From positions 27,780,848 to 27,844,847 of the forward strand of contig CM120643.1 of NCBI GenBank assembly GCA_051362555.1: a stretch of DNA of 64,000 nucleotides. Reading direction: 5' to 3'. The DNA comes from Lingula anatina. Taxonomy: Eukaryota > Animalia > Brachiopoda. This document shows, piece after piece, positions 1 to 64,000 of the stretch; within the stretch, counting starts at the first letter, position 1; every line of letters begins with the position of its first letter. The position numbers and the translations under genes are program-made. The notes beneath the pieces were generated by a model. The model was not told the DNA's origin, ran no database searches, and saw nothing but the letters and a program-made list of their open reading frames with translations.

Positions 1-754
1 TGCAATTCATCATATACATGTGTACCTTGACATGACTTCGGGAGAAAAAGACAAACTCATAAGCGTGTTCCAGTCTGGTAAATTGTGTAGCAGTAATCAC
101 CCCTCCTCCATCTCACGCCCTTCCTTTGAAGGATATTACGTGAAACAAAATAATTCCAGACAAACATGCCGTCAATATAATTAGTGATATATTTCATGTG
201 CCAGCTGGCCAACCCAGACTTTTTAGCACTAGGTTAAAATTTACTATGCTCAAGTTGACACAGACATATTTTTTTTTCTAAAATGATCAACCTTTCATCT
301 AAGAGGTTAATGACAATTATAAAAGTGAAATCAAATTTCAAGTCATAGAATCTTTTCTGTTTTGGTGAGAAGGATTAATCAATTTTCTAACCCAGCTCTC
401 CACCTGTTCAGGTATGATGTAACATACCTGTACTACTACAGAAGACAGGTGGAACTTTATCAAAACAAATATCTGTCTATTTAGACCCAAGAAAAATCAG
501 AAAGAAATATTGGAAAGAAAGAAATTCAGTCAGACCAATATTTGCTATTTGAGCGAATTAAAACCAGTTCCTTATCAATTTAAATGGACTTTTTCTTCAC
601 ATTTTTGAACCAAAAGTTGCTTTCGATGATTGGACTACAACTAATGAAGTGCCCCCCCTTTTGTACCCTACTTCAGATCATATACTAGCTAACTGTAGAA
701 GTTCAAAGGAAGAGCCCCCCCCCAAGGTGTGTGGTAATCTATAATCTCACCTAC

Positions 755-853
755 CTGTAGAAGTACAGAAGAAGGGTCTCCCCCCAAGGTCCGTGGCTTG
801 GTCTCCTCCAGAATAATCCCTGTCAGCTCTATGTCTGTCAGTTTCTCAGCCAT
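755..853 (-). CDS. First coding exon of an unidentified gene running off the left edge
   Basis: Minus strand: acceptor tttcag|a, then ATG and 33 open codons MAEKLTDIELTGIILEETKPRTLGGDPSSVLLQ, then donor CAG|gtaggtgag. A candidate non-coding first exon ends at 2620 (donor g|gtaagtt). Product not recognised. Confidence 0.55.
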
Positions 854-2619
854 TCTGAAATGACCAAGATATGTTTAATCTCTTATTTTTCCTTTCATTC
901 TAAAGAAAGTGATGGTTGATTATGACAGTGAAGTTGAAACCCTATGAAAATACTGTTTAATGTATTAGCTTGTGCCAAAAATCACGCATATATTCCCTTA
1001 AAATGACTTTAACCTTGTGACTTGAATAACATAGAGATAAATGATATGATAATGGTGTAAAATATCAATACTGCCTTGCAGTGCATTAAGTAAGACTAGC
1101 AAATAACAAAGCTAATGAATTAGGATAGCCAACATGCACTTTTGACACAGTGACAAGTAAGGATCAAATGTGTCAGTATAAATCCAGCCAATTACATTAA
1201 AACTGGTAGAGAAATACAGAAAAAATAAACACACACACGGACATGAAAAAACACAATTTATATACAGTTCATGTGTATACACGTAGGTATCTCATTTTTG
1301 AAGATAGAATAATTCTTTCAAAAGAAAAACTAATTGACTTACTAATCATGAAAGTGAATTTCAATGCAGTAGCTTGAAATCCTACTGTACCACATGCTTC
1401 TGAACAAATCTAGAGAACTATAGTTTTACCTCTTTCTTTTCCTTTTGTTACGTCTCGACATCAACACAGAACAAAGACAATCACAAAAATTTGGTTCTGT
1501 GTTCATTGTGATATTTTTCTCAATATCCAATTGATTTAAACTTAAAAATTCCACAATACTGTTACTACTGCTACATACTACAACTGAAAAATACATTTAT
1601 GTCTGACCATCCCAAAGCATGCTGGTGTAATAATATCCAACAATTACAGCTCTCCAACAAAGGTGGCCTAAAATAACTGTCCAGCATAGATTTCCTTTAA
1701 TGTAAGACAGGTGAAAAATATGTTGACACATAATTTCATCAGCAAATAAGTCACTGATGGGATTAACACAGAGGTGGAATACCTTCACCTTTATCTGGGC
1801 TGAGAGACCCTGGAGTTAGCTCAGAGGGTTCACATGGAACACATCTCACTCAGATATTATAGTCTTTAAAAACTTTCTCGCATGTAGAATTTTGACCAGT
1901 GTAACTACTGGGTTTAACCTCTTTTATTACACAAAAGCACTCAAAATTTTGAAAAGCAAAGCAAAAAAAAAATGTTGAAAATGAACAAAATTGAGTCACC
2001 TAGAAAGCTATGTGTCCCTCTTGTGCCTTCTAAACCAGTCAAAACCAGATTTTCAACATCTTACCTATGTGCCATGAAAATAATGCTATAGGCAGATGTT
2101 CTAAAGAGAAAACCTGTCCCAAAAATTTCTTGGGTGATCTTTGCTATTCATCCATGACAATCTGGAAACGATCACTACCATGTACATGTTCTATTTTGAG
2201 TTTCTGATGCTATAATCTTACAGGGGTCTCACCTGACGGGGTGCTGCTATTTATATAATACATAAGTCTTAATAACAAGCTGTCACTGTGAAATGCGCAA
2301 TTTACTCAGCCCCACACTCGACCGCTTAATGAACATTGAAAAGGACTTTGGGTGTAAATCCGAGGCATTAATATCTACACTTGCATATGACTTTGCACCC
2401 ATTTTATTCGAGCACACATGTATTCAAACACCAATGACTCAACAAAAGAGTATTCGCGTTTATTTTCGCAATATCTGCGGAATTCATTTTCTGGAGTGTT
2501 GCAGTGGGATTCTAAATGAAATCGTGGATGTTGTCGTAAAACATAAAAATTTCCCCATAATTTGATACAATGAAGGGCTTTCTGTGTGTTTCTGTGACAA
2601 TATGTCATGTGCAACTTAC

Positions 2620-2864
2620 CTTTTCTAGCTTAAATCCTTCTTGAGCTAAAAATGACAGATTTAGGAGCAGAACTCCCGAAAAATATATGAGAAATTTCGC
2701 AATCTGAACAGCGGACGAATTTTCTTCACCTTGTTTGAACCTAAGACCAAAGAAACGCGCGATGTCATTGGCTATTTTTGTCCTTGACAGCAACCATCCA
2801 ATGATATTGTTTGAAACAAGTGTTCAGCGCCATCTATCAAATGTTTGATCAAAAGTAAACAACT
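2620..2864. promoter_or_regulatory. Probable bidirectional promoter and 5' exons shared by ACOT8 (+) and the unidentified minus-strand gene
   Basis: CpG-richer stretch between a minus-strand donor at 2619 and the ACOT8 ATG at 2865; an ATTGG (CCAAT) box near 2767. Confidence 0.45.
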
Positions 2865-5800
2865 ATGGGGGAAGAGTTGGAAAATCATCTTACAAATACA
2901 ATTCTCAAACTCGAAGAAATAGACGTCAACTTGTATAGGTAATGCCAATACTCTTTTCAAGTCTACGTAATCATATTACATTTTAGCAGTTTTTGTGTTA
3001 AAAGAAATGCTAGGAAAATATATCAGTATTTTAGTAACAATTCGTCTGCTACAAGTGTGGTGGGAAGTTGGGTAAACGAATTAATTAAAGTTGGAGGTCA
3101 ATATATGTGACTGTCTATAAGCACAAATGAGGCATTGTTTTGACACTTTTCTTTGGAGAAGTACTATTTGAACAACATGTTACATAGTACTGTAGGGGTT
3201 GAAATATCCAGCAACGTTGTATTTGTTACATACAGGTTGTTAGAATTTGTACTCTACCATACGTCTGTATAAGTTTATCTAAATATGTAAATATATAACT
3301 TGGATAACTTGGCTACACCACATGACACAAATAATCACCATATATAAATAATGAAGAGTGGAGCTGCTAGAGATGTCAAAAGACGGTTTGATTACCCTTG
3401 GCTTATGATAGAGGGAGAGGGAGAGACTACTATATAGTATTATGATTTCATTCCACAATTTTTTGTTCAGTACTGGAAACTTTTCTAATAATTTGCACAG
3501 GCTGCACTGTAAAACTGCCATGCCACAGAAAACTGTTGACCTTACATAATGCAGAGGCAATCAGCATAACATACTAGCATATAAAGACTGTCAGTTCTTT
3601 ATTTTCTTTTTTTTTTCATGCAAATACTTGTATAACTTCATAAGACATCTACGTATAATCTTGTGGTGAATATTGTTGTTGTGGCTGATATTTCAAGGGG
3701 CTCTAATTTATGGAAGCCAGTGAGGTCGCGGGCAGTGTTTGGAGGGCAAGTGGTGGGTCAGGCTCTGGTAGCTGCCTCAAAAACCGTTGCTGATCATCTC
3801 CATGTCCACAGTCTACACACATATTTTATTAGACCTGGTGAGTTTATTACCTAATATTTATCCAAAGTAGGTTTTGGCGTAATTTTGTTTTACATATTTT
3901 TATTACCGTGATCTGCTTTGTATGTTTGACGTGTTATTTTATTGGCAACTCAGCATCTGTTAGTTTTTTTTTTTAAGACAGGAATTGTAAGATTTCCCTG
4001 AAAAAAATGGTAATTAACAAATTTTCTTGGGCTAAGGGATATTTTTCTCCTTTTAACCAACCTTTGATCCTAATTCCTGATACTTGCTGTAACTGTGAAT
4101 CAATTTGGGAAAATTGAAATGTCCTTAACCCCAATGGAGTGATGGTTTTCAATTTTGGGGACATTAATTGATGGCATTAATCTATAAAAGTACTATCAAA
4201 AATATAAATTGTCTTCAGACATATGTTCAACAAAAATGGTTTATGTACTTAACTTGTGCTTATAATCCAATAGAATAAAAAAACTATAATCAAATAAAAT
4301 GATTGAAATAATACACACATACTCTACCCAAACTCTCTGCATTCCTTGCCATGTCTTGTTCTAGCTGTTAATGGTAATTATTCTGTTTTTCAGGAGACAA
4401 CACGTTGCCTATACTGTACCATGTGGATTGTCTGCGTGATGGCAACAGTTTCAGCACCAGATCAGTAAAGGCCACACAGAATGGGAATACTATTATTACC
4501 ATGCAGGTGAGTGAAGGATAGAAGGTGACTAGCTTTCAATTAAAACCTCTGAATATTTATCATAGGACCCAAATACCTACCCGGCGGGGGTCCGGGGACG
4601 AATCTCAGGAACCAGCAGAATTGTATTAAAAAAACATGGAATTTCCCATTTTCATGGAAGGACGGAAGGTACATAGATTAATATGTCCAATGAAGTTTTT
4701 TCATTGATTTTAGGCTGTAAATTAATATATTGATGTTTTTATTATTATTATTTGTAAAGCAAAATGCCAATATATTTATAATTATCAAATTATTGCATGG
4801 AAATATTGGTAAAGTGATGGTATCTCCAGGGGCGGATTTAGGGCGTCTTCTGGGTCTTCCGGAAGACGGTCAGATTTTCAAGTTTACATTGATGGGTATC
4901 TTATTTTTTTTGTCGGAAGACGGTCAAAAATGGAGGATGGATCAACAAAGATAAATTTGAAGACTGTCAGAAAATAACTCTGGATCCATCCCTGATCTCT
5001 GTATGACTCTTGAATTGAAACTTGTCATCATCAGTTGCAACCTATTTCTGGGTCACAATATGGCCACTGCTGTAGTGCCACTCACATCAGTTTTAACTTA
5101 GACCCAACATGGTTTGAGCATGCCCCTGGAGAAACCAGTGTAATCTGCTGTGAACATGACGGTGATAAGTATGTCATTTCCCCACCAGGTGTCATACCAC
5201 AAGGAGGAGGAAGGGGTTCTTAGCCATCAGTATACCATGCCACATGCCCCGCCCCCTGACAAACTGCGGACTACTGAGGAGTGCCTGAGAACTTTTCTAC
5301 AGTAAGGAGTTTTTTTTTAAATTCTCAATAGATATTTGTTTTGAGTTCTTTAAAAGCTACATATTAGCATTTATCTGCATGGATGGAATTGTAAACATTA
5401 AGGCATAAGCTGCATGGTAGAATATTTATTCATAACCAAAAAATTGTGTGATATTCAGTAATTTTTTTATAACCAAGGTATACACAAATCAAAACCCTTG
5501 AGAATTAACTTGTTTTTGGAGCCTTAATTTCTAGCGAAACTCATCAATCTCCAATTAGTGAGTTGCAAAAAGAGATTAAAAATATCTGAGAACTAAAAAC
5601 ATTTTGAAGATTATTGTTATGTTAACTGTTTGTGACATGTGGGTGAATAAAAGAAAAGTGTGGAATTTTCTAAAAAGAGATCTCTGTAAAAACTTCTGCC
5701 ACTCAGTGGGTTCAGTAGAATGTAGAATATAATTATCAAGATTGTGTTTCCATCACAGCTAACACAATTTTAATAATCCATGCATTTCATTTCTTTGAAA

Positions 5801-8800
5801 TTGCTACAGCCAAGTCACAATCTCACCTAACACAATATCTAACTGTCACACTATATGTGAAACAAAATACCACTTCCTTATTGGACCTGGCGTGACATAG
5901 TTCACTAGAAACTTGCCTTTGTTATCAAGACCATCTTGCTGTTTCCAGGTATATCTATTTTCTGTAGAATTTGCAGTGATGTTTCCTGAAACCTAAATTG
6001 ACACTATATATATACAAACACTGATACCATATGGAAGATATATGTGATCTTGCCTTCATGGCTTCCTCTCACAACACACACGCACACACATGGCATGATT
6101 GCACAAGATGGGGGTCCCATAAACCTATCGTACTAGCTAGAACAATCTAACTCCCTATATAGCTAGGGATTCTCACTGCTTAAACTGAATGGGATTTGGC
6201 AAGAATCCACTCAAAGATAGAGTGATCCTGCTAGTACGATAGGGGTATGGAAATGGTCCCTATGTACATGCAGCTTATACCCAGTGAACCATCATTTCAG
6301 ATATACAAGAAGTATATGTCACTGGTGTGATGTAATAAGTCATGTGGTTTAAGTTAAAGGTCATTGGCATGCAAGGCATGGACTTTTCTAAATAAACATT
6401 TTTAGTTTTATACATGTATGTTCATCCAATACTATAACTGCTATGTATTTTCTCTCCTCAGAGACACCAGAACCTCAAAGCAATCCAAAGCTACCATCCA
6501 GAAGGTTCTGGCTGATGAGATTCCCATCGAGGTGAAACCAGTCGACCCTCTGCTGTTCTTTAGTAGGAAGCGTCACTCTGATGTCCACAGTAAATCTCTG
6601 GTCTGGATAAAGGCCAGTGGCCACTTAGGTAAACTGTGGTGTTTGTAACTGGCCTTATACTGGGTACTCATGCCTAGATCGATCCATCTGGATCTGTCTA
6701 TAACTCCATGGGGAATCTCACTAATTTTCTATCAACTTAAACGGCTTAAATGTCTGTCACTCCTACTGAATCTGCTAGGGGGTAAATATAATTACACCCC
6801 CCCCCCCCCCCCCCCCCCCAACAGCTTTACTAGGTGTGACAGACATTTAAGCAATTGTTGACTATTATTGATTATTTTCCTCTTTGGCCCACTTCTGACA
6901 GTTCCTGAAAATTTCAGCAAAATGGGTCCAAAACTTTTTGAGTTATGTTGATGACAGACAAACAGGGGTGAAAATAACCTTCTTGGTAGAGGTAAATATA
7001 ATTCCAATGAAGCAGCTATTCAAACTTTTAATCTTTGAGTTTGATATATATATATATATTAAAAACTTATTTGCAATATTAAACAAAATTAACCTGGATA
7101 ATTATCACTGCTTCCTTAATATTAATCTAGCAGAGAGCTTAACCTTTGGGAGTTTACAGGGAAATATCATCAAGTGTGCTTTATGTAATCTCATTTAATG
7201 GCCAATTAATTAGGCAAATTACTTTGTAACACTGTAATTTGCTAAGTGATACCCAAGGGAAATTTACAGACTAACCCTCTCAAAGGTCTTTCAGGCCCAT
7301 TAGTCACAAGTTACAACTTTAGAAAAGCACAAAACAATAATGCACAAAATAGGAGACTACCAATTCTGATGCAATAATACATTATGTTTAACTGCACAGT
7401 CAACATCAAATTTTAATTTTGCACAACAGGTAACACTGACGAAAGTAAAAGCATAAGGCTTCAGGCCCATCAGAGTTCAGGTTTATACTTAGACATAAAA
7501 AACAATACAACTGCTTATGTGGAAATACAGAAATGTCAGAGCTTCAGGCGGATGAGAGTTAAAAGTCACAAATGCAAGTGCACTGCTTCCTTATTATTAA
7601 TCTAGCAGAGAGCTTAACCTTTGGGAGTTTACAGGGAAATATCATCAAGTGTGCTTTATGTAATCTCATTTAATGGCCAATCAATTAGGCAAATTACTTT
7701 GTAACACTGTAATTTGCTAAGTGATACCCAAGGGAAATTTACAGACTAACCCTCTCAAAGGTCTTTCAGGCCTATAAGTCACAACTTTAGAAAAGCACAA
7801 AACAATAATGCACAAAATAGGAGATTACCAATTCTGATGCAATAATACATTTTGTTTAACTGCACAGTCAACATCAAAAATTTTAATTTTGCACAACAGA
7901 TAACACGGACGAAAGTTAAAGCATAAGGCTTCAGGCCCATCAGAGTTCAAGTTTATACTTAGAAAGTGCCAGAATGAGAAAAATGAAAATTTCACACAAA
8001 ATTGCATAAAATGCATAAATAATAAATGATAACCCAATTGACCTGGCTTCTAATTTGAACTGCATGACAATCCCAAAAATCATACTTATTAGTTAAATCA
8101 TAGAAGTAGAGAAAACTTCTATGGTTAAATATAATAATAAGTAACACAGTTTTCTTTTCCTAATGTTTGCAGTAGCTGTGTAAAAAGATTATTGTCAATT
8201 TTGATGTAACATTACATAATGAATTATAGAATAATTATCACCAATTTTTGATTATTGACTATAAATAGCATGGACATGTAGAAAATTTGATTACCATTCT
8301 GCTTCATGTCCATGGGAGCTCCGAGACACACAATAAATATGCCAAAAAAGATAATGAATATTTCACTAAAATGTATAACTTCCAGAAAAAGAAGCCAATT
8401 AGACTGCTTTTTCAACTCGGGCTGCATTTTAGTCCCGTGTTTCTTTTTTGAAAGTTTGACAATCATAAGTAACACGGTTTTCCCATAATGGTCATCATGG
8501 CAGCAGCACCAAAAATTGTGTTTTTATGTACAGACACAGATGTGTCTGTACATATAGCCGTCATCTGCATCTGTCGTCGCCGTCGCCGTCGTTGCCGTCG
8601 TCGCCGTGCACTTTTACCGATAACACGATAAGTGGAAAACTGTTTTTTCTTTTGGCTTGAAACTTACAGAACTGATGAATATTCATAATACGCAGGTCAA
8701 GTTCGAAAATCGGCATGATCGGGTCACTTATAGGGAATTTATGCTGTTTTTTCACTTTTTTCAGCATATATGCAGCACCGATAACACGATAAGTGAAAAA

Positions 8801-11800
8801 CAATTTTACCTTTTGGCTTGAAAGTTACAGAACTGATGAATATTCATAATACGCAGGTCAAGTTCGAAAATCAGCATGATCGGGTCATTTTTAGGGAATT
8901 TATGCTGTTTTTTCACTTTTTTCAGCATATATGCAACCCCGATAACACGATAAGTGGAAAACCATTCTACCTTTTGGCTTGAAAGTTACAAAACTGATGA
9001 ATATTCATAATACACAGGTCAAGTTCAAAAATCAGCATGATTGGGTCATTTTTCAGGAATTTATGCTGTTTTTTCACTTTTTACAGCATATTTGCAGCAC
9101 CGATAACACCATAAGTGGAAAACCAATTTACCTTTTGGCTTGAAACTCGCAGAACTGATAAATATTCATAATACGCATGTCAAGTTTGAAAATCAGCATG
9201 ATTCGATTATTGTTAGGGAATTTATGCTGTTTTTTCATTTTTTTCAGCATATATGCAGCACTGATAACACAATAAGTGGAAAACTGTTTTTTCATTTGGC
9301 TTGAAACTTACAGAACTAATGAATATTTATAATACGCAGGTCAAGTTTGAAATTCAGCAAGATCGGGCAATTTTTAAAAGTTATTCTGTTTTTTTTTTGT
9401 TTGTTTGTTTGTTTGTTTTTTTTTTCAATTTTTTCAGCACTTTTATAACACCGATAACATGATAAGTGTAAAAATGCTTTTCCTTTTGGATTGAAATTTA
9501 CAGAACTGGTGAATATTTATAATACGCAGGTCAAGTTTGAAAATTGGCATGATTGGACTAATTTTACAAAAGTAATGCTGTTTTTTTCCCTTTATTCAGC
9601 ATACATGCAACACTGATAACGCATTTTAAGGAAAACCAATCAGCCTTTTGTCTTGCAACTCACAGGAGTGATCAATCTGACCAGTATACAGATCAAGTTT
9701 GAAAATAAGCTTGATCAGTTGAGTTTTGATGAAGTTATTAGCCTTTTTGTATATAAGTGGTTTTTCTTCAGATTTAATTCTTAAGCATGTTAACAGTCTC
9801 ATTACGGAACTAATTGGATATGTAAAAGTGTTGTTTTAACATTTTCTGCTTCTTAACAATATTGTTAGTTGATTATATAAAAGTGACGGTAAACCTATTA
9901 TCGTGCATTGTGTAATAAAGTATCAAAAATGGAAAGGAACTCATCATTGCAGTTCGTCAGATTCAATCATTCACAATGTTCAGAATCTCCAAATGGAGCT
10001 AATTGGACATAATAAATTGTTCTATTGATATTTTTCCTATGTCAACAATTTTCCTAGTTGATCATTTAAAAATGACAGTTAACTGATTATGGTTTTATGT
10101 AAAAAAGGTGTTGAAAATAGAAAGAAAATCATTTCAGTACAGTTATCTCTTGTTAACATTTTGGCATTTTGAAAGTGTGACCCTAACTTCCATGTCCTTG
10201 GAGACCTTTCCATATCACATTTTCTGAATATCCATGATACTTTTATCTTTTTATAAAAAAATGATGGTCATTATGTTGTTAAGTATTATGTTATATTGCA
10301 TGAAAGTTAAAGAAAACCCTATTTTGGACACTGCTGCCAGGATAGCGATTAAGGGAAAACCATGTTACTTATGATAATCAACCTTACTGAAAAGACTGAA
10401 GTGCAGCTTGTGTTGGAAAACCATGGTAATTGTTTTCTGTTTTGAAAGCAATGCAGTACAGTGCTATTTGGTGCATAAATGTATATGGATAGTAGGCAGT
10501 TAATTCAGGGTTATAAAATAATTTGCTTAATTGATTTTCAAGTTATTTCAGGGTTATAAAATAATTTGCTTAATTAATTTTCAAGTGGGCATTAAATGAG
10601 ATTACATAAACACACATTGAGATTTCATTGTAAAGTCCCATCGGTTTAGCTTTCTTAACTGTGTCACATAATTAGGAATCGATGATTATTATGCAGGTAA
10701 ATGTTATTTAATATGGAAAATAAGTTTACAAAAAATATTTTGTGTAACGCTTACATTAATGCTAAAGATGAATAACAGTGCCTTATTATTCTCAAACTCA
10801 ATAGGGTTATTCATATCATGTTAGTAATTGTACAGCTAGATTAAAAGTTTGAATAGCAGCTTTATTGGTATTTTTTGTTATGTTTTATTTTACATTTTCT
10901 TTTAATTTTTTATGCTGTTTTTTCTCACTTTTTTCAACATATATGCAACATTAATAACACAATATATGAAAAACAGCTTAGCCAATTGTCATTATACTCA
11001 CAGGAGTGGTCAATCTTACAAAAATGCAGGTTGAGTTCGAAAATCAGCGTTATCGGGCCATTATTTTAGAAGTTGTACTGTTTTTTCAAATTTCCTCAGA
11101 TTCAATTCTTAGGCATGTTAACAGTCTCATTATTGAACTAATAAGATACGTAAAAGTGTTTGTTTGATATTTCCTGCATCTTTAGAACATTGTTAGTTGA
11201 TTATGTAAAAATGATGGTAAACTTGTTATCATGTATTGTGTAATCAAGTGTCCAAAACGGAAATAAACTCATATCATTGCAGTTTGTCAGATTCAATCAT
11301 CCACATCTGCCATGATGACCATGATGGGAAAACTGTGTTACTTATGATTGTCAAACTTTCAAAAAAGAAACACAGGACTAAAATGCAGCCCGAGTTGGAA
11401 AAGCAGTCTAATGGGCTTCTTTTTCTGGAAGTTATACATTTTAGTGAAATATTCATTATCTTTTTGGCATATTCCTTGTGGGACTCGGAGCTCCCATGGA
11501 CATGAAGCCGGATGGTAATCAAATTTTCTACATGTTCATGCTATTTATAGTCAATAATCAAAAATTGGTGATAATTATTCTTTAATTTATTATGTAATGT
11601 TACATCAAAATTGACAATAATCTTTTTGCACTGCTACTGCAAACATTATGAAAAGAAAACTGTGTTATTTATTATTATATTTAACTTAAGAGTATGATTT
11701 TTAGGATTGGCATGCAGTTCAAATTAGAAAGCCAGGTCAATTGGGTTATCATTTATTATTGAATTTAATGCAATTTTGTGTGAAATTTCATTTTTCTTAT

Positions 11801-14800
11801 TCTGGCACTTTTTAAGTATAAACTTGAACTCTGATGGGCCTGAAGCCTTATGCTTTTACTTTCGTCGGTGTTACCTGTTGTGCAAAATTAAAATTTGATG
11901 TTGACTGTGCAGTTAAATATAATGTATTATTGCATCAGAAGTGGTAGTCTCCTATTTTGTGCATTATTGTTTTGTGCTCTTCTTAAGTTGTGACTTATGG
12001 GTCTGAAAGACCTATGAGAGGGTCGGGTATCATTTCGCTAATTTCAGTTATAAAGTAATTTGCCTAATTGATAGGCTACATAAAGCACACTTGTGATTTG
12101 AGATTACATAAAGCACACTTGTTGATATTTCCCTGTAAACTCCCATAGGTTAAGCTCTCTGCTAGATTAATAATAAGGAAGCAGTGATAATTATGCAGGT
12201 AAATTTTGTTTAATATTGCAAATAAGTTTTTAATATATATATATATCAAACTGAAAGATTAAAAGTTTGAATAGCAGCTTCATTGGAATTATATTTACCT
12301 CTGCCAAGGAGGTTATATTTTCACCCCTGTTTGTCATCAACATAACTCAAAAAGTTATGGACCGATTTTGCTGAAATTTTCAGGAACTGTCAGAAGTGGG
12401 CCAAAGAGGACAAAAATCAATAATAACAATTGCTACCTTGGCAGAGGTCTGCACTCTCGAAGTGCTTTTCTAGTTTTGTTATGTTTTCCTTTATAATTTT
12501 TTCTCAAACACTTGCATTTGTGACTTTTAACTCTCATCCGCCTGAGACTCTGACATTTCTGTATTTCCACATAAGCAGTTGTATTGTTTTTTATGTCTTT
12601 AAACATTATGTTACTTATGTAATATTATTTTATGCACTGTCATCATTTTTCAAATATTGAGACTTTCATCATGTGAATTTGAACTCTCATGGTCCTGAAA
12701 CTGTAATCTTATTGAAAGGGTAAATTGAGACCATCTTCTGGGACTTCTGGAAGACAGTCAGGTTATTAAGTTTATATTGCCTGGTATCTATTTTTTCTTC
12801 CGTTGGAAGACCATCAAAATGGAGGATGGATCAAAATAGATACTTTGGAATACTGTCAGAGAATATCTCTGGGTCTGCTCATGTTATTGACCATTTTACC
12901 TGTTGTGCATGATTAAAATTAAGTGTTGACTGATTATGTGCTATTATAAGCATTATTTATTATTGCATCAAAATTGACAAATTAACCTTTTTTGCATCTT
13001 TATTTTCTGTTTTTTGTCTGTACATTTGACAGCTTTGCTGCCTTGTTTTCTATTTTGATGCAACATTACATAATGCTTAACAGCATAATGACCATCAATT
13101 TTTAATAATAAAATATATGTGTCATGGATTTTCAAAAAATGTGACTAGCATGGGTCTTCAAGCCCGTGGAGGTTCTAAGTTGCACCTTGAAAATGCCAAT
13201 AAGTGAAAAATTAAATTTTCACAAAAAAATGTTAAATTGTCAGAAAAATTTAGCAAACAGACTGCATTGCCTACTGAAGCTGTATGTTAGACCCATGTTT
13301 CTTTCCTGTAAGTTTGAGAACAGCAAGTGACATGATTTCCCTTAAATGGTCATCATAGGAGCAGTGCCCAAAATAGGTGATGCAACATTACATAATGTTT
13401 AACAGCATAATGACCATCAATTTTCAATCATAAAATATTAATAACATGGACATTCAGAAAATGTGACAAGCAAAGGTCTTCAGGATCATGGAACTTCAAA
13501 GTCACACCTTGAAAATGCCAATAAGTGAAAAAATTTTAAATTTTCACAAAAAAAATTGTTTAATTGCCAGAAAAATTTACCAAACAGACTGCATTGCCTA
13601 CTGCAGCTGTATTTTAGTCCCATGTTTCTTTCCTGTAAGTTTGAGAACAGTAAGTGACATGATTTTCCAAAAATGGTCTTCATGGAAGCAGTGCCATAAA
13701 TAGGGGTTTCTTCAAATTTTGATGCAACATTACATAATGTTTAGCAGCATAATGACCATCAGATTTTCATAATAAAATATTAGTAAGGCCACCCTTTTTT
13801 ATTTTTATGGATGACATCCTCTGGGTACCCCAAAATCGGTGCGAGAGGGCGAAAAAAAAAAAAAACAGTCCAAAAAAAAAAAAACTGCTAAAGTAAAGGA
13901 ATGCTGTCAGTACACAGCTGGAAACACAAATTTAACCACAGAAACACGTATCAAACTAACAATATGTCTTTATCCATGCTCTCAAAATATTAAAGCATTG
14001 TGAATACTTCGTAGAAATGTAAAAAAAAAGTCATGAATTGATATACTTCATATTACCAAATCTATTTAAGGTTATTTCATGCATTCATTTGGTAAAGCAA
14101 TCAATAAAACAAATATCAATCAAACAGTGCGTCTTTATTTGTATTCTCAGAATATTAAAACATTTTGAACACTTCACAGAAATGTTTAAAAAATGATGCA
14201 AAGATATGCTTAATACTACCAAATCTATTAAAGGTCATTTCAGACGATGCCATTTTGTCAACTTCAACTCACACGAAGCAGCTTAACTGTCAGGTGGCCT
14301 GTCCGTCCTTCAGCCCACCAAATACCTCGACGCCCTTGTCGACCCTTTTTTCGCTACAGAAAACCTGGTATTAATGTGCTGCTTTATACAGAATGTCACA
14401 GAAATGTTTCGGCCGCCTCCAGCCTTTCGCACAATTGTAAAAAGGTGATATCTCCATGCCCAATATCAATGGCATACCAATCCAAAACGATGGCGCCCGT
14501 TCTCTTGATGACTTTTATTGTTGTGTAATTTGAAAGTAATCCTAGAGATGAATTTGACAGCAAAGTGGCCGCATTTCCACGTGGCGAAAATACGCATGCG
14601 CAGAAAGCTCATTTCCTTGCAAATTCAATAACAACGTTTGCGACAACCGACTTCGTTGGGGGCTGGGGGGGGGGGGCTTTTTTTTTTTTTTTTTTTGGAG
14701 AACGGGCGAAAATCCGTGCGCGCGCAGGATGTCATCCATAAAATTAAAAAAGTGTGGCCTAACATGGACATTCAGAAAACGTGACAAGCAGAGGTCTACA

Positions 14801-17317
14801 GGCCCATGGAACTTCAAAGTCACAACTTGAAAATTACAAAATGTAAACAAGACAGCACTGTTCTGAAATGGGTTTATTTCCATTTTTAAGACTTTTTTAA
14901 ACATAAAACAAAATAAACAGTTTACTGCCATTTTTATATGACAAACTAAGAAAATTGATGAGATGGGGAAAATATCAATAGAACAGTGTTATACAGTATG
15001 TCCAATTTCCTCCATTATGAGATTCTGAACATAGTGGATGATTGAATCTGACAAACTGCAATGATATGAGTTTATTTCCATTTTTGACACTTCATTACAC
15101 AATACATGATAACAGGTTTACTATGTTTTTTACATAATCAACTAACAATGTTGTAAAGATGCAGGAAATGCCAAACAAACACACTTACGTATCTTATTAG
15201 TTCAATAATGAGACTGTTAACATGCCTAAGAATTGAATCTGAGGAAATGTGAAAAAACAGCATAACTTCTAAAATAATGGACCGATTATGCTCATTTTCG
15301 GGCTAAACCTGCGTTTTAGTAAGATCTACCACTCCTGTGAGTATAATGACAATTGGCTTATCTGTTTTTCTTATATTGTGTTTTCAGTGTTGCATATTTA
15401 TTGAAAAAAAGTGAAAAAACAGCATAACTTCCCTAAAAATGGCCCGATCATGCTGATTTTCGAACTTGATCTGCGTATTATAAATATTCATCAGTTTTGT
15501 AAGTTTCAAGCCAAAAAGTAAAATGGTTTTCTACTTATCATGTTATCGGTGCTGCATATATGCTTAAAAAATGAAAAAACAGCATAACTTCCCTACAAGT
15601 CACCCGATCATGCTGATTTTCAAACTTGACCTGCATATTATGAATATTCATCAATTCTATAAGTTTCAAGCTGAAATAAAAAACAGTTTTCCACTTATCA
15701 TGTTATCGGTAAAAGTGCACGGTGACGATGGCGACGACAGAGGCAGATGATGGCTATATGTACAGACACATCTGCGTCTGTACATAAAAATGAATAGCTC
15801 TTAATTTTTAATTTTTTTTTCCTTTCAAATTTTTTGTCAAAATTGTTTGATTGTTGAATTATTATGTGGCATTTTTGTAAAGCAAAATACGCATTCATTT
15901 TGTCCATTTTTAAAGAAATCATAAATAGAATCATTTATTACATGGGTGGCATAATCTGTTTCTTACAATTTGTTGCAAACATGGACATACATATATTGCC
16001 TTGCGTGTCTGTCTTGTTGTTTGTTTGTTAGTGTAATGTTTGTATAAAATTTCATTTTATTTGATTTTCCTCCATTCCATTTCATAAGGTCCAATCTGTA
16101 GTGAGAGAGACATGAACTTACACCGCTGTGTGGCAGCGTACATCTCTGATCATGTCCTGTTACAAGCAGCGTTCTATCCCTCAGAGAGAACCAACCTCAA
16201 GTTTGGTATCGTCACATCACTTGATCATGCCATGTGGTTCCACGCACCCTTCAGAGCTGATGAATGGATGCTGTTTGAGACAGAGTCCCCTCAGTCAGGT
16301 AAAGTGAAAGTGAATTCTTGTGTTTGAGACAGAGTCACCACAGTCAGGTAAAGTGAAAGTGCATATTTGTGTTTTAGACAGAGTCACCACAGTCAGGTAA
16401 AGTGAAAGTGGATACTTGTGTTTTAGACAGAGTCGCCACAGTCAGGTAAAGTGAAAGTGAATACTTGTGTTTTAGAAAGAGTCACCACAATCAGGTAAAG
16501 TGAATACTTATGTTTGAGATAGAGTCGCCACAGTCAGGTAAAGTGAATACTTGTGTTTGAGATAGAGTCGTCACAGTCAGGTAAAGTGAATACTTGTGTT
16601 TGAGATAGAGTCACCACAGTCAGGTAAAGTGAATACTTGTGTTTGAGATAGAGTCGCCACAGTCAGGTAAAGTGAATACTTGTGATTGAGATAGAGTCGC
16701 CACAGTCAGGTAAAGTGAATACTTGTGTTTGAGATAGAGTCGCCACAGTCAGGTAAAGTGAATACTTGTGTTTGAGATAGAGTCGCCACAGTCAGGTAAA
16801 GTGAATACTTGTGTTTGAGATAGAGTCGCCACAGGCAGGTAAAGTGAATACTTGTGATTGAGATAGAGTCGCCACAGTCAGGTAAAGTGAATACTTGTGT
16901 TTGAGATAGAGTCGCCACAGTCAGGTAAAGTGAATACTTGTGATTGAGATAGAGTCGCCACAGTCAGGTAAAGTGAATACTTGTGTTTGAGATAGAGTCG
17001 CCACAGTCAGGTAAAGTGAATACTTGTGTTTGAGATAGAGTCGCCACAGTCAGGTAAAGTGAATACTTGTGATTGAGATAGAGTCACCACAGTCAGGTAG
17101 AATGAAACTTAAAAATTTTAGTTTAAAGTCAGCTTTAATTTATTACCCGATGTTTTATGAAGTATTGACTGGTTTTATTTATCAATTTATTCATTCATTG
17201 TTGTAAACAGGTCATGCAAGAGCGATGACTCTGGGGCGTATGTGGAGACAGGATGGAACGCTGGCGATTTCACTGGCTCAGGAAGGCCTTATACGTGGTC
17301 AGCTTAGTAAGTTATGA
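2865..17317 (+). CDS. ACOT8: Acyl-CoA thioesterase 8 (peroxisomal, TesB-like double hotdog), 7 exons
   Basis: Exons 2865-2938, 3698-3837, 4394-4506, 5189-5301, 6462-6628, 16089-16298 and 17211-17317, all GT-AG and in phase. Motifs [79 protein letters not shown]-terminal PTS1 -SKL*. Confidence 0.95.
4827..4994. mobile_element. 168-bp MITE, CAGGGGCGGAT termini, 5-bp TSD
   Basis: TIR cagggg(c)ggat...atccatccctg flanked by atctc on both sides. Near-identical inverted copy at 57632-57801 and a degraded copy near 12710-12880. Confidence 0.8.
6117..6250. mobile_element. Small MITE-like inverted-repeat element
   Basis: Perfect 14-bp inverted repeat cctatcgtactagc (6124-6137 / 6230-6243), extending to ccata/tatgg with 2 mismatches. 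TSD not evident. Confidence 0.45.
6852..8503 (-). repeat. Inverted copy of the distal part of the composite repeat at 11308-12600, with an internal ~475-bp tandem duplication
   Basis: 6852-7200 is the reverse complement of 12097-12433, 7585-8503 of 11308-12185, and 7490-7580 of 12509-12600. The block cactgcttcctta.tattaatctagcagagagc occurs at 7106 and 7581. Confidence 0.8.
8616..9770 (+). repeat. Tandem array of about 7 units of ~161 bp
   Basis: Anchor accgataacacgataagtg recurs at 8616, 8777, 8938, 9099, 9260, 9450 and 9612; three inverted units at ~15380-15710. Confidence 0.9.
12294..12475 (+). mobile_element. Short complete HINE-like element
   Basis: Subterminal IR acctctgccaagg (12297) / ccttggcagaggt (12436), 3' hairpin gcact-ctcga-agtgc, end ttttctagtt. 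Inverted partial copy at 6852-6997. Confidence 0.7.
13060..15790 (-). mobile_element. Second, inverted copy of the HINE-like composite element
   Basis: 15700-15790 is the reverse complement of the 8521-8640 head (hairpin plus gtc microsatellite). The body matches 9950-10340 and 10900-11300 in inverted orientation, with a ~320-bp tandem duplication at 13060-13780. Confidence 0.7.
13787..14759. mobile_element. 973-bp Tourist/PIF-Harbinger-type MITE, TAA TSD
   Basis: 34-bp TIR ggccac(c/a)ctttttta(t/a)ttttatggatgacatcct with TAA on both sides. The adjacent tandem paralog at 13431-13460 (atattaataacatggacattc) shows the empty site. Confidence 0.9.
16273..17100 (+). repeat. Minisatellite derived from the ACOT8 exon 6 end and splice donor (4 x 49 bp + 14 x 43 bp)
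   Basis: Unit gtaaagtgaatacttgtgtttgagatagagtcgccacagtcag. The cagtcag|gta junction occurs at 16298 (true donor), then every 49 bp to 16494 and every 43 bp to 17096. Confidence 0.95.
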
Positions 17318-19269
17318 CAGAGAGGACACAGGGTTGACCACTGGATATATCGGCAGCACAGGAAAGGTTGGACTGCAAGTCAGACTTTGCACACTTATTT
17401 ACTTTGGCCAAGGTCACCTCCTGGCTAAGTTACATTCTAATTACTAAGTCAAAAACTGCTTGGTTTCATGATCACAAAGTTTTCAGATGATTGAAAATAA
17501 TAAAGATGCGTTGAGATTTTGTTGAGTACATTGAAAACTTACTGATGAAGCATCAGAGATCCAAGGTAATGGAGTCAGTTGATAATAGGAGGTCAAATCA
17601 ATAAAATAATTCATCACACAGGACTGCACCTTGATGAATGAGTGAGCATCATGACATGATCATGTAATAAAATAAGTAATGACAGTGACTCAGGACAAAG
17701 GAGAACACGAGGTGCTGGCAGTCACTTATTGACTGCTGAAATCATTGTGATAATTGTGAAGCGTTAATGGTTATTTAGCATTAGTATATAGTATATATAT
17801 TGGTGGAACATATACATTCGGCATAAATTTTTTGAACTCTTCTTGCAAGTTCTTTTGATTATATGAGAGATCCTAAACTTATGATAACTAATATGTACAG
17901 GTTGTTAAGTTTCTAAAATTTTTTTTTTATGATTATATATTCTTTTTTTTAACAAAGGAAATTATTACAAGAAATTTTTAAATTGAGAAATATTACTTAC
18001 GAATGTATTTTCGGCATGTAGGTATATATCAGATAATTGTAAGATGACATTTCTTGATACTTTATTTCATGCAGAAATATAAAACAGTTTTTAGGAGGGG
18101 AGGTATTGGAATAGATAACAAGACTAACATCAATATAATTTTACTAACATTAACTTATTTGCTATAATTATGTAATTTATAATTTATTGATGGAGTATGA
18201 ATATATTAAAGTGATTTAGTATGAAAGTTTAAATATTTCTGTATCAGTACTGTTTACATTGATGGAGCAGTTGTTATATTTCAGTCAATACAGCGTAACT
18301 GTTCTAAATTAAAGTCCATATTTCAGATGGAATTCTTGATATTATATATGCTATCATTTTTAAAGGTTGCTACTAAGTATAAATTGAAAAATAAACACAG
18401 TTACAAGAATTAAGTAATATTTTCTGCAATAAACATTGAAGTATTTAAACCGTTTACCTCCAATATTTCATGTCTTGCAGAACAATATTTCCTGTCTAAC
18501 AGAACATCTTTATTAGGGAAATAGCCTCTGTTCAGGAGATATACCTGCCCCCCAAACCCCCCCACCCCCACCCCCACCTTTTGGCATACATACATACAAA
18601 ATGGTTTGTTCCTAGGCTTCTTTGTATGTGATTAGTTTCACCTTTGTAGTGTTGACGGTATAGCTCTGCTTGTTGTCACTGGCAGCAAAGAGCAATACAA
18701 CATTCATTTTTTGTCAACTATGTCACCAGAGTGAAATTTTGAATACTAGTAATTATTCATGTTTAAAATCTTTTCATGGTTTTGCAAATTTTCATAATTG
18801 TGTCTCAATTCTTGTTGAACTTTTCTGAGAACAAGCACGATATACTTTTATCACATTTTAATAGATAAATCCTGTAAGTTTGTTGCAAAAGAATATAACA
18901 TTAACCACCTCCAATCCGTTTTACAAGCTATCCACGGGATTGTCCAGCTAAAATGAATTATCCTGGATTGAAAAGCAATTTTCCCCTTCTCCTACATCAT
19001 GACCTACCTCATCTCTGCCCCTTGATTTGATGTCTTTTTAATTTTTTTATTTAATAATTTAGCGTTACATGAATGGCCAGTCAACATAAACAACATAAGG
19101 AATAAGATAAATAACAGTAAGTAATCAGCAGAATTGCCATTTAATACTTACAACGTGTACATCAAACCAATTTTTCCTAATTTTTAAAACAGAACTATCT
19201 ATGCATTAAATGTGAATTATCTTCACAATGCTACAACACAAAGTGTTAGTATATATCTAAGACTAAACT

Positions 19270-20625
19270 TTAAGTAAATGCGTTTTTAAACAAAGCCACA
19301 GGATACGGCTGATTCCTTGTTGGACCATCATCTCCATTTTCACTTTTGATCAATTTTTGTGGTACTCTGTCAATATCAGGGCTGACCACATTTTTACAAT
19401 AGTCAACTTCTGTATCACAATGTCCATGTGCTATTGTGTGATCTTTTTCATGTAGATCACATTCATTTTTGCTGACAAATGTCTTGTTACAAAAATTACA
19501 CTTGTATGGTTTACCTTCACTGTGAATAACTTCAGGATAAAGTACAACACAATCAGACTTTACATCAAATGACTCACTCCACTGCTGAGTTTTGTGGGGT
19601 TTCTCGCCAACATGAATTCTTTCATGATTATTGCAACTCCCTTTATGAGAAAATGCCTGCAGACAATATTGACATTTGTAGGGTTTCTCTCCTGTATGGG
19701 TTCTCTCATGTTGAACATAATGATTCCTTGTTCTAAATTCCTTATCACAATATGGGCATTTGTATGGTTTTTCTCCAGTGTGAATTCTTTCATGGATTGT
19801 GCATTTCTGTTTGCGAGAAAATGTTTTATCACAGTACTGGCATTTGTATGGTTTCTCTCCAGTGTGAATTCTCTCATGGTCAATGCACTGGTTTTTAATG
19901 ACAAATCTTTTATCACAGTACTGGCAATTGTATGTATTCTCTCCAGTGTGAATTCTTTCATGTTCAATGCATTTCTGTTTTCTAGCAAATGTTTTATCAC
20001 AGTACTGGCATTTGGATGTTTTCTCTCCAGTGTGAATTCTTTCATGGTCTATGCAGTGTTGTTTTCTAGTAAATGTCTTATCACAAAACTGGCATTTGAA
20101 GGGCCTTTCCCCAATGTGAGTTTTTTCATGACCAGTGCAAGCATTTTTATGAGTAAATGCCTTATCACAATACTGACATTTGTATCGTTTATCCCCAGTG
20201 TGAATTCTTTCGTGAAGAACACAACTCCTTTTTTGAGTAAATGCTGTATCGCAATACTGGCATTTGTATGGTTTCTCTCCAGTGTGAGTTCTCTCATGAA
20301 TAGTACAAGACAGTTTGTGAGTAAATGCCCTATCACAGTGCTGACATTTGTATCGTTTCTCTCCAGTGTGGATTCTTTCATGAAGACTGCAATTGTGTTT
20401 TTGAATAAACGTCTTATCACAGTACTGGCATTTGTATGGTTTCTCTCCAGTGTGAATTCTTTCATGGAGAGTACAATTAGATTTATAAGGAAATGTCATA
20501 TCACAGTACTGACATTTGTGTACTTTTTTTCCATCCTGAATTCTTTCATGAACAGAAGTATTTTTTAGAGAAACAGCAAATGTCTCATAGTCTCCCCACT
20601 GCTCTTCTTTCAAGGTGTTCTCCAT
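19270..20625 (-). CDS. Tandem C2H2 zinc-finger protein, paralog A (12 intact fingers plus 1 degenerate)
   Basis: Repeated CQYCDKxF...HERIHTGEKPY with TGEKP linkers. First ATG is MENTLKEE (the ORF-track start is TTG). C-terminus QPYPVALFKNAFT. Confidence 0.88.
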   Translation of the reverse strand: MENTLKEEQWGDYETFAVSLKNTSVHERIQDGKKVHKCQYCDMTFPYKSNCTLHERIHTGEKPYKCQYCDKTFIQKHNCSLHERIHTGEKRYKCQHCDRAFTHKLSCTIHERTHTGEKPYKCQYCDTAFTQKRSCVLHERIHTGDKRYKCQYCDKAFTHKNACTGHEKTHIGERPFKCQFCDKTFTRKQHCIDHERIHTGEKTSKCQYCDKTFARKQKCIEHERIHTGENTYNCQYCDKRFVIKNQCIDHERIHTGEKPYKCQYCDKTFSRKQKCTIHERIHTGEKPYKCPYCDKEFRTRNHYVQHERTHTGEKPYKCQYCLQAFSHKGSCNNHERIHVGEKPHKTQQWSESFDVKSDCVVLYPEVIHSEGKPYKCNFCNKTFVSKNECDLHEKDHTIAHGHCDTEVDYCKNVVSPDIDRVPQKLIKSENGDDGPTRNQPYPVALFKNAFT

Positions 20626-21221
20626 TTCTTCTTGGATGTAATTGATCACAGAATTTCTACTAGCTTTTTTCTGTTTGTCTTTCAATGAGAAGATTTAAAA
20701 CATTATCCCTTTTTGGTGAAATCACAATTTCTTCAGCAGTTGTTATTGTATGCTCTCTTCAATGTGAGTGTGAGTTTTGAAAAAAAAAAATAGCTAATTT
20801 TTCTTATGAGGTTATTATCTCCCCACTTTTCTGAAAGTATTTGCAAAATTTTCAAAACGTGTGTACTATAACAGGTGAATTAACACAAAAGGGTTTCATG
20901 GAATCTATTGCCACAACTAACTGTTTACTAGTAATGCGATTTCTCTTCCATCCATAAAAAATGCAGCTCTTTTCAGAGTTAAAGTCAACACTGCCGTTTC
21001 TACAATTTCTCTTTCTATATTCCCAAGAGAAGATATCAAGAATTTAGGGTCTGTTATTAATCAATAACATGATCTCTTCAACTGCCTGCAGTTCAGCTAA
21101 ACAGAAACATTTCTGAAGCGAGGACCTCTCATTTTGAATTGTCCAGTCCCTGGAAAAAATCATTTAAAGTGTCAGGTAATTATAGAAATAACAAGATACA
21201 GATTCTTTATTGATAAGCAGC

Positions 21222-21223
<2 letters not shown>

Positions 21224-21280
<57 letters not shown>
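21224..21280. repeat. (TA)n microsatellite
   Basis: Long perfect AT dinucleotide run. Confidence 0.9.
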
Positions 21281-21283
<3 letters not shown>

Positions 21284-21730
21284 TATGTTTTTATAAATAG
21301 CTAAACTATTGCAAATGGTTACTACGTGGATAAAAGACGAAATCCATATATTCAGAATAAAAGTAAACACTGCCATTTCTATGATTTCTCCTAAATTTCT
21401 ATTTTCAATTGACGAACACAAAACCTTGGTGTCTATATTACAGCTGGTAAATATCCGAAATAGTCACATGGATTTTGTACTACCAAGATGACAAAGAAAG
21501 GACCATCGGCATCACTGACCTCAGCAAATATCTGCAGCTCAGCTAGACAAACATTTCCCCACTTCCTTTTACTTTGAATTCTCCAGTCCCTAAGCAAATA
21601 GTATCAAAGTAGTCAGGTCCTAGAGAAGATGCAATCCATATATTTCGGAAGTTTCTGCAGCCTACCGTGTCCAATGTCCTATTAAATGAATTCTTGACCA
21701 AACAAAGGAGGGGCAGATAATCTCAACTAA

Positions 21731-24045
21731 CAGCCCGGGAGCCACTGGCTGATTTGACGGTTATTTTGGAAAATATTAGATTTGGCCTCGTTTTCAAAAC
21801 GTGGAGTGGTAGCCCCAAAAAAATTTGGCGGGAGACGAAGGCATAGAGACAGGTAAGTTGTACATGTGTTTGTGGAATGAACAGTAGATTTAAATACTAA
21901 TGAATTTGACGGGACAATACAGTATATGCTTAAGTTACATGTTATACACCGAATAAGTCTTCGTGTATCGATTTCACTGAGTATTCTCTAAAGTTACTGG
22001 CGATTAGCAAAATGGCCGCACTCAAAACGTCATTGTAAACATTGACTTTTGAACTGTGCCAAATGCAGCTTAAGGGTTTTTTTCTTTATTTGTTCCTGTT
22101 TTTTCATAGTTTGGCAATATTTTTTGAACATATCAAATTTTTAAGATGTGCGATGGCCTGTAATTTGTAGAATTTCAACATTTCCAACAAGCTGTATATT
22201 CACCGTGCCGGGTACCTATCATTTAGTTGATCGAGTGATGGCAGTGGCTTTCTGGTCTCATGCATGGAATGAATGTCACCGTATAAGTGAATCTTGGCTT
22301 CTCATGCAATTTCTTCGTGTTTTAATGTGAAAAGGATGAAGTGGATTGCGAAATAACATTGTCATCCAACCTGCATACGTATGTGCATATCGTGGTGTAC
22401 CAGTACTTGTTTGCAAAGCGGTGGGGAGGGGGGGGGGGGCATTGGTACCAGTAGTTGTGAAAGATACAGTATTGTAAACTAACCATAGGCATGTTTTGAA
22501 ATATATCAATCAGTGCTGTTTAAGATTGATTGTTACAGTTTACCTATTACAAAGATTGCAATAAATTATGATTAATTTCAGTGTGTATGTGTGTGAGCAA
22601 TTGATAAATGTAGTTAGAATTTTTTATGATATTCTTTTAAAAACTCTATTATTTATTCTAGGCTTGAATAGCATGAATGGGACCAGGATTATTCCTTTTG
22701 CCGTGCAATTATCATAACAAAAGCGCCCATCATTTCCAAATGCTGTGTGGCAATGAACACCACAACCTCTGGGATACTTCTAAGGGATGAAAAATATGTG
22801 CTCTTGCTAATATAAATAGTTATTGGTAACAGTACATAGAAATGCAGTTTGTGAAATCAATTTAGGTTTTAACCACATGAAGTTAGTTAAAAGTGTATGT
22901 GCAACTAAGTTAACAATACATTGTTTTATTTTTACTGTGCAGGTTTTTTTATATATGTGTAGCTTATAGATAATATCTACTTATCAGAATACAAGTAAAA
23001 CAAGTTTATTCAAATGCAAATATGGATTGATACCTGGTATCACTGAAAGAAAATTAACATGACATCTTTGGGAAAATTTATGAAATTATATTATTTGTAA
23101 AAATTCTGGTCCACTGTGTAAAGGGAAATTGTGTGTTAGATGGTTAAATATATATAAATGTGTACCAATCAAGTAAAGTAGCATTGAATTATCACCTACT
23201 GGGTAATTAATGTACAATGTAATGTAAAATAACTATTTTGCAATGTACATGTCTCACTGGTAAAATATTTCAGGCTAGTTGAATTTTATGTAAAATTAAA
23301 ATAAAATATATAGCAATGTGATTAAATGTAAATTGTCTTTCATTTGTTATTTTTCATATTTAATGAAAGGAATACCCTCATCAGTTGGCCTCATGTAATA
23401 AAAAGGTTTATCTACAATGAAAAAAAATGTTAAAGTTCATTTGTATTAGCACCGTGGTAAGTGCCAAGAAAAAAATTATTTCATTGTCCCCAATACCCAG
23501 TTGCTCTATATAAGTAATACTGTGTGAAGAAAAAACTAAAACGAGACTGAAGCTCATGAGAAAGCACTAAGTCAAAGCGAGGCTTATATGCGGATATCGT
23601 AAGTGAGAGTTTTCAGGCTGACATGGCCGTGAATTGATTTGTGCCATTCACAGCTTAAGGCAAAGTTCTTTACATGCTTACATTGACAGAAAGCTGAATA
23701 AATTTTCCACAACTTGTAGTAATTTCAAGTTGTGCGGAGGCCTCTATAGGTACAAAAATCAAAATCAAAAACGAACTTCCGTAATAGCTTTAATAAAATT
23801 TCGATTTCAAACTCATTTTTCAACATTAAATATGCTGTAGATCAACTTTTGGGTCATCTCACTTTATTCGAAATTTATTTCTCAATATGACAATGTACAT
23901 ATTGTAACCCCAAGTACGTTAATAGCCGAGATAATACACCGTTTATGACACCCTATAAATCTCAAAAAATATTGCCCAATTCAAATTCTCGAACTTCCGG
24001 TTTGTTTAATAGCCACCTAGCGGCAGACCAGTGGCTCCCGGGCTG
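21731..24045. mobile_element. 2.3-kb non-autonomous TIR element with 3-bp TAA TSD (Academ-like termini, by inference)
   Basis: Perfect 18-bp TIR cagcccgggagccactgg with taa on both sides. Absent from the paralogous upstream region of ZNF-B (39310-39345). Confidence 0.8.
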
Positions 24046-26727
24046 TAAGGCTTATTCTGGGCCCTATGTGAAATTAATATACTTTCCCAGTTGGAGCTCA
24101 TAAAGTGATGACGTCATCACACAACATGTAATCTTGCACTTTTTGAACTCATTACTATCAATGATACAAAATAAAAATGGCAATGAGTGTAATCGCTTAT
24201 CATAATCTGTTCTTTTTTGTTTCAAGAACTTGCATCAACCCCTCGTCCGCCGCGCACATACATTATGATCAATATATGATTATCCCTGACCCAACGTACG
24301 TATTTGTAGTGACTGGCTGGGGTCTATGCCGGGCCTATGTATAAATGAATTTTTTATTGTTTACATTTTATGTTTACATTTTATGTTTACATTAACGACC
24401 CTTTGGAAGTTAGTAAGGTACTGGAAGTAATAGTAGTAGATGCTGGGAGCGGTGGTCTCCGTTTTCTGGCACTTGCACCGAGTGGGAAGTATTACGTACG
24501 TAGATTCTCTACGGTTTCTCCCCTAAGTTCACGTACAACACAATTTTTTAACTGGTATAAAATTTTCCGAAAATGCATTTTTATATGCAAAATAATTTCA
24601 GCGACCTTCCTTGCCCGGTGATGAACTAAAATATTTTTTAAAGCAGAGGAATATCACGAAAGCGTGGATAAATGGACAATCACCATCAACATTTACCCAG
24701 GATCCAAAGTTGGCTTTATTTTCGCAGAGTTCATTACATGTTAGGGAAGCAGAAACAAAAATGCGCAATTTACCAAGGCAGAACGTGCATCATTTGCACT
24801 GTGGACTGAGAAAATACTGCTAATAAAATATGAAAGACAAAAAAGCCATAAATAAATATATAAGCTTTAATTGTTTCTTAAATGTAGACTTAACAATGTA
24901 ATATTTTTTAAAAGTTGTATTGGACTTTGCTTAAGATAATTATTCTTATTAATATCTTTATTGGTTCGCTATTTTGCATTTAATTATTACAGTATGGTTG
25001 ATAATTTCAATACTTCATTATCAGTTGTCCAAGGACATTGTGGATAAAAGTCTCTCTCAGATGACATACAGAGTGTACTCAACTGGCACCAGTTTATCCC
25101 TGGTGAAACAAAGCTATTATTATTTCATTTACTTAATAATTGCTTGAAGAAAAGGTATGTGCATTAGCAGCTTGCACAATATCATTCCTAATTATAGCAA
25201 CCATGCATGTAGTTGTCTAGAGTTTTGTATTAAAATGAAATGTCACATTCTTATATATTTATGCAAATTTGTAGTTTTGCCAGCTAGAACATGCTTGTGA
25301 ATAAGATACAATAAAATCCATTCTTCTAGATAACAGTATTCTATAATAACATTTACCTAAATGACAGTAATATAATCAGCCATTCCACGAAAAAGGGTAC
25401 AATTCTGAATAATACCTGTCGCAGCTTATTTTCAGTAGTAAAAGCATCTGCAATTTAGCTTTTTTTAGCCTTTTTTAGCAGGACCCGATGTGTTCTACTT
25501 AAAAAACAACAATTGATATAGTACCACTTGCTTTGACGGGAACCCCGGGGGTCTATATGCCGCAAAAAGCACGATTTCAACGTGTCGCTCCGGTATTATA
25601 GCTGATTCGCCACAAGAAAAAGTTTATATTTTCCCGTATTTTAGTGTTTTTAGTCCTCAACTAATTTGAATTCATGTTTCTTTTTATCATACATGGTGTT
25701 CTCTGTCGAATTTGTTGGTTAGTTACGTCACTGTCATAGTTTAATCAATGTCGCTCAGTAACCCCTAACCTCCGTAACGCTTTTTTAACTCAGTGTAAGA
25801 ATAAAAGAAAATGCTCTTAAATGGCCTTCCTGTGCATTTTTCAAACTCTTAATACATGAAGTTTAATAAAACAGTGCTATTTGTTAATTTTGAATGATGC
25901 GTTCCATCATAGAGAATGTTAACTCACAAAAGTCGGGGTGTCGCATTTAAGAGCCTAACCTCAGTAACGGACCAAATTTGAAGAAAATGTTGTTTTAGAA
26001 AGTTAAAAACATCATTTTTGTTAAGCAAGGACCAACTTCTTCCTAAAAAATTCATTCAATAGTTATGCAAAGTTATCCCGAGGATAAAAACTGAAAAAGA
26101 GTGCGTGTCACCTTGCATCCGTTATGCTAACCTCCATTACCGAAATAGGTTAATTGTTATAAAAATGACTGTTAATACTTTAAAACGTTATTTCTGTGGT
26201 TTTGTGAGTTAGTTCTGATCATAGAAGTAGTTCTACTTCTATGTTCTGATGTAGTAAGCATTCATACGGCTTGCTGTTAAAGACATTACCCCTATTAGGG
26301 AGGTTTAGCAAACGACGAACAACGAAGACGAAGGACGAACATGTGCACTACGTCATCGCTTTACGCTCATCATAACCTCGTTTTTCGTAGTTCGTTCTTC
26401 CAAGCTACGAAGATTTTAGGAAATCCTCGTCGAAAAAAGTAAGTACGAATTGAGGTCTTTCACACATTAATACACTTTTGATACGCGTTAAACTACTTTT
26501 ACTGGTAAATGAACATATGTTTCTTTGTATGATTGCCTGCAGGTTGGTTTAACGTAAGTGAAAACGGATATAAAATCGTTACAAACTGAGCATGTTTCTC
26601 ACCCTGCTCGCTGGGCGCCATTTTTCACTTAGTAATGCAGATGGCCACAAACTGTTTGGAATAACTTGACTTGGGGGGCGTTTATAACTGACACAATTTC
26701 TTAAAGTACTTTTATTTCAGTCATAGA

Positions 26728-27113
26728 ATGTCTGCTCAGTATAACACAGAACTTGACACGGCAATGATGCGGATAGTGGTATCCAACAAGATTGACTGTG
26801 ACAGGGGGAAAGGGGATTGGATGAAAGTTACAGAAATGATGAATGAATTGCTTAAACAGAAAGGCCAAGGAAAAAGCGTAACTGTTCGCCAAACAAAGGA
26901 ACGTGCAAAGCATTTACTAAAAATTCACAAAGAACATGAGGAAAAGTCACAAAAAGCGTGAGTTTATATTGAATCTTTCTTGATGTTTGCTTTTCGTGAC
27001 ATTCTATTGTGTTTTTTTTTTTTTTTTGCTTTGCAAAATCCATTTAAACTTGCTATTTATTAATTTGCTTTTTATTTTTTGTTTTCAGTACCCTTTGTCA
27101 TATCTCCAAAATG

Positions 27114-27144
<31 letters not shown>

Positions 27145-29507
27145 TGTATATATTCCTTTTTTTCTGTTAGAAGTGGTGTAGAAGAGACTGAAGAAAGTGA
27201 ACTCAGCAGGCTTTTAACAGACTGGATTGTATTGATGGAAGATGTAGACCAAGTAGAAAGGAAAGCAAAGTCTGAGAAGAAGGCTGTCACCGAGGCAAAA
27301 GGAGCTTTAGTAAGGGACCTAGCGATGTCTTCTCTTGATGACAGTAAGTATAATATAAAATATAATTCTATGGCAATAAATAATTATAGTATTTATTTTG
27401 ACAGTTCTGATAAATGATACCACTTTTGAATGCTTTCATTAATTTCATCTGAGATGGTTTAACCCTCAATCACCTTTCAGGGGCCTCGCAGGCCCGGACC
27501 CATGTATCTTTTGCTCTCTCTTCGTTCGCATGAGGTTTTGAGCCTGTTCCTTTCATGTAATCCTCAAGCAACTTATACCCCATCAGTGGATAAATAATTA
27601 GTTTTGAAATAATTTACAACATATGTAGAAATTAACTTTTCCAAAAGTTAGTCCCATTTCCTGGAAACCGGGCCTCTTAGGCCCGGTCGCTTGATAATTT
27701 TACTTCCACATGGGATAAATAAGTCCATGTTACCTCTAATAGCTTTGCTATAAAATGTTTTACACAAGCAATATCATGTGTGCTATGACTATCAGTATGG
27801 TCAATGAAATCTGCCTGTGAAAGATTCAAGACCTGGAGAAATTATTATTTATGAGTAATCGGTCACCTGATATGCAGATATCAGTTTAAATCTATCATTA
27901 TTACATACATGATAGACTGCGCTACCTTTGCGAAACTTTCCATTTTGAGAAAAAAAGTTTTCTGCATTTTCCATACACAGTGTATACTCATGCACCCAGG
28001 TGGAGGTAAAGGGAGCAAGGGACTGGTGTAACATGAAAATCTGACTCCCCCAGTCAGATTTTCATAATGAAAATCCGAATCCCCATGAAAATTTGACTCC
28101 CCCACCACAAATGTTCATAAATCTTATTTTATTTGAGTATATGACTGTTATATTGTAGTATGTAAAATGGAGGATACTTTGGCACTTTTTTTTAAAGTTT
28201 GCAGGTGAATATTTTCATGAAAAAAATATGAAAATTAAAAATGTGCACTTAACCGCCCATTGTCTCCCCTTTGAAAAAGCTATTTATTTGATATTGGATG
28301 ATCATTTCTACATCTTTCCTTTAAATTTACTTTATGAAGATTATATTGGAAATATTTGAAAGTTTGATGGTAAACTATTAGGTGAAAAAACTAAAAAAAA
28401 AACATGAAAAATAGAAAATTTAAAATGTGCATTTTATCACCCAATAACTCCCCTATGAAAAAGCTATTTATTTGATATTTGATGATCATTCTGACATCTT
28501 TTCTATAAGGATACTTTATGAAAAATATATTGGAAATATTTAAAATTTTGATGATAAAATAGTGAGTGAAAGAATGAAAAATAAATCATGAAAATCTTCA
28601 TTTTTATACCCATGAGATTTGGATTCCCATAAAGAAAAGGACCTATTTTATATTCAGTCACCATACCATTGTTTTCTACACAGTTTGCACAGAGATGTAC
28701 ATTTTGTTATTATTTGAAAGTTTGGTGGTGAAAATTTTGGTGAATATTTTTAAAACAAGTATTCTTCTTACTACCTGTAGGTTTTGCACTTCCATGTCAA
28801 AATGCTACATTTTTAACTCAAGAAATTGGCCCCATCGCCTTTTTACTGAATTCTTCTAATATAGCATACCCAGTATTTTACCATTCAAACTTTCAAATAT
28901 TTCCAATATATTCTTCATTAAGTAAAACATGACGTTATGTTAGGGGAGTCCTTGGGTGGTAAAATACAAATCTTTAATTTTTTTTATTTTTTCATGAAAA
29001 TTTTCACCTGCAAACTAAAAAAAAGTGCCAATGTGTCCTCCATTATGCATACTACAAGATCATAGTCATTTACTCAAATTAAATTAGATTTTTGAATGTT
29101 TTTCGATGGGAGTCAGATTTTCATGGTACACCGGGCCTCTGAGGCCCGGTTTCAGGGTTTACGTAGGGTTCCATTTCCTTGTGGATGAGGGTTAAGGCAT
29201 ACATATTTATAATTTGATAATTGAATATGGCATTGAGGATTTGAATAGTAATTATCATAACTGTGTTTTGTAAAAAAAATCTTTTTTAGGTGAAACTGAT
29301 GCAGGAAGAGAAGGAAGCAGGAAGAGAAAATCAAGTAAAGAAAGTCAAGAACTACTTAGTTTCTTAAAGGAAAAGTCAGAGCGAGACAGCAAGCTGAGGG
29401 AAGAGGAGTTGAAGCTCCAGAGAGAGCAAATGGAAATGCAGAGAAACCAGCAGCTGCAAATGTATGAGATCATGCAATCTGTTCTTAAAAAAATAAAAAC
29501 TGACTAA
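26728..29507 (+). CDS. Harbinger-associated Myb/SANT-like plus coiled-coil protein (ORF2), 3 exons
   Basis: Exons 26728-26957, 27171-27343 and 29290-29507 join in frame (GT-AG): ...DWMKVTEMMN...VTVRQTKERAKHLL...ASGVEETEESELSRLL...KGALVRDLAMSSL...KLREEELKLQREQMEMQRNQQLQM...TD*. Confidence 0.75.
27463..29191. mobile_element. piggyBac-type non-autonomous element in intron 2 of the Myb-like gene
   Basis: TTAA|ccctcaatcac ... gtggatgaggg|TTAA, with three subterminal gggcctc-n3-ggcccgg palindromes. Confidence 0.8.
28023..29134. mobile_element. Foldback-like MITE nested in the piggyBac-type element
   Basis: TIR c(t/c)ggtgta(a/c)catgaaaatctgactccc with long inverted arms (28110-28240 vs 28960-29100). 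No clear TSD. Confidence 0.6.
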
Positions 29508-30093
29508 ATAAAGTTATTTTTTTGTCTGAACACACAGGTGTTTTATGCATATTGTTACTCACTTTCTTTGGCATAAGTGTGTCTGTACATTGCTGCCTTG
29601 TTTAATTTTCCATATGGACATCTAATTATCAAACAGTGTAAGTGACTGTTTAACATGTTAAATTTTGATGTTTTGCACGGTCCCTTGTCTGACAGACAGT
29701 GACATAAGGTTAAGATGACCTACTGGTTAAACTGGTGCATTTTGTTATTTTATTTTCTGTTCTTGAACCTTCATCTAACAGTAAAAACTCTTGAGACCAA
29801 GATCACCTTATTGTTATATCTGATTTTATTTATGTAAAACTTTTTATGTACTCCTGAAATATGTTTCAATTACAAGTGCAAAGTGTGCCTCATATGAATG
29901 AAGTTGAAAATGTAGCCCAAAATGAAATTCAATTTTCACAGCTAATCCTACAAAGTATTAAATCTAAGGAATAGAAAATCCAACATCTTAAAATACTCAA
30001 TTCACCATACTAAGATTGAAAACTAAATCTCAAACTATGATAGGAAATAAATTTCATAAGTTTTGGCAAGGAAATTAGTCCCATGTTTCAGGC

Positions 30094-33000
30094 TTAGCTA
30101 AGGTAGTCTTCTAGCTGTGGGGGGTCTACATTAAAGTAGTCGGATGTTTGTGATCCATATAAACATGTGTGGCAGTTTACAAGTATCCCCCCTACCAAAT
30201 ATAATTTTCCAACAGGCTGTAGAAATAATTACAAATTTTTCTTGTAATCTAGATATGCAAACTGCTGTATCAATTTTCCAAATTGCCATTCAACACACTC
30301 CCTCACGGATGACATTTCAGCATTGAAGAGCTCTTGCTGAGGTGTCAGATTTGCTGTGCGGTATGGGGGTATGAGAAAGTCTCTAAGAGGGTATGCTGGA
30401 TCCCCATATATACTGAATGGGTCGCCATCTCGATCCATCCACTGGCCCCTCTCAAAGTCCTCTAGAATGCCACTAAGGGTCAGCATGAAGCAATCGTGTC
30501 GTCTTCCTTCCACGGGCCCAAACAGATTCGCAATCAACCCGTCTGGCGTGACAATGGATTGAAATTTGATGGCATGAACACGCTTGTGACCATGTAGCAG
30601 ACACGCTGAAAAAATGTTGGCCTACACAACGGCCGCACTGTCCCGTCGGGGCCGTAGCGATAGTCCGAAGGTTCAATAGTCCGAAGGTTCATTGGTCCGA
30701 AGGTTCAATGGTCCGAATGTGCATTGAAGGTTCATTGGTCCGAAGGTTCGATAGTCCGAAGGTGCATTGGTCCGAAGGTTCATTAGTCCGAAGGTTCGAT
30801 AGTCCGAAGGTTCGATAGTCCGAATGTAGGCCCGCTGTATAAGTGTATAGTGAATTACATGTACAGGGGCGGATTCAAGATTATTTGAAGGGGGATTCGC
30901 GGATGCAAAGCCCCCACCCCCCTTGGCGTAGGATCTGGGGCCCGCTAAAGGGCCCCGAAAATTGTTGGTGTCTCAAAATGACCACCTATTTATCTAGAGA
31001 CACATCTGTGAATATCTGTAAAAAATCTATCAGTCGCCCTGGTAGAGGGTTTAAAAGTTAGGTCTGCACGGGCAAAAATAACGTCAATACTAGCATATTA
31101 CATAAGTTACAAAAAAAAAAAAAAAAAAAAAAAAAACAGATCGTGATGTTTTTCATGGGATTGGAAGTTGACGATATTTAACTGCAAAGGTTTATTTTGT
31201 AAAATCAAATGGAAATTTTCTCACGAGTCACGAGTGTATCTACTTTTTGCATAGTACGTTTTTCTTCATTTAAATGAATTTGTTACAAAGACAGCATTTT
31301 TGATGTTGTTCATCAGATTAGAAGTTTAACTGTTTTAGAATATTTCAACATGTTCAAAACTGCCTTCTCACTTGTATTTTACGTTTAATAAATAAATAAA
31401 TAAGTAAATAAATAAATAAATAAATAGGCCCACCGGGTTGATATGGCGTTGCCACATTTCTATTTCAGATTATAAACGTTTCAGCACCTTCAGTATTGCT
31501 GGGGAAGAGGGGGTGGAATTAAATATGTATTACTATTTGTGGATATTTGAGCATATTACTGTATTCTGATACAATTTTTATGTTTAAAGCCCTAGTAAGG
31601 GAAAAGTTTGTTTTCGTAAATGCTCGTAATTTTTGTTTATATGCCAAGTTTACACTCCAGTTAATTCATCCTCATCCCTATGAGTAATACAATACTGCTG
31701 GCGGAACGGCTGTTTTTTTTTGTTTTTTTTTTGGGGGGGGGGGGGGGGGGAGGGGGAGGGTAGGGGAGTGGGCTGTGCGAACAACAACATAGTTTGTTTG
31801 GAAATGCAATTATTCTACAACTTTTACATAATTTAAGTAATGTAGGTTAGAAGAATTTGAATTCTAATCATAGTATCTTAAGACATCGTAAGAAACTCAA
31901 ACTAATTGTAAAAGTGCTCTTGGATAGTTTGGATTGATGGACTGGTAAAGTCAGTCCAGGAAAAATGCCGTTTACCCGTGTGAAATTTGTTTTCCAAGGG
32001 AGTTTGCGCCTTTTCAGAGCTTAAATTAAATAATCAAGGTAAATACACCCAGTAACTCCTGAATAAAAAAGAAATGTAAAACAGTAGATAAAAAAAATGA
32101 AATCAAAAATAATACTTACTTTCCCTATCAACTCTGAAAACGTTTCCTCACAATGATAACATCAGAAATAACATATTAGGGCATTCTCCCCTGCAACTCA
32201 TCTGGCTTAGTCTAGGTGAAGAAACGGTAACGGTTAATTGTATCCCCCATGACGCGGAACTGGCGGAGGCCGTACGAGATGGGTCGGGATTAAGCCCATG
32301 TCTACCGCCACGCTCACGTTGGTGGTACGCTTATTGGTCGCTGGAGGGTGGAGTTGTCTGTTAACTGCCTTTCTTGAACCGACCTATTCATCCAGTCTTG
32401 AAAAGTCGATTATCACTGATTTTTACGAAACTGTTGACTTGATATTCATGAGTACAGGGTGGACGTGAACCGCAATCGGTCTCTAGAAAAACGGGACTCT
32501 CCCGCAATCCAAAAAATTTCGTAATTGAAACACCCGTTTTTTTCTTTTGAAAATAATCAGTGTGCGCTTAAAGGTAGCCTTGATGGAGCGTAAAACCACT
32601 TTTATCAGTTTCTTATACAATTCAAAAATAATAGCACAGGCCATTCGATTAAATGTCATTATAGGCGTCCTCTCATTTTATGCGTTCCAATCTTTATTCA
32701 AGATTTCATGTGAAACATGTATGGTGTTTATGAGTTGGAAAGGGTAGCCATTGCATATCCCCAAACTTCCCCACATTGTAAAGAGTAGTTCACGGAAACA
32801 ATACGACCTATGTGGATAATTTTCACGTGCGTTTCGGTCGCACTCAAAACGAAATGATAAAGATTCTAGAAGCTGAGTTCACACGAAAGTTAATCACCCC
32901 CTAGCAGCTCCAGGATTGCTAATCTGATTGCATACAGTGAGAATCCTGGTGGAGTTGGATCAATCTACGTAGAATGATAGTTTCGTTGGGAACGCACCCT

Positions 33001-33770
33001 TAGATTCCGTTTGTAATTATAATTCTTAAAATCGAAGAACATCTTAAAATGTTTCGGACTATCGAACCTTCGGACTAATGAACCTTCGGACTATCGAACC
33101 TTCGGATTAATGAACCTTCGGACCAATGGACCTTTAATTTTCGGACTAATGAACCTTCGGACCAATGAACCTTTTTGTTGAAAATCTGATGAAAAATTTA
33201 CGAATTTTCGGACCAATGAACCTTCGGACCAATGAACCTTCGGACTATCGAGACGCCCCCGTCCCGTCCACGAATCCGAAGCAATTTTTCAGAGGCGCCC
33301 CTTTGTTGTGAATTGCATCTGCAATTTCTTGAAATCTGTTGCTAACCCATGCAATGTCAGTTATTTTATGATAAAAAATTGTCATATATGAAGTTTAGCA
33401 CTGCTGTAATAGTCATTGAGAGGACAGATTTGTGGCGCTTAAAGAAGTGCTCCAGCGAAATTAGACGATTGGGATAGGCCAGTCTGGCGAGGAAGATGCA
33501 GAAGGCTGTTATTCTGTCTACGACTGAACGATTTGGAAGGACAAAATTCTCCGGAAACCCCATGGCATTGACTATTCTGTATATGTCTTGCTTATGGAAG
33601 CGAAAATATGCTCTGCACTGATCACTAGTTAAATCATCAATAGTAAACGCATTTTCTCTAGTATATGTCGTATACGTAGATTTAGATTCTTCACATAAAA
33701 ACGGTAAAATGTCATCACAATCAGCGTCAAAAAGAAGCGCCTGTACCACCAAATCAATAATGGAAGCCAT
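30094..33770 (-). pseudogene. Harbinger/HARBI1-like DDE nuclease (DDE_Tnp_4), disrupted
   Basis: Reconstructs as ...FRF...LARLAYPNRL...GAPLKNCFGFVDGT|VRPLCRP...YxGHKRVHAIKFQS...PDGLIANLFGPVEGRRHD...IYGDPAYP...NAEMSSVRECVEWQFG...PPQLEDYLS*. Lesions: +1 frameshift near 33375, a 2.6-kb insertion in DGT, a -1 frameshift near 30592 and an in-frame TAA at 30229-30231. Confidence 0.9.
30648..33260. mobile_element. 2.6-kb TIR element with 8-bp TSD and 16-bp subterminal tandem repeats (Merlin- or MULE-like, unassigned)
   Basis: TSD gtcccgtc at 30640-30647 and 33261-33268; GG...CC termini. t(a/g)gtccgaaggttc arrays at 30660-30826 and inverted at 33054-33250. Confidence 0.85.
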
Positions 33771-34434
33771 CTTGTCACACAAGCGACCTCTATTGTTTTC
33801 GTATTCGTTGTTCGGCGTTTGCGAAACGGCCGCTACGACTAATGACGTACGAACCTAGTTTTCGTACTTCGTCTTCGTTGTTCGTCGTTTGCTAAACCTC
33901 CCTAATATAGATATAAAATATACATATATAGCTGATAATTCTATCAAGATAAGCTAACCATTTAAGTTTTTTGCGGAGTTTGCTATAAAATCGAGGGTAA
34001 ATCGTGATTTGTTTTTTCAAATTGATTTCCATTTGTCACTTGACGATGCCTTTTTGAACTTATCATTCTGATTTTAAGCGAAATGAGGAGTTTTCAGGAT
34101 TGTCTTGGCAAGAAAAATGGTACTAGCTGACATCAGTACTAGCGTACATGTAGCAGACATTATTTTCGCGGGAGACATATGGCGAAATATATTAAGCATT
34201 GAAGCAACGCTTGTATTTATCAGGTAGAATTGCGGGGTTATTAGGCCCTATTTTACTGTTTCAGTAGCACATAATAGTTTTTAACATCTTCTAGATGCTT
34301 CCAGTAACTTTAAATGGACAATTATCCGCAAACACGTGTCTATTGTCGGCCTACTTGATTGTATACATCAACTTTCTCGGGTATTGTGTTGTTTTTAACT
34401 GCCTATAGCTGCGATCATGTACATGTAGGTTTAA

Positions 34435-35427
34435 AGACAGTCTCAGCGCGTTAAACCCTTAAAATAGCACGAAAATGAATTTTCCTGGAAATCTCACCAA
34501 TTTCCCCATAATGACCAAGGTATATCCTATCCAAAACCGTTGAGAAAATGAACCTACCTAATACCGTTTTTAAGTTCCATTAAATAATAAAAGACGACTC
34601 GTCTTAAATACTCAGCTACCACCTCACAGTACGGCTTCAGAACGCGCAATTTCTCGCTAAGTCTCGCGGTTTACTATGAATGAAGTACTACGGCTGAGAC
34701 CCGGATGTTACTATTTGGCGCCAAAACAGCAAACATGGCTCAGACGCGCGTCAAGTCTGAAGAGGAGAGCGACAAAAGGGGACGAAAGAAAATAGCCACT
34801 CCAGTTCGAAAGATACGAAAGAAAATTAGAGACATAGACGAAGAAGCACTCAGACTGTGTATGTTGGGAGGGAGGTGGGGCGGTGGAGGACACTTAAAGC
34901 TGAGTTAGGACTCACATACGAGGCAATGGCGAAACTACTCCTCGACACGTGAGTATGCGCTTCACAGGTCTCAAGTGTGTCTGATTATCATATTATCCTG
35001 TTCACAATAAATGACAATATTTGTGCTCATACAAAGCTGGTTACGTGTATAAGAGCGTTTTGAGCTTTACGTTGTCTATTTTTGATCGGTACATGTACCG
35101 AAAAGATGGACAGGCGGCACTTACATGTCTGACAAGTTTCGCTGTGTAGTCGTGACGTCTATCTCATTCTGACTGAAGCCTGCTGTGATTGGTCGTAAGC
35201 GTGGGAAAATCGAGGTCGTGACCTTGAGCCGGAAGTACTTCTGGCTGTGCTCCGAAATCATGATAAGTAGTTTTCGTTTTCTAATTCTTTATTCTAGTTG
35301 TCTTAACAGGACTTTTGTGACCCAGACTTATTAATATAATAATAAACAATCTCACAAAACACAAATCTGATCAAAGCTTTACATAGAACCTGCTTCTATA
35401 CATTAATCTAACCCACTGAGACTGTCT
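34435..35427. mobile_element. Kolobok-type non-autonomous element
   Basis: TTAA|agacagtctcag ... ctgagactgtct|TTAA. An internal frameshifted exon remnant (34735-34948) reads ...TVYVGREVGRWRTLKAELGLTYEAMAKLLLD|gtgagt, resembling recalled Kolobok N-terminal sequences. Confidence 0.75.
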
Positions 35428-36359
35428 TTAATGTTTTGTTATTATGTAACGTTTGTCGTATCTGTAATACTACAAATTCCGAATTCAGCCTCTAAAGTCT
35501 ACTTTAAGCTAAGAAATATCAAAACAAATATGATCGCTATTAATGACCTAACCTCCGTTACGAAATAACTCATTTTTCATTTGAACATTGGATATGCGTG
35601 TGCTCATTGATCAATGCTCATATCATAATAGATTGATTGCACTTTGTTCATAAACAAATAGTATGATAAAAAAGAAAGTCTGTCCCCAATGATTAATAAA
35701 ATATTTAAATTTGAATATCTCAGGCTTTGTATTTATAGAAAACGAGCCACTTATTATCAATGTGTTTGCACCGCATTTTCTATAATTGAAGAGAAATCTT
35801 AAATGGGCAATAATATTTTGAATACATACAAAATCTTAATAATTGAATCAAATATGGAGCCTGTGACCTTTGGCATGATTGAAATATAACCTAATTTAGA
35901 TGTTACCTAACCTCCGTAACGAAAAAAATACTGTACCATGTTTACACGTGCATATTTCTTTAAATACAGTAATGGTGTGGGTTAAAATTCTTCTACTACT
36001 CTCTGAATACCTCTTCATCAAAATAATATAAAAAGTTTTCCAGTTTTGCAAAGTTCATATCACTGCATTTCTTGTTTTGAAATTGTACCCCTTTTCGTGG
36101 AATGGCCGAATGTGCTACTAATTGATCTCAAGTTCAACTAACATATATCACTACTACATGTGACTTGTTTATAATTACAATAATGACACTTATTATAATA
36201 TTAACATTATTGATTTATTTATTATTATTACTTGTAAACATACAAAAAAAATTAAAATTTTTCATTTAGCAAAAAACACTAGCATCATGACAAACACATA
36301 AAATACATAATTAATAAATTATTTCTATGTCTATTTAAGATTTTAACACAATATTCTAT

Positions 36360-38298
36360 TTATGATGCTTCAGGCTTTTTTTCCTGAATCACTGAAAAAA
36401 CATTTTTAAACAAAGCAACAGGAAATGCCTGCCCTCTTTCAGGGGCAAAATCCTCATTTTCTCTTTTGACCACTTTATGGGATATCCCATCATTATCAGG
36501 ACAGCCTACATTTTCTCTTTTAACCACTTTATGGGATATCCCATCACTATCAGGACAGCCTACATTTTTACCATAGTCCACTCCTGTATCACAAGGTCCA
36601 TGTGCTATTGTGTGATCTTTTTCATGTAGATCACATGCATTTCTGCTGACAAATATCTTGTGACAGAACTTACAACTGTATGGTTTCTCCTCACAGTAAC
36701 TAACCTGATGAGAATCAAATTTATTTATATCAGTAAATCCTTTGTCGCAGTTTTCACATTTGTACAGTTTCACTCCTGAGTGAGTTCTTTCATGACCAGC
36801 GCGGAGGCATGTCCGAGTAAATGTCTCATCGCAAAACTGGCATTTGAATGGCCTTTCTCCAGAGTGAGTTTCTTCATGACCAGTACAGGAACTTCTATGA
36901 GCAAATGCCTTGTCACAGTACTGACATTTGAATGGTTTCTCACCAGTGTGAATTCTTTCATGTGAAATGCAATACCTTCTTTGAGAAAATGTCTTATCAC
37001 AATACTTGCATTTGTATGGTTTCTCTCCAGTGTGAGTTCTTTCATGAAGGGTACATGACAGTTTGTGAGTAAATGCCTTATCACAATACTGGCATTTGTA
37101 TTGTTGCTCTCCAGTGTGGTTTCTTTCATGAAGACGACAATTTTGTTTTTGGATAAACCCTTTATCACAGTACTGGCATTTGTATGGTTTTTCTCCAGTG
37201 TGAATTTTTTCATGATTATTGCAAGATCGTTTTGTAGTCATTTTTTTTGTCACAGTACTGACATTTGTATGAATTCTCTTTTGCATGAGTTTTTTCATGA
37301 GCAGTGCATCCTGCTCTTCGAGCAAACTTCTTATCACAGTGCTGGCATTTGTATGGTTTCTCTCCTGTGTGAATTCTTTCATGATTAATCCAATGCTGTC
37401 TTAGAGGAAATGTCTTATCACAGTACTGGCATTTGTATGGTTTCTCTCCTGTGTGATTTCTTTCATGATGAATGCAAGAATGTTTTGCAGTAAATCTTTT
37501 ATCACAGAACTGGCATTTGTATGGTTTTTTTCTTGAGTGAATTTCTTCATGAGCCTTACATCCTTTTTTTCGAGCAAAGGTCTTATCACAGTACTGGCAT
37601 TTGTATGTTTTTTTTCCAGTATGAATTACTTCATGACTTGAGCACAGAGACTTGTTTGTAAATGCCCTATCGCAGTACTGGCATTTGAATGGTTTCTCTC
37701 CAGTGTGAATTCTTTCATGTTCAATGCACGTTTGTCTGTGAAGATATGTCCTATCACAGTACTTGCATTTATATTGTTTTTCTTCAATGTGAGTTTTTTC
37801 ATGCCTTCTGCAAATATAATTTTGAGTAAATGCCTTATCACAGTACTGACACTTGTATGGTTTATCCCCAGTGTGAATTTTTTCGTGAACAACACAACTC
37901 CCTTTTTGAGGAAATGCTAGATCACAATACTGGCATTTGTATGGTTTCTCTCCAGTGTGAATTCTTTCATGATGGGTACATGACAGTTTGTGAGTAAATG
38001 CCTTATCACAATACTGGCATTTGTATAGTTGCTCTCCAGTGTGGTTTCTTTCATGAAGACGACAATTTTGTTTTTGAATAAACCTCTTATCACAGTACTG
38101 GCATTTGTATGGTTTTTCTCCAGTGTGAATTCTTTCATGGATAGTACGATTAGATTTATGAGCAAATGTCACATCACAGTACTGACATTTGTGTACTTTC
38201 TTTCTAATGCGAATTCTTTTATGAACAGAAGTATTTTTTAGAGAAACAGCAAATGTCTCATAGTCTCCCAACTGCTCTTCTTTCTTGGTGTTCTCCAT
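36360..38298 (-). CDS. Tandem C2H2 zinc-finger protein, paralog B (~19 fingers), with one frameshift in an A8 run
   Basis: ORFs 37216-38406 and 36360-37382 join if one A is removed at 37241-37248. Start MENTKKEE; C-terminus QAFPVALFKNVF. Upstream DNA is colinear with that of paralog A. Confidence 0.8.
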
Positions 38299-40444
38299 TT
38301 CTTCTTGGATGTTACTGATCACAGAATATCTACCAGCTTTTTTCTGTTTGTCTTTCAGTGAGAATTCTTTGATTTCAAACAAAATGTCCCTTTTTGGTAA
38401 AGTCACAATTTCTTCAGCAGTTGTAATTAAGTGCTCTCTTCAATGTGAGTGTGAGTTTCATAAAAAAGGCTGATTATTTTTGCTTATGAGGTTATTATCT
38501 CTCCACTTTCCTGATATCTATACAATATTTAAAATGTGTGTTCTATATCTGGTAAATTAATACAAAGAGGTTTCATACAAATCTCTCGCCACAACAAATA
38601 GTTTACTAGTAATGTGATTTCTCTTTTATTTAATGAAAAATGCAATTTTTTTTAGATTTAAGGTAATCACTGTCGTTTCTACAACTTTTTCTTCTGTTTT
38701 CAAAAGCTGTCCACAAATTCTTGGAATCTTCTGTCAGATGATTAATAAATGCTCTCTACAAATGCCTGCAGTTCAGCTAAACAGAAACATTCCCAAGGCA
38801 ATTAATGACTTCATATATTGATTTGTCCAGTCCCTGCAATAAAATCAATAAAGATGTTAGGTAATTATAGAAATAACAAGATACAGATTCTGCATTGATA
38901 AACACCTTCACATACAATGTACAATCAATGAAAGCACAACTGACTTTAACATTGCAGAAATAAATAAATAGATAAATGATTATGTTTTTATAAATGGCTA
39001 TATATACAAATGGATACTACGTGGATAAAAGATGAAATTCACATATTCAGAGTAAAAGTCAATACTGCCGTTTCTCTTTCATTTTTAATTCATCTGAAGA
39101 CAACAAATAACCTTGGCATCTATATTACATGAAATCTCACTGACCTCAGCAAATCTCTGCAGCTCAGCTATACAAACATTTCCCCACTTCCTTTTACTTT
39201 GAATTCTCCAGTCCCTAAGCTAATAGTATCAAAGTAGTCAGGTCCTAGAGAAGATGCAATCCATATATTTCGGAAGTTTCAGCAGCCTAGCGTGTCCAAT
39301 TCCTGGCAAAACAAAGGTTCAGAAAATCTCATCCGCCGCGCACGATCAATATATCCCTAGCCCAATAATGTATTCGTAAGGGACTGGGGTCCACTCCGGG
39401 CTCTTTTTAATCGCTTATCCAGAGCCCAAAATGAGTTAAATTACACCTTACGTATTGATGACGTCACTTCACATTAAAGAAACTCAAATCATTCAATGAA
39501 AAAACTTTTAACTAGGTCCTTACCCGACCACTCTCTACACATGCTGAATGAATTCGGAATAATAAAATGAATTAATTGACATTTGACGGGCTTCTTTCTT
39601 GCTTTCGGGATATAATTGCGCATGTGCAGAAGTGAAGTTCTTTGTGTCAAGCTTTGGACTGTCTATTATATCCTTGTATTTCTTTTGATATTTAATCTTT
39701 TGTGAGAATACTGTTGTGACGGAACATTGCCCTGCCTTTAGCCACTACGCTGTCCCTGCGCGGAGAGCGCGCATTTGCCGTAAGTACCAAAATACCAAGA
39801 GGTACGTGTACATGGGGAGACTGTATACATAAATGATAAAATGAGCTCTTCAAAGCCCTAATGAGATCTGGAAAAATGGCCATAATATTAAATAGTCAAG
39901 TTACTTATCAAACTTGTACAAAAATATGTGGAAAGAATTAAGAGCCCAGCTCATAGCTCCTGACAATATAATATTACTCCAAACTGAGCTTAGGTTTAAT
40001 CATCACTTTCATTTCTTTCATAATTTTATCATTAATTTTGCTATTATTATTCTAATAACCTCTAATATTAGGATGCAATCCACTCACTGTAAGCAAGTGG
40101 CTCGGCAAGTGGATCAACCCTAACATACCATGTGATTATAAATGCTTTCTTCATGCATGTCTATACTATACAATTGTGCTGCTATATCTTTCTGTTTATT
40201 TATATTCTTATTTATTTGATATAGTTAGATGTATGGTAGCATCCATGATTTGATGATTATACCTTATGTGACATGTGCAGTTATAGAGACAACAGATTTA
40301 TTAAAGAAATGAGGTACACTACACAGCAGTCTGCAATCTCACTACCCTCTACCAGGGCAACAGCAATATCTTACTGGGTAAGTATACCAGTAGAACCAGT
40401 GGATACCAAACTAAGTTAATACTGTTAACAACATGAAAATTGAG

Positions 40445-40483
<39 letters not shown>

Positions 40484-41295
40484 GAACAACTCATAGAAAT
40501 ATCATAAATAACTTGTTACCACCAGAACAGCAGTTATCACAATTATTCTGGAATCTGTGTTTGTCATCAGACCACAGGTACCTATATAGATGGCTATTAA
40601 TACTAGGTACCTCCATTATAATCTTTTATGTGAATATTACAGAAAAAGAAACTTTTTATAGCAGTCTTTGTACATGGAATGGATTCATTAACCATTGGTA
40701 AGTATCGGTTTGGGGAAATTGCTGTTTACCCCAGGAAAGTTAAAATTTTGACCAAAATGAACAGATGTTATCCCTTTAAGCCAACCTTGGGCTCTGGATA
40801 ATGGTGTGAATGTCACACTGTCAAGTTATTCAAGTTTTATGTTCAGCACTGGGCACGGTATAGGTTATTGAAACATCTGAAATAATTTTGTTTTTCATCA
40901 CATTTTATTTTTAGGGGCTGGATTATTTGAGAAAGAACTCCATACAAATATACAAGTTCATTGTGTGATAGGAGATTCGCACCAGAAACCTTTGTTTACT
41001 ACTAATTAGCAGTTCATAGACTGAAAGAAGTACGAATATCAGGGCAGTAGTGGGAAAGAACAAAAAAATGTGTTCTCATAAAGAATTCTTGAGTTGAGAG
41101 CAATTAAACCACCCACAAGTACCTAGTTTCTGCATATGCTGTGACACAATTACATTCAGGGAGAAGAATTGTGCATGTTGAAGTTCTGTGGTCAGCCAGC
41201 AAAAGTTCTGTCAGAATCTTTTTACCATTTGAAATTGTTAACATTTATTGGGAAAATACAAATCCCAGAGCTGTAATAAGACATTTACTTTCAAA

Positions 41296-42105
41296 ATGAA
41301 TTGCACTGCCCCTGAAAGAATTCACACTGGAGAGAGACCATACAAATGCCAGTATTGTGATAAGACATTTACTCAAAAGGGGAATTGCACTGAACATGAA
41401 AGGCTTCACACAGGAGAGAGGCCATACAAATGCCAGTACTGTGATAAGACATTTATTAAAAAAGATAATTGCAAATTTCACATAAGAATTCACACTGGAG
41501 AGAAACCATTCAAATGCCAGTTTTGTGATAAGGCATTCATGAAAATACAGAATTGCAATCGACATGAAAGAATTCACACTGGAGATAAACGATACAAATG
41601 CCAGTATTGTGATAGGGCATTTACTTACAAACAGTCTTGTACTAAACATGAAAGAATTCATACTGGAGAGAGACCGTACAAATGCCAGTACTGTGATAAG
41701 ACATTTATTCAAAAATACAACTGCAGTCTTCATGAAAGAATTCACACTGCAGAGAAACCATTCAAATGTCAGTACTGTGATAAGAAATTTACTCAACAAT
41801 GGATTTGCATTCATCATGAAAAAAAACACACTGAAGATATACTAGTAACCTACAAGTGTAAGTTTTGTGACAAGATATTTGTCAGTAGAAGTGAATGTGA
41901 TCTACATGAAAAAGATCACACTGATGCATCAGCTGTTCAGATACCAAATGGTCAGAATGCTACAGAAGTTGACCATGGTAAAACTGCAGTCTGTCAGGAT
42001 AGTAATGGTGTACCACAGGTATTGGTTATAAACAAACTTGATGATTGTGGTCCTGCAGGAGAGCAACCATATCCTGTGGCTTTGTTTAAAAATGCATTTG
42101 CTTAG
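41296..42105 (+). CDS. C2H2 zinc-finger protein, paralog C (7 fingers)
   Basis: Seven CxxC..HxxxH units after a degenerate first finger; ends QPYPVALFKNAFA. Start uncertain (ORF opens at TTG 41248, first ATG 41296). Candidate upstream donors near 39780, 40378 and 40698. Confidence 0.82.
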   Translation: MNCTAPERIHTGERPYKCQYCDKTFTQKGNCTEHERLHTGERPYKCQYCDKTFIKKDNCKFHIRIHTGEKPFKCQFCDKAFMKIQNCNRHERIHTGDKRYKCQYCDRAFTYKQSCTKHERIHTGERPYKCQYCDKTFIQKYNCSLHERIHTAEKPFKCQYCDKKFTQQWICIHHEKKHTEDILVTYKCKFCDKIFVSRSECDLHEKDHTDASAVQIPNGQNATEVDHGKTAVCQDSNGVPQVLVINKLDDCGPAGEQPYPVALFKNAFA

Positions 42106-42759
42106 TTCATTGTATAAAAATGCATATATCATGATGCAGTAGTTTGAAGGTTAAATGATTGCCAGTTGAATTTTGGCATTAAATACCCAAACAGTTGGTG
42201 AATAAATAAAGTTGAGAAATAAATTTTAAAAAATTGTAATTCAAATGATGTATAAGTCAACAGTATTAAATTGCAGTTGAACTTAAAGCAGAAAGTAAAA
42301 TTAGGTTAGTAGTACTTAATTGATATTTTTTAAACTAGTCATTAATTTTAATATATTTATTCTAATGGTATGTACATGTTGACAGGAACTATGCTGTACC
42401 TGTTTTATCACCACTGTGAACCTACTTTTGCTTCAGGAATAATTGAGAAGTTATGAATATTTGTTTTTTTAGCATAAGCTTAAAATTCTCAATTTAACAA
42501 AGTAAAGAAAAAAGGATTCTAGAAGACAGACATGAGAGTTGCTGAGAATGTCTTAGCTTTTTAATTAAACTTAACTTTGTCTTACAGTAATTGGGATAAT
42601 GCAAGTGTAATGTCTCTGTATTTTGTGTCTTTTATGAAATACATAAAGGTGTCTTCCAACTTTTTGGCATGATTTATTCTGCACTAAAGTATGTGTCAGT
42701 TTCAAACAGCAGGTTATTATATTGTACTTTAATTTTTAACTCATTGACATGTTCATGTG

Positions 42760-42963
42760 CGTAGCAGACGCTTCCCCCCCCCCCCCCCCCCCCGAAAATT
42801 TTTGGTATTTTAGAGGGCGAACAGCTACATTTGGCGCAGTTTAGAACTATAATTCAGCTTGTCAAAATTCTAATTTGAAGAAGGAACCTTTGGTTAGATT
42901 TTTTCAGAAATCAAGGGGGGGGGGCAGGACCCCCTGACCCCCCCTCCTCTAAATCTGCTACTG
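42760..42963. mobile_element. Degenerate CAG-ended MITE related to 45606-45939
   Basis: Termini c(a)gtagcaga / tctgctactg with flanks atgtg / ctgtg. The interior resembles the reverse complement of 45650-45790. Confidence 0.6.
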
Positions 42964-43275
42964 CTGTGTAACACGCATGAAAGTTTAAAGAAAGTAATTA
43001 TTAATTTGCATGATATTTTAACATGAATTGCTTTCTCATCAAGTAAAAAACAAATGAAACATTTCTGTTGTACGTCACTACATAACTGTTATGATAAAAG
43101 GTGAAATGTAAACGGTGACTGATCTCGGCCATACTGATTACGAGGTATTCCTCAACCGCCATTTTTCCACTGGTGAAAACCTGATGTAATCTCCACAAGA
43201 CGAGTGAATATTTCCATAAAAGATTGCCACTACCAACACGAAAGGTTCGCGGTATTACCATAATTATGGTTTTTG

Positions 43276-43442
43276 CAGGCCCGTAGCCAGGGGGGTTCGG
43301 GGGGTTCAAAAGAACCGCCCCTTTTGCTGGGAAAAAGTCCACTTTGGGTAGAATTTGATCAGGGTACATAAAGCTTTTATGGGAAAAGGTCCACTTTTTC
43401 AAAAAAAGAACCCCCCTTTTGAAATTGCTGGCTACGGGCCCG
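43276..43442. mobile_element. MITE with 15-bp TIR
   Basis: caggcccgtagccag ... ctggctacgggcccg; flanks ttttg / tttta. Confidence 0.7.
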
Positions 43443-43769
43443 TTTTAGATACTTCTTTGGATCCTAATGTTTTATGTATAGCTCCCACCTTATTGGAATA
43501 AAATATTCGTGAATATTGGATCAGCTTTGAAAGGTTGTGCAATTTTAACGAGCATCACTATTTCTCTAGGTAAGTGAAAGGATTAATCATATTGAATCAA
43601 ATCGATATACCTCTCCATCTTCTCCCGCCCTGCAAGGACATTGAGAGAAACAATTTTTAAGACGTTCGCATATGATTTTGTCGATAAAATGTTTCTCGGT
43701 CAATAAACTATTCATTTGTTTTGGAGTCAAAATAACACATCACCGTTTTCACATATGAATAATTCAAAG

Positions 43770-43804
<35 letters not shown>

Positions 43805-44324
43805 GTGCGTGAGCGTGCACGCAAATTCACGTGCGCACAAGTACAAGTACATGTGCCCACAAGTTATCTAATAGACTTGCGTTACGCGTATACGCATTGA
43901 CAAACACATTCAACTAAACGTCTGAACACACACGCACACATGCTCGCCCTCGCGCACAAGCACGTACAAACACACACACACGCTACAACACACAAATCTG
44001 ATGCCCACCACGTACAATATACAGAGAGATAATCCCAGATATCACACCTCTAAGATAATACCAACACCGTGGAGGTGTCAGCCGTTATATTCCCTGTCCT
44101 GTGACCCACCCCTTCTCACACACAATACTTCTAATTTACTGCCATGCACCGCTGAACTTAGATAACTTTCCCTGCGACATTACTTTTAACGCATTGCTTG
44201 ATGTGACATCAGATAAACGTGGGTTGGTCATGAATATGTGAACGGTTTTCTTATGAAAGGACGGTTGTGTAAGCCGTCACGTTGACGGACATGCGCGATA
44301 GTAGCCGATACGGTTTCAATTAAG

Positions 44325-44470
44325 TGTTATAAAACGGCGTTATAAAACAATACGCTTTATTTATTAGAGAGAGTGAAGGCGGGCCAGTCAATGTGAAGGT
44401 ACTTCAAAGACGCTGTGAGGTGAAACACGAAGCAACTCATCATTTTCTAAACGAAAGAGGACTTAAGGTA
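44325..44470 (+). promoter_or_regulatory. Candidate TATA promoter and non-coding first exon of the CRTAC1-like gene
   Basis: Two TATAAAA boxes (~44328 and 44341), donor aag|gtaaat at 44468, and acceptor ttccag directly before the ATG at 45013. Confidence 0.5.
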
Positions 44471-45012
44471 AATACTCGCTGTGTTAACCTGAAGCATGCA
44501 TGGTGCTAGGCGTACTGTACTCACCAGCTTAACTATACCGCACTGAGAATCATCACCGGGGTATAATCCTATAGTCAGTGAATACTCCTTGTTCCGCTGT
44601 CATTGATTTTATGTACACATTGCGCTACGTTACCATTTGACCTCCAGTGGCTATTTTGAGTATGTTAGCAGGGCTTTGTCACAGCCCCAGGTATTTAGAA
44701 GGCATATGATCTGCATGTATAGTTATTGCTGATTCTGTAAGGGTCATATGCATGTTTAGTGCGTCTATGTGTGTGCGTGTGTTTATTTTATTGTAGACTC
44801 TGCGCCATCTAACCGAGAAATGTGCGAGCGTGTTACTGCATGTGCATGATTGTGTGCGTGCGTGGTCCAGAAAAGACATAGTTTGAACCAACAAAATAAT
44901 AGGCGTGTATGTTTCTGGAATGTAATATTTGTCATATTTGAAAAATAAAATCATACGGGAGTAAATTTACTGCCTTTTCTTTTTAATCAAAGAATATAAA
45001 CGTAATTTCCAG

Positions 45013-48000
45013 ATGTTATCCCAAATACTGTCCCTTGCCTGCCTGGCCGCCATTGCTAAGCAGACGACAGCCCAGGGAATGTTCCGACGTACATCTGACG
45101 AGTGGGGGTTGTCCGGCATCCCGACCACCCAGCTTAACTACGGCGTCGCTGTGGCAGACGTCGACCTCGACAAGAAGTTTGATTTTATCATTGCTGGGTA
45201 AGGCCCAACTTTTGTTGTCTCTAACCAGGCGCCTGTTTCACAATAGAAGTTTACACCGAAATTTGTTATCAACTTTAGGGCCATCAATTCAGTATGATTC
45301 CGTTGTAGTCCGCTAAGATTGAGTAGCTATAGGACCGTTAAGCTTTCTTTTCTCATGACGCTTCGCAACTACTGGTTTTCCCGCTTTTTAAGTTGACAAT
45401 TAAGTTTTTTCTAAGCACCATTTGAACCCAATGTGAATCCGTGTCTTTCCCTTAAAAAAAAACATCAATATTAAAATTTATAATTTGTTTTCAGGTTTGG
45501 CGGTCCAAATATTGTTCTGAAATACGACAGATCGCTGGGACGTCTTGTCAACATCGCACAGGAAGACACGCCGTACGCCGCCCTGAGAGATAAAGATGGT
45601 AAGTGCAATGGCGGATTTGGGGGGGGGGGGGGGGGGGGTCGTCAGGGGGTCTTGACCCCCCCCCCCCCCAATTCGATTTTTGAAAAAAAAATCACACCAA
45701 TCTTCTCCTCTTGAAATTAGAACTAGGACTAGCTGAATCACAATTATAAACCGTACCAAATAGCACCGTTCGCCCTCTAAAATACCAGTTTTTTTCGGGG
45801 CCCTTCGGCCGGCCCCGGACCCCACACCGGGGAGGGGGGGGTAGGGTCTGAGAGTCGCGGTTTGGCTTTACATCCGCGGCCTGTCATTCTTAAAAACCGG
45901 ACCCCCTTCCCTCTTCAAATAATCCCGGATCCCCCCCTGAAGTGTATATCAGGAAAGGTTAGTTAGACTATAATTATACTTATAGCCTGTAACGCCAGCC
46001 ACCACTGGAGGCAAGTGACTTGTAACTTTAGCGTTGAATATGGTGATAGAGTTGGAATTTATAGGGATTTTAGATGACAAGAAACGGTCAGAGATCCAAA
46101 ACTGAAGAAATATACGTAAGGAAAGAAGTCCTTATTCACTACCTGGCATATAATAACATTCCTTTCTTCATTTTAATCACTTGAACGAAAAAGAGGAATG
46201 AAAAACAAGAGTAGGCCCTATCGCTTAAAAATCTGTTATCTGAGTCACATCGAGCTCTGCATTGTAACTTTTCTCCTTAACAGACACTCCGTGAAACATT
46301 TCAGTGCGTTGTTATTAAGATAAAAATCGGCTGTCACACGCTGCAGCACGTGTTTATGCTCTTTATTTACCGCAAAGTTTTTTTCACATCTGGGTCAATT
46401 TGGTAAAGTTTGAGACAATAAACATTTACGTGTATCAACCTGTGCTAGGTTGGATGCTAGGTTGGATGCTAGGTTAGTCCAGTGACCTAGATCTTTATCT
46501 AGGTCATAACTTAGCCCTACTTAGATAGGATAAAAAAAAAGATTTTTGAATTTATACAGAGAATGTCAAATAAGTACCGTATCCCTGGCAACCAACACAA
46601 CGAACTGCTTGGCCTTTAATAGCGCAGCAAAGTTTAGACAAATGATAAAATATTTTTATTTGTGGAATTATAATGTGAAATGTTTTACCTTTATGGCCAA
46701 TTTTAACTTAATTTATTGATTGAATTGAACAATATTTGATAGAATTATCCAACCGTTTGGTTAGAAGAAAATCTATTCTTGTCTGATCCCATTACTACTT
46801 CACAAACTCGGATATGATTCCCGTCTTTAAAAGCAGTTTTAAAAAATAAAAAGATATCGCCCTTAGAAGTGGTTTTCCTTTGTTTAAAAGGGGTTATGTG
46901 AAGGGACATATATGGAGAGGCTTACGTGTGACAAATTTGGCAAGAAAAGTGGCACGGATTGCTGTAGTTTTGCAATAAAAGGTCCAAGTTGATGTCGGGA
47001 TGGCAAATAAAAGTTGTATCGGTGTAAAATCAAAATTCCTTTCTCCGTTTATTTTACTGATAGTGATCAATTGAAGGTTGTCACGTGTTTTCGGCGACTT
47101 TCACCAGTCATAAATTGTATTAAAACGTGGTCATGGCGGACGTTAACGATGTCACAGGACGCGCAGACCATGTGGACCAATAGTTACGCTGTCACGGACG
47201 CTGACCAGTTACTCCTATCTCTAACGGTAATCAATGTAGGCCAAAATTAAAGGGCCGTGGATGAAAAACGTTTTGGAATGTGGCAGCTTATTTGTGGTCT
47301 AGCTCCGTGTTTGTCCAAAATTGGCCAAAACAATTCGATGGTGTTATTGACGAAAATATTTAATGTACATGTAAAATGAGTTGTTAAACGGTTTAAAGTC
47401 GCACGGGGTGTTAGAATATTGGTAAATGATGACTCATATGCTTCCTGGGGTACATGTAGTTACGAGTATAAAAAAAGGAAATATTGATAAGTATAAAAAA
47501 TGTATAAGGAAGTTCCGAAAAACATAGGCTATTAATGTAGAAGTGCACATTACGAATGTGAACGAATGTGAGCTTACTGAATCGAAGGAAACTCGATGTC
47601 CTGTATGAAATATGAAATACATGTGATTCACAGAATAGAAAAGAGGGGCGGGTTAGTACTCGTGCTGGAGTATAATACTTAAAAGAAGTGCGCGAAATTA
47701 AAATCTGAAGATGTATTGATATAATAAGCAATAAATAATAAATGATTTGGGATACATGGGTAAACCTAAATATACTCAAGTTATTAGAGTAACCAATTGC
47801 CAAAACATCATCTTATTTAAAAGTTGGGTACATATTGTATATTTAGGTGCTGCCATTGGCGTGGCTGCCTGCGATATCGATGGAGACGGCAAGGAAGAGA
47901 TTTACTTCCTGAACACAAACGGGGCGTACGGCGGTCAGAGCACGTACAAGGACAAATTGTTCAAGTTCAGGAACGGCATGTACGTGGACCTGTTCTCTGA

Positions 48001-51000
48001 TCCAGTCAACAGTGCCCTAGGAGCAGTTAATTTTGCCGGAAGATCTGTCGCCTGTGTAGACCGCTATGGGACCGGGAAATATGCTTTCGTCTTGGCGGCA
48101 TACTCGAATGGTGGGTTTAAAACATTTGAAATTGGCGTCTGTTTTTGTTTTTTCGCCATTTTTTTTCCGTGGGATATATTTTTGTATTCAAATTATATTT
48201 CCGCCAAATTATATATTATTACATATTATTAGGATTTGACGAAACGTTTATATTTTGGTATTCATTTTTTCATGTTTAATTTAAAAAATCACATCTTAAT
48301 AGTCTCCGTTCTAGGAAAGGAATTGTATTTCAGTGTATATTACTGGTTTTCCTATTCTTCTGACACAGATGGGAGGTTCAGAATTTTATTTCATGTATTT
48401 TTAATTCTTATGTCTCAAATGGATGCCTAATAATGTTCATAAACATTTCTGTTTAAGGTAACATGGGCGAATTTGCCATGATTGAGATGGACGAGCAACA
48501 CCCGCAAAACGACAAGGCCACGGGTATGATTGTACTAAGGAACGTTGCCAAGGAAGCAGGAATCGACAAGCAAACAGGTAAGTTATTTCTTACTATCGTT
48601 CTCTCTGCCCTTCACATTACTGCACTCTTGTGACTGATAAAAAGCTTACGAAAGCAGCATTTTCTTTTGCTAAATGCGGGTGTCGTTGGGGCATCGAAAC
48701 GGGTCAATTGTTGGCAGATTTTGTTTTATATTATGATTGTACAGGTTCTATAAATCATTGCCTCATATACCCAAGACTGTTATTAATTCGGCGAGATGAC
48801 GGTGAACCTGACAAATAAAAAGCAGTGTGATCACTTAATTGTGGGAATAAAATAGTCAATTATGATGTAGCCTGCACGCAAACTAAAAAATTACATGTCT
48901 GCAATCTCATTTCTTGCAGGTGGGCGTGGTGTTACCGTGGGACCCATAGTGACTGACAGGTCAGATATGTTCTTTGTGAACGAGGGCGGTAACTTTGGCA
49001 ACAAGGGAGATAACTTCCTCTTCAGAAACATGGGCAATGGCATGTTTATGGACGTCGCCCCCATGGTCGGTAAGGGAAAGTTGAAAAAACAACATTTTAC
49101 TTAGTCAGAAAGCTTTCATTTATTTTACTTGTTTTTATTTTTTTATTTTCATGCAGAATCTTGTACTCTGATTTGTTTTAAACAATGACTAGTAAAGATC
49201 GACAGTCAGTAAATATGAAAATAGTCTCAGAATTTATAAACGCCAATCATTGTTGACGCAGGTGTGACTGACAGCGACACAAACGGAAGGGGCGTGGCTC
49301 TCTCGGACTTCAACCACGACGGTATGCTGGACATCGTGTACGGCAACTGGAACGGCCCGCACAGGCTTTTTATGCAGAGTAACGCCACCGGGATGCCCTC
49401 GTTTATGGTAATGTCTAAATCACATGCTCTGATAGCAATAATGAGAAGTAGTATTTTCCTTTAATTTTGCAGCGTTTCAAGAGGTCGGAAATATGGGCTT
49501 TCTGAAAATAGTTTTTATTAAATATGAATATAATAAAGGATGTTCTCATTGAGTGTAGTGAAATGCGTTCGGTTTCTTCTCTAATAAAAATTGTTAATTA
49601 ACGGGATAGTTCTTACAGATTTGAAAAAAATATACGAGGCGAAAAAAAAAAACGTAGTCGCACAACATAAAAGACATCTTTTTGTCGTGTCTATGTCAAC
49701 AACATACCAATTACATCACCACTTAAATTTCATTACAGAATGTTGCCAAGGGAACGTTTGAAGACCCCACCGCCATTCGAACCATGATTGCAGCAGACTT
49801 TGACAACGACGGGGATGTGGAGGTTCTTCAGAACAATATTTATTACAATGGACCACAACCAAATAAACTGTTCCGCGTCTCCCCCACGGGCGCCGGTATG
49901 AACATAGCCCAGCTGGATATTGGGGACGCCCTGGAGTACTACGGCTTTGGCACAGGTGAACTAATTAGAACTTAGTAAAAGTAAAGAAGAAACTTGCAAA
50001 AAAAAAAAAGTGACCTATACTTTACTAATTTCTTTGTCTCATTACTATCGCCTTAAGTTATCGTTTGAACGTAATTATTGCACGTGATTGATGAAATTAA
50101 TGATTTATCCCATTCCACGATAGGTGGCGCTGTGACCGACCTGGATGGCGACGGCCAACTGGAACTGCTTCTGTCCCACGGGGAGTCAAGCAGGCAGCCT
50201 CTGGAGATCTATAATGTCACCATGGGCAGTGACCGTAACTGGATGAGGGTACACGCTTACACCAGGTACGGCGCTCCCGCACGCGGTGCCAAAATAACAG
50301 TTGTCGTGGAAGATGGCACCACGAGAACGCGTATCCTGGACGCTGGATCCGGGTACCTTTGCCAGATGGAGCCCGTGGCCCACATTGGTCTCGGGATGAA
50401 GAAAGGGGTGCAGTGCCGCATCCAGTGGCCTGATGGGAAGGTACTGGTGCTGCCCCTAGGGGATAAAGATCAGATGGCACCGCATTATGTCCCATATCCC
50501 GTCGAGGAGGGAGAGGAAGGGATACCGGAACCAGAGCCAGGGATGGGCTCCATGCCAGAACCGTCTCCAGAGCCGGGCTATATGGGAGGGGACGGCAACA
50601 GTATGGGAGACGGTTACTCCACACCAGAACCAGGCTACATGGGAGGCAATATGGGAAGTGGATCCAGCAATGTGGGAAGTGGATATTCTACACCAGAACC
50701 AGGCTACATGGGAGGCAATATGGGAAGTGGATATTCTACACCAGAACCAGGCTATATGGGAGGCAATATGGGAAGTGGATCCAGCAATGTGGGAAGTGGA
50801 TCAAGTAATATGGGAAGTGGATATTCTACACCAGAACCAGGCTATATGGGAGGCAATATGGGAAGTGGATATTCTACACCTGAACCAGGCTATACGGGAG
50901 GCAATATGGGAAGTGGATCAAACAATATGGGAAGCGGATATGCCACACCAGAACCGGGCTATACGGGGGGCAATATGGGAAGTGGATCGAGCAATGTGGG

Positions 51001-51229
51001 AAGTGGATCAAACAATATGGGGAGTGGATATTCTACACCAGAACCAGACTATATGGGAGGCAATATGGGAAGTGGATCCAGCAATGTGGGAAGTGGATCG
51101 AGCAATGTGGGAAGTGGTTCCGGCCTGTACATGGGCGACAAAGAGGGGATGAAGAATGAAGGAGACGTTCAGACAAATAATGGGAATTATAACACACAAC
51201 AAGGTACGAATAGACACGAAGAATTATAG
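45013..51229 (+). CDS. CRTAC1: Cartilage acidic protein 1-like (FG-GAP propeller plus ASPIC/UnbV) with a low-complexity tail, 8 coding exons
   Basis: Exons 45013-45197, 45495-45598, 47847-48110, 48458-48577, 48920-49069, 49262-49407, 49739-49955 and 50124-51229. Signal peptide; motifs PTTQLNYGVAVADVD, AIGVAACDIDGDGKEEIYFLNTN, GRSVACVDR, GRGVALSDFNHDG.LDIVYGNWNGPHRL, GSGYLCQMEPVAH.GLG and WPDG match recalled CRTAC1. Confidence 0.9.
45606..45939. mobile_element. CAG-type MITE with 5-bp TSD inside a CRTAC1 splice donor region
   Basis: aagtg|caatggcggatt ... ggatccccccctg|aagtg; the TSD is positions +3 to +7 of the intron. Confidence 0.75.
50610..51120 (+). repeat. Coding tandem repeat: 7 x GY(S/A)TPEP(G/D)Y(M/T)GGNM with GSGS(S/N)N(V/M) spacers
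   Basis: Read directly from ORF 50078..51229. Confidence 0.9.
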
Positions 51230-51909
51230 CAAATTAGAGTATGCATTATCGCTCAAATCACTGCCAGTTGTTTGTGATGCTATTTTGCATCTTGGTTTTG
51301 CATGCGAAACGTACTATAATTTAGAACATTATCATTATCTCACTATCAGTCACAGAAATTATGGTTTCGAGCTACACTCGTCCCTTCTCCTGCTTACAAC
51401 TAAATCGCTGAACAAATATCCACTTTGGCTAAGGAAAAGCGAACAATATTGTTGTTTTTCAACATATTTATTACTGATAAAATTTCTAAATTTGATTTCG
51501 TTTAAATTATCCAGCATTTTTGCTAATAGAAATTTAACAGTAGAGGAAGGCCAGGTTTCTTACTCACAAAAACTATCTGTGATATTTTCTTATTGTAGTA
51601 TGATATGCTAATGTGCGTGGTTATTTATTCATACTGTAGTCAGTTACATCATGAAGAGATATAGAATAGTGCATGTAGTTGATATACCGTTTTCTTTAAT
51701 GTGGAACTGAATATAAATCTGTTAGATAATCCACAATGTTGGAATGCCTTTAAGTCGTGTGAACTTGAGGTATGTGTCCAAACATTCCGAGAATGGTAGA
51801 ATATGAATCTCATTATATAAATAAAACTAAATAAATGAATTAATAAACAAGAAAGATTTAAGGCTTAAACACTGGAAAATCACTGTAAAAATTTATGCAT
51901 TGCTTCAAG

Positions 51910-51966
51910 GGGCCGGCATGTACACTATTGGCACAGGTTATATGCTGAACCCGGCGATGTCCGCAG
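51910..51966 (+). CDS. Candidate 57-nt phase 1-1 linker exon (GAGMYTIGTGYMLNPAMSA)
   Basis: ttcaag| ... gcag|gtgaga; open in phase 1, and G/M/Y-rich like the CRTAC1 tail. Confidence 0.5.
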
Positions 51967-53054
51967 GTGAGAACAAAACACTTGGATATCCCGATATCTT
52001 ACCTGGGGCCTCCCACCTCCCATACTAAAAATTTAAAAAATTAACACTCATGTTCTAATAACACTATTTTTGTACTTGTATATAGGTTTTATATGTTAGA
52101 CGCAAAACTGTAGTGATTAGCGCTTAATGTTATGTTGTGGGATCAAATTATAGAGATGATAGATAGATGAGCTCAACAGATAGCGTCGCCCCAGTACGGC
52201 GCCGTCTTTTTGTCTCAGTGCGGGGATTGTAGCGGTCGTTGAGGTGTACTGTGGTGACGTTGAAATTAAAACCATAGTGAACGATCTATTTTTACATAGA
52301 ATATTTTATGTTGATGTCTGAATTATAATATTATGAAACAGAATACTAACGACCCAGTGAACTCTACTTTACATTAACATACCGAAATAAAACTGGTGTT
52401 GGTTTATATGCAATGATTATAATATTGTTTATCTCACTTTAAGCGCATTTATTTTTTGTTATCAAGTCATCTTTCTTTTTAACAAATTGTATCTCTATGG
52501 AGGTGTATCTCAACAGTACTGTACCCTCGTGTTATGATAGTGAACAGTGCCGTATATTAGATATATATATATATATTGTACATTTCATTTTCAAATAGTA
52601 TTTTTGAATTGCGGATTACTTTATGCCACATTTAACATGTGATCTAACCACCTCAAATGTCATAACCCGTACACTGATCCAGATGAACATTTTAATCACT
52701 CAAACCTGGAACCCGAATCCACCTCGTCTTTTCGGTGACAGTGATTTGTGCTGACATTTATGATGATAGTTATGCATAGTTACCAATTATCATGTTAATA
52801 TTGTGGAAAGAGTAAGTTATGTGCATGGTTCTTTGCTGTTGTTATTTTTTCCAGATCTTGGTTGTCGCTGGACTTAAATGAATGGTGCAAATGTTGATAT
52901 TGTAATAAACTATTTTTGAATTTTCGGCAGTGTTGTTTCTTCTGATAAATTCAGGGTAAATTCACCATCGGGAATAACAGTCCAGTGCCTTCTCTCTTCG
53001 TTTAATAATAAAGTGGTTTAATTCTGATGATAAATAAATTGCGTTTCCCTCCAG

Positions 53055-53885
53055 GTATGTACAATAGATGGTACAGTGGCCGCTGCAGCTTCTATCGGAC
53101 CGCGTGGAGCACCTGCTCGGTCACGTGCGGTACAGGGAAGTCCTGGCGTTCCTCCAACTACAACTTTGGCTGTGTGATGCAGAGGGAGAGCCGCACGTGT
53201 GTCATGCCAGCGTGTCCTGTACCCCAGGTAACAATATGGCCATGGTTGATGCTTGTTTTTCAGACGACACTTCCTAATAAAATTTTTCATTAAAATGATA
53301 AAATGATTTTATTAATTAAACTTTCATTCAGACGGATGGGTTTCGTGGCGGAAATTTTTTGTTCGTTTTCAAAATTGTTATATGTAAAAGATGTATTATA
53401 TTAAGTTTTTTTTTTCAACTCTCAGTTTTTGTTTTCTGATTTCATTCACGTGCTGTGTTAATTAAAAAACAAAACTTATGTTGTTATTGCTGTAGAAACA
53501 GTCTTGTTCGACTAAATCTTGGCACACTTTGACTGAATATTTGATGGAAATAATGACCAACAACTAGAAATAATGACCAATAATTAGCTAAAAAATCCAT
53601 TTTAACAATCCTAAAAACAAAACCATTTGCTCATTCTTTCTTGACCCCACATTTCAGACCTATTATTACGGCGCATGCGGTACCTCCATGTTTGGCTACC
53701 AGACGATAGCTCTGGACGGTTGCCCTAACGTCCGCTACGTGGGTATGAGAACGTGCAACCAGTGCGCTAACACCATGTGCTGCGTCCCTGTCAGTCGCCT
53801 GGCCCCGCTCAGGTATATGTGTGACGACGGTACCCTGAAGACCAAGATGGTGTCCCTGAGGCAGTACTGTCAGTGTTGGTGCTAA
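53055..53885 (+). CDS. CCN-type TSP1 exon (53055-53227) plus C-terminal cystine-knot exon (53658-53885)
   Basis: CSFYRTAWSTCSVTCGTGKSWRSSN.N.GC..QRESRTC...AC follows the CCN TSP1 pattern; C...GC...TCNQC...CCVP...YMCDDG...YCQC follows the CCN CT pattern. GT-AG boundaries, a phase-1 entry and no own signal-peptide exon seen. Confidence 0.8.
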
Positions 53886-54931
53886 TTTTAGCTGTGATCT
53901 GCAGGGTTTATGATATGAGTGGACTTGAATATAGTGATTTAACTTATCAGTGGGCAATCAATCTGCTGAATATTTGAAAGTGGAGGGATTTCAGATTGAA
54001 AAGGAGACGTATGCACGCAAGACTATTAACTTTGAAAAAAAAGTGGTCTTACTCACATACACGACAACCTCGTACGTTACATTTTCGGGACATTTCTCGA
54101 GCCAGGACTGTCGTTAATTCTGAAAACTTAAAACATTCAAACTGATCATCTGCTTTACAGAATCGTCAGTGGAAAGTTGTGAGGTTTATTGTTTTAGTAA
54201 GACTGAGTCAATATAAATTGTATTAATGTTTCGTTAACGTTGGTGCTACTTGTTATTTTCTTGCAAGAGAGGGTGCTATGGAATTATGAGCCTCAGATCA
54301 AAAAGCGTGTTTTTCAAAATGCCGTATTTTAAAACAATATATTTACAAGTTTTTGTATCTAGTCAGCTTTAATCCACCGGTTCCATTTTTTCATCATCAT
54401 TTTTGTACATTTCATTGTCATTTTTGGTAACTAGTAGCTTTAGTAATTGTTAAAGTTTAAACGAATTTTACAAACAAATGTGGCTTTTTAGTATTTTTCT
54501 ACTAATTTTATTTTTTATCTAAATATAAGCAGACTTATGTCTAGTCAGGTAGAAAACATTTTCAATGTTCATAAAAAGTTATGAATATGATAAATAAATA
54601 TTATACCTTTAAATGGCATTTGTTTTTAAAAGGGATTCTTCTCATAGGCCTTGGTCTCAAACCATCAGACCGGTACAGAAATGGAAGTTCTAGCAATGAA
54701 AGTCTGGGTCCCAAAAAACATGACTTTCGGCTAATTTAGTAAAATTGGGAGAAACATTAACATTGACAGATTTCATTGCTTGATTTCAAAAATAAGTCAA
54801 GCATGCAATATCTTTAAGAAAAAAGGCGAATCATTTCATTGTACATTGTTTTTAAGCGGATTAAAACTATTATTCCGCAGCTTATTCGCAAAATCTTCGA
54901 CTGATCAATTTCCTTTTTGTCTAAAGTTTTA

Positions 54932-54975
<44 letters not shown>

Positions 54976-55343
54976 AAAAGTTAGACCGAGACAATGAACT
55001 CGCCCAATAAAATAATAAAAAGAAAACAGTAGTTCTGTAATTTTGACAATCTCTCCAACCATGTTTACAATTAATTGAAATTTTCTTGCTAGGTTAAAGA
55101 AAGCAACACAAGTCTATGTATTCAACAAAGTATTTTATATCTTTCCCAAGCAGATGTCGATAACAGCTTTAATGCAGGAGTAAAAATTGTTTAAAAAATA
55201 CAGAATATTGTATCCTCTTACTTAATGGAAGTAACACAAAGTTAGAAATATGTACTAATCATTAACATTAAATATATTCTTCTTCAAATATCCCCCTTCA
55301 TCATTCTGGGCCAAATACCTTAATATTGATATACTTAATAAGT

Positions 55344-57344
55344 CTAGTTAGCCGTCTTTTTCCTCTTGAAATACGTCGGGGCCGCCTCGTACAGCCACTG
55401 TGGGTCCACCACGCTCAAGTTCCTCATATAACACTTACTGGTCTGTACCAGCTCATTGTAAATGACACAGCCCGGCTTCCGCATGAACAGTGAAGAAGAT
55501 GGGTGAATGACCACCGTTTTCTTAGACGCCACGGTCTTATATACTCCTTCGTGCTGCAACTCCGCAGCGTTTGTGAAAAATCCGTGACAAAGACACTTGC
55601 GTATGACCCCCGTGTTTTGTCCGCATGATTTGAACGGGAGTTGAAGGTGCACACATATCTCGCGCAGCTGTTTGCGTATCTGAGACGCCGTCTGCGTGTT
55701 GCGGGCGTTGATGAAGTTTTCCTGACACCACTGTTTGTCGCCCTTGACGCCTTTGTACGCCCTGTAAACATTCAACAGCGTCAAGTGATCCCCCTCGCTG
55801 GAAATAAACTTCTGTCTGGCCGCGTGCGCAGTGTCGCGTTTATTATAAGGCGTGTGGAACACGGACTCCACCGACAACAGTGAAACAACAGTCAACATTT
55901 CCTCGAGACAATCGAACTCCTTCGCTGCCAGCAGCACGCGAGATAGGCGAGGGTCAAGGGGGAAAGCAGCAAGTTGTCGACCTAACAGAGTTAGCTGGAC
56001 TTTTTCTTGTTTCTCCACGGCGCCAAGAAGAACCAGTTGGTCCAGAGCCGCCAAGATGGCCTCCGGTCGCGGCTTGTCCATGAAATCAAAATGGACGATA
56101 TCGGAGATTCCTAACGCCAGAAGCTGCAGTATCACACTGGAGAGATTACAGCGCTGTATTTCAGGGATTGTGTTTGTGGAGAACTGCTCGAATTCCTCCT
56201 CTGTGTACAATCGATAGCACGTGCCCGGGGCCTCGCGCCCTGCTCTCCCCGTACGCTGCCATGCTTGAGATTTGGAAACCCAGCAAACTTTCAGCATATC
56301 CAAGCCGCTATTAGGGTTAAAGATCTTGGCTTTCACCATGCCTGTGTCAACAACAAATTTTATGTTTGGAATGGTTACTGAGGTTTCTGCGATGTTTGTC
56401 GCGACGATGACCTTGCGAACGCCCCCTGGTGTCGGCTGAAAGATTCTCATCTGTTGCCCAGTTGGAAGAGCTGCATACATTGGGCAGACGATCATGGGTG
56501 CGTATTGCTTGGTTACGTCCTTAACGATATCCCTGAGCGTGTGAACTGCAGACTCGATCTCCTCTTGGCCTGTCAGAAATACCAGGATGTCCTGTCCCAG
56601 TGGCGCCTCCTGGTGGATTTGCATGACGGCCACCAGAGCTGAAAAGAGGTAGTCACTTTGGGACTGAACTGAGTAGTTTACCTGAATGGGATACTGGCGT
56701 CCTTCAAGATAAAATACTGGGGCGCAATCGAAGTACTGAGAAAATTGATCAACATCCATGGTGGCAGACATGACTAATATTTTCAATTGTGGAAGTCCTT
56801 TCGCTCGGCGACGTTTCTGAGCCCCCTTCACAACACCAAAGAGCACGTCTGTGTGGACCGTCCTTTCATGAGCTTCGTCTAATATGACAAAGGAGTAACG
56901 CTTCAGTAATGGATCGAGTGTTGACTCACGTAATAACATTCCATCTGTCATAAAGCGTATTTTTGTTCCCTGACAACTGACATCTTCAAATCGTACACAA
57001 TATCCAACTGTCTGACCCAACTCTGTACCCATTTCTTTCGATACACGCTCAGCAATACTAATGGCAGCCACTCGTCGCGGCTGTGTTATTGCAATGGTGT
57101 GGTTGCGGTGCATCCCTGCCTTGTACAGAAACTGTGGGATTTGGGTTGTCTTGCCACAACCAGTCTCTCCAATGATAATAGCAGTGCTGACTTGTTGCAC
57201 ATTTTGCAGCAGTTTCCCCTTGGCAGGAAAAATGGGCAGTTTCTTTCTCTCTTCCAGCAGCTCGTCTCGTGTTGGCTCCACTGAGGTCAGCTTGACCCTC
57301 TTGGCTGGCTTTGGAGACCCCAGCACACCCTTGGTACTCATCAT
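55344..57344 (-). CDS. DHX33: ATP-dependent DEAH-box RNA helicase DHX33
   Basis: GETGCGKTTQIPQ, TQPRRVAA, DEAHERTVHTDVLFGVVK.AQKRR, MSATMDVD.FSQYF, QRTGRAGR, HA2 and OB regions. CDS in one exon; upstream exon donor at ~58207. Confidence 0.92.
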   Translation of the reverse strand: MMSTKGVLGSPKPAKRVKLTSVEPTRDELLEERKKLPIFPAKGKLLQNVQQVSTAIIIGETGCGKTTQIPQFLYKAGMHRNHTIAITQPRRVAAISIAERVSKEMGTELGQTVGYCVRFEDVSCQGTKIRFMTDGMLLRESTLDPLLKRYSFVILDEAHERTVHTDVLFGVVKGAQKRRRAKGLPQLKILVMSATMDVDQFSQYFDCAPVFYLEGRQYPIQVNYSVQSQSDYLFSALVAVMQIHQEAPLGQDILVFLTGQEEIESAVHTLRDIVKDVTKQYAPMIVCPMYAALPTGQQMRIFQPTPGGVRKVIVATNIAETSVTIPNIKFVVDTGMVKAKIFNPNSGLDMLKVCWVSKSQAWQRTGRAGREAPGTCYRLYTEEEFEQFSTNTIPEIQRCNLSSVILQLLALGISDIVHFDFMDKPRPEAILAALDQLVLLGAVEKQEKVQLTLLGRQLAAFPLDPRLSRVLLAAKEFDCLEEMLTVVSLLSVESVFHTPYNKRDTAHAARQKFISSEGDHLTLLNVYRAYKGVKGDKQWCQENFINARNTQTASQIRKQLREICVHLQLPFKSCGQNTGVIRKCLCHGFFTNAAELQHEGVYKTVASKKTVVIHPSSSLFMRKPGCVIYNELVQTSKCYMRNLSVVDPQWLYEAAPTYFKRKKTAN

Positions 57345-57631
57345 TCTGGTTTCCCTAAATAAGAAAGCCACAATTAACATGCATGCATAACCACTATCAT
57401 ATCAAATCAGGTATATATGTGTCAAGGAAGGGTTGACTCACAGGTGAAGGACAAGACAGCATTAATTAAGGTCAAGATTTGTTGATTATGCACTAAGAAT
57501 TAAACCAGTACTCCGTGATTTTCTTCAATCAACAGAAGATGCAACCACATTCTCTCTGTTATCATTTAGTTGGCCTACATATTAGTATGCAATATGCTGT
57601 TTTCCAGTTTAACATCCCATCTTATGCTTAT

Positions 57632-57801
57632 CAGGGGCGGATCCAGAGATGTTTTCTGACAGTCTTCCATATTATATTTGTTGATCCATTCTCAATTTTT
57701 TGACCGTCTTCCGACAGAAAAAAATTATATACCCGTCAATGTAAACTTGAAAATCTGACCGTCTTCCGGAAGACCCAGAAGACGGCCTAAATCCGCCCCT
57801 G
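57632..57801. mobile_element. 170-bp MITE in DHX33 intron 1, 5-bp TSD
   Basis: cttat|caggggcggat ... atccgcccctg|cttat; inverted copy of 4827-4994. Confidence 0.85.
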
Positions 57802-57813
57802 CTTATTATATAC

Positions 57814-57852
<39 letters not shown>

Positions 57853-58207
57853 TCCCAAACATTTTATGCTTGTGGACGTTTGTGGTCGTTAATTAGACTC
57901 GATTTATTCAGCCCCTAACGCTCCTGTATGAACTTTACATATACTCTGGCGTTTCGGCAAGCTCAATTAACTATGAAAATCATATAGAGGAGTATTAGGA
58001 TATCTAAATGATATCAAAATCAATTAATATATATATAGGTGCAATGATGTGAGTCCTACGTTTTAGTTCGTACACAAATGGCGAGTATTTGCTTTTTATT
58101 TACTTTCTTATCTCTTAGCCTGAACAGACCGAATATTTAAATCATACCAACGAAGCAAATGTGTATAATATATACCCATTAAGAGCCCACACGTGTTAAA
58201 AACTCAC

Positions 58208-58520
58208 CTTTACGAACGCTCCCCATGTGCCTCCGCTTCATGTTGCTGCCGGAAGTTGATGTGGCGATTGTAGCGCACCTAGCGTCCTAGGGCATATACT
58301 ATGCAGTTTTATGCCTTCGCATTTTGCAGCTATCCTATACTAAGAACATGCCATTCCTTCCAAACGACATTATTCTTATAGCATTCTTTAAATTTCTATC
58401 AGAAATGTCTTTGAAATTTACATGTGTGTGCTCACTGTGTACTGGGCACAGGGAGCGAATGACGTCACGAGAGCCAATTTTGAGAAAATACAAGCTTGGG
58501 CCCTGGATAGGATAAAGTTT
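58208..58520. promoter_or_regulatory. Probable bidirectional promoter for DHX33 (-) and ZNF paralog D (+)
   Basis: DHX33 first exon at ~58208-58260, ETS-type CCGGAAGT at 58249 and a TGACGTCA palindrome at 58460. Confidence 0.45.
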
Positions 58521-59151
58521 ATTGATAGCTGTATTAATTGTAAGGTACAGATAATTAAATATTAAGACGTACATACACATTTAAATAAAATAAAACACCA
58601 CAAAAATAACCAAATCACTACATAATAATAGAGAGTGAACTTACAACTTTTAAGATAAGGTGTTAGCCCGCACAAGGGGGCACATGACAATAGGAGGCGC
58701 TGCATGAATTATTGATGGCTTTGTGTCTACGCTTGCAAATAATTCCAAGCTCTGCTTTATTCGTTCCAAATCTTTTTGGTTGGATGTTGGATACGACAGG
58801 TTACTAAAAATCTATAATTTATGGATTGCATCTTCTGTAGGACGTGATTACTTTCATAATGTTAATGTATGGACTGGAGGTCGTCGGGAATGCCTCCGTT
58901 TAGCTGAACTGCAGACATTTGTTAAAGGGTCTCTTATTTGTCATCTAAGAGAAGATCCAAAGGTTTTGTGTTCCAAGCTTTCAAAATTTTCACCAAAACG
59001 GATGTGTTCTACATGTAAAAGATCACGCTGATGCATCATCTGTTCCAATAGCATTATGATACAGCAGTTGACCATGGTAAAATCAGAAAAACATTACTTG
59101 TCAGACTAGTGCAATTATGTGAAATAATAATAAGAAAAAAGTGAGAACACC

Positions 59152-59757
59152 ATGAACGAAAACAAATGCCAGTACTGTAATAAAACATTTACTAGAAAAG
59201 GATCTTGCTACGAACATGAAAGAATTCATACAGGATGGAAACCATACAAATGCCAGTTCTGGTTCTGTAATAAGAAGTTTACGAAAAGATATAATTGCAT
59301 TGTTCATGAAAGAACTCACACTGGAGAGAAACCGTTCAAATGCCAGCACTGCGTTAAGACATTTACTCGTAAAGAGGCGTGCATTCACCATGAAAAAAGT
59401 CACACTGAGGAGAAACCATACAAATGCCAGTACTGTAACAAGACATTTAATATAAAAAATGATTGTGTTGATCATGAAATTATTCACAAAAAAGATAAAC
59501 CGTACAAGTGCAAGTTTTGTTACAAGATGTTTGTCAGCAGAAATGAATGTGATCAGCATGAAAAAGATCACACTGATGCATCATCTGTTTTGATAGCACA
59601 TGGTCAGAATGACATAGAAGTTGATCATGGTAATATTTTAGTCTGTCAGAATAGTGCTGGAATATCACCTCTCATGGTTAAAGGTGAAAATGAAGATTAT
59701 GGCCATGCAGTGGAACGACCATATCCTGTTGCTTTGTTTAAAAATGTATTTGCTTAG
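59152..59757 (+). CDS. C2H2 zinc-finger protein, paralog D (5 fingers)
   Basis: ATG-initiated ORF with five fingers, ending ERPYPVALFKNVFA. Confidence 0.82.
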   Translation: MNENKCQYCNKTFTRKGSCYEHERIHTGWKPYKCQFWFCNKKFTKRYNCIVHERTHTGEKPFKCQHCVKTFTRKEACIHHEKSHTEEKPYKCQYCNKTFNIKNDCVDHEIIHKKDKPYKCKFCYKMFVSRNECDQHEKDHTDASSVLIAHGQNDIEVDHGNILVCQNSAGISPLMVKGENEDYGHAVERPYPVALFKNVFA

Positions 59758-60923
59758 TGTTTTAACCAAGTTTTAAAAATGTTTTAAAATGTGTATTATG
59801 ATATTATATTATTATGATATTATATGATATGGCAATTGGAAGGTAAAAGTGTATTGTATATGTTAGTGTATGGTACCGTAAAACGTAGTTAATTTGAAAT
59901 AGCACAACTCCTAATCTGTATGGAAAAAATGGACACCACTTTCACTGAACATTGCATTTGACAAGCTTTACAAAATGCTACAAACAAGAGGTCTGAATGG
60001 TTCCAAAATTAGTTTTCAGTTTCGTAATCTTATGACTGCTTCTCCCATATGAAAGTGCACCAAGTGACCCCAAACTCACTTGGATGAAAGGAGACCCTAA
60101 GTGTAACCCCTCACCATAAAATAAGGCAAAGGTCTGTGTAGTGCCTGAATATTGCCACAAACATTTTTTAGTAAGAAATGAACATTTTTACAAAACTGTG
60201 ACCCATTTGATTTTGAAATAAAGGTAAAAAGTCAAATTCAAGGTCACAGTTGAAATCTCAACATAGAATTTTAGAAAAGACTTCCATAGAAACTTTTTCC
60301 ATAACTCCTTTGGTTTGGGAGATATTAACATTAAATTTTCAAAAAGTTTGACAAGGATGCATTGCGAAAAGTGTCACTAGTGCAATTTTAATCAGGTGGC
60401 ATGACAGACATGTTTTTTGTCATAATATAGTAGAAAAGTTTTGAAACAATGAGGACACAAAATAAAACAGAAAATATATACTGAAACTATCTTGTGACTT
60501 TATTTCCTTCCATTATGTACATAAGTGTATCATAGATGCATTCTGGGAATTTTAGAATGTGATGAATAATTTACTGTCAAAGAATTAAGATTTTTAATTA
60601 ATCATAATGATCATTCACTCAGATGTTACAATATTGATTATTATATAGTTAATGACGGATAAAAGTAATCATATAAATCAAAATGATAAAAAAGAATTTA
60701 AACTTAAATGCAAAACATCAATCAAAATTAACAGTAAAATCATAGCAAAATTACTTTACAAGCACTTGGAGCTCAATTTCCTCGATCACTTGTGATTTTG
60801 AATTGCACTTCGGTGATGGATCAGTACTTGTGCTATTTACATAGGATTCCTTGAAACTGATTTAATTTTATTGAATGAAACTGAATTGTAAAAAATAATA
60901 TTATTTAAGGCAGGTCATTTACT

Positions 60924-61107
60924 TCTCCCAGTCTCTTGGGTGCAGCAGGCCTGGCATCTACATGTAGTGTTATTTTTAAGTCTGGCATTCTCCCAGTCTC
61001 TGGAGTACTGCAGGCCTGGCATCCAGTATTATTTTTATGAAGTCTATCATTCTCCCAGTCTCTGGAGTACTGCAGGCCTGGCATCCAGTATTATTTTTAT
61101 GAAGTCT
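60924..61107. repeat. Three ~61-65 bp tandem copies of the TRIM-like ORF 3' end
   Basis: tctcccagtctctggagtactgcaggcctggcatc recurs at ~60924 (diverged), ~60989 and ~61051. Confidence 0.85.
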
Positions 61108-61766
61108 CTCACATCTTGACTGTTATGGACCACCTCAGCATCACAACTCTCCAGAAGGTCTTCCACAGTTAAAGCTGCAATGTCCAGAGAGTTCACATAG
61201 CTTTTAATTCTATCCTTTATTTGAGTAAGTAGAAGGACATTTTCCCTTAGAAATGGCAACATGACCCCAAACACTCTTCTCCGTGACCTTGCCTCTTGAG
61301 TGATGATGACACAATTGTCACATTTTTCATGAATTGTGATAACGCATTTTTTACATAACAAAGTTTTCTTATTTTTGCAGAAATAATGGAGTTCTTGGTC
61401 CGGATGACTGGGGCACTTCATTCCAACTGTACTCCAAATTGACGGAATTCCCTGTAATTTATCATGAAATTGATTCAATGCAGTTTTTGTTTTAAATTCT
61501 TTTTCAGCTTTACTTTGAGGATGTTGCTCCAGTTTTTGTACGTTTTCTGCTGGAAAATGATAACTCTGTGAACAGCCCTCCTTGGCAGCTTGGCAGACAT
61601 AACAGGGATTCACACCACCTTGTTCCGCCCAGGTTAACACACACTCTAAACAGAAAGAGTGACCGCAGGGAAGGACGCGAGGGTCACTCAGGTCATCTTG
61701 ACATAGTGGACACCTCTGTGATGCAGCCTCCATTTTGTCCTCTACCTTGCTGCTGATGGTGGCCAT
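61047..61766 (-). CDS. TRIM-like RING + B-box protein with a short coiled coil (possibly truncated)
   Basis: RING CPLC...LPCGHSFCLEC...CYVC and B-box CPSHPDQELHYFC...LLCKKC...HEKC. First ATG at 61766; no C-terminal domain before the stop. Confidence 0.78.
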   Translation of the reverse strand: MATISSKVEDKMEAASQRCPLCQDDLSDPRVLPCGHSFCLECVLTWAEQGGVNPCYVCQAAKEGCSQSYHFPAENVQKLEQHPQSKAEKEFKTKTALNQFHDKLQGIPSIWSTVGMKCPSHPDQELHYFCKNKKTLLCKKCVITIHEKCDNCVIITQEARSRRRVFGVMLPFLRENVLLLTQIKDRIKSYVNSLDIAALTVEDLLESCDAEVVHNSQDVRDFIKIILDARPAVLQRLGE

Positions 61767-63363
61767 AAAGAACTTCAAGTGGGCCAAGCACGGTATATTC
61801 TAGGCCTTCACACAAAAAAGTGAAAAGGGTGAAAATATCATAAAGAATTCCATCTTGTATTGTTTCATCAGGGTCTTAATTTGTACAGTATCAGGTTTAT
61901 TATTTGTAATAGTTAAACTAAATGTTAAATATATACCACTGCGTGTCTGTATTTCAAAGAAGAGATTGTCTAATTACACTTAATTTCTGAAACCTTTTCT
62001 TCAGTATTTTTGTCATCAGTGTAGTGGTATGCTGGCATTTTCTGTATCAATATCTATTTTTCTGTGTATCAAAAATGAGAAGAAACAAAAGCATGCAGAT
62101 AAGAACCTGCAAATACATTAGATAACTTACACTAGGTTTATATCTTCACTGTCCTCCTAGCTCTTATCATTTCCAAATAAACTTTCTTTCACTTAACTTT
62201 TGCCAAGAATAGCCTGGGTTGTAGTATTCATCTCTAAGGTGACTTTGCCAAAATACCTTGTGGCTCTTTTACTAAGCTTTTGTTGAATTTAGTTTGACAT
62301 TTTTGTGGCTTACCTGGTTACTGTAAAATAAATTCCTCACATAGTGATATATTATGTGTATTGTACTCTGATTGTCATGTATATCACAGTATGGCAAAAT
62401 TTGTGACATAATTATGTAGTCAAGTTTCAATACCAAACATCAGTCCCCCACACACAGTGACACATGGAGAGAGAAACCCTTTCCCAAGGAATGAAATTTT
62501 TACTTTGATCATTATGATTTAAAACTAAATCAGTAATATGTCAAATGAATGAGAAAAAACAAGGAGACATTACCAACAGTATGAATGTACCATACCCAAG
62601 TGATGAGAAAGGTGAAATTTTGTCGTTTTTAAAATATAATTTTTTGGGAAGTTACCTTATTCTCAAATTCATATTGTTCAGTACAATTGCGTCTTTCTCT
62701 CTCTTTTTTTTTCTATGACAAAATTCAACACAAATATGAAAAACCTGGATGGCACAAAGGAGGGGTGGGGGGCAAAAATTAGCGCAAAAGAAATCTGGAT
62801 GAAGATCCATTCTTCTGAAGGAGGGGCACAATTTCCTTTCTTTTGTGTTGTAAATGTTATTTTTAAATTCATTGCAACATGTCCCTTTTAGTTAAAAGCA
62901 GGTGATGATGATGAACTAGTAGACTATAAATAGAATTATCATGAGCACCTTTAAACTTCCATTTTCTCTATTCACACTGAAGAATTCAATATTGATAACA
63001 TCACACAGAATACAATTGTGCATATTCTCTCCTTTACTAAAATATTCCCTTTTACAAAATGACCATTGAAGAGGTAACACAACCAATAGGAATAAGTCCT
63101 GAACTACAACATTTCTGACAAGATGGGCACTTCTGAGCACAAGGAATCACGATGATGAAACTTTTGAGCAACAAACAAATACCAACAATGATTTTAACTG
63201 TTACAAACAGTAAAAATGAATAAAAAGCAGTTTGAATTCACAAGAATATTTAACAAGTAAAATATTACCCTGGCACCACTACAGTAACACAAGTATGTTT
63301 TGATTGCTTTAACCTTTTTTTTTTCATGCAAAATATATATTCCAGATATTCAGTAGTTAAACC

Positions 63364-63406
<43 letters not shown>

Positions 63407-64000
63407 GGGGGGGGGGGGAGGGGGGGCAACACCAGTTTGACACCCTGATGTTTACACTTCAGCAGAGCTAAGTAGGGAAGTTACAATCTGAATCTGAAAT
63501 TCAGGATATGTGCACTTAGTACTGAAACTGGGGGTATTGTGCATTACAGCAATGATAAGACCATCAAAAATAGTTATATCTGGATGCCTGACTTATGTTT
63601 TAAGGACTTTTAGAGCACCAAAGTCAAATTTTTTTGCTCAAGGTAAGCTTCACATTAACCTTATACTACCTTCCAACCTTTTAGTATGGTAAGAAAATTA
63701 TATTTTTCACACCAGTCAGTTATGATAACATTGAAACAACCACTAAAACAATAATGTAAGTTAAAGTACACCAGGCTCTGAGGCTCAAGGTTAAGTCTGA
63801 GCCTAGCTTAGAATGTCCTTGCAACAAAGAAGGCAATATGCTTTCATTAATTAAAACTAACCTTATCTCTTAATATTTACCACGAATTGCCAGGGTTAAG
63901 TTCAATTTATCTCAAATGTTAAAATTAACTGACGTGCAAACCCATTTAGATCATTGCATTATTAGTAATAATAGTAGGTGTCAGAAAACCATATTGATTT

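What the first reader, a model, noticed from the sequence alone, without database searches (positions are those of the whole stretch)
45013..53885. Putative CRTAC1-CCN chimera: ASPIC/FG-GAP propeller, repeat spacer, TSP1 and cystine knot in one secreted protein
Seen: the last CRTAC1 exon has a phase-1 donor (CAA G|gtacga, 51203). A symmetric phase 1-1 57-nt exon lies at 51910-51966, and a phase-1 acceptor at 53055 opens TSP1 and CT exons that have no signal-peptide exon of their own. All three junctions keep the frame (...NTQQ-GAGMYTIGTGYMLNPAMSA-GMYNRWYSGRC...). Known: vertebrate CRTAC1 ends in an EGF-Ca domain, and TSP1+CT is the C-terminal half of CCN proteins. Inference: exon shuffling made a matricellular protein architecture I do not recognise as described.
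Basis: partly seen in the sequence, partly recalled or inferred. Interest (0 to 1): 0.85.

Follow-up and report, generated by a model that had tools for sequence, protein, structure and literature searches.

The report
CRTAC1 spliced onto half a CCN
In a lamp shell (the gene's product differs from a Lingula anatina record at 6 of 907 residues), a cartilage-acidic-protein gene is spliced onto the back half of a CCN growth-factor gene, which likely gives a secreted hybrid, while the unspliced frame still ends in a short tag predicted to hold a second form inside the cell.

Summary
An 11-exon frame is open for 907 aa: FG-GAP propeller, ASPIC domain, 235-aa Gly/Ser/Pro spacer, CCN-type TSP1 and a cystine knot with CCN cysteine spacing. 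RNA reads join 51203 to 53055 in 2 of 7 runs laid, from two studies (6 reads). The 57-nt exon has no read support here but is in 5 of 6 RefSeq isoforms. All six carry the fusion under the plain name 'cartilage acidic protein 1' [Lingula anatina], so it is annotated; my searches found it described nowhere and in no other species.

New here: the fusion donor lies 24 nt before a read-through stop, and that frame ends in HEEL, an ER-retention motif. 5 of 15 non-oyster homologues also end in one. The CCN half was therefore likely spliced onto an older last exon, and an ER-retained form may persist. Clam CRTAC1s swap tails too (MIB/HERC2 or hydrophobic). Function is inferred: a CCN-like ligand on a new carrier. 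A real lineage-specific domain shuffle, a new variant and not a new kind.

The parts
44266..44467 (+). Non-coding first exon (5' end not determined; start given is the first bin with good depth); donor after 44467 spliced to 45013
   Evidence: Joint 44467^45013 GT..AG in 14 reads of X2; the same join in X7 with diverged letters
45013..45197 (+). Coding exon 1: ATG, hydrophobic N-terminus read as a signal peptide, first FG-GAP motif
   Evidence: signal peptide judged by eye, no predictor run
45495..45598 (+). Exon 2, CRTAC1 propeller
   Evidence: joint 45598^47847 in 6 X1 reads
47847..48110 (+). Exon 3, FG-GAP repeats
   Evidence: joint 48110^48458 in X1 and X2
48458..48577 (+). Exon 4, propeller
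48920..49069 (+). Exon 5, propeller
   Evidence: joint 49069^49262 in X1 and X2
49262..49407 (+). Exon 6, FG-GAP repeat
   Evidence: joint 49407^49739 in X1 and X2
49739..49955 (+). Exon 7, FG-GAP repeat
50124..51203 (+). Exon 8: last FG-GAP, ASPIC/UnbV domain (about 50279-50449), then the spacer; internal phase-1 donor after 51203
   Evidence: (UnbV_ASPIC E 4.5e-14)
50498..51203 (+). 235-aa acidic Gly/Ser/Asn/Pro/Met repeat spacer without cysteine (7 TPEP-G/D-Y units; pI 4.05); likely varies in repeat number between alleles
   Evidence: reads that 'go back' 48-178 nt inside it; RefSeq isoforms X3, X5, X6 lack repeat units
51204..51229 (+). In-frame read-through of exon 8: 8 codons to a stop, ending HEEL (ER-retention motif); inferred older C-terminus, would give a 764-aa form
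   Evidence: motif definition read in PMC2140024
51230..52925 (+). Intron of the fusion form; possible 3' UTR of the read-through form (AATAAA at 51820, 51830, 51842, 52386, 52904)
   Evidence: Sense-strand reads at mean depth 0.64 (X1) and 1.04 (X2), against 0.22 and 0.02 inside intron 2; few reads, no poly(A) end shown
51910..51966 (+). Optional 57-nt phase 1-1 exon (19 aa)
   Evidence: Sequence; in 5 of 6 RefSeq isoforms; no junction listed and almost no depth in 7 runs
53055..53227 (+). CCN-type TSP1 exon (phase-1 acceptor, phase-0 donor)
   Evidence: TSP1_CCN E 1.5e-10; CCN3 TSP1 6rk1 by sequence E 1.2e-5 and by fold Z 6.3, rmsd 1.8 over 46; joint from 51203 in 6 reads
53658..53885 (+). 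CT (cystine-knot) exon, 10 Cys, stop at 53883-53885
   Evidence: CCN cysteine spacing; tblastn of CCN proteins E down to 1e-6; model matches Gremlin-1 Z 7.2, rmsd 2.1 over 68; no Pfam hit
53886..54620 (+). 3' UTR of the fusion form, likely ending near AATAAA at 54593
   Evidence: Sense-strand depth up to the 54148-54513 bin in X1, near zero after; signal position

Best explanation
This is one CRTAC1 gene whose eighth exon is spliced, through a donor 24 nt before its read-through stop, onto the TSP1 and cystine-knot exons of a CCN gene, giving a likely secreted hybrid in which the CRTAC1 propeller and a long spacer take the place of the CCN front half and hinge. Shown: the open frame, the domains, the 51203^53055 splice, and mostly synonymous change in the CCN exons. 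Inferred: the CCN exons were copied in behind an older CRTAC1 that ended in HEEL and was kept in the ER; splicing removes HEEL and so allows secretion; skipping the splice may still yield a 764-aa ER-retained form. Predicted by analogy with CCN2, untested: the disulfide-bonded, basic TSP1-CT piece is the signalling or matrix-binding part, held on a calcium-binding propeller and released or exposed by cleavage in the unstructured spacer.
For: Open 907/888-aa frames. Joint 51203^53055 in 6 reads from 2 studies. All 6 named RefSeq isoforms carry TSP1+CT. In the diverged X7 reads, 9 of 10 changed codons listed in the TSP1 and CT exons are synonymous; expected share 0.24, P about 8e-5 for 9 or more of 11 changes. 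TSP1 cysteine spacing 9,3,14,8,4 equals that of all 10 CCNs printed; CT spacing 14,10,2,4,0,12,15,1,1 against the usual 16,10,2,4,0,13,15,1,3. The intron before the TSP1 exon is phase 1, as in human CCN6 (c.589+2, table in PMC3369844). No IGFBP/vWC exon in the window (best HMM E 0.85). HEEL: 1 of 10 introns reads through to an ER motif, simulated chance 8e-5; 5 of 15 non-oyster homologues end in such a motif, among them chiton HEEL and a gastropod Gly/Ser tail ending SDEL. CCN2 as a pro-protein whose TSP1+CK fragment is active after hinge cleavage: passages of PMC10326224. Tail swapping in CRTAC1 is recurrent: vertebrate splice forms (PMC10477339) and clam isoforms.
Against: The junction rests on 6 reads in 2 of 7 runs and is flagged 'between: not known'. 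Depth on the TSP1 exon (0-2x) is below that at the end of exon 8 (7-9 reads at 51131) in X1, X2 and X3, and X2 has none. No RefSeq isoform among X1-X6 ends in HEEL, and no poly(A) end in the intron was shown. The module is very diverged (branch 5.7 against a median of 0.24). It lacks the KKGKK and DGR motifs that PMC10326224 ties to heparin and integrin binding, so CCN2-like receptor use is doubtful. The variant table was capped (30 rows not shown) and holds only reads at least 92% alike, which may favour synonymous changes. No cleavage site was identified.
Confidence: 0.6

Rival explanations
1. The fusion is real but works uncut, as a two-headed matrix linker or ligand trap: the propeller binds calcium or matrix, and the cystine knot binds a growth factor, as DAN-family antagonists do.
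For: The best fold match of the CT part is Gremlin-1 (Z 7.2), then NBL1 and Norrin (Z 5.9). CCN heparin/integrin motifs are missing. The spacer is Ser/Thr/Pro-rich and could be O-glycosylated and so protected (inference).
Against: No CCN cystine knot appears among the solved-structure hits, so Gremlin is only the nearest available fold, at a middling Z. By sequence the nearest full-length hits are all CCNs.
Confidence: 0.25
2. The main product is the ER-retained HEEL form, and the fusion is a minor splice form of little consequence.
For: Depth falls from exon 8 to the TSP1 exon; sense reads lie in the intervening intron at 3 to 70 times the depth inside intron 2. HEEL is intact.
Against: All 6 RefSeq isoforms are fusion forms. 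The CCN exons keep 16 cysteines and show mostly synonymous change. The last exon and 3' UTR have depth 3-4x in X1 and X2, near that of the upstream exons. The tool warns that dips in depth are no finding.
Confidence: 0.08
3. Two neighbouring genes: a HEEL-ending CRTAC1 and a small TSP1-CT gene with its own promoter and signal-peptide exon, merged by read-through splicing and by the annotation.
For: X2 shows reads on the last exon and UTR but none on the TSP1 exon. One hydrophobic ATG frame at 51241/51277 has an in-phase GT at 51310.
Against: That GT is a poor donor (AAC|GTACTA) and no joint from it was listed. The only joint listed into 53055 comes from 51203. None of the other 22 ATG frames of 12 or more codons listed for 51204-53054 pairs a strong hydrophobic stretch with a good in-phase donor.
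Confidence: 0.05
4. An assembly or annotation artefact.
For: The spacer is repetitive, and RefSeq isoforms X3 and X5 have deletions in it with no GT/GC-AG pair in the window, so parts of the annotation are unreliable.
Against: The same arrangement stands in the window and in a RefSeq record that differs at 6 residues, so likely another individual or assembly, and raw reads span the junction.
Confidence: 0.02

Closest known systems
CRTAC1 / ASPIC / LOTUS (solved chain 9etn_A; molluscan CRTAC1-like proteins)
   Same: FG-GAP propeller plus UnbV_ASPIC; E 2.5e-164 to 9etn over residues 38-526; 54-59% identity to the 119 nearest homologues. Alternative C-termini by splicing are known in vertebrates (PMC10477339) and seen in clam records.
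   Different: No EGF-Ca domain; a 235-aa repeat spacer; a CCN TSP1+CT tail found in none of 119 homologues (longest 619 aa); a read-through end in HEEL.
CCN proteins (CCN1-6, invertebrate Ccn), C-terminal TSP1+CK fragment ('d3-4-CCN2')
   Same: TSP1_CCN domain followed by a 10-Cys knot with CCN spacing; about 24-39% identity; phase-1 intron before the TSP1 exon; long flexible hinge ahead of the module.
   Different: No IGFBP or vWC; lacks KKGKK, DGR and the tail after the last Cys; very long branch; carried by a 500-aa propeller.
Venerid clam CRTAC1 isoforms (XP_045176382.2 Mercenaria, XP_060585606.1 Ruditapes)
   Same: The same N-terminal family with two annotated alternative tails, one of them a captured domain.
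   Different: The captured domain is MIB/HERC2 and the other tail is hydrophobic (GPI-signal-like by eye), not CCN and HEEL; an independent event.
Lingula EGF-collagen domain combinations (PMC4595640)
   Same: Lineage-specific domain shuffling in secreted proteins of the same animal (passages).
   Different: That paper's text and its one held supplement do not mention CRTAC1 or CCN terms.

Membership tests
CRTAC1 | FG-GAP repeat propeller | tested here: met
   PF13517 E 3.4e-19 and PF01839 E 1.2e-10, both above cut-off; E 2.5e-164 to solved CRTAC1
CRTAC1 | UnbV/ASPIC domain after the propeller | tested here: met
   PF07593 E 2e-13 at residues 448-504
CRTAC1 | N-terminal signal peptide | tested here: inconclusive
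   Hydrophobic N-terminus by eye; no predictor available
CRTAC1 (vertebrate form) | Calcium-binding EGF domain after ASPIC | tested here: not met
   No EGF hit at E up to 1, no Cys in the spacer; also not listed for any of the 119 nearest homologues, so it marks the vertebrate form, not the family
CCN | IGFBP module | tested here: not met
   No Pfam hit; tblastn and an HMM of 23 CCN N-halves find nothing in the window
CCN | vWC module | tested here: not met
   Same calls (19, 64)
CCN | CCN-type TSP1 module | tested here: met
   PF19035 35.8 bits against cut-off 27; cysteine spacing identical; 6rk1 match
CCN | C-terminal cystine-knot (CT) module | tested here: met
   10 Cys with CCN spacing, collinear alignment with CCNs, cystine-knot folds head the list for model residues 63-133 (best Z 7.2, middling); Pfam PF00007 does not hit
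CCN | Basic KKGKK before the knot and DGR loop (heparin/integrin sites of CCN1-3) | tested here: not met
   Absent in the window's module (motifs from PMC10326224)
CCN | [quoted passage not shown] | not testable with these tools
   Needs protein work
KDEL-type ER-resident proteins (read-through form) | C-terminal [KRHQSA]-[DENQ]-E-L | tested here: met
   HEEL before the stop at 51227 (pattern read in PMC2140024)
KDEL-type ER-resident proteins (read-through form) | A mature transcript that keeps this end | tested here: inconclusive
   About 8 (X1) and 13 (X2) sense reads' worth of depth in 51220-53049; not in RefSeq X1-X6; no poly(A) end shown
KDEL-type ER-resident proteins (read-through form) | ER localisation that depends on the motif | not testable with these tools
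   Needs cell imaging

The most novel reading that the evidence does not exclude
One regulated splice choice at 51203 switches this gene between an ER-resident CRTAC1 and a secreted pro-protein that delivers a CCN TSP1-CT ligand. It would be a natural experiment in which the active half of CCN was moved onto an unrelated carrier and kept under selection, possibly as this animal's only CCN-type signal (whether Lingula has an ordinary CCN gene could not be tested).
Probability: 0.22. Interest if true: 0.72.

Novelty: new variant of a known kind. Interest (0 to 1): 0.5.

Why it matters
It is a clear case of exon shuffling with the seam still readable: the old stop and ER tag sit 24 nt behind the donor that now leads to the borrowed exons. 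The captured piece is exactly the TSP1+CK fragment that is reported to be the active part of CCN2, so the protein offers an independent test of the idea that this half is a self-sufficient ligand. Together with the clam, chiton, gastropod and vertebrate tails, it suggests that CRTAC1 is a propeller whose C-terminus is repeatedly re-addressed (ER, membrane, matrix); my searches showed no paper on ER-retained invertebrate CRTAC1. The limits: one lineage, no function shown, and domain shuffling in Lingula secreted proteins is a known theme.

Tried and rejected
Whole genome: none is held, so I could not test for an ordinary CCN gene or a CRTAC1 paralogue elsewhere. Search for other fusions: TSP1 exon against longer proteins, 1 hit among 5 candidates, the Lingula record. 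Residues 770-907 against 498-1588-aa proteins, 1 hit among 22 candidates. Both are word-based and weak. HMMER over 1.84 billion representatives gave 116 hits; none of the 115 others matches the CRTAC1 half; orthologues over 50% identical would be hidden behind P0001. The best-looking candidate, P0127 (794 aa), is a CCN with vWC and an unrelated N-terminus. Only the best 120 of 1190 CRTAC1 homologues were listed, 104 of them oyster-like. ESM Atlas: the C-half returns CCN clusters (0.93), the whole protein CRTAC1 clusters (0.86); no listed cluster shows both families, but only clusters of 50 or more are searched. Second read lay: no junction across introns 8-10 reached the listing threshold. The AATAAA cluster at 51820-51847 as a poly(A) site: not accepted, because the X2 reads run on to about 51910 and X9 reads there are partial matches from elsewhere. 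Tree of 38 TSP1-CT modules: the Lingula row is too long to place. Propeller with TSP1-CT complex prediction: no verdict (score 0.00), not used either way. Foldseek gave no match at E 0.001 or better (best 6rk1, 1.9e-3). Earlier findings of this scan: none returned. Literature: 'CRTAC1'+'Lingula' gave 1 unrelated lung paper; searches listed nothing on this fusion; two Lingula papers and their held supplements have no hits for the CRTAC1/CCN terms tried. Subscription papers and figure content are outside this library.
Full report
What was checked. I read 44500-55500 and built the gene model by coordinates. Eleven exons (45013-45197, 45495-45598, 47847-48110, 48458-48577, 48920-49069, 49262-49407, 49739-49955, 50124-51203, 51910-51966, 53055-53227, 53658-53885), all with GT-AG introns, give an open frame of 907 aa; leaving out the 57-nt exon gives 888 aa.

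Identity. A search with the TSP1 exon returned one protein, P0001, of 907 aa, named 'cartilage acidic protein 1' [Lingula anatina]. It differs from the window's translation at 6 of 907 residues, so the window is inferred to be Lingula, from another individual or assembly. Its cluster holds RefSeq isoforms X1-X6 (XP_013403815.1, 816.1, 817.1, 819.1, 821.1, 822.1; five distinct sequences were read, of 6 members counted). All end in TSP1+CT, and all but X4 include the 57-nt exon. The fusion is therefore annotated, under a name that does not show it.

Domains. Pfam finds FG-GAP, UnbV_ASPIC and TSP1_CCN above their cut-offs, and no EGF, IGFBP, vWC or Cys_knot. Residues 38-526 match solved CRTAC1 (9etn_A, E 2.5e-164) and the TSP1 matches CCN3 (6rk1, E 1.2e-5). 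The last exon has 10 Cys. The spacing over TSP1 and CT is 9,3,14,8,4,10,14,10,2,4,0,12,15,1,1, against 9,3,14,8,4,13,16,10,2,4,0,13,15,1,3 in typical CCNs. In a HMMER search of 1.84 billion representatives, the hits that span both exons are CCN-type proteins at about 26-39% identity (30 of the 115 other hits were scanned with Pfam). An AlphaFold2 model of the 133-aa module (mean pLDDT 79, pTM 0.43) aligns with CCN3 TSP1 (Z 6.3, rmsd 1.8 over 46) and with cystine knots, Gremlin-1 first (Z 7.2, rmsd 2.1 over 68; a middling score). The 235-aa spacer is Gly/Ser/Asn/Pro/Met-rich, acidic, without Cys, and built of 21- to 138-nt repeats. TSP1 and CT are basic (pI 9.3 and 8.6).

RNA. Nine RNA runs were listed by species label. 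I laid 7 of them, of which 6-30% of each was read. Stranded runs show + strand transcripts. Joints were listed for introns 2, 3, 5 and 6, for a non-coding first exon (44467^45013), and for 51203^53055: 2 reads in X1 (study P1) and 4 in X7 (study P3), GT..AG, with 42 and 50 letters on the short side, flagged 'between: not known'; none in X2 or X4. The second lay (X2, X3, X8, X9) listed no joint across introns 8-10. Introns 1, 4, 7 and 10 were not listed either (two rows were not shown), so absence reflects low depth. The 57-nt exon had almost no depth in any run. TSP1-exon depth was 0-2x against 7-9 reads at 51131; the tool warns that dips are no finding. X7 reads are mostly 90-95% alike, a diverged population or paralogue. 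Of their listed changes in the TSP1 and CT exons, 9 of 10 codons are synonymous (expected share 0.24), which argues that the CCN exons are under purifying selection, with the caveat that the table was capped.

Unspliced, exon 8 continues for 8 codons to a stop at 51227-51229 and ends in HEEL, which fits the PROSITE ER-retention pattern (passages of PMC2140024). It is the only one of 10 introns to do so, and simulated read-throughs hit the pattern 32 times in 400,000; I noticed the motif before testing it. Among the 119 nearest homologues, 104 are oyster-like and have no tail. Of the other 15, five end in an ER motif (HNEL, REEL, chiton HEEL, KDEL, gastropod SDEL after a Gly/Ser-rich stretch), five in a hydrophobic tail, and five in neither. 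The simplest reading is that HEEL is the older end of this gene and that a donor inside the old last exon was recruited to reach the CCN exons. No tree of these tails was built, so the order of events is inferred. Whether the HEEL form is still made is open. Sense reads in 51220-53049 average 0.64x (X1) and 1.04x (X2), against 0.22x and 0.02x inside intron 2, and X2 depth stops after the bin that holds AATAAA 52904. These are about 8 and 13 reads, X3 shows few, and RefSeq lists no such isoform.

Origin of the tail. No IGFBP or vWC sequence is detectable in the window. The acceptor of the TSP1 exon is phase 1, as before the TSP1 exon of human CCN6 (c.589+2 in Table 2 of PMC3369844); that the next CCN intron is phase 0 I recall but did not verify. 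Molluscs and arthropods have CCN genes (passages of PMC6610741), so a donor in the lineage is plausible. The Lingula module sits on a branch of 5.7 against a median of 0.24 and cannot be placed, so the event is old or the module evolved fast.

How widespread. No second CRTAC1-TSP1-CT protein appeared; the limits are listed under Tried and rejected. Tail swapping itself is recurrent. Vertebrate CRTAC1 has a secreted and a membrane (LOTUS) splice form (passages of PMC10477339). Mercenaria and Ruditapes each have an isoform ending in a hydrophobic tail and one ending in a MIB/HERC2 domain (E 3e-9 and 1e-10).

How it most likely works. Shown: one gene, spliced to join the CRTAC1 exons to the CCN TSP1 exon. 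Inferred: the splice removes HEEL, so the product is secreted. By analogy: in CCN2 the TSP1+CK fragment is the active ligand, freed by cleavage of the hinge and more potent as a dimer (passages of PMC10326224). Here the same fragment hangs on a long unstructured spacer behind an acidic propeller, which could act as carrier, matrix anchor or pro-domain. Against a literal CCN2 mechanism, KKGKK and DGR are missing. My odds: fusion real and functional about 0.9; HEEL the ancestral end about 0.75; HEEL form still made about 0.45; release by cleavage about 0.4.

Comparison and verdict. It is a member of the CRTAC1 family. It is not a CCN (two of four modules tested and absent), though its tail likely works like a CCN C-terminal fragment. 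The searches named above found no paper describing it; for each paper cited I saw passages found by term search, one named section (PMC6610741, section 15) and, for two Lingula papers, term searches of one supplement each; the rest were search listings only. A real, apparently lineage-specific domain shuffle with an unusually legible seam: new variant of a known kind, interest 0.5.

Noticed in passing
proteins P0008, P0009, P0013, P0014, P0032: 5 of 15 non-oyster CRTAC1 homologues end in KDEL-type motifs, so some invertebrate CRTAC1s may be ER-resident, unlike the secreted vertebrate protein.
   Followed up: partly
proteins P0246, P0248 (XP_045176382.2, XP_060585606.1): Venerid clam CRTAC1 isoform X1 ends in a MIB/HERC2 domain plus a short Cys-rich tail, while X2 ends in a hydrophobic tail: a second, independent domain capture on the same family.
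   Followed up: partly
window 50498-51120: The spacer repeats seem to vary in number: reads jump back 48, 159 and 178 nt, and the deletions in RefSeq X3 and X5 have no GT/GC-AG pair in the window, so those 'isoforms' may be repeat alleles or alignment artefacts.
   Followed up: partly
window 55344-57401 (- strand): Intronless DEAH-box RNA helicase frame of about 666 aa (DEAD, Helicase_C, HA2, OB fold), DHX33-like by recall, convergent with the CRTAC1 gene; possibly a retrocopy.
   Followed up: partly
window 37216-38439 (-), 41242-42105 (+), 59134-59757 (+), and an 84-nt repeat array at 19734-20554: Several C2H2 zinc-finger frames with 84-nt periodicity flank the gene: a zinc-finger cluster.
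   Followed up: partly
window 61047-61799 (- strand): RING plus B-box frame (TRIM-like) of 250 aa.
   Followed up: no
window 45036-45123 and 47875-47944: Some X1 reads and all listed X7 reads carry many mostly synonymous differences while X2 matches the window: deep allelic divergence, cryptic species or a paralogue.
   Followed up: partly
window 45618-45790: G-run/C-run inverted element in intron 2 that draws partial reads from elsewhere in all four runs; likely a dispersed repeat.
   Followed up: no
window 16272-17110, 8616-9394, 30658-30824, 33053-33245: Tandem arrays: 43-nt unit x19, 161-nt unit x4.9, and 16-nt units.
   Followed up: no
window 53096-53140 (TSP1 exon): The TSP1 keeps a W-x-x-C and a C-x-x-T-C-x-x-G stretch, recalled as C-mannosylation and POFUT2 O-fucosylation consensus sites.
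   Followed up: no
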